A stretch of 64,000 nucleotides of DNA from Tubulanus polymorphus (taxonomy: Eukaryota; Animalia; Nemertea): positions 24,796,345 to 24,860,344 of the forward strand of contig NC_134028.1 in NCBI RefSeq assembly GCF_964204645.1, written 5' to 3'. A program made the position numbers and the translations under genes. Each line of letters begins with the position of its first letter. The stretch's first letter is position 1. The notes beneath the pieces are model-generated. The model worked only from the letters and a program-made list of their open reading frames with translations, ran no database searches and was not told where the DNA came from. Below, piece by piece: positions 1-64,000 of the stretch.

Positions 1-3000
1 GTACTGCCAATCTTCGGTGAATGCGCGCTGATCAGCAGGATTCTGACTTCTCATAGTAGCTCTTACCACTCTATCGAGATTGTCGTATTCGAATGTTTCG
101 ATGGTTTTTCTCTCGCTGATGAGATCCTTCCTGCTCAGCATATTACCGTCTGTATTATAACCATACTGCCAGTGACGTAAGGTCCGCTTCGATTTGTCCG
201 TACTACGTATATGGGTCACGTGATTCATCAAGTCGTATTGATACTCGGTTAGTATCCCATTCCCAGACGTTTCCTTCGTTACCTGGCCAAACTGATCGTA
301 GTTCAAACCAGTCCAGTAGTTATCAGTAAGAGGACCACTACAAGCCGACTTGCGCACGGCAATCAAATATCCAGTTGGCGAATAGCAGTAATGCACAGTC
401 TTTCCACCAGGGTATATTTGTTGTGTAATTTGGCTCTGCCTGTTATATGATGTTTTCACTTCCAATACCTTAGTTCCAATTGTTGTATTGACGATAAATT
501 CTCTGCCAACTGAATCATAATTATACTCCCTCGTGAAACCACCAGGCGCGGTTACCTTTGCCACCTTGCCCTTACCACGGGGCTTTGTATCATAAAACCA
601 AAGCGTATCGCCTTCTGGTTCATTCCTCTTGACGATCCTTCCGAGTTCATCAAAGTATTCTAGTTTCTCTTGCCCTTTAGCGTCGGTTTGTCGAACCAGT
701 TCGCCAAACGCATTGTATCCATATTTCCATGTTCCCATATCAGGGTCAGTCATTTGTATTTTATTTCCAACCTTGTCATAAATGAATTCGTCAGCATTAC
801 CAGCAGGATCTGTTATCTTTTTTAAATTGCCCACAGCATCGTACTGATAATTAAGTTCACCGCCATTAGCATCAATAACCTTAATCATTCTATCCATTAC
901 ATCTCGCTGAGTAGTTGTTTTATGTCCTTTTCCATCGAACGATTCCGTTATCAATCCTTTAAACACTTTTCTCGTCACGTGTCTCAAATTGCTGTCCATC
1001 GGCCGATCGACCTTCACTTCGCGACCAATGACGTCGTAAGTGTACTGCACCCAGGATCGTCTACAAGTTGATTCACAAGGTAGTGACTGTTTTGCTACAA
1101 GTCCCAGTCCACTGTATGTGATATCTTCATAAATATCTTTACCGTTAAAATCTTTCGTGTGAATTCGAATCACTCGATCGAGTTTGTCGTAGATTCTGCT
1201 TTCAGATGGTTTTCCAGGTTCAGATGTGGAAACCTTGTAACCAGCATGCGGTATGGTATTATCCCACTGATAGGACCAATTGATTTGCGACCCGTCTGGC
1301 CTCCTCTCTGAAAGCTTCCTTCCGAAATCGTCGTAGGTCCAACTCGTTTTTAAACCATTAGCACCGACCATAGCGATTGTGTTGCCTAATCTATCGTACT
1401 GATACGTTTCCGTGTGACCGAGGCTATTTGTAGCGCTCACTTTACGGACACCATTTGAATCATAGGCTGTCGTGACTGAACGAATCTGTTTCGCTTGATT
1501 ACCGTGAGTGAATTTCGGAGTACGAGTTTGCTTTATCATGTTACCGAACTTATCGTAAATATTGTTACTTACTAATGCCAGATTATCATCAGGTTCAATG
1601 ACCATTGATGCGAGGGTTCTCTTAGTGACGTCATACGACCGAATCGTTTGCCGAACGGATATGTTTTCGTGTTGATCTGTATGTGTAACCTTCAGACAAA
1701 GAACCTGCCCGATAAACCAATTCTGCTTATTATTCAAAAACGATCTATTAGTTTCCTGTTTGAACGTGACTCCACCTCCACTAATCGTTCTCGTGATGTT
1801 TCGTGCATTTCCGTATTCATCGATGTTCTTAAACTCTTCCGTTTCCACTTTTATCGGGGCTCCATCGATTTCATTGACCTTCTGTATGATCTTATCCAGA
1901 ACGATCTGAATGTTGTTGGCTCCGGCCTGTGGATTTTGACGATGGCTGAATGTTTGACTTTTTTCCGACACGACTTTACCATTTACGTTAATAGTGCTCT
2001 TCGCCACCGTTCGAGTTAACGGGTAAATAAGGTTGTAAACATCTCTTCGAAGTTCGTTACTTTGAAGCGATTTCGCCTCTACCCACTCGTAGCCCAAGAT
2101 ACCACGACCTTTCATGTTAATGAAGAGTGGTCCATAAGTAAAATCAGTAACATTTTGTCCGCCAATACCATTATCATTAGCGATGCGCTTCACCAGTTGT
2201 TGGGCGTTGTTAAACTGTGCATTTGGATAAGTATTTACTTTCTTTATTGATTTATAAACGGTTTTATCCGCTTGTGTCGTGTACGTGATCGCATCTTTGT
2301 TGCCCAAACTGTCCGTGACACTAGTTAAAAGTTTTACTTCATTCTTATTCAAAGATACGTAAACGCCAGCGTCCACAAATCCGACAATATCCGTTAACCC
2401 ATCCCCATTCACATCGACTAGCATTCTCGGATTTGCTGATACTCGCCAACCACCAGTAGAAGCACCAAACTGCCTCACCCAACGTGAAGGAGTTCCGAAA
2501 GAGCTACCTGTATTCAAGGATATGTATGCGCCGGCGTTTGCGAATCCTACGACATCTGGGAGTCCATCACCGTTCATATCACTCAGATATCGGGGATGAG
2601 ACTCGACCCTCCAACCACCTGCTGTAAAACCGTAATCTTTGATCCATAATTTTGCGGTAAGAAATGATTTACCAGTTCCGATGGATACATAAACTCCAAA
2701 ATTAGCAAAACCAACTATGTCGGCGAGACCATCTCCATTTATATCTGTTACATGTCTCGGATCTGATTTGACTCTCCAGCCGCCTGCGGTGTAACCAAAT
2801 TGCCTCAGCCACACTGATCCAGAAGCGAAGCTACGTCCAGTATTCAGTCCTACGTATACACCGGCATTAGCAAAACCAACAATGTCTGGAAGTCCATCTC
2901 CGTTCACATCTTCGACGAATCTCGGGTGTCTTTCAACTCTCCATCCCCCTCCAGAGTATGAGAAATGAGCGTTCAACCACAGAGCCGGGGTTTTAAATGA

Positions 3001-4497
3001 ACTACCCGTATTCAAAGACACGTAAACCCCACCCGAAGCAAAGCCCACCACATCAATTAATCCGTCACCATTAACATCTTTCATGAATCGGGGATGCATA
3101 TTGATTCTCCAATCTTGGCTATAACCGAAATCGGCCACCCATATGTTTGGGGGAGCAAAGCTTTCTCCAGCCGTATTAAGGGCTACGTAAACCCCGGCAT
3201 TCGCAAAACCTACAATATCGGGAAGGTTATCACCATTTACATCTACTACGAATCTCAGGTGAGATGCCACTGCCCATCCCCCTACACTTCGGCCGAATGA
3301 ACGAACCCAGTATTTTCCAGGGCTAAATTTGTTGTTGCCCGTGTTTAGGGCTACATAAACACCAGCGTTTGCGAAAACGACGATATCAGCCAGACCATCC
3401 CCGTTCACGTCTACGACATGTCGAGGATGATTACCAGTTGACCAGCCTCCACTCGAAGCACCAAACGCATTTATCCAATAGCCCGGTGTTACGGTTTGTT
3501 TTACATCATTTAACCCCTTATATGACATGTCTACTGGTTTTAAGCAATTTCCGCTTCCACTACAAACCTTAACCTTATTCAAAACGCTCATTTTACTCTC
3601 GCCAGACGAACTGTATGTAATGTATATTTTTCGATGCAAATTTCCACCGACTAATGTCTCAATCGTCTTCAATCTCATGCTAATCTTACTCAGAATGTGT
3701 CCGTTGAAATATTCACTTCTCACATCTGGCCGATTTTCGTATCCGAATCGCACCTCCATTCCACCCGAACTGATCTTTGATAAATACGGGTAATCTTTGC
3801 CGGTCAAGTAAGTGAAGTGGATTGAAGCGTCGTTGTAGGCGCTCATTGATGTAACCAGCCATTCGTATGTTCCAGGTTGTGAAACGCCTTTCATCGAGGA
3901 ATCGCCAGTTTTGCCGTAATACGTCTCGCGGTCAGTCGTCTCCACCTTGAAGTAATCGGGTCCAGAAGCTTTCGTTCCGTATGATGTGATTCTACGTAAA
4001 CTGTCAACTTCTGTATAATAGGTGGCGCCATTTGACCCATACGACCCGGATGCGCTAACCAAACGAGCGCCATCTAGACAAAACCGATCAGAGGAAGTAT
4101 ACGACAATCCTAACACGCGGCCATCTTGGGCAACAGTTTGGCGGCATCTGAAGACGAGAAAACACATCTTTATGATTATAAAATTCTTTGAAATACTTTC
4201 AAATCATTCATAAGACCTCGACACATTTCCTCACCTAACTATTGAGCCGGGAACATCGATGTTCCAGCCCAAACCGACAGCGCCATTTCCGCGACTACTG
4301 TGGTATGAAAGAACTAGTTCCGGCATCAGACCATAGCCGAACCCATCCGGCAGCGGTATGGGTATTTTGTAAGCCACATTACCTTGTTGGACGTTTAGTT
4401 GTGTAGGAACATTGCCTACGACCTCTGCAGCGTCACCCGTCGATGGTAAGCTGGTGACGAGGAGGCCAAAAAATGTGTAAAACACACTTCGCAACAT
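1..4497 (-). CDS. Secreted Rhs/YD-repeat toxin-like protein, copy 1; 3' part lies beyond the window edge. Exons 4497-4235 and 4147-<1
   Basis: Colinear with copy 2 at a constant 8291-bp offset. ATG at 4497, GTGAG donor at 4234, TTCAG acceptor before 4147. No stop-terminated ORF is listed for exon 2, which fits a frame open to the edge. Encodes signal peptide, SpvB-like domain, 7 PVL-type repeats (~3490-2341) and YD repeats. Confidence 0.88.
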
Positions 4498-4640
4498 CTC
4501 ACCTACAATGAAAATTAACAGAGCTGAATATTTGTTGACACTGATTTAGAACAGTTCACTTTATAAAGATATATAAATACGTATTAATATTCGCTCTCTA
4601 TTTATCTATCGATAATTTAGTGGTGCAGCCCATTTAATTC

Positions 4641-4745
4641 CTGGGCCCTGTTTCACAAAAAGGTTTATCTCTTAAATCGATTTAATTAATTCAGTTTATC
4701 TTAAATCGATTTAGGCCTTAATCCTTTTTGTGAAACTGGGCCCAG
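4641..4745. mobile_element. Short palindromic MITE-like element (GGGCCC/GGTCCAGTT-ended family)
   Basis: Inverted ends ctgggccctgtttcacaaaaagg ... cctttttgtgaaactgggcccag. Similar hairpin elements at ~19200-19332, ~32124-32310, ~36835-36925 and ~54384-54497. Confidence 0.6.
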
Positions 4746-6737
4746 CTGGTCTGATATAGTTATCATATTTACAAATATTTCTTCTTCGATCCAATATATA
4801 TTGGAACTAAGCATAGATATAAGCATTTAGATAACATACAACTAAGTCTCGATAACAATAGATTACTTATTTCTCAAGTGTCTATCGGATAATTCTTCAA
4901 GATATAAAAGTTGTCCAATATCCCGGACACGGGAGTTAAAAATATGTGCCCGATTGGAAACTAGATAAGTTACAATGTACGTGAAAAACATTAGCCTCAG
5001 CACAAAAGCTACCGATGCGACTTGTACGACATACATTTTTCGTAGTAATTGCATTGTACGACATACATTTTTCGTAGTAATTGCATCATTTCGAGTGCAT
5101 TTTTTTAAAACAATTCTCTTCCCCGAGCGGTCCCTACATGCTGCTTTCAGCCACCGCGCTTTAAGCCAATGTTTGCCTTACTTTCTAGCGTTTACATATT
5201 GAATAGATATATTAGATTTCAACAGCATCTTCTACGCCTCAGAAAAGATGTGACCGTGGAATTTCCTTTACAACTAAAAATCTTTAAAGATTTTGGATAT
5301 TTGGAAAAGGTGAAATTTTCCTCCACAGCTACTAACTATAGTTACTGATATACACTCTGTAAACGCAATGCTGCGTGCAACGAAAATAAACAGGAAAATG
5401 ACGACGGTTCATAAACTCTAGAAATTAATTCTAACCAGACATAAATTCCATACAATGAACTTAGAAATCGGAATATTTCTCAAACCAAAACTAACATCGT
5501 ATCAAAACCTTATTGTTAACGATGTGTTTTAATCTTGGTGTAATGAGTGTGTTTTTTCGGAAAATCGAATAATCATGTTTCAGTCCTACCATTTTTCCTA
5601 GTCGGTAAATTGATGGATTGATGAAGTCCAGTTGTTGAAAATATACATATGATATAGGTGATGTATATAATTTGTTCATAACATACCTTGCACCAATGCC
5701 ATTAAATTGTGGAATGGGACTTTGTCTGCGCGCACTTAAGCGTCATAATTGAAATCCAAGACTCCTTTCAGCGAAAAATAATATTGGAAGACTAGACAAA
5801 CAATCGTTGAATGCACTCGTAGATAGAGAATAAACTTTTAGATATTTTCGCAATGAAATTGAAAAACTACTAAAACTACATTCGTGTATAGATTTAGGAT
5901 AGAAACAAAACATGTAAAACTATTTTTTGAACACAAGACAAATGATCAACGAACGCACACAAAATAGACTAAAATATATTTTTTGATTGAAATTGATGAA
6001 GACTAAACAAATCATTCGTGTATAGATTTTAAGACACGTGGAGCACTCGTAATTGATTCACTCTGCCAATCATTTCTAACTCGTATTAGAGGATTACTCA
6101 TGAATGATTATTACCAAAGAAAAAAACGAAAATACAACCCATTTCTTCCTTTCATATTTTGAATTTATTAACGGTTTGAAATGAAATCTCTTAATTTTGA
6201 CAAAAAAGGAAACATATAAATGAATACATATTAGACCGATGCATTTCCAAATAACGATGAAAACTGATCATATGGAAAATACTATAAATGAACTACTTTA
6301 CTGCACGGGTTGACAAGAAGAAAAGTGATAAAGCTATTTTTCTAAATACAGTTTCGTGACATTTAATCACTTATACAATTATAAGTTCGTACTATCTAAA
6401 ACAAGCAGTGACTGCGGTGTAGCAAAATATAGCTCGACAGTAGACCGAATACCAAGGGAACATTGAGACATACGTTCACGGACATGTACTAGGAATCCAT
6501 TTGAAAAAAAGTATTTACACGCTGAAAATTGCTACTGATCAATTCACAGGATCCCGTTCTATAGATTTGAGTATAGTTTTTAGAAATCGAAAGTTATCAA
6601 TTCCAAACCTCAACCGAGGACCCGGGTCCAGTACACTTCCCCCTACTGGAAAAATCAAATGAAATTATTTATCTCGACGATTTTCTATAAAATATCGGTA
6701 AACTGGGAAACTTGATTAATGCCGATTGTGAAAGATT

Positions 6738-9700
6738 CTATTGGACACGTTTCGAGCGCTTCTGGTCAACGATCAGAGCGGCTGATGCCGGACCGTCTAA
6801 AAGAGCAGTATACGTCATCGCAGCCGCTGGTAACATACCTGGAACATTGAATACATCGCGGGCAAACGGTAACGACACCTGGTCTAATCTAACCTGGAAA
6901 ACATCGTGCATGCCGGCTACAGCGTTTATACCCGGAACACGATTGGCAACAACACTTAATCTTCCACCCTCATTAAACCAACCTGACGGATCGAGAGTTT
7001 CCTCTGCCGTTCCGAAATTATTTGCACCCTTAACAGGCATGTCCCAAGGTTCTTTCGTAACTGCTTTACCACCCGGCTTCCAAGTGACGTCGTACTTGAC
7101 AATCTTATTATACGCGTATCTCATCGACGACGTGACCAAACCGAGAACCAGGCCATCTTTAAACCGACCACCCGTTAATTCGCTAGCCGCCCCGGCCCCG
7201 ACCCCTTGGGCTGCGACGCGTTCTAGATTCCAAGAATTTCCAAAATAGCCCCCGACACCTCCAGTTATAGCACCACCAAGGGCACCCTGCAGGCCTCCTT
7301 TTACTGACCCAGTTGCTATAGTACCCCCGACAAATCCAGCCGTCGCACCAGCTATCGCACCAGTTGCAACAGCAGCCGATGCACCAGTTAAACCGGCCGA
7401 AACGGCGAGACCGGCTGCCCAAGGAGTAGCTGCCCCAAACGTTACTGCAGAGGCCACCACGGCAATGATTACTCTTGGTGTGAAGACCTTCTTGAAGAAT
7501 CTGCCAATTTTCTTGAAGAAAAATCCCGATGGATCGTTGTATCGTAGAGGGTTATTTTTAGCGTACGAGTAACGGTTAAAACTCTGCGTATCGTACGGAT
7601 CCTGTACGTGTGGATCAGGACTCAAGAATCGCCCGACCTCCGGGTCGTAGACACGACCGTTCATATGGATTAATTGCAGCTCATCGATTCGTTCCTGTCC
7701 AGTAAAATCTCGTTTAATACCAGAGAACGAAGCGGCTGAATAGGAAACAGAAGAACGCTCGAAAGCCCAATCTTTGAAGGGTTGAGGTTTTCCAAACACG
7801 TTATAACGTTTTCTCAATAGTACCTGCCCGCTCTCACCAGTAATCGTATCAACTGATCCAACATGGTCGAGATGAACGTATCTCATATTTGTGTTGGAAT
7901 TTATAACCGTCTCGATTCCCACTAGTTTATTATTGGCATAGACAAAATACTTGTGTTCATCGCCCTGGTCGTTTTCAGTAACTTCGTACACCTTTCCGAG
8001 GTAGTATGTCTTCTTTTCATTTTCGGTATGGTGGTCAAATGTACTTTTAACGTATCGACTACGATCCGGATCGTATTTGAAATTGACGACCTGGCTACTC
8101 GTTTCAAACTTTTCTGGCATGTTGAAAGAAGTCCATCCAACTGTCTGCATATTCTTGCGTATTACGTTCCCATTGTCGTCGTAAGCGTAAGAATTATGCC
8201 CAGCTTGGACGAGAGCCCTGGGCTTCTGCGAATGGTACACGTGATGTGGGCCGCCCATTCCGCTGAATCTACGAATATTACCGATTGCATCGTACTGCCA
8301 ATCTTCGGTGAATGCGCGCTGATCAGCAGGATTCTGACTTCTCATAGTAGCTCTTACCACTCTATCGAGATTGTCGTATTCGAATGTTTCGATGGTTTTT
8401 CTCTCGCTGATGAGATCCTTCCTGCTCAGCATATTACCGTCTGTATTATAACCATACTGCCAGTGACGTAAGGTCCGCTTCGATTTGTCCGTACTACGTA
8501 TATGGGTCACGTGATTCATCAAGTCGTATTGATACTCGGTTAGTATCCCATTCCCAGAGGTTTCCTTCGTTACCTGGCCAAACTGATCGTAGTTCAAACC
8601 AGTCCAGTAGTTATCAGTAAGAGGACCACTACAAGCCGACTTGCGCACGGCAATCAAATATCCAGTTGGCGAATAGCAGTAATGCACAGTCTTTCCACCA
8701 GGGTACGTTTGTTGTGTAATTTGGCTCTGCCTGTTATACGATGTTTTCACTTCCAATACCTTACTTCCAATTGTTGTATTGACGATAAATTCTCTGCCAA
8801 CTGAATCATAATTATACTCCCTCGTGAAACCACCAGGCGCGGTTACCTTTGCCACCTTGCCCTTACCACGAGGCTTTGTATCATAAAACCAAAGCGTATC
8901 ACCTTCTGGTTCATTCCTTTTGACGATCCTTCCGAGTTCATCAAAGTATTCTAGTTTCTCTTGCCCTTTAGCGTCGGTTTGTCGAACCAGTTCACCAAAC
9001 GCATTGTATCCATATTTCCATGTTCCCATATCAGGGTCAGTCATTTGTATTTTATTTCCAACCTTGTCATAAATGAATTCGTCAGCATTACCCGCAGGAT
9101 CTGTTATCTTTTTTAAATTGCCCACAGCATCGTACTGATAATTAAGTTCACCGCCATTAGCATCAATAACCTTAATCATTCTATCCATTACATCTCGCTG
9201 AGTAGTTGTTTTATGTCCTTTTCCATCGAACGATTCCGTTATCAATCCTTTAAACACTTTTCTCGTCACGTGTCTCAAATTGCTGTCCATCGGCCGATCG
9301 ACCTTCACTTCGCGACCAATGACGTCATAAGTGTACTGCACCCAGGATGGCCTACAAGTTGATTTATAAGGCAACGACTGTTTTGCTACATGTCCCAGTC
9401 CGCTATAGGTGATATCTTCATAAACATCTTTACCGTTAAAATCTTTCGTGTGAATTCGAATCACTCGATCGAGTTTGTCGTAGATTCTTCTTCCAGATGG
9501 TTTTCCAGGTTCAGATGTGGAAACCTTGTAACCAGCATGCGGTATGGTATTATCCCACTGATAGGACCAATTGATTTGCGACCCATCTGGCCTCCTCTCT
9601 GAAAGCTTCCTTCCGAAATCGTCGTAGGTCCAACTCGTTTTTAAACCATTAGCACCGACCATAGCGATTGTGTTGCCTAATCTATCGTACTGATACGTTT

Positions 9701-12700
9701 CCGTGTGACCGAGGCTATTTGTAGTGCTCACTTTACGGACACCATTTGAATCATAGGCTGTCGTGACTGAACGAATCTGTTTCGCTTGATTACCGTGAGT
9801 GAATTTCGGAGTACGAGTTTGCTTTATCATGTTACCGAACTTATCGTAAATATTGTTGGTTACTAATGCCAGATTATCATCAGGTTCAATGACCATTGAT
9901 GCGATGGTTCTCTTAGTGACGTCATACGACCGCATCGTTTGTCGTACGGCTTTCTTGCCGTGTTGATCTGTATGCGTAACCTTCAGACAAAGAACCTGCC
10001 CGATAAACCACTTCTGCTTATTATTCAAAAACGATCTATTAGTTTCCTGTTTGAACGTGACTCCGCCTCCACTAATCGTTCTCGTGATGTCTCGTGCATT
10101 TCCGTATTCATCGATGTTCTTAAACTCTTCCGTTTCCACTTTTATCGGGGTTCCATCGATTTCATTGACCTTCTGTATGATCTTATCAAGAACGATCTGA
10201 ATGTTGTTGGCTCCGGCCTGTGGATTTTGACGATGGCTGAATGTTTGACTTTTTTCCGACACGACTTTACCATTTACGTTAATAGTGCTCTTCGCCACCG
10301 TTCGAGTTAACGGGTAAATAAGGTTGTAAACATCTCTTCGAACTTCGTTACTTTGAGGCAATTTCGCCTCTACCCACTCGTAGCCCAAGATACCACGACC
10401 TTTCATGTTAATGAAGAGTGGTCCATAAGTAAAATCAGTAACATTTTGTCCGCCAATACCATTATCATTATCGATGCGCTTCACCAGTTGTTGGGCGTTG
10501 TTAAACTGTGCATTTGGATAAGTATTTACTTTCTTTGTAGATTTATAGACGGTTTTATCCGCTTGTGTCGTGTACGTGATCGTATCTTTGTTGCCTAAAC
10601 TGTCCGTGACACCGGTTAAAACTTTTACTTCATTCTTATTCAAAGATATGTAAACGCCAGAGTTCGCAAATCCGACAATATCCGTTAACCCATCCCCATT
10701 CACATCGACTAGCATTCTCGGATGTGCTGATACTCGCCAACCACCAGTAGAAGCACCATACTGACTCACCCAATAGGAAGGCGTTCCGAAAGAGCTACCT
10801 GTATTCAAGGATATGTATGCGCCAGCGTTTGCGAATCCTACGACATCTGGGAGTCCATCACCGTTCATATCACTCAGATATCGGGGATGAGACTCGACCC
10901 TCCAACCACCTGCTGAATAACCGTAATCTTTGACCCATAATTTTGCGGTAAGAAATGATTTACCAGTTCCGATAGATACATAAACTCCAGCATTAGCAAA
11001 ACCAACTATGTCGGCGAGACCATCTCCATTTATATCAGTTACATATCTCGGATGAGATCGGACTCCCCAGCCGCCTGCAGTGTAACCAAATTGCCTCAGC
11101 CACAGCGATCCAGAAGCGAAGCTACGTCCAGTATTCAGTCCTACGTATACACCGGCATTAGCAAAACCAACAATGTCTGGAAGTCCATCTCCGTTCACAT
11201 CTTCGACGAATCTAGGGTGTCTTTCAACTCTCCATCCCCCTCCAGAGTATGAGAACTGGCCGTTCAACCACAGAGCCGGGGTTTTAAATGAACTACCCGT
11301 ATTCAAAGACACGTAAACCCCACCCGAACCAAAGCCCACCACATCAATTAATCCGTCACCATTAACATCTTTCATGAATCGGGGATGCATATTGATTCTC
11401 CAACCTTGGCTATAACCGAAATCGGCCACCCATAATTTTGGGGAAGCAAAGCTTTCTCCAGCCGTATTAAGGGCTACGTAAACCCCGGCATTCGCAAAAC
11501 CTACAATATCGGGAAGGTTATCACCATTTACATCTACTACGAATCTCGGGTGAGATGCTACCCTCCATCCCCCTGCACTTTGGCCGAATGAACGAACCCA
11601 GTATTTTCCAGGGCTAAATTTGTTGTTGCCCGTGTTTAGGGCTACATAAACACCAGCGTTTGCGAAACCGACTATATCAGCCAGACCATCCCCGTTCACG
11701 TCTACGACATGTCGAGGATGATTACCAGTTGACCAGCCTCCACTCGAAGCACCAAACGCATTTATCCAATAGCCCGGTGTCGTGGTTTGTTTTACATCAT
11801 TTAACCCTTTATATGACATTTCTACTGGTTTTAAGCAATTTCCGCTTCCACTACAAACCTTAACCTTATTCAAAACGCTCATTTTACTCTCGCCAGACGA
11901 ACTGTATGTAATGTATATTTTTCGGTGTAAATTTCCACCGACTAATGTCTCAATCGTCTTCAATCTCATGCTAATTTTTCTCAGAATGTGTCCGTTGAAA
12001 TATTCACTTCTCACATCTGGCCGATTTTCGTATCCGAATCGCACCTCCATTCCACCCGAACTGATCTTTGATAAATACGGGTAATCTTTGCCGGTCAAGT
12101 AAGTGAAGTGGATTGAAGCGTCGTTGTAGGCGCTCATTGATGTAACCAGCCATTCGTATGTTCCAGGTTGTGAAACGCCTTTCATCGAGGAATCGCCAGT
12201 TTTGCCGTAATACGTTTCGCGGTCAGTCGTCTCCACCTTGAAATAATCGGGTCCAGAAGCTTTCGTTCCGTATGATGTGATTCTACGTAAACTGTCAACT
12301 TCTGTATAATAGGTGGCGCCATTTGACCCATACGACCCGGATGCGCTAACCAAACGAGCGCCATCTAGACAAAACCGATCAGAGGAAGTATACGACACTC
12401 CTAACACGCGGCCATCTTGGGCAACAGTTTGGCGGCATCTGAAGACGAGAAAACACATCTTTATGATTATAAAATTCTCTTAAATACTTTCAAATCATTC
12501 ATAAGACCTCGACACTTTTCCTCACCTTACTATTGAGCCGGGAACATCGATGTTCCAGCCCAAACCGACAGCGCCATTTCCGCGACTACTGTCGTACGAA
12601 AGAACTAGTTCCGGCATCAGACCATAGCCGAACCCATCCGGCAGCGGTATGGGTATTTTGTAAGCCGCATTACCTTGTTGGACGTTTAGTTGTGTAGGAA

Positions 12701-12788
12701 CATTGCCTACGACCTCTGCAGCGTCACCCGTCGATGGTAAGCTGGTGACGACGAGGCCAAAAAATGTGTAAAACACACTTCGCAGCAT
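6738..12788 (-). CDS. Secreted Rhs/YD-repeat (TcB-TcC-like) toxin-like protein with PVL-type lectin propeller, copy 2. Exons 12788-12526 and 12438-6738; ~1987 aa
   Basis: 1906-aa ORF plus an 88-aa upstream exon, joined in frame by an 87-nt GT-AG intron (AG|GTGAG ... TTCAG|A) to give GWNIDVPGSIVR-CRQTVAQDG. Contains seven GGW..HPR..DVNGDG..DIVGFANAGVYV repeats, many YD repeats, and the Rhs core FTGQE..MNGRVYDP..GRFLSPDP..NRYSY..NNPLRYNDPSG. An AATAAA lies on the minus strand at ~6164-6169. Confidence 0.92.
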
Positions 12789-13760
12789 TTCACCTAAAAT
12801 TGAAAATGAAACCAGCTGAATATTTGTTGACACTGAATTACGTAGATCGCTTCAGTTCATGTAGATATATACATACACATACACAGATATCAACAATTCG
12901 TTATCTTTTATCATGTATCACTTCACGATAATTTAGTAATACATTTCATTTCCTGGTCCGATAAAGATAATATCCCCAGATATCAAGTCTCTGAATGTGT
13001 CTATAAGTGAAATAAACATTGAAAAAATCGAATTCGTGTGTAAGCCTCGAAAACGCTACTATCATAGTAAAGTGTCAAATTGGATAATTCTTGAAGATAT
13101 CAAAGTGGTTTAGTATCCGGGATTTATGAGTTTGCACATAGAAATATGTGCACATTGAAAATTGGTTAAGTTTCTATGTATATGAAATACATTAGCCGTA
13201 ATACAAAAGCTACCGATGCTACATTTTGCGACATATTTCAATAGAAACATTAATCATAGTAATTAGATGTGTTGTGCCCCTTTCACTGTGGATACAATGT
13301 TCAACATCGCTTTCCACTGGGACGTTAATAGAAAAGCGAAAACATTTCATTAACTCTTAATATAAATTCGAACCCAACCTGCATTCTATAGATAATCGAT
13401 AATGAATTATATACCATAAAGTTGGACATAGGAAAACTTCTCAAACCAAAAATGAACTTCAGTGTAAACAAGTTTATTTTTTATTTTGGTATTCTATATT
13501 AGTTTGGTGTAAGGATTCTGCTTTTTCCGAAACTGATAATACACATTTCAGTCCTAGCGGTTTTCTACTAATGAATATGAAGGATTGATGAAGTCCAACT
13601 GTTGAAAAATACAATTGACGCAATCTAACTCGATACCGTGTAATGTCGAATTTGTTCATAACATACCTTGCACTGCTCCTAGTCAACCAGTGAAAACTGA
13701 AGAATGGTGTTGTCGCTTTCAGTACTGTTAAGTGTTGTGACAAGAGCGTCACAAGAGCTT

Positions 13761-13909
13761 GCTCATATCCTAGCAGATTTGGAAAACCCAAAGTATGAAT
13801 GGACTGATATGACGTCTGCGGGTGTATGGACTTTTGCTCATATCCTAGCAGATTTGGAAAATCCAAAGCATGAATGGATTGATATGACGTCAGCGGGTGT
13901 ATGGACTTT
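13761..13909 (+). repeat. 75-bp direct tandem duplication (2 copies) inside a 99-codon ORF (13704-14003)
   Basis: gctcatatcctagcagatttggaaaa...gtatggacttt starts at 13761 and again at 13836. Confidence 0.9.
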
Positions 13910-14663
13910 CCCCATTTATAAATACCCCGGTATAGTGTCTCAATCGTCTTTTCAACTCGCGCCGGAAAACCCAATTAACTGTTCTATGTATTTTAGGGAC
14001 TGACGAAACTGTTACTCGAAAACAAGTTCTTAATAGAAATAATGTGAACAATAACAAGCCAGAAAAAGTGTCCCGGGATAGCTCTGTGTAATCAACCTAT
14101 TTATTTTATTTGTAGCTTATCAATGAGTGTCATTCATTTGTGGAATTGAACTCAGCCTGCGCGCATTTCTTCGAAAAACGGAAAGACCTTGAGCGTCATG
14201 AATTTCCAGACAAAAAATATTTCAGCGAAAAATAATTTTTGAAGAGAAGACAAACAAGATCAATGAAAGTACAACGAGTAAACCAAAAACATTTTTGATT
14301 GAACGGCTAAACAATGCATTCGTGTATAGATCAAAGATGAAAAATTCATGGAGACATTAAGATACAAACCCACTATTTACAAATTAAAAGAATTCTAAAA
14401 TCGAGAATTTATTTATTGAAACAATCTAAAATATAAGAACACGACGTTTCCATCTCACCCTAGAGATCATCGTCAGGTGTCAGTGTGGTTATCGTACTAC
14501 ATAGAGACATGTTTCTAATTCGCTCTGCTGATTATTTCTAACTCGTATTTGAAATAATAGCATTTCATCGTGGTAGATATTGGCATGTCTCTACCTATTC
14601 CGGAATTATATTCTGGCGCATTCATTTCGATACATAGTCAGGAAAAGAACCCGATTGAAACGA

Positions 14664-14972
14664 CCGGGATGGGTTCGGATAGGTTTCGGCATGGTCTAAT
14701 GCCGAAATTAGTTCTCTCGTCGCGGATAGCAGTCGCGGGAATGGCGCTGTCAGTTTGAGCTGGAACATCGATGTGCCCAGCTCAATAGTAATGCGAGGCA
14801 AAATACCGAGGTGAAGTAAATGATTCAATAGAAGAAAAGAAAGTAGTGAATAACGATGTGAATCCGTGTATTCAGATGCCGTCAAATTGTCCAAGATGGC
14901 CGCGTGTTAGGCGTGTCGCATAATTCCTCTGATCAGTTTAGTTTTAGAGGCGCTTGTTTGGTTAGCGTGTCC
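14664..14972 (+). pseudogene. Inverted, degenerate fragment of the Rhs toxin gene (end of exon 1, intron, start of exon 2)
   Basis: Reads GLMPKLVLS / DSSRGNGAVSLSWNIDVPSSIV, then an intron-like spacer with the donor mutated to GC, then ttcag|atgccgtcaa..caagatggccgcgtgttaggcgtgtcg (CRQ..QDGRVLGVS). Frameshifts are present. Confidence 0.85.
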
Positions 14973-15462
14973 CCCACGCGGCGTGTCATACAATTATTTC
15001 GAAAAGGAAGAAAAAATATATGTTTTTGAAAACAAATTTAATAATAAAATCAACATTGCACGATATCGATGAAGTAATGAAAAATTGTTTAAAATACAAT
15101 GATATCTACATGCAGCAGACTCAGCCTTACCCCGAAGAACTACTCAAATCGCTAGGTTAGGAAGACTTTACATAAATATATTCAATCGCAACCAGGATTT
15201 CGAGGCAAGCGAGGCCGGTCCATCAGGTTCGCAAGTTGGTTATAATCGCTCTATGGACCCTCAATATCAATCCGAGTTCATTGCGATTTGCCTAATGTCG
15301 TACACAGAAGAGACCAGTAACTTAGAGGTAAATTTTGCCCTTCTACGCACGCCATCTAGCAGAGGCTCCTAACTTCCTTGTGGAATATTTACTATCAATG
15401 CACTATACCGAGTAAGGGTAGAGTCTACTGTATGTAATTGTATGTAACATATTTGGATCTTT

Positions 15463-18400
15463 TCACGTTCTCTTCTGTAGCAATCGTTTACACCTGGAGA
15501 ATTTAACGCAACGATTTTTATGTAGAACGAGGCCGGGCGCGCATTCACATCCGGGTACACACGGGCGATTGCAGTTCCGGTCAGCTGTCGGGTTTTCGCA
15601 GGTGCGCAGACACGCGGACATACACTTCTCATATTTCGAACCGTAGATACATTTCGGCGCTAAAATCGAAAAGAATGAAGAATATTTTTACACATTTTTC
15701 AAGTCGCTATTTTTCAAAAAGAAATATTACAAATTCCACGCGCTAGAACTACCAACACACGACTTTTCGACGTTTCACACTATGTCAGTTTCAAATGAAC
15801 TGGGTAGAGAAGTAGGAATCTGTACAAGAGGTCATCATTCATTGAATTTAGAAAAGAGACGTTTCAACACCAAGTAGAGGAAACTTCTTTGGAGTACGCG
15901 TAGTCAACACATGGAAGTAGACAGCTCCATCAACGAATGCATTTAAGAACAGCGACATAACACCGTAAGTTCTATTGCTGCCACTATTGACATTTCAGGT
16001 CAAATGACACAAATGCTTTGTCGAAAAGTCGTGTCTTGATAATGTTCAGTGCTTTTTACACGCAATACTTTACTATTATTAATAGATAACTAATAATCAT
16101 TTTATTAAATGAAAAGATTCTTACTTCCGCAGAAATGTGGTGTTTTCCATTCAGCGACGATATTAAAACGAGCACAGGCTTTCGTATAAGCGATCAACGC
16201 TTCACAGCTACACTGCATGTTACTTGGACAATCACATACATCAGTTACACACGCCCTGTAAAGATAATGCAATTCTTTTTTGAGTAAAGTGATTTCAGAA
16301 GGTTAGAAATGCGTCCATAAAAAAAGAGGTGGGACCAGAGACAGCAGCTCTCGGTTCTCGGGACTTAAAGCATTGAAACTTATCCAAACGCTATGTTCAA
16401 ATTTAACCGACAATCTGTGGAATCAGGCACAAATTTGCGGTCAGTAACTCCCTCTTCGCGAAGCTTTCGTTATTTTGAGATCAATGAAACACACTACCGG
16501 GTTGTCTAGTGTACTACGAGTAAAGTCAGTTATATAGATAAATAAACTATTTCTTAGTTTCTACAGGCCCCTCCAGGTCTAATTTACTGTATTTTGTATT
16601 ATGCTTTGTACACTATGCGGTAAATTATATTTGAAAAATAAAGTGTTCATTCATTCATGGACAAATTCTTTGTGGAAAATACAAAATGTATACGTACTTG
16701 TAATAAGGACGGACGGGTAAGACTTCTCGGCATTTGGCGAACGCCGGCGTGAACAAAAAACTGCATTCCTGATGAGCTAGCATTTTATGAGAGAAGACGC
16801 TTGGATTCAAACACGGCGAAGGTTTATTCGATCTGTTCGGTTTCAGACATTTCCCTCCGACTCGCCACTGATCGCCGAATTCCTTCGAATCGTGTACCCG
16901 TTTGCCGTTTTTACCAATGAAATCGTCGCTAGGATCGCCGTTGTAATTGCCGCACAAGCCGCACAGTTTCGTTTTCAACTTCGCGGGCACGGTCACCTCC
17001 AGATAACTGTCTCCGTCCCAGACGATTTTGATGCCGTTCGAAGCCCGAACTACGATCGACATATCCTCGATCGTGATATTAAAGCCGTCGTGCTCGTACG
17101 GTAAATCCACTGTTTTACGCTCGACGCGCACGAGCATTCTCTGCAACAGGAAAATCCGCGTCTTATTCAACTGAACGGCGGCCATCTTGGTCCAAGCGTA
17201 GTTTTCGTAAAGTCGCACGTGGTTTCGTACTCGTATGTTGAAAGCGGCCTCGTCCGAGCAGAGCTTCGTCAAAGTGTATTTACAATTTCCTTGGAAGTCG
17301 AACATTTTCCCGTCGTAGGTTCGATAATGCGGGTCTCCAAATACGGTACACACAGATTCACCTGGGGAAAAGACACAACATTTTCGTTTGAGATTCAGAC
17401 ATAAATTGCTTTTACGCATGAACAGAAGAACACGTTTTTTTGGTACATGCGATGTATTCTCTCGGATTGGGACCTCACGAGGCACGTACGCCATGCCGTA
17501 AGATAAACGGGTGAATTTCGCGAGCAAACTTACGGCTTGGAGTAATCAAATGATTTACTCAAAGCTTACGGGTTCAGTGGAACCATACGGGCAACCCATA
17601 AATCTCACGGCGGCGGGCCCAAAGCACCTCGTAACAGAATCGCTCATTGCAGACGTTTGTATTGATGATAAGTAGTATTCCTTTAAGAGCTTCGTATTTG
17701 CGGAATTTGCGGTATACTTACGTTCGACACACCTCGGGCAGCATTCGCCGGCCGGAGTTTTCAGTTCGAAATTCTGAAGGCATACGATTTGTTTCTTTTC
17801 ACACGGGACGACTCTGCATACATTCTCACCGTTAACGCATTCGCACTGCGAACAGCCGTGTCGCCATGTTTGACCATGCTGCAAATAAGATGTTTCAGAA
17901 TGAAATAATATTTCGTTTCTCAAAGAACAATTAATCGTCGAATGATCCCGACAATGTAGATTATAAGAACAATTTTGAAGCTATGGCTATATCAATTTGT
18001 TAGCTAACTGCATCACAGGCCAGTTGCTCAAAAGCTGATAAACTAAATAGCAGACAAAGTACTGCATTTTGACCATATAGTATTCATCTTTGATAATACA
18101 AAGATAAATTGATGACTGATTTATAAGAAGGTTAATTACCGCGTATGTGATATCTTCCATTTTACACATTTTCCCATGTTTACATTTCGGGCAACATTCT
18201 CCTGGTGGGTTGATTATATCTTCTAAACTACAGTCAAGAGGACCACATTTCTCCACATCACACACCACCATACTATTCTGTATTGAGATAGACATTGCTA
18301 TTATCAAACCTTTAACATGTCGTACACAAATACATGAATAACGTAATGTGGCATTTGTTTTAGATTCAGCGCCGAATTCATGAATACATACCCTACAAAA

Positions 18401-18857
18401 ACATCTTATACACGGATTATCAGCAACCATCGGCACATCTATAGAACCTTCAACGTCACACTTCGCAAGGGTTCCTACAGAATTGAAGATGAATACTTGT
18501 CAAAACAGACAATTCCATTATGGATAAACCATAGTGAGTAAAACCATTAGAAACTGTCAGAAAATTGAAATGCGGGTTTCGCTTAGTAACCCTGAATAAT
18601 AAGATTAATATCACAGTCAACCAGTCATGAATAAGTGTAGTAGAAACAGTTCTACCTTCCAAACATATCGATTTTGAAATCTTTACCAAATCGTTTACAA
18701 ACAATTTCGAAACTTTTTACGGCAAAAACTAAAATTCGTAGATCGCTTCAAGAACTGACATGAAAAGTTATTTACCTGCTAATACGGCGACTGCTTCGTC
18801 GATACAACCCGAAAACACAACGATTGAAAATACGATAGCTCTAAAAATCCAATCCAT
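15463..18857 (-). CDS. BMPER: BMP-binding endothelial regulator / Crossveinless-2-like. Exons 18857-18776, 18474-18392, 18277-18140, 17878-17722, 17361-16698, 16255-16125, 15659-15463; ~483 aa
   Basis: Signal peptide MDWIFRAIVFSIVVFSGC; Cv-2-like N-terminus GTLAKCDVEGS..DNPCIRCFC; VWC repeats ending CCPKC and CCPRC; VWD with CTVFGDPHY (GDPH autocleavage); C8 and TIL domains. All introns are GT-AG and the summed exon length keeps the frame. Confidence 0.88.
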
Positions 18858-20371
18858 CTCCCATTTTGCCGTTACTGTGATATTCTAATCGTGTTGAGCG
18901 TATTCTCGAGCAGAAATAAATTGACCCGTTGCCTTTCACAATCACTGCATAAATGTGAATTTAAATAGACGAGCAGGCCGCTCTTTATAGTCTCGTGAAA
19001 TGACATCTATAATATGAGGCGTGATCACCAGTCTTGCTGGGCACGTAGATTATCATTCACTGTGTTAATTATCCAGCGAATGGCGTTTGTTGACACCTAA
19101 ATTAGACACAAACAATGTTAATCCCTTTACGTGTCACTTTGCAAGCGCCAGATTCGCTCCTGTCTAAAAATTCCTGTCCAATACAACGCTCCAGTTTAAG
19201 GTCCAGCTGTATCAGTCGTACTCAAGTCCATAAGTTATCTTAAATTTTAAGACTATATAGCCTTAGTCAGTTTGGGCCACATAAAAGTGGTCTGAATAAC
19301 GTTAATAACGCTAAGACTGTGCAACTGGCCCATGGGCATCGGCGCTTTCCTACGTGGAGGCACCACGGTTATGCAATTCAAACTGTACTTGAACTGTGCC
19401 GTGAACTCATTTTAACTTGTAATATTTGAGCTGTGCGATAACTTCTGGTATTCACGAACTTTTATTTGTACAATAAAATTAATGTTCATGGTGTAAATTA
19501 CTTCCAGGAATGCTAATCAAGTTAAGGGTAGTGTAATTGGCACCAAATAATTTCATGGGTAATTTACTATCTAATTCAGAAGAAGATTTATTGGGTAAAG
19601 CTCATAAAAGGAATGAGAAATTTCTATTTTGATTTATTTCAGTAAATGAGGTAGTTTGACGACGATCAATTGAAAAGTGACCCGGCTCGCGCGCCAGTTT
19701 ATTTTACCGTACTGTACCGCCATCTATATCGCGTCGGGTCCGGTATCTTTCGGAGCCCGCCAGTCCGTACGGTGTCGCCATCTACATTAATGGAGGAGAG
19801 CTGTCAGAATTTTGTAAATAAAAACACACGTCATTCTTCATGTAAATTATCGGTGTTTTCACGCTTATCGCGAGTCGATGCGGCGCTGTTTATCGATAAC
19901 AAGTCAGTTTAGATCTTAGATACAGTTAATTTTTTTGCTGTAGTCTTGTTGTCAGAGGCTAAATAGAACAATTTGGCCTCGAGCCCGAGATTCGAACAAA
20001 AAAAAACGAAACAGAAAAAAAATCCATTGTGTAGTTCGTTGATCACTGTTCAATTTGAAAATATCTGTAATTTTAAATCGTTTAGTAGGCTTAATCTTGA
20101 AATAATCTTTGCAAGGTTGCGTCCCATTATAATTTTTTCGTTATAAGCTTTTGTAACTTAATATTATATTGCCATTAAATTTATTAATTGACAATTGTTC
20201 TAAATTTTGAGATATCAAAAATTAGATTATTTTCCGTCTATCAATTTTGATGTTTAAGAAAATGATGGCCGTATGAATCATTGTTTTTATCTTCGAAGGT
20301 TAATTCCTGGTGAGAATATGATTTGACGAATGATACATCGCATCAGTTCAATGTAGTCGTAACGGAGTATA

Positions 20372-23300
20372 ATGGATGCGAGTGCAGGTGAGCGCGCTGT
20401 TAAACTATTTCAGCAAGCTCAGTACGTCGATGCATGCGCCATCTATTCCAAATGTCTGGAACGAATTGTGGAGTCGTCGAATCAAGATGATCACGGAAAA
20501 CGAGTTCAACTGTTGCTCAATCGATCGGCTTGTCACGTTAAATTGGTAAGTAGCAGGTCGACTAGTACACGGGTCAAACTCGTACCCGGTCAACTGGTGC
20601 ACAGGTCAAACTCGTACCTGGGTCAACTCATACCCGGTCAACTGGTACACGGGTCAAACTGGTACCTGGGTCAACTCATACCCGGTCAACTGGTACACTG
20701 GTCAAATCGGTACCTGGGTCAACTCATACTCGGTCAACTGGTACACTGGTCAAATTGGTACCTGGGTCAACTCATACCCGGTCAACTGGTACACAGGTCA
20801 AACTGGTACCTGGGTCAACTCATACCCGGTCAACTGGTACACATGTCAAACTGGTACCTGGGTCAACTCATACCCGGTCAACTGGTACACAGGTCAAACT
20901 GGTACCTGGGTCAACTCATACCCGGTCAACTGGTACACAGGTCAAACTGGTACCTGGGTCAACTCATACCCGGTCAACTGGTACCCGGTCAAACTCGGAA
21001 GACTCTCATAAGCCTAATGCACCTGATATGACTTTCAAGATGATTTTGATGATATTCAGAACCAGGAACGCCTTACCTCTCATTGAGTCACTGGTACTTG
21101 CCTTTTCAGGGATATAAATCACACTGTTTTTGATATGTTTTGTTGCCCCTCTTTTGCGTGATAGTCTCTCTAGTTACAAGCTGGATCCATTAGGCTTTCA
21201 TAACTTGAGATAATTATTACTATTTATTTTTATTTCAGAAAAACTATGAAGCCGCCATAGAAGATTATGAACAAGGTACGCTGTGAATGGAATGCCACAA
21301 TTAACTCAAGCTCTCAGTCTTCTTATAGCTTTTAGACCTTACATCAAATAATGAAAAGGCAAAAACTGATATCAATTATTCAAAACTCTTTCAACCTGTT
21401 TTTCTGTTAGAAAAAGTATTTGATGTGAACAAACTTGACCTTAGAACAAACTGCTTCATTGTCAATGCTCATTGGTCAATTTTGGACAATATGGTTGACT
21501 ATGTAACAGCTCCATTGCCCACTATGAGATAACTCGTATAAGCAACTGGGGGCAGTGAATATGTTAATTAAGCATTGGATTGTGGAACAGAATGAAAGAT
21601 ATTTTTAGAACCCCGGCCTTCAGTTTCCAAACTTTATTTTACAGTTTTGTTAATCGATGAGTTGAACGCGAAAGCGTTTTTAAAGAAGATAAAAGCTCTG
21701 TCGTCAATTGGCAAATTTGTAAACGCGTTCGAAACTGCGAAAACATGGCTCGAAAAGGATGAACAGGTACTATCATTTGATTTGAGGCACGATATAAAGA
21801 TAGAGTCCAAAAGCTCTTGATCGTTATGAACTTTTGTATGTATGATTTTTAGAATGTACAAGCTAAGAAAGAAGTTGATCGACTGGAAATAGTTGTAAAA
21901 GCTCTACTCGACCAGGTAAGCTCATATTTAATGTGACCTGTCGGTTTAGTTTTTGAAGGTGTCTACCCCTTAAGCCTGAGAGTCTTAACCCTTGTTGTGA
22001 TTAGCGAATATTTTTTGTGGCCCCAGCAGTGTTTTGATGTGAGTCTATACATCGGATGAAGTTTAGTTAAACTTAGATTTCATTTTCAAATGTGGAACTC
22101 TTTTAAGTCTTGTGTGTTGTACATCTATATATCCTAGTTTTACAAATGTTTTTTAATCACAAATATGGCCACTTCTAGCGTGCTTGTGGGTTGAATTTTA
22201 GACAATTTCTCATTGTAGCAGTTAGATGAAGATGATGATGACGTTATCATTATTGACAATGGAATAACAGTCGACTGGGAAAAGGAGGAAAATGTTGAGA
22301 GCACCCCGTCGATTGAGAAAACCAAACCAGATACGTGTAGTAATTGTGATATCACTGATGATAATGAGGAGGGTAAGTCAAGGGTGGATCCGAGGAGCGG
22401 GTGCAGGGGATGTGGCCCCCCTCCTAAAAATGTCAAGTTGCCCTGAAATTGTAGGCCTACAGGAAATAAAAAATACTAAATTGATACCTAAGAAAATTTA
22501 AATTCATAAGCTTGTTCTCTGTATATCCGATGATGAGTTAATGTTTGCGGTGAATTAATTATTTCGAAGATGAATTATTGCGAGTAACGTATAATTTTTC
22601 TAGAGAATGATTCGATGAAGATTGATTTAGCTATCGATGCATGTTTGGAACCTGCGAGCGGCGGTGCAAATGAAAATGACGATGACGTCGATGTCGAAGA
22701 TGAAAAAGGTGATGACGATGATGGAGAATTGGAAGTTGATATTGCGGATAATAACGACAATTCTCAGCAGAGCGGTGACGATAAAAATGATGGCGGTCGA
22801 ACATGGAGGTTCCGTGAACCGCCGCGAGGCCTTACCAGCGAAGAATTCCAGAAATGTCCCAGGTGTGTTCTGTAATATTCTGTATCCAGGACCCGCTTAA
22901 GTTGAATTCTACTCTACAAGATTACAGTTGAACCTCCTTGAAACGATTCTGTTTAAGATGAAACCCATTTACTACGATGGTTTCCAGCAGAGATATTTAT
23001 ATTAACAATTTCCCTTTTGACTACAAGAATTGTCTACATTTTCGCTCTTTCAACCCTAGCATGCTGCGATATTTCAATAGAGATTTAAAAAAGTCATTCC
23101 TACTTATATCAATATACTGTGATGCAATGTATTAGCAAAACCCATTACCGATCTATACACCGCACTGTGGTGTAGATGCACTGAAAGGATTAATGTTTAA
23201 TGATCATTATTCTGCCAGGTTTATGTCGAGTGGAATTTGTCGATTCGGCGATAAATGTACGGAAGCTCATTGCGACGGAGAACTGCTTGAGTGGCGCAAA

Positions 23301-26300
23301 CGTTTCGATGACCGTTACGAGCAGCTGCAGCGAGAGAGGGACGAGGAGAATCGTGGAGCCGGCCTCTCGTACGCTGAACAGCTACTAGAAAAATGGATGA
23401 ACGCCGATAATCCAGAAACAATCGTAAGTGTCAACATTGAGATGGAGGAGTGGAGGCTGAGGCATGTATGATAGTGGCTACCACAGTTCAGACTGTACCC
23501 AGTTCCACAGTTCAGACTGTACCCAGTTCCACAGTTCAGACTGTACCCAGTGTCACATTTCTGATTGCACCCAGATTGCAGTTGGTTGAATAAATAGATT
23601 TTTGCTTTCACATTTCAGATGACGAGTAACCCTCCTGGTATCAAATTCTACTGCAATTCAGATTCATCAATAACTATGGCAACTAAAAGGTGTAATCACG
23701 CTTGGCTTTTCACGTTGACTAGCAAGGTAGGTAGCTTTAGCACGTGCTTCATTCATGATTGGGAATACGTACGTACACCTACATGCGCCATCAATTTCCA
23801 CGTCGAAAAAGAAAGAACTAACTTTTTAAATCCGCTGAAAAATAATTTGCTAAGAGCTTACTGAAATGTCGTAAGTTTTGATTAAAATTTGAGTCTATTT
23901 CTATCCGTTGAAAGCTGTATTTAGCTCGTGTGATTCTATTGGACGAATCAAAACGCCATTTCAACATAACGTCCGTCACGATCGGCCCGAAGAAAAATCA
24001 AAAATCGCAAAAACTCGACGAGAGTTGTCAAGAATGGTTGAATCCTGTCGATCAGAATAACTTGTCAAAAAACGAAACTGTCTACAGAGTAAAGGTCAGT
24101 TTTATTTTCTCTCACTATGATTTTCTATTCCCCTAAATGCTAACTGCACAATTGAGTCTAAGCTCATTTTGGTTCTATAGTCAATCTAACAATATGACAA
24201 GACTAAGCTCATTTTGGTTCTATAGTCAATCTAACAAATTAACACTGGTCTAAGCTAATTTTGGTTCTATAGTCAATCTAACAAATTAACACTGGTCTAA
24301 GCTTATTTTGGTTCTATAGTCAATCTAACAAATTAAGACTGGTCTAAGCTTATTTTGGTTCTATAGTCAATCTAACAAATTAAGACTGGGGTAAGCTTAT
24401 TTTGGTTCTATAGTCAATCTAACAAATTAAGACTGGTCTAAGCTTATTTTGGTTCTATAGTCAATCTAACAAATTAAGACTGGTCTAAGCTTATTTTGGT
24501 TCTATAGTCAATCTAACAAATTAAGACTGGGGTAAGCTCATTTTGGTTCTACGGCTAATCCAACAACTACAGAGCAGTTTTATGATTTAGTACCACTCCC
24601 CCTAAAGTTCACTGTTATGATAACATTCGACTATTTTCTATGATTTCAGATTCTATTTCGTACGGATATATTCGGAACGTTTCGTCAAACAGTCGTGTTT
24701 GATTTCGGTGTCGAACCGGTGATGTGTCAGCAGCTGTGCGTCGACTCCAGTCCGGTAATCGACGTCGATAAACTACAAGCTGAGTTAACCCTGAGTGAAA
24801 GCGGCCGCTGGGAAGTATCGACTATACCCATCGTTGAATTCCTCCCAAAGTAAGCGTTTTCCTTATCTGACTTTCAAAGTATTTTATCGAATTTACTGTA
24901 CATCCATCATACTTTTTTGTGTACTGTGGACTGTGGATGGAATTTGTTGAAATTTTATGACTATTGGATCATGTTGAGAAGAGTTATGTATTTTTGAGGG
25001 TCCACCTTTCAACATGTCTGACTGGTGGCCGCATTTGTTCTTAAAGCTATCTAGGCAAACATCCTTCTGTTCAAGATACAGACTGAACCAGCGAATGGAT
25101 TCTTAAATAAATTCACGACTTCTTATGAAATCTACCGGGTATGTGAAATAATTTGTGGTTAAAATTGTGATATCTGATTTCGTCGTAGGCCGCGTTGTAA
25201 CCGTCGTGATGCCGAATTGTTGGAGAAATATCCGGTTCCGTCTGCCGCACAGATTGCTACTAGCCATTGTTTACAGGACGGCGTCACGTCGAAGGAAAAC
25301 TACCGCGATCGAATGCACAGTTTGTTGTACATTGAAGAAATGGCGCAATATTCAAATGTATCCAAGTACGTAATACACTGATACTGATTAGTGAAAAATT
25401 GTGAAGAATGGAATGTCTGCTTAGAAATGTGAGAATCTGTGAAATATGATGAAAATGTGTGAACAGTTCAAGAAAAGTGTCTGTCAAGATATTTTGATTG
25501 CCGCTTATGTCATATACTGCAGAGCTTTGAATTCATTTTAATCTGTCCAAGTAGTAACCAATAACTGCTTATATTATTGATGTGAAACATTTGTAAAAGA
25601 TTATGAAAAATGTGAAAAATCCTGATATTTCATAGTAGAAAATTGTGAAAAAGTAAGGATGTTATTCAGAGTTCATCAATTTGATCGATGTGAATTTTAA
25701 GCATTATCTATTCATAGGGAGTAGTGGCTAGCATCCAATTATCAGAAAAATCTTAAGCTTAAAAGCTTAAGAAAAGTTTCAATGAAGTGGTAATTGTTTT
25801 TGAACATTCCAGAGTTCATCGATCTGATCCTTTTATGCTCGTACACTTCAGATATAACATCAAAACCTGGTTGGATTTAACGACACGATTCATGTTGATG
25901 CCTTCGACGTATTCCACGGCTAAATACGCTCAAAACGACGAGCTGTTCGCGCACACGAACCTAGCGACGGAGATCTCCGAGGATACCGCTCACGGGCGGC
26001 TCATTTTACAGAACGTCAATCGCGTTCTCATCGCGGCCGTCGATAAAAATAACAAGTCCGAAAACCAAACTCCCGAAAAGGTCAGTGGTTTATCACTTAA
26101 TTCCTCCCTGAATCAGTGCACCGTCCCGAATCAGACCTAGATTCACCCCTGAGATTATTCATGCTATGATTAAAATTCCGCTGTACACCATTTTCACTAC
26201 TGACCCTGTGAAAATAACTCATGAATTCTCCATTCATTCAGGACGTATCCTAAAATTTGCCTAAAATTCAGAATTCCGGTACTACTCATTACTAGCCTCA

Positions 26301-29300
26301 CAGGTGTATGGTTTGAACTTTCTATTTTGAAGTTGTATGAAGCGATTCTAGAAGAGAAAGGCAAGGATTTCGTCTACATGAGATTATCGGCTCAGTGCGT
26401 TAAAGATCTAGATCTTCAAACTGATACGAGCGTGTACGTTCAGGTAAGAATACTGTAGTGCTATCTATCTTATACCGCAGGAGCACGAACTGAAGGTTTT
26501 AACAAATCTCTCAACTTCAATGTGAAAACAGGTCATACTGTCGAGCTTCGCCGATTCTATTTGAAATTACATGTTTTCGTACTACAGCGTAGGTTGACTG
26601 ATTTTATTTGAAATTACAAGCTTTCGATACTAATGCGAAGTAGCTTCATCAGTTACGGTACATGATAAATTACCTTCAGCTTAATCATTCTGATGAAGCT
26701 AAAGCTTGTAATTAACCTACACACAGTAATACCTGTATTCTCATTTCATTTGATTACGATGTAGCCTGATAACACAAATATCTATTTTCATTGTTAGATT
26801 CAGTTCCAGTTGAACCGATTGCCGTTGTGCGAGATGCATTTAGCTATCGACAATTTGCCGGATACGTCGATGATATTCCCCGATCTTTCTAAAATGATCA
26901 AGATACCGTGGAATCCACAGAAGTAAGAATCGAGAGAGTTGTTAAATGATTGTCTCAACCCACTGAGCACCACTCAGGGTATTATCAGCACCTTCGAAGT
27001 TTCTTTTTCGCATATAAGGGAAGAGAAGCTCTGTCACCTCCAGAATTCAATCCTATGAATCCTGGATTGTTGAGAAGTTTCACAAGCTCATGAACTGCAC
27101 CTACTGAAGTTTAAAAACTAAAAAACCACGTCAAAGTCAATTACCTTAAATTTAAGCTTAATCGAATGAATTGTATATGGTTGATCCCATTGTTTTCAGA
27201 CAATGGCATGAAAAATTTGACAAGAAATTGAACGCCAAACAACGCGAAGCAGTCGTCGCCATAACGACGAGTTTAACGCACCGATTACCGCCGATATTGT
27301 TGACCGGTCCGTACGGAACGGGGAAGACATTCGCTCTCGCTCAGGCTTCTCGTGAACTCATCAAACAGTCGAATACTCGTATTCTCATCTGTACACATTC
27401 AAACAGGTCAGTTTTAACTGGGAGAATTATGGACCCAGTTCTGCACCAGGTTTAACCCTTTCAGTGCTGACTAATTAATATCCTATAGTGCTTGAGATAA
27501 TTTGAAAATTTTGAAAAATTCCACCCTAGTGTGTTGAATGATGGGAATACCACTATAGTGTGTCTACACTGTGGCGCGGTGTATCGTTAGTTACTAATAT
27601 TTCACTATGTTTGACAGGTGCTGCCATCTTTCAATAGCGATAGAAATTAATTACACCAATACACCGCAATGCGGTGTACTAGCAAAATCCATCACCGATT
27701 TATACACCGCATTGTGGTGTAGATGCACTGAAAGGGTTAAAAGGACCGGAAAAAATCAGGGAAAACTCGGGGGATTTGTAAATGGGCGGAAATTCGCCAC
27801 CCCGTTTAAAGGGTCATAATTATTAATTGATGTTTACTACTTATTTAGCGCTGCTGATCTATACATAAAGGATTACCTACACGGGTACGTTACTGACGGA
27901 TTACTGGAAGCGAAACCGCTACGCGTCATGTACGAGGGTCGTTGGATTCAGACGGTCAGCCCGACAATACTCGAATACTGTATGCTTGATGCGAAATCTC
28001 ATAACACTCAGTTCCGCTGCCCGACTAGACAGGATTTAGAAGAACATCGTATAATCGTTACGACGTTGAGTTCATCTAGAATGCTGTACAATATCGGACT
28101 CGAGAAAGGTATCTAACGCAAACCTATGATCCGGTTCAACTTTCTAAATTGAGTCCGTTCCAATTTAGAACTGACCCGGGGCTGTATCGTGATGAGTTTG
28201 GATTTTCCCTTGAATTTTATGACGAGTAATGGATACTACCAAGTGCAATTTTTGAGTGCTAATAGGTTAAAAAACTTTTCATTCATGTGGTTCCCATTTA
28301 AGCAAGGTTTTACTGATCGAATTATTTCGATGTAACAACAACAAAAAAGGCTTAAAAATTAAACGAATGAACATATGTTGTATGAACCTTTTGCGATTTT
28401 ATTTCAGACTTTTTCACGCATATTCTGCTGGATGAGGCAGCTCAAGCAATGGAACTTGAGATGATAATGCCGCTAGCGCTGGCTGGTGAGAACACGCGTA
28501 TTGTTATGGCTGGTGATCACGTTCAGGTCAGTATTTACAACAAACTTCAAGGCACCAGAAAATCTGTTCATTATTACGATATTAATTAGATTATCCCTTA
28601 GTTCTGCTAAACCCAAGCATGGCCATTTACTTGGAAATCAAAGGAAAGTCGGGGAATTTTCTTTTCTTTAGACAAGTGAGGGAATAATCAGGGAATTTTG
28701 TTAAAAAACTCAATCCAGGGAAATTTTTCGAGATTGCCAGACTGCCGAATAATCAAATGGTTTCCGTCTATGTTTTACTTTGTTAATTGATTGGATTCTT
28801 AGCAGATCAAGTCAGGGAAAACAATGTGTATGTCGGGGAATAGTCGGGGAAATAGCAAGTCAAATAAAAGTGGCCACTTAAATTTTACTGATCATTCGCC
28901 CTTCTCTACGTATGCTATTTCAAGCATTATGTACATAGGTAGAAGTGGCCAATTTTGGATCCGAAGACAAGATCTGAAGAGTCATGCTGAAAAGTTTTTG
29001 GGCAATTTCATTTGACGTTAGACAAGGGCATTCTTTTTCTGTATTCAGTGAAAAGATACGCTTGTACACTATACACTACTGAGTATACCTACTTAACAAA
29101 ACCTATGATAATTCATGGATGTTTTGATATATATATATAATATGTTTCCAGATGAGTCCTGAAGTTCACTCAGACTTCGCTCGTCACCACGGTTTACACA
29201 TCTCGCTGTTGGAACGTCTTTACGACATGTTCCCGAAAACAAACGCCTGCAAAATTCTGCTCTGCGAGAACTACCGCTCGCACAAAGCGATCATCGAATT

Positions 29301-32300
29301 CACGTCCGATTTGTTCTACGATAATAAACTGATCACGAGCGGCTCGCAGCCGCGACACGAGGTGTTCTATCCTCTGTCGTTTTTCACCGCTCGCGGGGAG
29401 GACGTTCAACACCAGAACAGCACCGGCTTCTACAACAACGCAGAGGTAATAGATCATCCTTCAAAAAATCTTGCTGATTAGATCGAAATTTAGGATCCAA
29501 ATCCTGATCCAAATACTGCGTAAAACAATGAAGACCAATCTGCAGATTGCTAGTCGATCATTCCTGATTATCAGTATTTCGTTACGATTGTATCACAAGA
29601 AATACTGTTTAAAGTGTACAGAAATATTAAAAATATTACTGAGGGTCCTGAAGAAATTGATTGCTGAGGAATTGTCATTCACATTTGAATGAGATGTCCC
29701 TGAAAAAATTAATACTTGCTACTAATAGCGCTATTCAAAGATTTGTAGCCCTGCTTGTGATTAGTGATTGATTTTGTTTTTGAAGGTTTATGAAATAGCC
29801 GAACGTGTCGCTTACGTGCAGAAAATGTGGCCAAAAACTTGGGGGCCGTTCGATGAAAACAGCATCGGGGTCGTGTCACCATACGCTGACCAGGTTCGCA
29901 ATTATCAATTCATTTTATACTTACCACATATAAAATGATATATTCTCACTGTATGAAATAATGAACAATCCCAATACAATTGATATCTAAAGTTTATTTC
30001 TCTAAAGTTCATCATTCTTGATACGTAAATAATAGTATAATGAACTGTGTATTTCTACAGGTCGTTAGAATTCGTGCTGAATTACGTAAACGAAAACTTG
30101 GTTCGATAAGCGTTGAACGTGTATTCAATGTACAAGGTGAGTCTTCTTATCATTAAACAATGCAGCGGCAACAACATCTCTGGTCTTCTATCAGTTTCAA
30201 ACATCCCCGAGTAGATGTTTGTTTCCGTAGACAAGTCTATAATTCAATGAAAGATAAAATCCACAATTACGAAGAAAAACTAGGAAAGTATTGCTTGGCT
30301 AGCCCGTATTGGTAATAGTCGGGATGATAACGTTTGCTTTTGAAACGCGATGAATTTCTATTGCTGCATTGCACGACGCTCAAGCTTACGAAATGTCTAA
30401 TGCGGTAATAAAATCTAGGTTCTTATCGTAAATGAGTAAAGTTGTCGGCTTTATCGATCAAATCATTTTTACTCATTTCGATCGTGCAATGTTGCGTTGT
30501 TTATGGAATGACTCATTACTTCCTGGATGACAATACAACAGGGTCATACATCTCTTCAATAATGTCATAATTGATGTATAAACAGCCTGAGTATTACAGG
30601 TCATCTGTCGCTTATCTTCAATGTGACAGCAAGCCCATACTGAGGATTTTTCCGAGTTCGTTTTCATCGTGGGATTCGATCGTATTCTACCGTTGCAACC
30701 TGTACACACTGTTTGATTATAGTTATTGTAAATACGTTGTTCTAGAACAAACTGACAGTTGGTGATTTGACAATTTATTTTCTGACATTTTCGAAGTTTT
30801 GACATCAGAGAAACTCAGAAAATGAATTGTTAAATCATCAACCATAGGTATTGTTCATTAACTCTGAAATACTCAGATCTATACGAGTCTCTAGTAGTTA
30901 TTATATATTGTTCTGTGTGTTTCTCTTACAGGTAAACAGTTCCGTGCTATATTTCTGAGTACGGTCAGAACGAGACACACGTGTCGTATTGAAAACACCA
31001 GCGACGAAAACGATTACGGATTCTTATCGAATGTGAAACTATTGAACACGGCGATCACACGGGCTCAGTCGTTAGTAGCGGTAGTCGGCGACCCGGTCTC
31101 GCTGTGTACCATCGGAAAATGCAGGTACATAATATAAAATAGGGGGCTGATTGATGCGAAAAATGGATGTCTGCTTGTAAAAGTGTGAAAAATCATGGAA
31201 AATGAGTGCAAATTTGAGAAAGCGTTTGTCAATATTCATGTATTTTCATATATTTTCATCCATAATGACTTACGTAAATTCAGACTGACCTGGAAAATGT
31301 GTAAAACTAGAAAACACGGAATTTGGACAATGCTCTTGGCCTTACACTACCTTATACAGGGAATTTTGTGTTGTAACATAAAATCTGGTATAACTCAGGG
31401 GATTTGGTGAAAAGTGGCTACCCTGAAATTGTGGACTCATCTGATGAAGACTTAACTGAAGCACAATGAAAATCATTGAATCCGCAATTGTTTTGTTTGC
31501 TATTCTACGTAGGAAAGTTTGGGAGACGTTTATCCAGACTTGCCACAACAATAACAGCCTGTACGGCATCACGTGGAAACAACTTCGATCGCAAATCGAC
31601 GGAATCGAGCTGAAAAAGACGTACGTCCTGAATCCGCTGGCGCCGGAGTTTATTCCGAACCGTCTGCGACACGGCGCGTCGTCGCAACACTATTCGCCGA
31701 TTGCCGCTCGCATGTACGGCAGCCATTCGGTATCGTGCGACCCTACAACGAATAATAATACACCGCAGCAGAATAGAACTCATAATATGCATTACATGCA
31801 ACCGTTTATTCCTCAGGTAGGACTCAAATTATTTCAATTTTTTCAATTCGATAAAGGATCCTACAATGACCATTACTGAAGGGAAAAAAGTTTATGTTCA
31901 GTAAACCTTACCTAACTCTTGAATTAAACAAACGTATGAGTTATGGATTGAGGCAGGTTTGATTGGTCTCCACTGATTCTGTGGTTCTCTTCTGACGCGT
32001 TATTTTTTCCCAGAATATGCTCTACCTATTTTGGAATAGCATCATCTGTAAACCCGATAGAAGTGGCTGATACAGAGTTTGTAATTGTTGAGATTGCTTT
32101 CTTTCTATTTATGAGAACTCAGCCTGGGTCCCGTTCACTGAAAAGTTAAACGAGAATTTCTGGTTTAATTGCTGTTGATGACAACAACAAATCATAGTTA
32201 ACTGTTTAAAGCTCGAAGTTTTTTCATGAAACCGAAACCTGGGTCCAGTTTCATAGAAAGGATTTATTCCTTAAAAGAGTAAAACCTTTTTGTGAAGCTA

Positions 32301-34173
32301 GAACCTGAGTTAAACTCTCATACGTGAAATTGTTTAGGGGTGATGGCAATGTTTATTAAAGTGAGCAATTGAGTATTAATTGAATATTGTTTATTGTAAT
32401 CAGTTTCAGATGTATCCACAACCGGTTGGATTCGGTTATTACGGGATGGCTCCGTGGTTTCCGAGGTTTTCTCCGCTGATGGCTCAATATCCGGGTATGA
32501 ATGCTCGCTGCGGCAGTGGCGGCACTGGTGGCGCTACCGTACGTCCCGGCTTATCAATGCCCCTTGATCCGTTCGGATTCCCGCTCGTCGTACCGTCGTA
32601 CGTGCCGCAACAATTACCGAACCCGGTACCGAGCGATCATTATACAGTCGTGTCGGTCAGTCGTCCCGCAACCGCTGAAACCCCCGAACATCGAAAACGC
32701 GTAAACTCCGGCGGAGGGAATGCTCCGAATTCGAAATCTGCCGTAAAAGCAGTGGCGACGACAAGTTTCCCACCGAGGCCTGTGTGGACGACCGCTCCGA
32801 AATATACCCCACCTTGGATGTGCAATAATAACAGGTTGGCCGCGACGGGAAAAGTGTCCGGTTTCGAGACAAATCACCATCGACCCGAAAGTCAAGACGG
32901 GTCGACGGGGTCTCAATCGGCGACCATGTTGCTCAGTCCGTATTTACAACGTGAATTCTACAGTTACATACAGCAGAAAGACGGACAAAACGAAGCGAAC
33001 AAATTTCTCGATAAGTTACTCGCGACGTCGTACGAGGGTCGGCCATTTGTTCGGAATAACGCAGGAGCCGCCGCTACCGCAGCTGGAGGAGGTCGCGCGA
33101 AAGATCAGAAAAACGCGACCGTTGTTTCGGTGAGTCGACGTCAGCGTACGCGTAGTCAGTCGTCGAGCGCGGCGCCGGCAGACGCCGTAGATTCTATTAA
33201 CGGTTCGATTATCGACTGGAACAAGTTGAACGCCGGTCGTAGCGTGGCATTGGCTAATTCAAATTCGACAAAAACGGTTTCGCAACAACAACAGCAACAG
33301 CAGCAGCAGTGTAAAACTAATGTGAACAGTAGTAGTACGCAGACGGAATCATTGACCGCACCGGCTTACAACAACAACAGCAATAACAACCAATTGAAAA
33401 GGGCGGAAACGTTCAATAAGAACGCCACGGTAAACGTAGGCTCAGTGCTCGAAACTGAACGTCGAGAAAAGGCCGATTTCATCAGCGAATATCTGATGAA
33501 TGATCCGGATGCTCCAATCGCTGTTGATCAAGTCGTACGGTTTCTCGAGGACAGCATCGATAGCGACGATTCAGACGATGCGACCGACACGGCGTCGTCG
33601 TCGTCTTACGCCGGTGTTTTGAGTCGACAGCAGCGCGGCGGTAACGACTTGACGACGGCGTCCGCGCGAGAAATGACGGCGGAAATATTTCCCTTCACCG
33701 AACGCGGCGTCGTTCCGTCGAGTAATCACCGGCGATCGGCGCCCCCTGGTCACGAAAACCAACAATGGCGGAATCTGTCGCGTTTGAGTTTCGTCGGTTC
33801 GAACCGCGGGCCTGAACCGGCGGCGTATTCCGTCGCGAATATATCGGTTACGGCAAATTCCGTACAAAGACCGACGGCGACTACGCCGTTTAGTCAAACT
33901 CAACACCCGATTCACCACCAGAGGGCGATGCCGGTTACAAGCAGCGTTTCGCGTATTCGATCGACGAGCGCGCTGCCGCAACAGCAGACGCGGCAACCGA
34001 CGTCGACGACGATTAACAGCGATTTGTACGGGTTACTGCGGCATCAACTGGTGGCGCCCCCGCAGAACAATACGATTGTTGAATCCGAGATTCAGGATCC
34101 GCTCGAGGTGTTGAAGAATTTGAACATCAAAGCGTCGCCCGGCACGCAGGCGTTTTACCAGTATTTCTCATAG
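20372..34173 (+). CDS. HELZ: Helicase with zinc finger (UPF1-like SF1 RNA helicase), multi-exon
   Basis: TPR-like N-terminus; CCCH finger ([18 protein letters not shown], ~23220); Walker A GPYGTGKT (~27305); ILLDEAAQ (~28420); LCENYRSH; NTAITRAQS (~31045); PAM2 motif [10 protein letters not shown] (~31630); low-complexity last exon ending FYQYFS. Confidence 0.93.
20560..20995 (+). repeat. Intronic minisatellite, 48-bp unit built from ggtcaact/ggtcaaact subrepeats (~8-9 units)
   Basis: Repeats of tacctgggtcaactcatacccggtcaactggtacacaggtcaaactgg just after the HELZ exon-1 donor (GTAAGT at 20546). Confidence 0.92.
23481..23553 (+). repeat. 24-bp tandem repeat x3 in a HELZ intron
   Basis: ccacagttcagactgtacccagtt repeated three times. 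Confidence 0.85.
24157..24565 (+). repeat. 47-bp intronic minisatellite (~8.5 copies)
   Basis: ctaagcttattttggttctatagtcaatctaacaaattaagactggt with period 47 (e.g. starts at 24250 and 24297). Confidence 0.93.
27456..27736. mobile_element. piggyBac-like non-autonomous MITE (281 bp)
   Basis: Terminal inverted repeats CCCTTTCAGTGC ... GCACTGAAAGGG flanked by TTAA on both sides. Partial relatives at ~23060-23193 and ~52770-52905. Confidence 0.8.
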
Positions 34174-37100
34174 ATACAAAATAGAACCATTCGGAAAAAC
34201 TGCGCGCCACTTGCTCAAGAGTTGATCAGTGGACAGTTGACATAGTGATGATTAAAAGTTCATTGTTACAGTAGAACTCGGATGACTAGGGACTGCGCCC
34301 AGATTTCTCTGAATTAACTTAAATCCGAATTATGAATAATAGTTTACGTGGTTCCAGGTTAAATGGACCAAATATTTGATCTGAATTATGTGAAAATCCG
34401 GATTGAAAAAATCTGAATCAAACGAATTCTACTGTACAATGGTATTTATCGGCCTGTTATCTTTAACCAACTTTTGAGCAACTGGCCCCACGTCGTCGGT
34501 TGAACTGTTCAAAAGAAATTCGCAAATTCGATGATTATGAGGTGTACGGTAATCCTTGCCTTGTTCGGACGAACTCAAACCGGCAAAGTTAGTCCCGAGT
34601 TCAGTGATATCAGAATTAAGCAATGTTCAAGTAAAAAGTGAAATCTTGAGGTCAGTGAAGTTCAATTAAGTGAAGTCCAAGTTAAGGATCACTAAAGTAA
34701 GATCAGAGGAAATCAAAAAATGATTTCATTCATGTCTGAGGTTGTAAAAAGATTGTTTGTCACGTTCAAGTTTGGCAAGGTTTGCTGAAGATATTATACA
34801 ACTGTAACTTATTCAAGGATTGGATTGTAGTGATTTCGATTTTGTTTATCGGTAGGTATTTATATTTTGAATATAGTTGTGTAGTTTTCTCATATATTTA
34901 TTACGATTCTTAACCATACATATTGCACGATAAATTACTGAATGACGTCTTAGACATTAAGAAATTCATAGTGTGTAGAAATTTGAAATTGGAACTTAAG
35001 ATAGCGTTACCGTGTGTGCGTAGTATTTGTTGGTTTTTAGAATCGAATCGATTGTGACTAGTGTGAAAAAATCGCAAACTTAATATAGATCTTTTATTAG
35101 TTGTAGAATATATCGAAACTTTGTATCTAGCTGTACTTAGAAATAAGATACTTAGAGGAAACTAGGGACTGTGAATTGACTTTGATATCTAGTTGAACTT
35201 CGGGAGTCTATGTTTGTGTATATGTACAGTACGCGTATTCTGTACAAATCTTATTGCATTAGCACTATATCGGGGCTGCATCTAGGAAAATTGGAAGGCG
35301 AGGTCCAAAAATTGGAGGGAAATCCTTGGATATAGCTGCCATACCGACGGACACGCTCAGTGAATCTTTGTAGTGGTATATCAGAAATTATGAAATTTCG
35401 AATGTCGAATTCATTGGTTTTAATGATATCAGTCTAGATGGATTGGAAAGGGCATCCTCAAGTCCAGACCCGTGACACCACCTCCCGATCCATCCCTGCT
35501 ACATTTAGATATAATTGTCGTAGATTAGACGTCAGTGTTGTTTATTGAAAAGTGTTTTTTTAGACGTATTGTAATCAATCATTCATTACACGTATATAGT
35601 CCTAAGCACACTCGAATTGTATTTTATACTTTTATATCTGTAGTCAGTGGTTTACTAAATCATATATACATACGCGAGTATCTCGAGTCTATCTGGTATT
35701 TATGATGAATTATTTATTCAGTGGATTTGTAAAATTAGGAGGACTGAAAATCGATATAGTCATCAGGCGTAGGCCAGCGGTTTGAGCTTTGTTTTTGGAA
35801 CTTGTTTCAGTTGGTAAAAAAATGAAGTTCACACTCGGGCTGTGCATTTTTTGAAGAGAGCGTTCTTGAATAACAACTTAAGATTTTTGTGTTTTCTTAA
35901 TAGGCCTAGGTATCAATTTTGAAAGTCTGTCTGCTATAGGCGGCTGTGCTCCTTTTGCAGTGGTCCAGACGTATACGTATTTTTTCCAACATCAGTTCTT
36001 ACGCAGTGCAGCGACGCGTAGCTGGCTGTTAATTATCAGTGAACAAAGTAATTTTGAGTTGAAAAACTTTCACGAATGGAAGAAAGATGGAATGAAACTT
36101 CCCTTTAAACACTGCTGATTTACTTCCATTTTAGCCTTCCCCGAACGAATGAACTACTTCACAAACAAAAACTCCTTTTCTTCGTAACATATTTCTGCTT
36201 CCCGATAATCATCATTATTGATATTGTTGATTTTATTTTTCTGCTCCGAAACACGCTTGATATCATATACATTATCCATAAATTATTATCATAATGATTT
36301 CGAGACATTTTTGCAAAGTAAACACGTGTTAAACACTATTCATAGAAAATAGCCTATAGAAAGTACCAGTACCTATAGATCTAGTTTTAGATACAAATGT
36401 TTTTTGTGATGGGCCATACCGATACGTCGCCCCTAAAATGACATCAAAAGTTCCAGGGGCAGGTCCAGGAGCCGCAGATGCCCTTCTTGAAGAAAGGCAG
36501 AAAAAATTCAAAATGACTTTGAAAACTTTTGAAGTGGTTTAATGAGCTTTTTATGCGGGTGGTTTGAAAATGGTACATCTGGTGTACAGATTACCTGTAC
36601 TTTGAATTGGGGTGACTCTAATTCCAGTAGTTAAAGTTCGGCCCCTGAGTTCAGGTCTATTTACTGTGTTCATTATTGTAAACAAGGTTGCTAATGGTTT
36701 TGAACTAAGTAATGTTTGATATCGGTTTGTTGATAAAATTCTGCGGCGCTTCTTTAAGATTTATTGTGTAGAATTTTTTGTTTGTCGTAATTCTGAGGCG
36801 TTGTTTTTGTGTTTGTAGTAATTAGTATTTTCAGGACTTGGTTCCACAGTGCTGGGTTAAATTTGACTCTTAGGTGGTTGAATTAACTCATAGATATGTC
36901 TAACTATGAACTGTGGAATCAAGGCCGGTATATATAAAGTTGTTATTTTGTAATACTTATTCAACAGACATGGTCTGGGTGGTGGGAGGGTGAAAAAGAA
37001 AAGAAAAATATTTCATTGCTGTCTATATGAATGGACCTATGAATGATAAGAAATGCTGTAAAAAAAAACTGTCAAGGTTTTTCAGCTGCTGTTCAACAAA

Positions 37101-40100
37101 AAGTCTTGAAAATAGTGCCTAGAATTGACAGACCTTGCTGAAGGATGATGTGTATAAGCATCATTGAAGTCATTGCTAGACAAGCGGTATATATGTCACA
37201 TCTATGAAATAGGGCCCTAGACTAGAGGGTTGTATGTGATGATAACCTGCTGCTGTTCTGTTGCTGTATCGACTGGGCATAGTAGCGGATAGCTAGATAT
37301 CAATGGTAAAGATGGAAAAAAACCAGAAAAAAATTAATTCAAAAAAATTCAAAAACAATCGGATTTGCGGCAGTGTTGTCCGTCGTTGGCCTTGTTTTTG
37401 TTTTGTCATTCAAGGAACTGTTGTCGTAACTGTGATATTTTACCAGACCATGATCTTATTTCACGATTATATTGTTATATATTATTATTATTAATATCAT
37501 TATTGTTCAAATGATTATTATTAATATGATTATTATTATTATTAATATAATTAATATTATATTAATTATTATTAATATAATTAATTATATAATCTTCTGA
37601 ATGCACCCATTTTTTGTACTTTATTGAATATTCAAAATCATTGTTTACGATTTGTACATTAGTCTATATATATAGTAGTTAGTACTTTGTGTAGTGTACG
37701 TGTATTTACAAACTTAAATGTTTATGTAAAAGTCAGCGAATATTCCATCAGTCGGGTTTCAGTTGCTGAACAGCAAGACTTCCAAAATTTGCCTGTCTAT
37801 AACGTAGAATCTGGATTAAAGACAACTACAGAATGTCTTTTTCGAAACGTAGATATCGTTTTTCCGCTTAAAGAACTAAATTGTGTACAAATAAAAAACT
37901 TATTTATATCCTAGACTGAATCAAGGAATGTGTCATCTCAGAAAGGGACATGGCTTTCAAAAAGGCAGATTAACTGCCTTTTAGATGAAATCTTATGGAA
38001 ACTTAACTTATTGAAGTCTTTCTGCGGCAACTTGGCCTGGCCAATAATATGGTGATTACAATCTGTTTCATAGCAGCCTACAGGACTGTGCACCCCTGTT
38101 ATTTGTTATATTTCTCCATGAGCATAATAGTGACTGAATTATCATACATGTACTGCATTTACGTTTTTTAGGGACCAATAACAAATTTGTCTGTTATATT
38201 AAGATATGCAAAACTAGCGCATTAAAATATGATACTTTGCAGGTTATTTCAAAAAGAATGTTATTTGATGTGCATCTTATTTTAGAATTCTAACATTACG
38301 AATCGTGCTTGCCTTATTAACTAATTATCAGCTAGCCTTATTTACTAGAAATATGCTTTTTGAGCAGACTTTTTGTGGGAACGAAATCCAGCCGATGTCT
38401 CGACTATTTCATGACATAATACTGTAATATATTTCCCAATGGCAGGGGGCCATTTCTTGCACAAAGCTATGAAAACAGTTCGAAAGCCATTTTTTGTCGT
38501 AGTTTGTCAACTGGACTTTGAAACAAAAAGAATTAGTCATTGTTATTATTCCACCTAACGTGAAAACTCCTTCCTCATCGTGCAGCAGTTTACACTTGTA
38601 TTATGATTTGTAATATGCAAAATTAGATTGACCAAAAAAAAAAATTTTATTTATAGTTTTTAAGCCTTACATTGTACGTACAGTCAAACACGTTTTAGTC
38701 AATGTAGTTGGTAGTTAGGGGTGGCGACTTATCGAAATGACGATTTACATTAAGTATGATCGGAAATACATATTGGGATACAAATATAATGGTGATGTGA
38801 CAATTTAGACTTCAAGTTTGACTGTACTGTACAAAGTAAGTAATTTGTTGTTTTCCGCCTAACCCATCTGTGTATTACGAACTAAAGTTTAGATGAAATA
38901 GCTGTTATAAAAGAATGATAGATATTTTTATGTTTAGTTTGATCTGCCGAACTCAAAATACCGGGTGTTTAGCTTATCACGTTACAGCGACGTAATTTTA
39001 TCTTAACAAAATGTATGGAATTCTTATGGAATTATATTGTAGTAGTAGTTTAACTCGGTTAATGGGATAGCTCTTTCAAAAAGGTGATAGCGTATAATAT
39101 AATCACTGAACTGAATGGTTTAGATTTAATTAGGATTTACAACGTCGTAACGAGAGGTTAACGAGAGGTTCGGCTGCTGCTGTTGCTGATTGTTTACCGT
39201 GTTGTTTATCTCGTGGTGTATTGATTGTAATTAATTAATTGTTCGTCGTGTAACGAAGACACCGCAGACTTGTGCATAAACCAGTCTAGATCTCTGGATC
39301 ACGTGATAAGGGTACAGCTGACTACTATCTATAAACAATACGAGTACATCACGAGTATCTACAATAGTTTTGAAATGAAGATACATTAAATGTGTTTTTG
39401 ATTTGAAATGTTGATTTGTGAATACGAGCCATTCAATAATATGCGACATCTACCTGTGTATATAGAATGCTACAGCGAATTCCAGCTAGATTCGCCCAAT
39501 TTTCATCATCTTTAACATCTGATATTCAGCTCGTAGGTATTGTTGTTTTGATTGTTAGTTTGTTGTACTCATACACGCCCGAGATCTGGGTCTCTATAGC
39601 GCTTTAGAAGAACATGTTAATTGCTGTACGAACTGTCGCCCAAGCCTATCTAACAGGGCTATTGTCTGGTCCCTTGTTTTTGATATGGCGGCTGGTGTGC
39701 ACTTCTTCAATAAAATACTATTTCTCGCTACAAATGGAATCTTCTATTGTTATCAGTGTTTTTCTCATTTCTAATGATGGATGTGTGGACATATTTCACA
39801 TTTCTCAAGACTTGACTTATTTTCTGTAGAGGGTATAGCTCAGACGTTCCATTCAAACGCTCGGTAGCATCGGGGCAGCTGTGAATATTTCACTTGAGTT
39901 GAGAAACCTATAGGTAGCAAAGGGACTGCAAATATTTCACCGAAGAAATTCTTATGGTTGGGTCTGATGTCAATGTTTCACTGTTGGTAATTAGGGAAAT
40001 GGAGGATTTTTCAGGTAGATTTTATTTAAGTTCACACAGCCCTGAATAAGGCAGAATCTACTGAATGAAGATTTCAACACGCACATCATTCAGTAGGAGT

Positions 40101-40255
40101 CATCATTTCAATGAAGTATGTATCCTCGGTGAAACTTGTATCCGAATCCAACAAAACAGAATAATAAACGTAAAAAGACTTCATATTTGAAAAAATTCTA
40201 CACTACATTTATTTTACAAATTCGCGGCAACAATTTTCATTCTTATACGAAAACA

Positions 40256-42208
40256 TCAACTATCGTAGAAACCGGATCCTTGACGCGACTGTTTCTTGAG
40301 CGAATGAAGTTTTTTCTGTCGTAACATTTCCTGTCGGCGTTTCTCTTGTCTGCAATAAAAATCATTAGAAATCTGTCAGAACTATGAATACGATAAGTTG
40401 ACGATCCTCTAGGGCAGGGGCACGGGTCGACTGGGGCTCAAGGTGCCATGGTAAATGGATATTCCTTGAAACATCACATAAACGTAATTTCAGTAGATTA
40501 CGCTTAAGTCCAGAGTTTACCAGGGCAGTTTCTGCGATAAACTTCATGTATAGGGTTCAGAAAATAATTTCAACAAATACAAATATCTGAGTCGAATGAA
40601 TCTTGAGGGTTGAGCAATTATCCCAGAATTGATAAGTTATATCTGAGTTATCTCAAAGCGTCAAACAGTTATCTCTAAAGTTGGTCGGAACCAACTGAAG
40701 TCTGTAAGCTGTAAACTTCTTAAGAATGAAGGCAACAAATTCGAGATATTTGTAAAGAATATTTGATTAACCGACCATTACCTTTTCCGCTTGAGCGCCA
40801 GATCATCTTCACTCGTTTCAGCTGGTTTAATCGACGCTGTTCTGATCATATTACGCAGTTTATCTAAACAATCGGCTTGATTTAAAATCTGTTTTCGAGT
40901 TCGATCCGAACTCAATATCAAAAAGCCATCTTTATTGATACGATTTCTTTCCTGAAAAGAATTGAAACAACATGAAATTATGCTTTGTAGAGGGATGCCT
41001 TTGAAATGATTGTGGACACAGAGAGTAGTTAAATGGTGGTTACAGGCAGTAAATTTGACAGATATTTGAACCTACATCTGTGGAACTCTTACATAAATCA
41101 GTTCATGTTCAATTTTCAAAACTAGTTTCAAATATCAACACGAAATGGGGAAATTGCATTTTGTTTTTCAAGACTTTTTTAAATCACAGAAAAATCATTC
41201 AAATTATTGCAAATCGTGAACACGTAGGAATCGAGTGATTACTTTTTCGGCTAGTTTGACCTTGACATCCTCGTTCAACCAAACGGCTTCTTTCACGTGA
41301 AAACGTAGTTCTACTTTCGAGTTTGTCGTATTAACGTGTTGACCCCCAGGTCCACTTGACCTCGAATAGCGAAACTCTAATTTATCTGTAAATATAAGAA
41401 TGCGCATTGAAATAACAATTTTAGAAAGAAATATGAATTTACCAGGTCAGGAATGGATTGATGTCTTATTCTCTTAGTCAAAATATCAAAATCTGAATCA
41501 TCATTACCACAGTTTAGTTGTCAATTACATGTACAACACAGGACCAAGAAAGGCGACCTATTAATTTAACTGCAGTCTTACTCAATTTTCTTACCTAAAG
41601 GAATAAAGCCTGTAAATTCTGAACTAGTGGGCAGCTGAAACAAATAAAAAAAATACTTCAGTTAAAGGCCGAAAATGGTACCATGGCATATAGGAAATCC
41701 ATCAATAATTTCAGCAAAAGACGGATGCTTAAGAATACTCAAGAACTTTCCATCTTTTGCAGAAATTATTAGGCTGGGATTTCATTCATATTTCAGTTTA
41801 ATCCCTTCACTGGAGAATTCATGCAGAGTGAACATGGTGAAAAGAAAGTAAGGCCTACGTGATAAGTAGTCTAAATACCTTATAATCATATATATATATA
41901 TATACTATAGACATTGGATTAACAGATTATTATTTTTACAGTACCTACAACTCTGATACGAGCCCCTTTGATTTAGACTACGTAAAAAGAGGCTGAGGAG
42001 GTCGGGAGTCTGAGGTTGAGGCTTTTCTTACCTTTTTCGCTTCTTCAGAAGGCGTACCACTGCCGGTGTTTGATTGCGGGTAAAGCCGTTCTATGTTGTA
42101 TTGACTCTTGTAACCGACCACTGATAAACGACCAGGCTCTGCTACAGTAGGCAGCACTATTGACGCTGGACGCATCAGAGAAAACGATGAGAAAATCTGC
42201 CGCAACAT
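40256..42208 (-). CDS. MRPL58: Mitochondrial peptidyl-tRNA hydrolase ICT1 / mL62; five exons (~42208-42032, 41635-41595, 41386-41243, 40951-40782, 40349-40256)
   Basis: Mitochondrial presequence-like N-terminus; [12 protein letters not shown]; FTGFIPLDKL; [17 protein letters not shown] (GGQ motif); basic C-terminal tail. Confidence 0.93.
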
Positions 42209-42879
42209 TTTGGAAATGAATTGAATTGGCGAACCCGGAAGCGAACGAATGCTGTCTGTCTGCAGAGTTTCCAGAACCTGTCAATGTCAGGTCTTGGGAC
42301 CTGACATGACAGGTCCCGAAAATCCCAAACTCACAACAATATTTGACGAAACGGCGAAATATCTAGGCATGTGCTAGACGAATGGAAGAACATTTTGAGT
42401 TGAATGAATATTCTGATCCGTCGTAAATATCGAAAATGATTCAACAATAACGATAAGGAAAATGTTCTGACTAATAATTCATTTGAAAGGTTGATTTATA
42501 AGAAGAAAATATTTATGTGTAAAATGACTTATTTCTGTATTAAAGGAAAAAAATAAGTTTCAGGCATAGATGAATTAATTAATGTAGAAGTAAGGGAAAA
42601 TTTTCGATAGCTGAATCGAGGTCTTGATATTTCGTTTCCGCAATAAGACACTGAAAAATATCTGCTCACTATCCACAGTTCGCCGGCATCACTCCTCACT
42701 GTCCTGAAGTCTCACTATTTATCAGTATCAGTATCAGTGTATTTATATTCATTGTTTTTACGATGTACATGTATAAAGGAGCCGAATGCAATATAGAGAC
42801 TGATTTTATTGAGACTGATTTTAAATCAACTCATCAATTTAAAGCAAAATTTAAAGCAAGAAGTTTTTTTTCTATTTAT

Positions 42880-43205
42880 ATCAGTTTTAATGCAGACCTG
42901 TCACCACAGGTTGCGAGAAATTCTGCAAAATGGCGCGAGCTGCCGTGTGAGGTCTCGCTTCAAAATTATTGTTTTATAGTAACTTAAGATTTAATCTATC
43001 TATGGTAAGCAATTGATGTTATACTCATTACTATAATGAGACCAAAAAAATTTTTTTTTAAAGTTTTCCTTCATTTCATCAGTTTAATAATGCAGACCTA
43101 TCACCACAGGTCCAGAGAAGCTCTGCAAAATGGCGCGAGCTGCCGTGTGAGGTCTCGCTTCAAAATTATTGTTTTATAGTAACTTAAGATTAACTATATC
43201 CGTGG
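42880..43205 (+). repeat. ~200-bp-period direct duplication
   Basis: tgcagacct.tcaccacagg...ctgcaaaatggcgcgagctgccgtgtgaggtctcgcttcaaaattattgttttatagtaacttaagat at ~42891 and ~43091. Confidence 0.85.
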
Positions 43206-43689
43206 TTAGAAATTTATTTTTATGGCCTTATTAAAGTTCCACGATATTGTTCAGCTGGCTACTGGCGTGTATTCAACCGGGCAGTAGAACCTTTTCATTC
43301 AACTTCTATAAGCTCTCAATGTAAATCCATTCAACAATAGAGACACAATTGCGGCTTTTCAGAGTTGTTGATATCATTCATACGCGCCATTGAATACGTC
43401 ACCGGCTGACTACGTTGTACACAAGCATAGGCCATTCACCTCTGCACACTCACACTGTGAACATGCTACCGTGGATTCTCCTCCTGGCGATTTTCGCTGC
43501 GCTCCCGCTCCTGCTCCTGTTCCTGCTTCCTGAGGAACGACGTCTTTATGTTTTATGTGTTACTGTTCGTCTCCGTGCTGTCCTGTACTGTTCCGTGTTC
43601 ATTAATCCGTTCTATTTTTCAGCAATTAACCCGTTTTATTTTTCAGGGCCGATTTCTCTGTCGAATTTTAATGTTTGCTGGAACAAAAC

Positions 43690-44430
43690 TAATGTTCGAA
43701 AGCGTCAGCTCTCCTTCGCCGGTCACGTGTCGAGGATGTCAGACAAAGAGTCGGTCAGGAAATTCTGCCCTCTACACGCTCTCATATGGAACAAGAAAAA
43801 CAGGATGGCGAGGCCTCATTGCCCCCACCTATCTACAAAGTGTGCTGAGTGATGTCAATGACGGGCATATCTGTGGGATTGCGCGGGATACAAATGGAGT
43901 GGTTATACTGGATTGTCACGCTACTAGCATTCATTGTGTCCTTGTGACCGCCCGGATGAGGGATGATTCTACTGTCACGCTCTTTGTTTCTGGTATTCTG
44001 AGTCGACTGAGGGATGATTCTACTGTCACGCTCTTTGATTTCTAGTTTGAGTGCTAGTTTTCATTGTGTCCTTGTGACAACCCCGGTCAGTGGATGAAGT
44101 CTCTTGTCGGCTTGTGAGTGCTAGTTTCATTGTGTCCTTGTGACAACCTCGGTCAGTGGATGAAGTCTCTTGTCACGCTTTTGAGTGCTAGTTGAGATCC
44201 TGAATCTCAACCCGGTCAAGCTGGTTGTACTGCGCTATTTGTGTTTCGTGCAATCTTACAGGTTTGTCAGTTACTGACGTCGCCCAGTACACCTTGCGGT
44301 TAGATGGGGAATGTGAGGCGTTGTCATTCTGGTTTTCGCGTTCTGTGTGAGGGCGTGTAGAGGGCAGTATATTCCTGGCTGGCTCATTGTCTGGTGTTCT
44401 CGGCATGTGACCGGCGACGGAGAGCTGAAA
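43690..44430. mobile_element. Two degenerate non-LTR retrotransposon 3'-end fragments in opposite orientation, separated by short tandem repeats
   Basis: The + strand reads RQLSFAGHVSRMSDKESVRK and the - strand reads QLSVAGHMPRTPDNEPARNI. Both resemble the R(L/F)AGH..R motif at the C-terminus of RTE-like reverse transcriptases. Confidence 0.6.
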
Positions 44431-45596
44431 AGCTTTCGAACATTGTTTTGTTCCGTACCAGGTTTTCATCGCTCTTCTCTTTTTTTCATTTCAGGACTCC
44501 CAAGAAGTTGAAGAAGAAGATGGTAGAAAGCGACTACAGAAGATGCCGAAAAAAGAATAGTGAACTCCGCAATCTTGAAAGTTAAGTTGATTCACAAATA
44601 AATTAGGATTAATGATGTAGAAATGTGTGACTACAAAATGTTTTTCTTTTACTCAATTTCAGCTTCGACGAAACCCAAGAAGACAAAGAAGTACTTCGAT
44701 TCCGAAAAAAATGATGTAAAATCGACTGACGATCACGCAACTATATCTGTACTTTGATTTCGAAAAAAATATTAGACAAAATTATCTTCAACCTTGTAAA
44801 CTTTCGGACTACATGAAAAAAAAGACCAAAGAAATGTATAAATTAGACAAAATTATTAACCTTGTAAACTTTCGGACTACTAAAAAAGACCAAATATTGT
44901 AAAATTGTCGAAAAAAATGATGTAAAATCGACCGACGATCACACAACTATATCTGTACTTCGATTCCTGCCTGTTTCGCTCCTGGCAGGTGTGTCACGAT
45001 CGTAAGGGACACCAACTCAAAAAGTCAAACGAGAGCTCATCAGAACAGTGCACAGAAGGGGCCAATTTGGATGAAACTCAACCAACCAACTAAGGAGATC
45101 CTCCGGTAATGAACCCAGCCATCATAAAAGGTAATTTGATATTTGATAAACTGAACCCAGCAAACTTGAAATGTAAGTTGATTTTAGGCGAACTGTAGGT
45201 TTGCCTATGCAAATGGCCTGGAGAAGCAGTTTTCATTGAAAATGAATAGAGTACCGGTGTGTCAACAAGGCATAAACATTGGCTGTTGAACCAATAGTGT
45301 TGATTTTTGGTGTCATGGTTTGGCTTATAATGAATTCTCGAGCCCACAAAAATTTCATAGTGATCAAGTTATTTTTAGGGGACTTATTCTTGAAAAACAC
45401 GTAAAAACCCTGCTTTTTAGCACTAAGTAATGGCACGTTTTCATACATGTGAATTTGCATACTTGGAATTGAAATATATAAAAGTTCATTCGGATGGAAA
45501 CTCTTCTAGGAATCGTATGTTCGCTTATAATTTGTTCGGTGTTACGAATATAACCGAGTAGGCTATTCTAGGTATATTATTTATGGAAATTATTAT

Positions 45597-47020
45597 GATA
45601 AATTCTAAATGAAATATTTTGTCATTACAGGATATCTTCTTTTAATCATTGCAGCTAAATTTCAACTATAAGAAAAAACCCAGCTTGAGATCGACTACTC
45701 GTCCAAAATCAACCAACTGGAACAGTGCACAGATGAGGCCAACTAACAAACTAACTGATAGGATAATCGGCGATAACCAAGCAATCATATAAGGTAACTT
45801 GATATACGTGGAATTATTTCGATAAATTCTAAATGAAATATTTTGTGATTACAGGATATCTTCTTTTAATCATTGCAGCTAAATTTCAACTATGAGAAAA
45901 ACCCAGTTTGAGATCAACTACTCGTCCAAAATCGACCAACTGTAACAGCGCACAGATGAGGCCAACAAGAATCCAACTTATCAACAAACAAACTTAAGAT
46001 GATCCACGCCGATTACGAACCAAGCAATCATTAAAGGTAACTTGATATACATGAAATTATTTCGATAAATTCTAAATGAAAAATTTTGTCATTACGGGAT
46101 ATATCTTCTTTTAATCATTGCAGCTAAATTTCAACTATGAGAAAAACCCAGTTTGAGATCAACTACTCGTCCAAAATCGACCAACTGGAACAGCGCACAG
46201 ATGAGGCCAACAAGAATCCAACTTATCAACAAACAAACTTAAGATGATCCACGCCGATAACGAACCAAGCAATCATTGCAGGTAACTTGATATACATGAA
46301 ATTATTTCGATAAATTCTAAATGAAATATTTTTTCATTACAGGATATCTTCTTTTAATCATTGCAGCTAAATTTCAACTATGAGAAAAACCCAGTTTGAG
46401 ATCAACTACTCGTCCAAAATCGACCAACTGGAACAGCGAATAGATGAGGCCAACTGACTAACAAACTAAAAGGATAATTGCCGATAACCAAGCAATCATA
46501 AAAGGTAACTTGATATACATGGAATTATTTTGAAATTCTAAATGAAATATTTTGTCATTACAGGATATCTTCTTTTAATCATTGCAGCTGAATTTCAACT
46601 ATAAGAAAAAACCCAGCTCGAGATCAACTACTTGTCCAAATCGACCAACTGGAACAGTGCACAGATGAGGCCAACTAACTAACAAACTAATAAGATAATC
46701 GCCGATAACGACCCAAGCATAAAAGGTAACTTGATATACGTGGAATTATTTTGATAAATTCTAAATGAAATATTTTGTCATTACAGCATATCTTTGTTTG
46801 CTCATTTCAGCTAAATCCTATCTATATGAAACTGCCCAGCTTTAAATCAATGACTCATCAAATATCTACAGATAAGCTCAGCCCACTGAACAATCCAAGG
46901 TTGAATCAAATGCATCAACCAATTGCATCAACCAATCCAAAATCTACAAACTGGAACGGTGCACAGAAAAGACCAGAACTGAACCCAGCAATCTTTAAAG
47001 GTAAGTTGATATACATGAAA
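45597..47020 (+). repeat. Tandem array of ~220-245-bp units (5 close copies plus 1 diverged), each resembling an intron plus exon
   Basis: Each unit has tcttttaatcattgcag|ctaaatttcaact...aag|gtaacttgatatac. Acceptors at about 45654, 45878, 46123, 46366, 46587 and 46810. Confidence 0.88.
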
Positions 47021-50000
47021 TCACCTGTATATAGAAATTTCAGTCCTCATATGAATATCATTTAATAAGTGGCTATCATCAAAGTCTATTTACCAGTCAA
47101 CATTGCTGAACTTTTATCTTCACTAGTCTTAAACAGTGATGAACTAGTCCTACTACTGCAATTAATTATTGGGGTTTAAATCAGCAATTGACGTCAATGA
47201 ATTTTACTTTGTGAAAAACAGGGTGGCTTGTAATTTAAAATGACACGTAAATTAGGATAAATCTATCTGAAATGTTTTGCTTACTTCACTTTGTTTCAGC
47301 CATACTACATCTCGGAAAAATTGGCCTGTAGAAAACACTCACAAGTAGAAGAAAACTGATCGACCCATTTGCTAATGAAAACTGCAGAAGCCCAGATGAA
47401 AAGTTGAGGATCCAGCAACGGATTAATCACTCAATGATGGATTCTTCTACAATCGGTGGTTGATTTCTATAAAACCGCAGAGACAATAGTGAATCTCATA
47501 AGCACTGATTCAGGATAAACACTGTTTTAAAAGCAGCAAAGACAATAGTGTATCTTATTAGGAGCAGCATAGATAATAGTGCATGTTATAAACACTGAAA
47601 TCCAGGAGCGGCGAAGACAATAGCCGACTTCTGTAGTAAAGTATTGATTTTTTTGCTTATCACCTTTTTCAAACCAGTCTGATGGATAATATAGTGTTTT
47701 CGAGGAAACTATTTGATAATGTTTATGCAATGTGAGAGTCTAATAAAAGCTAAGCTCCATTAATGCACGATTTTGGTCTGCGATCCTTGGTCGATAGATA
47801 AGTCAAGTTAAGTTAGTCACTAGGGGTAAATGGTCGTGTTGAGTGCCTAGTTTTCACTCGTAGGTCTTGTTGAGTTAACTCCTAAACTGAGATATAGTTT
47901 CAACATGAATTGTGAGTTTAATCATCCAACTTACCATAGTTAAACATAGTCAACTGTGGCTATTTGTCCGTGTAGATATCACATAGTTAGGAATCATAGA
48001 ACATAACGTTAGACCAGGGTTGATGTACAAATATTAACTATTTGCTGAATTGTAGATGTACAAATTCGAAGGTAATCAATTTGAAAAATTTGAAACAAAT
48101 CATAGATTTCGATTTAAGCCTCCATCAATCTGTTTGATGATCATATCTACGTATTTGAAAACTAAAGCTTTATCTGAAAGGAGACCATTATTTACATTTG
48201 AGACTAATTTTTAACGTTTTAACATTGTTAATAGCTGTTTGAACTTCTTTTATTGTAATGGGTAAATCCATATCACGAGATGGCTCTCCTGAATAATCTC
48301 TTAGCTTCAAATCGGGTGTATAATGATTATTAAGGAGTGGCAGTGAATCAGTAGCGCTTTCTTAAAATGGGCCCAGAACTTTACAGTGAAAAAATGCCTG
48401 CAGTTGTAAATAGAGGAGTATAAATAATACATAACTACAAACTGCAAGTACATAGATTAATTCTAAAAAATAAAAAAAACCAATAGATAATAAATAGAAT
48501 AAACAACAATACAAACAAACAACAAATTAATATTCTATTTACATGAAAAGGCATTTTTTCAAATATTTATCAACAAGGTTCTTCATTTATCGAACAACCT
48601 TCCCTAAGTATAGCGAAAAGCCGAGATCTTTTCTGTTGTTATTCAAAGCATTCTATCAACTCAGTTATTGTAATAAACAAAACAAATAACCATTATAAAC
48701 CTTAACTAAATCGAAAACATTTAAAAAAATAACTGATATGATAGAATGCTTTGAATAACTGTGATGAAAGATCGACCCGTCCTTTCAACTAGCCGCGTTC
48801 AATCACTGCTGTGACTGTTTATTGTTATACATGGGTAGACTTACTATCTAAAATCTGGTACATACATTTTAATTTTTAGAAAGAATTTAAAACAGCTATA
48901 AACTTAAGTTATTGATGTTATTGATTAGTTACCGATTGTATAATTATGTTGAAGCTGCCAGGAAAAACGTCAGAATACTTAGTATGTAATGTCAAGGTGT
49001 TTGGAAATCTTTAAGACAAGGCAAAGTTGGCAAAATTCTAGTTTTCTAGTGAAAGTAATGATTAATTGATACTAAGAGTTCCAAAGTGAATCTGAGTTTC
49101 TCATCTCTTAGTTTTAATGCTTTTATGTTGGAGATTGTTATTGTAACACAGTTCGCGTGTTTGTAAATTAGGAACTTGCATGACGATTCCTCGGTTAAGA
49201 TATTATTGTTGTGTGAATAAAACGATGTACATTTTCATCATTCATGTTAAAACTTTTCAGTTGTTAAGTTTTATTGCAAAAATTTCACTTTGGTGCTTTT
49301 CAGTGGTTCATAAAATACTGATCTAATCAAGGCCCTGTCGAAAATAGCGAGAGCATAGAATCATTGTCCTAGCTTTGTTTTGATTATCAGTTTAACCACG
49401 TCTGTGTGGGGCCTGTAATATCTGGACAAGAAGAATTTCTGATCTTTATATAGAGTTGTATTTATATCTACTATCAAGTTGAATAAAACAATTAAGAAGT
49501 TTTAAAAGCTTTGAGACATAGAATTACACAAGCCCGGTGGATGAGTGATTATGATAACCTTCATGCCCTAATGAAAATATACTTGTCCCGGGCAATTGGA
49601 CTAGTGCTTAAATCAGACCCTGCTTTGTTTCAAATGTAAAATTTGTGAAAAAGTAGTTGATAATATAATGTTTGAGAGAAATCTCTTAAAGACGAGGAAA
49701 ATTTGGCAATGTTTTTAGTTTTCTAGTAATAATTAAGATTAATTAGTTAACCTTACGCTTTCCAGAGCGAGTGAATCTGTAGGTTTAATGTTTTTTCTTG
49801 ATAATTGATAAGATGTCCTCAATCTCGATGTCATTTGAAAAGTTGACGATGATAGATTCATATTTCATGAAATATAACAAAGTGTCGGTTATATTGACCT
49901 CATGAATTGTCAAATTCATAATCTTAGACTTTCTGACTAGTCCTTTTTTCGGTGTTTTATGGATCAAAGTTTACAACTCTTTGTGTATTTTTGTTATTTT

Positions 50001-51971
50001 CCCATTGATGCAAATTGTATGAATCAGCTGTAGTGGAAATGTATCATACATAAAGACTTATAAATAGGCCTACCTTACATGTAACTTTTGTGATTTTAAA
50101 GTTAGTACAACTTCATTATAGTAATAGAAATAAAATTGCTATTAGAATTTGAGAAAATAAGCTAAAAGTTAATAATTTGATATGTGAAAATAAAATGATG
50201 CAAAGCATGTAAATCAGATTGATTAATCCTACGCTTTCCAGAGTATTTGGCCAGGTTTATCTCTGGTTTTAGTGCGGGGGCCATGTACAATTGAGTCCAT
50301 GGTTGGGCCATAGACTTTTTTGTTTTAGAGTCTATGTTTGGACGAAGGGGCGTATAAACACTCATTTATAGTTTATAGCCTTGGTGGTTGGACTAGTTGT
50401 TTTTTGAAAGTCCACGTGTTTGAGGAGCTTACGTTATAATTCCTCGAGCAATCCTGGCATTTTGTATAATTGTTGTATGAGAATAAATATGATTTTGAAA
50501 TTTGTCATTCGTTGAGTTAAGAAACAAGTGATACTAAAACGAAGCACTACTAAATAAAAAGACTATATGCACCAGAGAAAACCGACCAATTTACGTTTCA
50601 CATGCATTTGTTTATATCTGGTATTGCTTACACTAATTAGCAGAGGTGGTTGAATACACAGATAGATGGCACACCCAGTGATGATTTCTAATGAGTGCAA
50701 TAGCCCATCGGACTTCGTTTTAGTCGTGCATAGTTCTTACACCTCTCAGTGCATAGGTCTTAGTTTTAGTAGTGCATAGTTTTAATAACACCACCATTTC
50801 ACTGCCCTTCTATTAAATTCACTGCTTTTCACGGCCGGTCCGTGAATCATTTATAAACCCTGGCAGTTGAATCAGATGCAGTTTCCTGGAAAACCTTTAA
50901 AGGCCCACAGGCAGTACAAAAGCCCAATCAATGTCAGACAAGGCAGTATCTTTGAACCCGTGGAGCAGTGAGGAGCTCCAACGATTGAAACTGGAATTCT
51001 CCTATTTTCTCTGTCAGTTATCCGGTTTGGATTCTCCTTTTTGTCAATGCATAATATATTCATTTCTGCAGTCAAAATTATGTTTCAGGCCCTCCTCTTT
51101 GAGTAATTAAGCAATTTCGCTGGTATTTTCTTCAAGATTTGAATCTTTGAATGACGTAAAGGGAGGAGTTATCCAGTGAATCAACGTAGCTTTCATGGCA
51201 CAGTACCGGTAGATTGATTAATGTGGCTGTCTGAGGCCTTCTTTGATGGTAAATAATGTGATATGATATAAAATAAGTGAAGCATTCTGATGAATTCAAT
51301 AGGGGAGAGGAGATGGAGAGGGGAGTCTGTAATTCAACGGGAAAAGTTTCAAAAGTTTGAAGAACCATCGCACCGTGCGCAAATACTCTTCGGGGTTAGC
51401 TAGGGCAAGATAACATTAATTCCACAGGAGCTTGTCACAATTTGACGGAGGATGGATGACATCAATATCCCTATACATAAAATGAAAAGGATACTGGTGT
51501 CATCCATCCTCAATTGTGACATACCGGCCCGAAGCGAGATATGCAGAATTGTTAATCGGGATTCGAACCTAAGTATGCGGAAGTTGTTACTGTCAATCAA
51601 ATTAAAGTTTATTGAATCTAGAAAAGAAAATTATTTAGCATACGATGTAACAAAATCGCAGAGTGAGAGTTGAGGCCCAACAGCTGAACGGTGTCTGGTC
51701 GCTCAAAGGTCGTTGGTTGATATTGGAAAGGTCAGTAATTTGTCCGCATTTTTTCTTTGTAAATATATTTCATTATCCTTAAAGTCATTATTGTCATCGA
51801 GGCTGTCACGGACCGGACCCTCACAAACGAACAACTAATAAAACAGAAAACAGAAGCTGTGCCCTGTGTGTGGTGGGGCCTGGTGGTGGTGGTGGCTATG
51901 CCAATCAATTCAACAGAACAGAAGAAAATTTGAGAAATCTATATTCATCGTTGTCATCATCATCGTTTCAG

Positions 51972-54900
51972 ATGACACTCATCAGAAGTTTGCAGTTTGT
52001 TGTTCGCACGCAGCCCGTTCTAGTTCGATACACTTGCCGCAGCAGCTATCACGGAGGAGGGGGCGCTTCGGTTAATAGCGGCGCCGGTGAGAATGTGGTT
52101 ATTGATCTGCGTAGTGATACGGTTACTCAACCGAACGCAGCTATGAGGCTCGCGATGCAAAACGCGACGGTCGGCGATGATGTTTTCGGGGAAGATCCAA
52201 CTGTCAACTGTAAGTTATATAACATCTTTTGAAAATGCATCCAGGTGTCATCTCACCTCCAGGTGTCGTTTTGATGTATCATCTGTAGGTACGTTATAAC
52301 GACAAGTAAAATCGATTAAAATCTTTAGATATTAAATGATTGAATGATATTTCAGCTCTGCAGGACAGATGTGCCAAATTATTCGGCAAGGAAGCTGCTT
52401 TATTTATTCCGACGGGAACTATGGGTAACCTCATCGCGCGTACGTATTCAAATTCTTTAAAATGCCTACAATTCAGTTATAAAACCTCCCATAACAAATA
52501 CCTTTCCACAGCAAACATTTCCCCCCTACCCCAAGATGGAAGGCGTTCGTAAAGATAGGTTTACTATATTTCTAGTGATGCATTCAATAGATTTTTCAAT
52601 GTGATTTTTCAGTGATGGTTTACTGTGATGGCCGTGGTTTAGAATGTTTACTCGGTGATAAGTCTCATATTTTCCTCTATGAACAAGGCGGCATGGCTCA
52701 GGTTAGTTTTCTACCTATTTACTTTGTAGATTCGATTAAAGCGAAGAGACAATTATTCGGAATTTGTTTCACAGGTGCTGCTATCTTTTAATAGAGATAG
52801 AAACTAATTACTAATAACATCGATACACCGCGATGCGATGTACAATCAAAGTCAATCACCAATGTTTTACACTGCACTGCGGTGTAGATGCATTGAAAAG
52901 GTCAATTTTTTGGGAAACTTCATCGTTACTGCAGCATTCATCTGACTTTAAACAACTTTGAGCAACTGGCCCCGAATGTTTGAAATTATATTTCATAGAT
53001 AGCAGGCGTGCATCCGCGTACGGTGTCCAATTTGAAAGATGGGACTTTCGATTTGACGGAATTGGAATATAAAATCCGGATATCCGATGATGTACATCAG
53101 CCGGTTACTCGTATGATCTGCGTGGAGAATACGCACAACGTCTGTGGTGGGCGTATAATGCCTATAGACTTCCTTAAACACGTAAGTGGACTTTATTCTG
53201 AGATTGGTTTCTATAATTCAGTGGGGAACCAGTAATACTATTGTGCGTAGCCCACATAAGCGGTAACGTCACAGAGTCGGCATTCCCTTCAGTTTACATT
53301 TCTATCCAAAAATGCCAGGAACTCATCTTTGGATTGAGTAACTGTTGACTTTAGAAAGTGCTGAATTTGGCATCAGTCTGACTGCTACAAAGCCTGAAAT
53401 ATTGTTAATGAAGTTGTTGTGTATTTTTTAATTGCTCTATACAGTTATTCGCTCATATTTCACGTAATATTTCAGTTGTATCAAATAGCGAAGAAGAACG
53501 AGATAAATATGCACATGGACGGAGCTCGACTGATGAATGCAGCCGTTGCTCTGGATATTCCTGTTTCGGATATAACCCGGTTTACTGATACCGTTACGAT
53601 GTGCTTTTCAAAAGTAAGCTATACATTTATTGAAGAGTCCAATAAATATCCAGTGAAATTTGACTCGGATTTTGGTTGCAGCGTAGAAATATACTGTACT
53701 GGTTAATTATTGTTTTAGGGACTTGGCGCCCCGATTGGATCAATATTGTCGGGATCTGCTGATTTCATTCAAGGGTAAGTCCAGCATGAACACCAACGCA
53801 CATTTCATGATAATTGAATACATAGTGAGCCAAAATCATTTTCTCTTCATGAAGTTTTTCGAGCTTTCATTGTTCCAGGTTTTAGCTTATCAACAAATTT
53901 CAACAAATTTCTAATTAAATTAGACTCCTAACTACTAACTCGAATTGATTTGGCTGCAGTGATTTCTGTTCGAGTTTTGACGATGAAATTCAATTCACAT
54001 TCTGTTGCAATAGTTCGGACATTTGTATTTCAGAGTCATAGAATTAATTTGACAATAATTTGAAAGCATTCGAGTTAAGAGGAGTCTACTGTATCAACTC
54101 CTCAACTTCATGATTGGCTTAAATCATGAAATATTTTGTAAATGTTTTTAGAGCGAACCGATTGAGGAAGTGTTTAGGAGGCGGTATGAGACAGGCGGGA
54201 GTTCTTGCGGCTGCTGCTCACGTCGCACTCGACGAGGCTCAATCTAAATTGAAAACCGATCATCATCACGCTCGCCAATTAGCCGAAGGTTCGTTGTTTT
54301 AGATTTTAAAGTTTCGAAAATCATGACTCGATTTGGCGGTTCTCGGTCAAGTTGAACTATGTATAGTTGAAATAAGTTCAGTTCTGGGTCCAGTTCCACA
54401 GTTCTAAGTTAAGATTTGACCCTGGGTTAAAACATTGAAAATGAACTAACTTTAACTCAGAGTTAACTCTAACTCACAACTGTGGAACTGGGTCCTGGGT
54501 AAACTGTGGAGTTAAATTTCCAGGGTCCCTAAGACTCCTTAAAAATCTCTTTCTAAACAGAAAATGCTTTTTAAGTTCTAAGTTAGAAATTTGGTAAAAG
54601 AAACTTTAAGTATTATTCGCTATAAATGTGGTAGACATTTTGTGGTATAAATGGTATAATCTTGTTGTGTATATTCAGCGTTGAATCACCACGGTAAAGG
54701 AATCGTCAGCGTTGATTTGAACGGAATCGAAACGAACATCGTGATGATCAATATGGAAACTGACGATATTTCAGCGGAAGATTTATGTGAAAGATTCGCT
54801 CAGGTTCGTTCGCATATCGATGATTGTCTTGTTTTGTTTTTGAGTAACTGTTTCGCATTTCAACTGGCATAGCTGTAATACACACACAATTCAGTACAAG

Positions 54901-57008
54901 TTTACTATAAGCATTTGAATTCTATAGTATATCATGTATAACGTTATGAGTATTCCTGATGACTACTGGTAGATATACCGGTAGTCGAATAATCATTAAC
55001 TCAAGCAATAGAATAGAATAGAAATTTATCTAACATTACATTATTTGACATAATAACGGTATTACATAAGATATGGAAAGGAAGGAAAGTATCACAAAAT
55101 CATAAGGGCTACATCGAGGAAAGATTTTGGACTTTTACTCAAAATGAAAAGTTAATGTTATTTCATATGAATCAAATTCGTTCATGCCTCCACAGTTTTG
55201 ATTGATGCTTTTCATGTTACATAGTGAAGATGATTACAAATGAAATGGGTATTGGTCAGGAGTCAGTCACAGGGGCAGATTTAGGGAGTGGTCTCGGGGG
55301 TCCGGACTCCTGCTTTTCCATTGAGGTTGCCGTTTTTCTCAATTCAAATATTGTTAAAACCTGCAAATTTGATGTTCATTCTTTTGGAAATTGCATATTT
55401 TCGGATGCAGTTCTGTAAAAAAAAATCTACCTCCAAAGGTTGTTGATGTTAGTAGCAAATGACATGACTGCTTTATCTGGAAAAAATACCTTTTCTTGTC
55501 TTCTGGACCCCGGCCTTCCAATTTTCCTAGATCCGCCCCTGAGTCAATCGAAAGCGGCAACATGAACCAAACTCTTTCAGGTCAGTAACGACGAGCTGAA
55601 ACAGCAGACGCCGCCGGCTGTAGTCAAAATGCGACCAACGCGTTTCTCACCTCGCGTTATTCGTCTTGTTTTACATCGCGATATTAATCCTGATTATTTT
55701 GCGATGTTGCTTGAGAAATTACCATATGTTTTTGCTGACGTTCTACATCGAGGTACAGTTTGATAGAAAAAGGTGGCTTCGTTGTGTCTGTATTTAGAAC
55801 CTGGGATTCCTATGAGTATTGTAATGGTAATCATGGTTCTCACAGGACATACCCGGTACAGTGTGGCCACTGACCTGGAAAACCACGAAACACAAGGGAA
55901 AAACTTGGGAAGAATTTTGAATTCATGTCTCTGAGGGAACCATAAGTATCGGTAATAGTAACATCTCTTGTTTGCAACAGGTGTTTTTTTGTTGATGCTT
56001 TTCATCATTTTTATGAACAACAATAAAATGGCAACGATTGAGAACTTCTTTGCTCTGTTTCGGTCATGTCTAACATTAGTACATGAATGAACATCAGTCA
56101 CTTCTAACTTCACTAGAAAATTCACAGTGATTGTTTTTGATAGCTGACTTGCACCCGTCTTGCTTCACTAACAGAATGGCAATAGATGTAGGTAGAAACT
56201 GTCTATAACACTGAGAACTGGTTTTCATAATTATATTCCCTGCATTTCCTTACCTTATTAATGTTTAAATTTTAATGCTTATGTTGTTTGATATATCTTA
56301 CATACTCGCTTGCCAGGATTTGATTGGATCCCGCTGAGGCTCACACCAACACAACCCCTGACTGCGGACCCTTCATTGGTCTGTTAAATCGTTACATTGC
56401 CCAAGATTACTTTGGCTTAGCGGCCTCCAATTTCTGTATAAAGTCAATCAGAATCGTTGTCTGAAATCTTCAGCGGTGTAATAGACCTGAGGGTTTGCGA
56501 CCAGGGCTTGGTGTGAGGCATTCAAACCCTGGCAAGCAAGGATGTGTATCTTAATGTAGGAATTCATATATTCAACAAAGATAGATAGTGTATTTTGGTA
56601 TAATTGTAGTCAGTAGAACTCGGATAAGTGATCAGTATTTTTGAGTCCTGGTTACTGACTCTGCTATAGTCTATGACGCCTTGCTTTATCTGAAAAATGC
56701 ATTAGTCATTTCTTTGAACTGTTGCCTTCGAATTTTCCCCCGAGGGGGCAGTAGATCAGGTCTCTACTGTAGTGTGTCTACCCAGGATTACATGACATTT
56801 CCTGCTTTTTCAGGTGACGGAAGCTGAAAGAGCAGAATTAGGCGAAGAAATAGTCGTGCAGCTATTGGCATTCTCCGAGAAACTGGTCCGTTTTGTCACC
56901 CATCAAAATTTAGATTCCGTCTCAGTTGAAAAGGCGACTAGAAAAATGAAATTCGTTCTGGACGAATACGCTTTGAAGCACTGCACTAACGAGGCAATTA
57001 ATTCATAG
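51972..57008 (+). CDS. Low-specificity L-threonine aldolase (PLP-dependent), probably mitochondrial; 9 exons plus an alternative last exon at 55581-55763
   Basis: [11 protein letters not shown]; [12 protein letters not shown]; [14 protein letters not shown]; HIFLYEQGG; CVENTHN; [10 protein letters not shown]; CFSK|GLGAPIGS (PLP lysine); [12 protein letters not shown]. The N-terminus is Arg/Ser-rich like a presequence. The start codon is inferred. Confidence 0.93.
55269..55541. mobile_element. MITE-like element with CAGGGGC(G/A)GAT(C/T)TAG termini
   Basis: caggggcagatttagg ... cctagatccgcccctg. Related sequences at ~35271-35498, ~36453-36648 and ~22379. Confidence 0.6.
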
Positions 57009-58658
57009 GAATTCGGATCAGTATTTCTTTCTCAGCTGATGTTACAATGGAAAGTCAAAATCAATTGATTCAATGATGATTCCGGTTTGTTCTATTAAGA
57101 TACGCTGCTTAATAGAAAACGGAACACCCCAGCCCCAGATAAAATTATAGAAAAATCTATTTTAAGAAAATCAACATTTTGACTTGTGGTCTTCAATTGT
57201 TAGATTGACTACAATGAGCTAAGATTGATCTTAAATCGAAGCCATGACTGTGTGAAACTGTATAGAGATATATCTATTCAATTATTGTTGATTATGCATT
57301 TCGATTATATTTACATTTATAATTATATTATACAGCATGTTACTGTACGTTTTGAAAAAGTGTTGAAATGATTTTATTATCAATGATGGTATTAAGGTTT
57401 TTATTGTTAAATATTGAGAAAATAAGAAGTGATTTTATCTTTATATATGATGTTTATGGTGTTTTACATCATCCTTGGAAATTTAGCTTTTACACGTACC
57501 AACAGTTTCCATAGTCTTGTACACAGCCATGGTTCGTAAACAACCCCTCTTGGGGGAACCCGTACATTTTCTGGTCTTGGTTGCTTCATGTTGGTGTGGG
57601 CTTCGGTAAAAGGCAACAAGCCCTGGCGAGTGAGACAATGAGGACTTGTGCAAGATTTTTCTCAGGTAGATTTCTCAACTGATAGTCTAACAGGCCCAAG
57701 GGCAAATTTAGCTGGACCCATATTTTTAGCCAAGATAACTTAGGATCTTCAGTAACCGAGGATCCCAACAGACCTCCTGAAAGGCTGCCCACCTACAGAG
57801 GTTGCTCTTCATATACTATGTTACTGTATAATCTAAATTCCTGAATCCGTCTCTGACCTGGCTTAGTCTTTGTGATGTCTACTTTTGAATCCAGCATCTC
57901 TACGAGGATATGCTTAACAACCAACAGCAGCAATAATCAAAAAAAGGACTACAGTTGACTAATTTTATTATCTCAAGAAAATAGTTATATATAAACGAGT
58001 ATTATTAAGGACAAAATCACATCCGTACATGTGTAAAAATCACCATTCTATAAACACAATTCATTACTATTTATGTTATGAAAACAGGAAATTTGTTTAG
58101 TAAATCAACAATATAAATACAACTGATTGATTCCAGTTCATCATAGATATATATATTTATCGAGGTAAACTGTTTCATAAATCCAGTGGCGAGACTGATG
58201 TTAAGTGGAATTTTCACATTTTTCATCGGGTACCTTCAACTTTTCTTCACTCTTAGAACCTAGATTTTTCAAATAAGAATTATAAGAAAGTACGAATATT
58301 CTTTAATTTGAGTATTGTGAGAAACAGTTTCTCTCATGATGCCGAGAAGCAAGAAGGTTTGTAGTTGAAATTGACAGACTGATTCCAAACCAATAGGTCA
58401 AAATGAACAGTATCACAAATGATACGCGCACATATATGCAGCATGTGCTTCTCAAGGTAAAACAGAAGAACACTCCATAAAAGCACATCGGAATTCTCTG
58501 CAAACGAAGTTTGATATTTTTCCTCATTTCTTAACATCAATCTCACTCTACAAATCAGATGCTATATACCGGTAGTCGGACAGAGTCAATCGTTGACAAA
58601 TGAGTTTATGAGCGTGTTGTTTCTCAAACTCACAAACTGATCTGTGATAAATCGTTCA

Positions 58659-60482
58659 CTACAGGTCAGTATTTCGTATGAATCGATTTCCTTCGGAATG
58701 ACGACCGTAATACACATATTTCGACACGCCGTAAGAGCCTGAAAATAACCAGAAACCGCTAAAATACGTAAGTCCTTAAAAGAAATTAACTAGACTTGAA
58801 AACTCATTCAGAATTTTCTTAGAATGAGAAACAAATCAATGCTAAGGAATTCGGGGGCCACAGTGGGAGCCATTTCAAAGAATGACTTATATCAGTCACA
58901 GTAAACACACAATACTGATGATAAAATTCAACAAAAATTCAAATTCCCCGACTTTTCCCCTGACTCTCAAGACAAGAAGAGCCAAATTTCCCTGATTTTT
59001 CCTGCAAGAAATAATTGAAATTCCCTGATATTTGTTGATCTACAAGAACTCTGTAACACTTACCGACTGGACCATTTGGTTGTGCTGTATTTTCAGGTAA
59101 AGGAGTGTATGGCGATGGTCTTTCCGGTTCGCAATAAGTCATCTACAAAATGAATTTCTAAAATGAAGCACCCTCTATAGACAACCCTTCGAGTTGATGT
59201 CTAGACCGTGAAAAGAAGAGATTGAGTGTTTTATAAATGGATCTAGATTTCTATATATCATTACCATATCGTCATCACGAGCTTTCACAGTTTTCAAAAA
59301 CTCGCCAACTCGCTCCGCTTCAGACCGTTCAAAATCAGTAACTGGCGATGCATCGATGAACTTCAAATTCGGTAAATTGTGTAACAAATAAAGCCTGAAA
59401 TATACCGTACAGTATAGTTTAGTTGATGAACTTGCTTATGTGGTTTATTTGAAAATCTATCAGAATGAAAGTCAATGATCAAATGAACAAAATAACTCGA
59501 AAGTCATAACTCGAAATATTTGACATGGGTTAACCCAAAGGATAAATCTACTATTCACACTATGTGAAAAGAAGACCTTCTAAAATTGAATGTTTTATAC
59601 CTGTATTTCTGGTAATCATCATCATCTTTCTCGATGTTCGACAGCTGATTAGGACAGGCCAGATTTCCCAGCAGACTGATGTACGTCAGCGACGGTAAAC
59701 TCGTTCTTATTTTGTCGATCAGGACGTCTAGATCTGATATTTACGATCGTCAAAGATGAAATGCTGTCATACAGAAAATCCCACAATCAATCCATAAAAC
59801 ATAATTTTGTAGTTAAATCAAGTATTCCTGGAGATGATCACTAGGATATACATGTAGTCTAAATGTCGATAATAAATCATTAACTAAAGGAACTCATTTT
59901 CCTTCTCTGAATGAGAAGTTTCTATATCATCACTACAACACAGGCTGCATCGTTTTCAGAATGGTTTGTAAAATGTCACCATCTCTTTTTGAATATGCAA
60001 TGAATCTAGATATTTGTTAAAAAAGATCAAGAATGGTCGTTTTGTAAAAGGATATTTGATTTTTATTCAGCATGAGCGTGTGTAGATTTTCTAATGGTGG
60101 AATTTCTGTGTTGTTGTTTATCTTATTATTGTCAAGTACAAGTTCTTCTAAATGTGTGAATGGCCTTACATCGTCCAGTGAGCTAGAAATATAGATCATT
60201 TTCAAAGTGACAAATCATGATAATGATAACGGAATCATTTGGTCTAGCACGAACATTCTCAAGACGAGCATTCCATAAGATAGGGCAAAGGTAGCTATTG
60301 AAAGCTTTTTTCCCCATCTTTCGGTGTCAGTTGCTTTGAAGAATAAGCTTATTTAGCTATCATGAACTCTAACAATTTTACCTGAACTGATTAAAACTCA
60401 AATCTAGACATCTAACGAGCTCGCTGTATTTAGAGATGATATCTTCAGACAGTTGATCGACATCTGCCCCGATACAAGAAAG
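58659..60482 (-). CDS. LRMDA: Leucine-rich melanocyte differentiation-associated protein (C10orf11)-like; first coding exon not located
   Basis: LSCIG..LDLSFNQ; LEELVLDNN; LHTLMLNKNQ; ISLLGNLACPNQL..DDDDYQKYR; LPNLKFID; YTPLP; C-terminus YGVSKYVYYGRHSEGNRFIRNTDL followed by stop. Confidence 0.9.
59741..60055 (-). other. Putative U12 (minor spliceosome) intron in LRMDA with AT-AA termini
   Basis: 5' site |ATATCCTT; branch-like TTCATCTTTGAC just upstream of the 3' end; the junction restores NKNQ|ISDLD. Confidence 0.75.
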
Positions 60483-63400
60483 CTACAAAAATAAATAAAC
60501 ATAGTGAGAATGCAATTATAAAGCAGTCTTTCCTTTGCAAGATTTTCTCAGAGAACTAGCAGGGATGAAATCAATTGGACTAAAATTAAAGAAATCCCAT
60601 GATATAATGATTCAACAACTAAAATCTGTTATCCTGATATTTCGTGAAGATTATTCCTTCTCATGTTTAGAGATGAATAAATCTCTGAAGATGGAGAGGA
60701 GAAAATGGCAAGTGATACTTTGCCACAATAGTACGGCATTATTCCCGTTAACATTAAAAAATGAGAGCGGATAGGGCAGTATTCAAAGCATATTGATTTA
60801 ACTCTAAACCACTAAGGATTGCCCAATTCTCTAATGTTTTAACTACATAGAGCACTCAACCTAACCCTATCCCTAGCAGTAAAACGAACCCTTTTTAGAC
60901 TAATCCTCATAACCATCTGGATCCTCTTAACCCTAATCCTAAACCTAATAATTCTATTGCTATTTACATTTGTATATCTTATCATATATAGATGTCAGCA
61001 AAATGGCTTTCACTAAAATAATGATGCGCTGGCAAAATATCCACTTCCAAAGAAAAACTAAGTGGTCAGTCGGAAATGTCAGGATTTTGTTAATTGTGTG
61101 GAATAAGCTACAGGAGTCATTTTCACAGTCAAGGCTTCCACTCATACAGGTCTAAGACAATTTTCACATCTTTAAATATGTGTTTGACATTTCTCCTGCT
61201 GTTGTCACTCATATGCACACAGTCAGTCAGCAGGTCCCTGCTGACCTCGTAGGGTTTTCAGATCACGTGACCAAAACCGGCCATAGTGCCGTTTTTTCCC
61301 ACTTCAAAAGTTATGAACTTGATAAATCTTATAATTGTCATCCGATTTACTTGAACTAAATTTATGAGGAAAGATAATAAGCATCTTGTACTGTGTTGAA
61401 AATTCCATGTTAATGCGCGGCGTAGTTCGTGAGTTACAAGCTGTTGGACTCCAGCCAACTTTAGATTGTTGATTGACAGGTGCGCGTGTACTCTTCACCG
61501 CGGATTTCGAAAAATGCAGTTTTGAGATGCCCATCTTCTAGGCGATACTGCAGAAAAGGGGCGGGACTGGGGATCACGAAACCTTCACAGGTGTTTTCAA
61601 AACTTCTTGATTGACATCCAGGTATGCCGTACTTGTTTGTACCGGCAATTTGACCGATTTTGCGACACTTAAAAGATTTTAACGCAATATATTTCATCAA
61701 ATTTTGAAATTTAGAAATTAGTTCTCCCCCAGGTGGAAAAATATAGTAGTTTTAGTGTATATTGCAAAAGGTTTTAGTTAGATTCGTTAAGCCATCGCTC
61801 TCGACTTTTGGGTTAAATTTGGGAAGTATCGAAAAAATTGCTACATCCGGGCATTTTCATTCACTTCCGGGTTCGCGTTAGCGTTTGTTTACATGTGTAA
61901 ATCAGCTGTTTACGCTAGTTTTAAGTTGTTTTAAGTCATTTTCTCACAGAATCAATGAAATTTATGATAATTACTTTATATTGAGCAACTTTGGGGAAGA
62001 TGTCGCCGATAAAGCTCAAGAAATCCCGTGTGTCATTCTGAAGGCCTTAGGCCTACCTCATCAATCACACTGAAAAAGCAGCTAGATGAACCCCCAGCCT
62101 CTCCCCAATAAAAATGTCCATATGAAACCTAAATTGAAATGAAAATACAATATATATTTATCAAAAAATCATTTATTTATGTTTTGCAAGCTACAATTGA
62201 AACGGCCAAAGCTGACTCCTACTCGTAGTCAATTATCATCTTCCTTGGACTTGGGCCGCCACAAAATTTATAATTGCTGTATTTTATTGCTCATATGAAA
62301 TTCTCAATCCACAATTCCATTAACTTATCTATATTGAAGCTTATTTAGATAAGATGGTTGCAGTTTAAATAACTCCATCTCAGTGAGAGTTAAAGCTTTT
62401 AGGACTTGGCCTACATTTTGCATAATGATTCTTTTAAGAGGGGTTGGCTTATTTAACATCATAGTTCTTAGAGTGACCTGCAAAAGATAAAAGTTTCAAT
62501 TGATAGATCCTTCTTCAAGTACTTTACATACCATAAAGGTTCTTTCTGGATCTTTTTTAGCAACGAGGATCCAATAGGCCTAACGTGACTTGGCCTAAAT
62601 TTGAAATTCAAGAATTCTTACTGGATCACTAATATTTTCTTACCAATCAACTGAACGCATGAATCCTGATTAAATAGAGGAAGCTGGGGTAAATACGATC
62701 AGTCTGATACCAATCATGATGCTTTTTTGGGTTTGAAATACTTTCCGAGCGCCGACAACCATTTGAATCCCAAATATCAATTGTTGCTATTGTGGTTACC
62801 ATGGCAACCAACTTTTATGTGTTGCGATGTCTGTGGTAAATTATAGTCGGATATATTTATCCCTGTGAAGTCCTAACACAAATAAGTAAACATTTATCCT
62901 TTGTTTTTAGCTGATGAATACCTGGAACTGGCAATGAGCCAATTAATTAAGCTAATTACCCTTAATTGGCTTAATTAATAATTAGTTTAAGATTTATAAT
63001 CAATAAGAAAAGTATTATTCTGTATTTTCCCAAAGTTTGATTGAAATCGGATGACAAATCCCAAAGATATACAAGTTTCTTTTCTACTTTCAATTATTTC
63101 TTAACTAAGAAATTGATCATTTGGTCACCATTTGACCTTGTGACCTTTAGTTCATTTCCTAATGAAGACTCTATGGCTGAGAAGTGTGGTTTTCAGCCGA
63201 CAAATTCCTTCATAACTTTTGAACGGCTTCACCGATTTTAGTTCTGTAAATTGCTATGATCTTATATTAAACCCTTCTTTCATCTAGGCCTTTTCAATTG
63301 TTTGTATAGTGTTTGGAAAATTTTCACTTGAAAACCCTCTAGGCCTACCCGGTTCTCTTCAGCTGCAAACACAACGTTCACATCGACATCGTCATCGTTA

Positions 63401-63740
63401 TCAACTTCATTTGTCGTACTGTCATCATGTGGACTTCTTTCAACTGGAGCAATTTCCATTTCTAATGACCTTTTCAAAGACTTGATAACTCCGCTACTCG
63501 ATGAAATAAGCTGAAAATATATCTAAATTCTTAATGTTTAATTTACAGTCCATCCACCATATTGGAATGTCACATGACTTCTGTTTGACAGCTGAAGCAG
63601 AACAACCTTGAGAATCGAGTATTAACATTCACCGAATCAATTCTCGGAGCCACCCGCTATTGTGAACCAGGAAGTAATAAACAAGAAGCGAAGCGGCTCG
63701 TGCGAAAATTGTTCTCGTCTTTTTCTGTTAATTGGTTAAA

Positions 63741-63857
63741 ATGGGCATGAGAGCTGACGCTAATGGTATTAAACTGGGACTGCACAGTTTAGAAAGTCGA
63801 CTTGAAACGTTTAATGATTGGCCTTTTGCCAGTGACTGTCTGTGCACTCCAGAAAAA
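63741..63857 (+). CDS. BIRC5: Survivin-like BIR protein, exon 1 (gene continues beyond the window)
   Basis: RLETFNDWPFASDCLCTPEK followed by a GTGAGT donor. This matches the start of the survivin BIR domain (R..TF..WPF...C.CTPE) and its first intron position as I recall it. Confidence 0.8.
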
Positions 63858-64000
63858 GTGAGTAGTTCAACTTGCTTGACTCGTTCAACAAGTCGTTGTT
63901 GAGACTGAGAACACTTTTCAGAATCATCCAGGTGGCTTAGCTTGAAACATTGGCAGTTGAAACCACAGGCACTTGAATATGGGCTTTGATAATGGATAAA

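Follow-up and report, generated by a model that had tools for sequence, protein, structure and literature searches.

A spliced ribbon-worm gene with the architecture of a bacterial TcdB/TcaC-type polymorphic toxin

Bacterial polymorphic toxins of the TcdB/TcaC type, as described by Zhang et al. 2012 (PMC3482391), carry a predicted signal peptide, an SpvB domain, an integrin-like propeller, RHS repeats and a C-terminal cargo. The B-C shell of the Tc (ABC) toxins is similarly built, with SpvB and a propeller plug, a YD shell and the self-cleavage motif of an Rhs core (PMC6425310). Shells of this kind are also kept by animals: teneurins, presented alongside bacterial teneurin-like proteins in PMC13018210, retain a YD shell of bacterial toxin origin, and mosquito SGS1 is a precedent for an animal-held Rhs/YD shell, being horizontally acquired and equipped with sugar-binding modules, an intact protease motif and hydrophobic helices past the cut (PMC9935623). 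Tick dae2, in turn, is a precedent for the antibacterial takeover of a bacterial toxin, an interbacterial toxin turned animal antibacterial factor (bioRxiv 2020.04.10.036376). Finally, the fungal lectins PVL and AAL2 are built of seven blades of ~55 residues with Gly-Trp and His in their pockets; PVL binds GlcNAc and Neu5Ac, and the Asn/Asp that binds O3/O4 of GlcNAc is reported to be essential (PMC4483166). Here we describe a gene of the ribbon worm Tubulanus polymorphus whose product, as predicted from its sequence, shares with each of these shells the features just listed and with the lectins the seven blades and the pocket Gly-Trp and His, and which would be a functional analogue of dae2.

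Gene structure and copies

The gene, termed copy 2, lies in the window, i.e. the whole 64,000-nucleotide stretch of DNA that was analysed. It runs on the minus strand from an ATG at 12788 to a stop at 6738 (1988 codons including the stop), and its product of 1987 aa is equal in length to database protein P0003 from a 27.4-Mb contig. The features of the locus are as follows.

13665-13750, ends approximate (minus strand): 5' untranslated exon of copy 2; an X1 contig links 12791 with 13665 and has 84 letters in this exon.
12794-13666 (minus strand): GT-AG intron of the 5' untranslated region, 873 nt, absent from the X1 contig; ends seen in the sequence.
12526-12788 (minus strand): coding exon 1, 263 nt, from ATG 12788; predicted signal peptide (~residues 1-23, hydrophobic core) and SpvB-like start (SpvB E=5.7e-9).
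12439-12525 (minus strand): coding intron, 87 nt, phase 2, GT-AG, in the codon of residue 88; absent from X1 and X3 contigs.
Ending at 6738 (minus strand): coding exon 2, 5701 nt.
10632-11789 (minus strand): seven-bladed PVL/AAL2-type lectin-like propeller, ~residues 305-690, by best PDB match.
7722-10631 (minus strand): TcdB_midN and YD/RHS-repeat shell, ~residues 691-1660, by Pfam and NCBIfam matches and PDB Rhs matches.
7524-7721 (minus strand): Rhs-associated core with PxxxxDPxG (TIGR03696, 63.8 bits against a cut-off of 32.5).
6738-7523 (minus strand): 261-aa cargo and stop codon; leader, Gly/Ala-rich hydrophobic helices and conserved terminal domain (6741-7160).
6071-6737, end approximate (minus strand): 3' untranslated region; X1 contigs extend to 6071, X3 contigs to 6236.
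1-4580 (minus strand): copy 1, with ATG 4497, intron 4148-4234 and 1382 stop-free codons up to the window edge; 96.9% identity at an offset of 8291.
14676-14972 (plus strand): inverted relic covering residues 51-121 of the 5' portion, frameshifted across three frames, with an intron remnant; 78.7% DNA identity.
16120-18870, ends approximate (minus strand): BMPER-like neighbouring host gene (VWD, VWC).

The protein of ~1987 aa proposed by the initial annotation, with SpvB, propeller, YD repeats, Rhs core, PxxxxDPxG and cargo, agrees with the profile matches: SpvB, FG-GAP_3, TcdB_toxin_midN, RHS_repeat, YD_repeat_2x and Rhs_assc_core all exceed their curated Pfam/NCBIfam cut-offs. The PxxxxDPxG motif occupies residues 1718-1726, and self-cleavage is predicted after residue 1726. 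The N-terminus has a hydrophobic core, and the signal peptide stands as the prediction of a hydrophobicity heuristic. The reported absence of teneurin EGF and transmembrane regions is also borne out, since Pfam matched no EGF or other teneurin-type domain in the product and, outside the cargo, not one window of 19 residues scored above 1.6 for hydrophobicity.

Contigs of public runs show the two GT-AG introns removed, the coding intron in X1 and X3 (two studies) and the 5' untranslated intron in X1, while neither splice joint is present in the DNA-type runs X2 and X8. None of the listed runs with the gene is recorded as RNA; X1 and X3 are treated as RNA-derived solely because their contigs skip GT-AG introns, with X3 skipping a BMPER intron as well. 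X1 contig depth, a poor measure of expression, is 600-2900 over copy 2 versus 0-7 over the BMPER gene. Domain matches and splicing thus support a bacterial TcB/TcC-like architecture in an animal genome.

Copy 1 (1-4580) is 96.9% identical to 8292-12876, shows a pN/pS of 0.38 and exits the window ahead of its Rhs core; that no X1 or X3 contig lies on 1-4002 is not proof that it is silent. The DNA-type runs X2 and X8 contain a second 3' form, probably that of copy 1, in which most of the cargo is replaced and a stop follows at most five codons from the cut site. Because copy 1 leaves the window and these runs show a cargo-destroyed second locus, the earlier claim of two intact copies is unsupported, and the proposed tandem expansion reduces to a single intact gene, a further copy that probably lacks the cargo, and the relic, which was correctly recognized.

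The BMPER neighbour that had been noted is likewise confirmed. Its product has a 100% match in a protein of Tubulanus polymorphus encoded on the same contig of 27,379,721 bases, and an X2 contig (14469-16571) ties the relic to the 3' end of its gene. The second neighbour, putatively HELZ-like, has an AAA_12 match, a weak PAM2 match and a helicase Walker A.

Propeller, cargo and bacterial cargo loci

The best PDB match of the propeller is the Psathyrella velutina lectin (E=6.4e-108; seven blades). The lectin-pocket Trp and His are present in 7/7 blades, and the Asn/Asp position, located by spacing from Trp, is Asp in two (one via a one-residue shift), Gln in three and Ala/Ser in two of the seven. 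Glycan targeting, as initially suggested, is plausible, but the Asn/Asp reported to be essential, placed in this way, is kept in just 2/7 blades; unlike PVL and AAL2 as described in PMC4483166, this propeller furthermore sits inside a toxin shell.

The cargo begins with a cationic, amphipathic leader (moment 0.78, charge +5), followed by Gly/Ala-rich hydrophobic helices and a conserved terminal domain with a His-Asp motif. Its identity to seven homologs is 49-70%, versus 27-47% for the shell, and exchangeable C-terminal cargos are seen in the bacterial relatives, not in the animal copies; judged by these comparisons the cargo is frozen in animals, not polymorphic. Glu, Asn, His and Asp residues that vary little or not at all among the bacterial cargos are retained in copy 2 and the animal rows. 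The end domain has a confident predicted fold, while the model of the full 261-aa cargo was poor (pLDDT 50) and was left out. The cargo matched no Pfam family (DUF637 in 4/33 rows) and nothing in the PDB by sequence, and all its Atlas matches were below 0.9. For the end domain, Foldseek returned nothing at E<=0.001, and the best VIA hit among 48,161 chains reached Z 4.2 (rmsd 4.9, 79 aligned), which is not proof of a new fold. A phospholipase A2-like toxin was considered as a candidate for the His-Asp helix; no PLA2 family or chain was among the matches listed, and a parvovirus VP1 fragment was top-ranked in one search (E=1.6). Since no Pfam family or fold matched, the chemistry of the cargo is a guess.

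Bacterial versions of this cargo terminate unrelated Rhs shells, and the 18 named genomes that carry them include Proteobacteria, Nitrospirota, Planctomycetota and Omnitrophota; proteins with both the same domain order and the same cargo include L004, L030, L040, L041, L053 and L054. A lipobox ORF starts between -45 and +130 nt from the cargo stop in 43 of 56 bacterial cargo loci (13 lack a match), versus 40 of 298 other ORF ends, although the 56 include near-duplicates and the lipobox rule is loose, with a 13% background. Most of these ORFs (31/43) form one family of ~100 aa with no consistent Pfam match, and a further 5/43 form another group, with Sel1 matches in the two members scanned. This order is that of an envelope-targeting antibacterial toxin followed by its immunity protein, the latter role being suggested by adjacency only, and cargo and lipoprotein would constitute an apparently undescribed toxin-immunity pair in diverse bacteria. 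A TcA_TcB_BD match is absent in four and present in one of five bacterial carrier genomes, VgrG exceeds its cut-off in one of the five, and no TcA or type VI gene was found among 55 ORFs scanned, mostly picked from at least 143. The 64-kb window holds no TcA-like translocator, and a profile of the lipoprotein family run on its six frames gave nothing (best E 0.19); a copy split by introns or lying outside the window may exist.

Relatives and history

Homologs 45-49% identical to the product occur in Owenia, Lingula and the sea anemones Exaiptasia and Actinostola. Two trees, one with 113 rows and one with 27, both built without teneurin sequences, place 11/11 animal-type shells (host presumed for six) in one clade inside bacterial SpvB-RHS proteins (SH 100), the nesting that had been expected, and 13/13 animal-type cargos group together (SH-aLRT 89; 61 rows). 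Homologs P0004, P0009 and P0015 begin matching at residues 85-88, near the coding intron, which Exaiptasia appears to share; two presumed-host rows, P0135 and P0136, have one ORF reading through the intron site. A single transfer from a bacterium probably brought the gene into animals. Of the independent horizontal acquisition proposed initially, the bacterial origin is upheld by the nesting, but the event is not lineage-specific, because close homologs exist in Owenia, Lingula, Exaiptasia and Actinostola. A virus was considered as vehicle and rejected, two scans of viral contigs yielding no relative.

An assembly artefact, with a bacterial contig fused into a worm scaffold or two haplotypes laid out as a tandem pair, could invoke the bacterial identity of the nearest non-animal relatives (33-36% among the matches listed) and the interval 13817-14468, spanned by no single contig. 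It is largely refuted, and we consider it extremely improbable, given the spliced GT-AG introns, the high-copy host repeats in the flanks and the finding of the gene in runs of three studies; X8 raw DNA reads, moreover, number ~6-13 per bin over the copies versus 5-12 over low-repeat flank bins, i.e. single-copy depth for both, and in X2 shell depth is twice flank depth. The copy 2 gene is real and part of the animal genome. How it came to be shared is a separate matter. Entry before the cnidarian-bilaterian split, with early duplication and loss in most animals and no transfer between them, is a serious if tentative possibility that accommodates the one clade and the apparently common intron, and hidden paralogy could yield a discordant tree; the named species sampled number just five. 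It would nonetheless require loss in a great many lineages, since the matches listed by two database searches include no further named animal, and the Owenia protein is closer to the anemone proteins (58-65% over ~1900 aa) than to Lingula (43%) or copy 2 (49%). A tree uniting Tubulanus, Owenia and Lingula, as lophotrochozoan monophyly would have it, was also rejected (p-AU 0.0024), for a group picked after the tree was seen and under a simple LG+G4 model. In the bolder scenario, which we regard as doubtful, a complete bacterial toxin capsule, whose cargo would have an undescribed fold, was domesticated a single time and acquired a spliceosomal intron. Still armed, it would then have passed from one animal phylum to another (sea anemones, annelid, nemertean) as a mobile weapon of antibacterial immunity, needing no TcA needle to open.

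Function and comparison with known systems

Our main reading, to which we give a probability of roughly one half, is that this spliced gene encodes an entire bacterial polymorphic toxin of the TcdB/TcaC type, probably captured a single time by an animal and common to an annelid, a brachiopod and sea anemones, and that its product is a predicted secreted antibacterial capsule. Its observed basis is the genomic location, the splicing, the domain order, the single clade inside bacterial proteins, the conserved cargo and the bacterial cargo-plus-lipoprotein layout. The signal peptide would direct the protein into a secretion such as mucus. Cleavage by the Rhs core would free the 261-aa cargo within the YD shell, and the shell would shield this hydrophobic cargo; the propeller might dock to N-acetylated sugars, whether in peptidoglycan, in LPS or in mucus glycans. 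Once released, the cargo could use its amphipathic leader and its Gly/Ala helices to enter the target envelope, and the end domain with the His-Asp motif may damage a membrane or periplasmic target. With a target that is bacterial and outside the cytoplasm, TcA needle and immunity gene would be unneeded. The opening of a closed shell at the bacterial surface without a delivery machine is left unexplained by this proposal.

Among the roles first suggested (venom, mucus defence, antimicrobial immunity), the genes beside the bacterial cargos point to antibacterial action rather than to venom. A toxin of the same origin used as venom or against predators, with the propeller binding animal cell glycans and the cargo permeabilising animal membranes, seems unlikely to us: nemerteans do deploy toxins in defence and prey capture (PMC4986456), PVL binds GlcNAc and Neu5Ac (PMC4483166), two further carriers are sea anemones, and the cationic amphipathic leader and the high X1 depth, poor measure though it is, would suit such a role, yet the bacterial homologs show the toxin-plus-lipoprotein layout of interbacterial weapons and the window lacks a TcA-like translocator. 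The carriers Owenia and Lingula are not known to be venomous either. Equally improbable, in our estimation, is a non-toxic co-option as a secreted multivalent lectin scaffold (in mucus, adhesion or symbiont recognition) whose tail is a structural plug or membrane anchor. The strong conservation of the cargo across phyla, which is not diversifying, fits this role too, as do the open frame and pN/pS of copy 1 despite cargo loss at the second locus, the repurposing of teneurins from toxins (PMC13018210) and the predicted transmembrane helices in the SGS1 shell (PMC9935623). It sits poorly with the retained Glu, Asn, His and Asp and with an intact self-cleavage motif, whereas teneurin is described as lacking the last Asp (PMC9935623).

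The gene would be another animal capture of a YD-shell toxin beside teneurins and mosquito SGS, with the whole weapon seemingly retained: a signal for secretion, the motif for self-cleavage and a cargo whose relatives in bacteria lie beside immunity-like genes. A stage midway from bacterial toxin to animal protein would thereby become open to testing. The tree, for its part, presents a candidate case of gene transfer from one animal phylum to another, with an apparently common intron as its mark. The literature searched (titles, term counts and abstract starts, among the matches listed) held no description of this animal family, although supplements, e.g. that of PMC3482391, could list such proteins. 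The design of venom surveys may have led them to overlook the gene; one nemertean survey dropped genes considered putatively bacterial (PMC4986456).

Like the TcdB/TcaC-type toxins, the copy 2 product possesses the Rhs core and cleavage motif; unlike them, as described in PMC3482391, it is encoded by an animal gene with introns, its cargo is fixed rather than exchanged and without Pfam match, and no immunity gene accompanies it in the window. From the Tc toxins of PMC6425310 it differs by the absence of TcA from the window and from four of five bacterial carrier genomes, by its lectin-type propeller and signal-like N-terminus, and by a cargo resembling no known enzyme. SGS1, described from mosquitoes, is a 3364-aa protein without a classical signal peptide (PMC9935623), and similarity to SGS4 is weak and confined to the core (E=1.7e-4). 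Compared with teneurins (PMC13018210), copy 2 has SpvB in place of EGF, transmembrane, FN-plug, NHL and Tox-GHH matches; teneurins are pan-bilaterian, whereas the copy 2 family is patchy in animals and occurs in cnidarians, where PMC6425310 reports teneurins not to be found. Lastly, dae2 is a lone enzyme (bioRxiv 2020.04.10.036376), whereas here an entire 2000-residue delivery capsule accompanies the cargo.

Gene architecture, copies and genomic setting

The minus strand of the window holds two long frames (1-4203 and 6738-12479), and the intact copy of the toxin-capsule gene (copy 2) encodes 1987 aa, starting with an ATG at 12788, ending at a stop codon at 6738 and interrupted by one 87-nt GT-AG intron. 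Its product is matched by a database protein, P0003, located on a 27.4-Mb contig. The initial annotation proposed a ~1987-aa SpvB-to-Rhs-core architecture with a C-terminal cargo, which is borne out by this frame and its domain matches:

12788 to 6738, minus strand: copy 2; in N- to C-terminal order, signal-like N-terminus, SpvB, seven FG-GAP-like blades, TcdB_midN, RHS repeats, Rhs core, 261-aa tail

Among solved structures, the fungal lectin PVL is the top match (E=6.4e-108), followed by bacterial Rhs proteins.

The gene belongs to the animal genome. Its coding intron is skipped in contigs of X1 and X3, presumably RNA-derived sequencing runs of two studies, and an 873-nt 5' UTR intron is skipped in X1 contigs; these joints are what spliced transcripts, on which the earlier claim had been staked, would give. 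Neither intron of copy 2 is skipped in contigs of the DNA-type runs X2 and X8. One X2 contig joins the inverted relic (14676-14972) to the 3' end of a BMPER-like gene, whose exon is a 100% match to a Tubulanus polymorphus protein, which makes the host a nemertean. No single contig spans 13817-14468. We consider an artefactual origin of the gene exceedingly improbable.

The BMPER-like gene (16120-18870) is short, at 483 aa, and a second BMPER-like protein of this species (721 aa) shares no more than 48% identity with it across the VWD exon. Beyond this gene, 20330-34200 holds a HELZ-like helicase gene (AAA_12, weak PAM2, Walker A), whose introns contain minisatellites at 20554-20998 and 24155-24551. 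Farther along are a tandem array (45584-46841) that repeats every ~225-245 bases and an exon with a Beta_elim_lyase match (51783-52232). Short high-copy host repeats of inverted structure and very high X2/X8 depth stand beside the copies (4640-4745, 14358-14480 and 16600-16650).

Copy 1 (1-4580) is 96.9% identical to copy 2 over 4585 bases (pN/pS = 0.38), and reads through 1382 codons without a stop before exiting the window upstream of its core. Between 1-4147 and 8292-12438, 49 of the 61 residue differences fall within residues 300-999, i.e., the propeller and shell start. The X2 depth over the shell (53-64) is about twice that of the flank (27-31); single depth is seen over the intact cargo (35) as well as over a second form (33). 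This second form carries a short stretch in place of 7287-7520 which, read by eye, ends the frame at most five codons from the cut site; its similarity to the window stops at 7226, and X8, from a different study, carries the same form. From the depth and the second 3' form in X2 and X8, the genome therefore holds two loci of the gene, the second without cargo and most likely copy 1. Across 7226-7521, the second form is missing most of the cargo, and the shell of its likely carrier, copy 1, retains an open reading frame; a cargo-less copy 1 is possibly an empty capsule or a case of recent decay. The earlier count of two intact copies plus a relic thus stands for copy 2 and for the relic (residues 51-121 only), and is not supported for the second locus, which lacks the cargo in X2 and X8.

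The cargo and its bacterial counterparts

The cargo comprises a cationic amphipathic helix, Gly/Ala-rich hydrophobic helices, and a ~130-aa end domain, modelled as a small helical domain (pLDDT 94) with near-invariant Glu, Asn, His, and Asp residues; family, sequence, and structure comparisons returned no family or fold match for this domain. Among animal-type copies, cargo identity is 49-70% versus 27-47% for the shell which, judged from these sequences, is the opposite of the polymorphic toxin pattern. The Exaiptasia homolog P0131 has degenerate propeller blades, three fitting the blade pattern versus five to seven in other named animals, and a conserved cargo.

Metagenomes yielded 38 loci with the same cargo and named bacterial genomes a further 18; in these it caps shells spread across the shell tree; several carriers share the SpvB-propeller-RHS order. 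A lipobox ORF follows the cargo stop in 43 of these 56 partly non-independent loci, versus 40 of 298 control ORF ends. Thirty-one of these ORFs form one family of ~100 aa with conserved cysteines, and five a Sel1-type group. Where a toxin gene is directly followed by one for a lipoprotein, this usually indicates immunity against a toxin that acts on the envelope. The His-Asp helical cargo and the lipoprotein apparently constitute an undescribed bacterial toxin-immunity pair:

L001:8184-9346 (a bacterial cargo locus) and 42 other loci: toxin-lipoprotein pair; partner a ~100-aa conserved-cysteine lipoprotein or a Sel1 lipoprotein

Some bacterial loci resemble orphan cargo-plus-lipoprotein cassettes. 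No homolog of the lipoprotein was found in the window.

Relatives and history

The nearest homologs come from Owenia fusiformis (49% identity), Actinostola (48%), Exaiptasia (46%), and Lingula (45%), with further animal-type sequences at 40-49%; the next full-length matches (33-36%) are bacterial wherever named. The Actinostola gene model (P0006) appears joined to an unrelated downstream gene (extra PF05721), probably an annotation error. Shell trees were built from 113 rows by FastTree, omitting 11 matches (fragments, duplicates, lectin-only) and rows with too short a shell, and from 27 rows by IQ-TREE quick. The nesting among bacterial Rhs proteins that had been anticipated emerged in both: on shell columns alone, the 11 animal-type rows (five with species names) form one fully supported clade inside bacterial SpvB-RHS proteins. 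In the cargo tree, 13 animal-type rows group together (SH-aLRT 89).

Two Exaiptasia gene models part exactly at the Arg-Cys pair that marks the intron site of copy 2, and the matches of two homologs, P0004 and P0015, begin at the same point; hence, proteins rather than DNA point to a coding intron common to Tubulanus and these relatives. On the Lingula side, P0135 and P0136 read through this point.

The Owenia protein clusters with those of the anemones, at 58-65% identity and with an SH support of 100, and a p-AU of 0.0024 rejects monophyly of the lophotrochozoans. The gene may have passed from animal to animal, a reading we favor by a narrow margin; an ancient origin followed by paralogy and loss is nearly as likely, and several separate uptakes from a donor clade outside the sample seem improbable.

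Proposed role and known systems

Location, splicing, architecture, phylogeny, and bacterial context are observed. Building on these, we give roughly even odds (about 0.5) to a mechanism in which the protein would be secreted, would cleave itself after residue 1726, would dock on sugars via its propeller (pocket Trp and His in 7/7 blades, key Asn/Asp in 2/7), and would attack the bacterial envelope. A role in venom is unlikely, as is, to a similar degree, a non-toxic co-option.

The gene is real and the family apparently undescribed: among the papers listed by the literature search, titles, term counts and abstract openings gave no description of this animal gene family. The protein would share the working plan of TcdB/TcaC-type polymorphic toxins (PMC3482391), but lacks their polymorphism and, in the window, an immunity gene. 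By its domains it is, as had been claimed, distinct from teneurins (PMC13018210, PMC6425310). The nearest animal analog in build is the mosquito Rhs/YD-shell protein SGS1 (PMC9935623), and the nearest in likely role is the tick domesticated amidase effector dae2.

Follow-up and report, generated by a model that had tools for sequence, protein, structure and literature searches.

How RHS-type toxin shells that lack a TcA partner find their targets is not resolved in the literature consulted. An earlier note on a 64-kb stretch of DNA from Tubulanus polymorphus (the window, to which all positions below refer) had proposed one answer, namely that a toxin shell encoded there carries, at the position where TcB docks on TcA, its own seven-bladed, PVL-like lectin propeller acting as a multivalent glycan receptor, aimed at chitin, peptidoglycan or GlcNAc-bearing surfaces. 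We describe here the structure and splicing of the gene, the order of its domains, the family of the propeller and where it sits in the TcB scaffold, the residues of its sugar pockets and of the shell protease, and the clade to which the protein belongs. The propeller fold and its position are as proposed; most of its sugar pockets are not those of the known GlcNAc lectins.

A spliced animal gene for a single-chain toxin shell

The shell is encoded on the minus strand, and its main open reading frame spans 1906 codons (12458-6738; protein P0001). A 5'-UTR intron of 873 nt (12794..13666, GT..AG, ends taken from the sequence) precedes coding exon 1 (12526..12788), whose product contains a likely signal peptide and the start of an SpvB domain (Pfam SpvB, E 5e-9). 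This exon matches the start of P0003, the 1987-aa database copy of the gene product, located on a 27.4-Mb contig. The signal peptide is called by hydropathy (a hydrophobic stretch at aa 4-15) rather than by a dedicated predictor, and the protein is probably secreted. A second intron of 87 nt follows (12439..12525, GT..AG, phase 2). It is absent from contigs of runs X1 and X2, which represent two studies, and the X1 contig also lacks the 873-nt UTR intron; the contig of X3 retains the 87-nt intron, unspliced. The neighbouring genes in the window are all broken into exons in the manner of animal genes, and include what we take to be a VWD/VWC (BMPER-like) gene, an SF1 helicase (HELZ-like), a release-factor-like gene and a threonine-aldolase-like gene. 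Because the neighbours are multi-exon and splicing of the introns is seen in two studies, the window is animal DNA and a bacterial source or contamination is ruled out. The toxin-shell gene is a spliced animal gene.

Behind exon 1, the remainder of the SpvB/TcB N-terminal shell segment (11784..12438), which matches the N-termini of YenB and TcdB1 in profile searches and overlays TcB structurally, leads into the propeller (10632..11783). A TcdB_toxin_midN region (10341..10721; PF12256, E 1.6e-8, aa 580-706) overlaps the last blade, and an RHS/YD shell (7524..10631; PF05593, E 1e-44; TIGR03696) extends up to the RHS core, with profile matches to TcdB2-TccC3 at 9e-60. Residues R1602, D1615 and D1642 (P0001 numbering; motif at 7524..7655) match the aspartyl autoprotease residues of BiTLP and Tc toxins, and the arginine lies 13 aa ahead of the first aspartate, the same Arg-Asp spacing as R2103/D2116 of BiTLP (PMC13018210). 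Cleavage is predicted directly after this motif, and in all likelihood separates a 261-aa cargo (6738..7523) from the shell. The idea of a single-chain toxin thus holds, with one reading frame and an intact RHS autoprotease motif. No further long open reading frame that could supply a TcA partner lies inside the 64-kb window, and TcA is not annotated within 12 kb of bacterial relatives at any of the three plasmid loci inspected.

With the B+C cocoons of Tc toxins (TcdB2-TccC3, YenB-YenC2) the protein shares the SpvB-propeller-midN order, the RHS core autoprotease and a cargo of about 27 kDa. Unlike them, it consists of a single chain, with a likely signal peptide and a shorter shell, and no TcA was seen in the window. 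Tc toxins bind glycans via TcA, and the TcB propeller is a pseudo-six-fold gatekeeper that binds a protein, TcA itself, whereas the propeller here is symmetric and seven-bladed (PMC11435725). A second set of relatives, the TcdB/TcaC-type polymorphic toxins, likewise combines signal peptide, SpvB, integrin-like propeller, RHS and C-terminal toxin, and is listed for bacteria and Euryarchaeota only in the passages of Zhang et al. (2012, PMC3482391) that treat it. The gene in the window differs from these in having an intron and a fixed cargo, and no immunity gene was seen next to it.

A tandem paralog, 96.9% identical in nucleotides, lies 8,291 bases away on the same strand (1..4497; exon 1 4497-4235, intron 4234-4148, propeller 3492-2341) and extends past the window edge. 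An inverted, frameshifted relic of exon 1, the intron and the start of exon 2 (14676..14967, plus strand) retains 78% nucleotide identity.

The propeller and its sugar pockets

Exactly seven repeats occupy 11783-10632 on the minus strand (aa 226-609 of the 12458-6738 frame). Their successive calcium-loop motifs are spaced 56, 55, 56, 55, 55 and 55 aa apart, and their 30-aa ungapped cores share a mean pairwise identity of 0.74, against 0.077 (maximum 0.127) in 1000 shuffles. Pfam labels the repeats only as FG-GAP, but a PDB sequence search at E<=0.001 returned just four matches, namely PVL (two entries), AAL2 and PAL, with E values from 8e-113 to 5e-86. An AlphaFold model of aa 8-740 was computed from a 54-row alignment (pLDDT 92.3, pTM 0.89); a propeller folded from the single sequence reached a pLDDT of 37 and was discarded. 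The model contains 28 strands across the seven repeats and aligns with PVL over 363 residues (Z 48.6, rmsd 1.5 Å, 39% identity), whereas the best propeller outside the PVL family, UmbA4, yields Z 20.0. DxDxDG-type calcium loops connect strands 1 and 2 in all seven blades. Seven repeats of about 55 aa, FG-GAP-like calcium loops and a PVL/AAL2 assignment more specific than generic FG-GAP, all claimed in the earlier note, are therefore borne out.

The propeller resembles PVL, AAL2 and PAL (PropLec7B) in its seven blades of 55-56 aa, its DxDxDG loops and a pocket containing Gly-Trp, His and an equivalent of PVL Tyr140. It departs from them in being inserted in a toxin shell and closing at a different strand, which leaves the N-terminal ~33 residues of PVL unaligned in the overlay, and in carrying seven calcium loops where they carry two to three. 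An extra outer-strand tryptophan and the substituted pocket positions described below set it further apart.

Model residues 1-733 overlay TcB 81-894 over 618 residues (Z 18.6, rmsd 3.7 Å, 17% identity), and the propeller thus occupies the place of TcB's own docking propeller, as had been suggested. The chain enters before the outer strand and exits after the third strand, which puts both termini on the calcium-loop face. Since the sugar pockets of AAL2 lie opposite that face (PMC4483166), the topology of the model indicates that the sugar face is very probably directed away from the shell.

AAL2 contacts GlcNAc through N104, G110, G111, W112, H117 and G136-E137; the N104 position is Asn or Asp in all six working sites, and Ala mutants lost binding to GlcNAc resin (PMC4483166). 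Through Y140, PVL also binds Neu5Ac, as AAL2 does not (PMC4483166; binding data for PVL in PMC4456360), so that the dual GlcNAc and sialic acid specificity which the earlier note had ascribed to both lectins applies to PVL and not to AAL2. In the shell propeller, the acetyl-pocket Gly-Trp and His (AAL2 G111, W112 and H117) are kept in 7/7 blades, and the equivalent of PVL Tyr140 is Tyr in 7/7. The N104 position reads A, S, D, Q, Q, D and Q in blades 1-7 (Asn/Asp-type in 2/7), and the G136 position in the 2-3 loop is Gly in blade 3 and Ala in the other six. Complete AAL2-type sites (Asp, Gly-Trp, His, Gly, Tyr) therefore number one, in repeat 3 (11295..11444), and none in the tandem paralog; the blade 3 site is not kept in the paralog or in seven full-length orthologs of the animal clade described below. 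Alignment of the pocket residues accordingly supports half of the earlier claim, the Trp, His and Tyr positions, and not the half concerning the Gly position and the Asn/Asp whose loss abolishes GlcNAc binding in AAL2, so that a multivalent PVL-like GlcNAc receptor is not supported as proposed.

A wider survey places this pocket in context. A profile built from the seven repeats was run against 152 proteins, all found by their likeness to the query, and gave 1,150 repeat matches, of which 1,000 were kept after removal of the duplicate P0003, of P0125-P0152 and of repeats gapped at scored positions. Complete sites occur in 409/619 repeats of 63 non-shell bacterial proteins, in 7/302 repeats of 47 bacterial shell proteins and in 2/79 repeats of 13 animal-clade proteins, counts that are not independent events because the repeats and proteins are related. 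Between bacterial shell and non-shell proteins the pocket loss gives p 2e-13 at the protein level, with relatedness ignored. Trp and His together are kept in 66/79 animal-clade, 535/619 non-shell and 142/302 bacterial shell repeats. CHAP-domain proteins, Leucobacter P0090 among them, carry the same divergent type of repeat. The VCBS superfamily as a whole, which takes in both PVL and TcB, has Gly-Trp and the outer-strand Trp as motifs (PMC8023676), so conservation of Gly-Trp is no proof of sugar binding. Taken together, these counts and this superfamily-wide motif mark the propeller, by its residues, as a member of a shell-type PVL subfamily with an altered pocket, having the PVL-family fold rather than being a proven GlcNAc lectin.

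The two tandem copies provide a view of how this surface varies. Amino-acid differences per codon between them amount to 20/140 in the sugar-face loops, 0/63 in the calcium loops and 10/181 in the other propeller positions (sugar face against remaining propeller, Fisher p 6e-4), and to 3/218 in SpvB, 18/291 in the midN region and 10/489 in RHS. The corresponding pN/pS is 1.03 on the sugar face and 0.14-0.17 in SpvB and RHS. Five propeller base differences separate the X2 contig from the window; they change two residues, both on the sugar face. The pattern would fit a ligand-facing surface under changing demands and would equally fit relaxed constraint, two explanations that two copies alone do not separate.

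On balance we lean towards a propeller that binds some glycan, probably N-acetylated, with a specificity changed from that of PVL and AAL2. In an alternative that we consider improbable, lectin function has been lost and the propeller serves as a calcium-stiffened lid or protein-binding surface, targeting being left to a protein receptor or partner much as the TcB propeller binds TcA. Two pocket positions have indeed been lost in parallel in animal and bacterial shell repeats (at the p value given above, relatedness again ignored), the calcium loops are invariant between the paralogs, and the TcB and PVL propellers are both VCBS domains, that of TcB binding protein (PMC8023676, PMC11435725). 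Set against this, Trp and His are retained in the animal clade at a rate near that of non-shell proteins and unlike that of bacterial shells, and variation between the paralogs gathers on the sugar face.

Multivalent, PVL-like binding of terminal GlcNAc is likewise doubtful, and we regard as distinctly unlikely the broader proposal of a canonical GlcNAc/Neu5Ac lectin aimed at chitin, peptidoglycan or GlcNAc-capped surfaces. The closeness to PVL in sequence and structure, the Trp, His and Tyr140 positions kept in every blade and the one complete site speak for it, but complete sites are rare in the animal clade and frequent in non-shell proteins. Internal residues of chitin and peptidoglycan, moreover, have no free O4. 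AAL2 recognises the free O4 of non-reducing ends, and its six working sites all carry the Asn/Asp that only two blades retain here and whose replacement by Ala abolishes binding, although Tachylectin-2 has Lys in place of this Asn, so Gln or Ser might serve (PMC4483166). Glycan binding with altered specificity is the reading that we carry forward.

Cargo, bacterial relatives and origin

The cargo begins with a cationic amphipathic helix (net charge +5, hydrophobic moment 1.98), continues with Gly/Ala-rich hydrophobic helices and ends in a C-terminal domain with a conserved His-Asp. It contains 11 GxxxG motifs, and its peak 19-residue Kyte-Doolittle mean is only 1.79. A search for homologues gave 38 matches, with 52-67% identity among animal-clade members. 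No family was found for it in Pfam or NCBIfam, there was no plasmid match, and Atlas matches of 0.82-0.89, all below 0.9, serve as leads only; its activity is for these reasons read from its neighbours and hydropathy only.

Of 19 metagenomic cargo loci, the 17 that span the C-terminal domain were analysed (two pairs are near-duplicates). An open reading frame of 91-145 aa lies directly behind the cargo in 16 of the 17, with a lipobox match in 11, and homologues of one such downstream lipoprotein occur in 12/19 loci. One locus carries two cassettes of cargo plus small frame, and bacterial cargo homologues are found as orphan cassettes as well. The arrangement is that of a toxin with its immunity gene, and the small lipoprotein is likely an immunity protein. 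A lipoprotein guard is the established pattern for toxins acting from the periplasm, and its presence behind the bacterial cargo suggests such a toxin here. A hydrophobic RHS cargo that permeabilises E. coli does so only with a secretion signal (PMC13018210). We somewhat favour a cargo that acts on membranes or the cell envelope, and bacteria appear likelier targets than eukaryotes.

Beside the animal gene, tblastn of one lipoprotein gave no match in the window. In the bacterial relatives the C-terminal toxin varies and has an immunity-like gene next to it, whereas the animal cargo is conserved. The proteins closest in cargo have propellers of the generic FG-GAP type. Across a 49-row shell tree, propeller type changes five times and cargo six times, and a PVL-type propeller occurs in 0/51 calcium-loop-bearing proteins among the 113 nearest new shell relatives. 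Both modules, propeller and cargo, can thus be exchanged, and the combination is fixed in the animals.

Full-length relatives at 45-49% identity are encoded by Actinostola, Exaiptasia, Owenia and Lingula. Together with the window gene and six further records, called animal by their placement only, they fall into a single clade (SH-aLRT 100) nested in bacterial SpvB-VCBS-RHS polymorphic toxins, in quick, midpoint-rooted trees of 49 of 59 rows and of 41 chosen rows. Its nearest named bacterial members are mostly marine Proteobacteria, and the gene was likely gained horizontally from bacteria. The Owenia protein shares 65% identity with that of Actinostola and 43% with that of Lingula. A history following the species tree is rejected by AU tests (Owenia plus Lingula, p 1e-80; with the window gene, p 2.5e-7), which together with the closeness of Owenia to Actinostola points to transfer between animals or to old paralogy; ancient paralogy with losses may account for the pattern as an alternative to animal-to-animal transfer. 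In P0011, P0039 and Exaiptasia P0023, the sequence parts from the family N-terminus at the very Arg-Cys where the window frame reads through its intron, which hints that these genes have the intron in common. PropLec7B is listed in animals only for Cnidaria, Rotifera, Annelida and Brachiopoda (PMC11186620), a host list that overlaps the animals found here; the passages of that paper that carry it do not mention a toxin context.

Other animals have also gained RHS/YD shells from bacteria, namely the mosquito SGS1 and the teneurins. The SGS1 shell, acquired horizontally, has lectin-like domains on its surface and membrane helices hidden within, and acts in an animal context (PMC9935623). Mosquito SGS gives only a weak structural match to the shell described here, and no Pfam families corresponding to the SGS second propeller, CBM, lectin-CRD or Tox-SGS tail were found in P0001 or the cargo. 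A glycan-guided toxin or adhesive directed against eukaryotes (prey, predators, fungi or parasites), or a non-toxic secreted or mucus component in the manner of teneurins and SGS1, is very unlikely. In favour of it, cnidarians, an annelid and a brachiopod share a conserved cargo, the immunity-like lipoprotein searched for has no homologue in the window, and SGS1 shows such a shell at work in an animal. Against it, putative immunity lipoproteins accompany the cargo homologues of bacteria, which also form orphan cassettes; this points to ancestral bacterial targets. In addition, the protease residues are intact here and absent in mammalian teneurins (PMC13018210).

A proposed mode of action and its implications

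In the reading that we prefer, and hold to be evenly poised between right and wrong, the animal cell would secrete a single-chain TcB+TcC-like capsule that cleaves itself behind the RHS core, the hydrophobic cargo staying inside the shell. The outward face of the propeller would then dock on a cell-surface glycan, with a specificity changed from that of PVL and AAL2, and a membrane- or envelope-active cargo would be released, probably against bacteria, without a TcA syringe. Several points tell against this reading: most blades lack the Asn/Asp and the pocket Gly of AAL2, the cargo matches no family and is shared by the different animals where that of a polymorphic toxin would vary, a pN/pS near 1 on the sugar face fits relaxed constraint too, and a TcA may be encoded elsewhere in the genome.

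Several components of such a system are already known, including the TcdB/TcaC-type architecture, animal RHS shells and lectin-steered umbrella toxins. The last are multi-protein particles with a separate, six-bladed lectin subunit and no RHS shell. The umbrella toxins of Streptomyces nonetheless offer a parallel (UmbA4 being the nearest propeller outside the PVL family), in that a propeller lectin with divergent blades chooses the bacterial target with only 2/6 sites engaged (PMC13274773). In the open-access literature we found no account of a PVL-type propeller set in a shell, of the changed pocket or of the animal clade; figure S1 of PMC8023676 lists domain contexts, RHS among them, and may already show a PVL-like propeller together with RHS. 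More tentatively, and on balance against our expectation, the locus may represent a separate domestication of an RHS shell by animals that has kept the weapon: an antibacterial toxin of one chain, guided by a lectin, whose PVL-type propeller takes over the whole targeting role of TcA and reads a new class of glycan. This toxin gene would have passed between sea anemones and worms after gaining its intron, and its sugar face would diversify between tandem copies like an immune receptor.

With a solved lectin fold at the TcB docking position, the question of how TcA-less shells find their targets comes down to a simple binding assay on a domain of 385 residues. Since the pocket of shell-type repeats differs from that of GlcNAc lectins, PropLec7B calls in these animals are not readable as GlcNAc binding. 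Cnidarians, an annelid and a brachiopod have in common an intron-bearing, protease-intact and probably secreted bacterial-type toxin gene with a fixed cargo that matches no family, and Exaiptasia offers a tractable host in which to study its role in defence or symbiosis.

Duplication history and surroundings of the gene

Upstream of the toxin-shell gene, a relic comprising exon 1, the intron and the start of exon 2 lies inverted and frameshifted on the forward strand (14676-14967, 78% identity). This relic is the third copy of the gene, and the locus has been duplicated at least twice. A 75-bp direct duplication (13759-13909) also lies upstream of the gene, and short high-copy repeats are found upstream of both gene copies (4640-4745 and 14358-14480). 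These repeats, for which three runs gave many loose contig ends, are probably remnants of mobile elements.

The neighboring genes are ordinary and multi-exonic and comprise BMPER-like (15369-18436, reverse strand), HELZ-like helicase (20363-34173, forward), release-factor-like (40778-41071, reverse) and threonine-aldolase-like (51783-53706, forward) genes. Within the helicase-like gene, a tandem array (20550-21030) directly follows exon 1. Third-codon-position GC is 0.43 in the toxin-shell gene (6741-12437) versus 0.57-0.69 in a small sample of three short neighboring exon stretches.

Animal relatives and bacterial cargo cassettes

The full-length relatives from the annelid Owenia (P0010) and the sea anemone Actinostola (P0008) share 65% identity over approximately 1,970 aa, above the 43% between Owenia and the brachiopod Lingula. 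Judged from these sequences, the Owenia and Actinostola genes are candidates for gene transfer between animals.

The bacterial locus L001 carries two orphan cassettes of RHS core plus cargo (1-1577 and 7713-8875), and behind each of them comes a small lipoprotein-like ORF. Both cassettes flank a toprim/XerC element and adjoin type II secretion-like genes, and comparable neighbors surround L027, a locus on a Janthinobacterium plasmid. P0169, a 100-aa lipoprotein (L001:8573-8875), matches no Pfam family; its homologues stand behind cargo in 12 of 19 loci. Together they form a putative, unnamed immunity family.

PVL-type propellers in other bacterial proteins

Shell-type PVL propellers also occur in SpvB-RHS proteins of Vibrio vulnificus (P0112-P0115). 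P0064 from Rhodoferax and similar proteins combine SpvB, a PVL-type propeller and midN with a C-terminal Gp38-like Pfam match, and lack the RHS core. A 707-aa protein on an Agarilytica plasmid (L025:11440-13563) matches part of the SpvB region and the propeller at 48% identity and is too short for an RHS shell. Large BNR/sortilin-repeat proteins (P0004-P0047) bear numerous PVL-type repeats in which the complete AAL2-type site is mostly kept, and they are likely to be true GlcNAc binders. Finally, Leucobacter CHAP-domain proteins (P0090, P0098, P0107 and P0117) possess a propeller of the same divergent, Trp-bearing PVL type, and offer a simpler system for identifying the ligand of this propeller.
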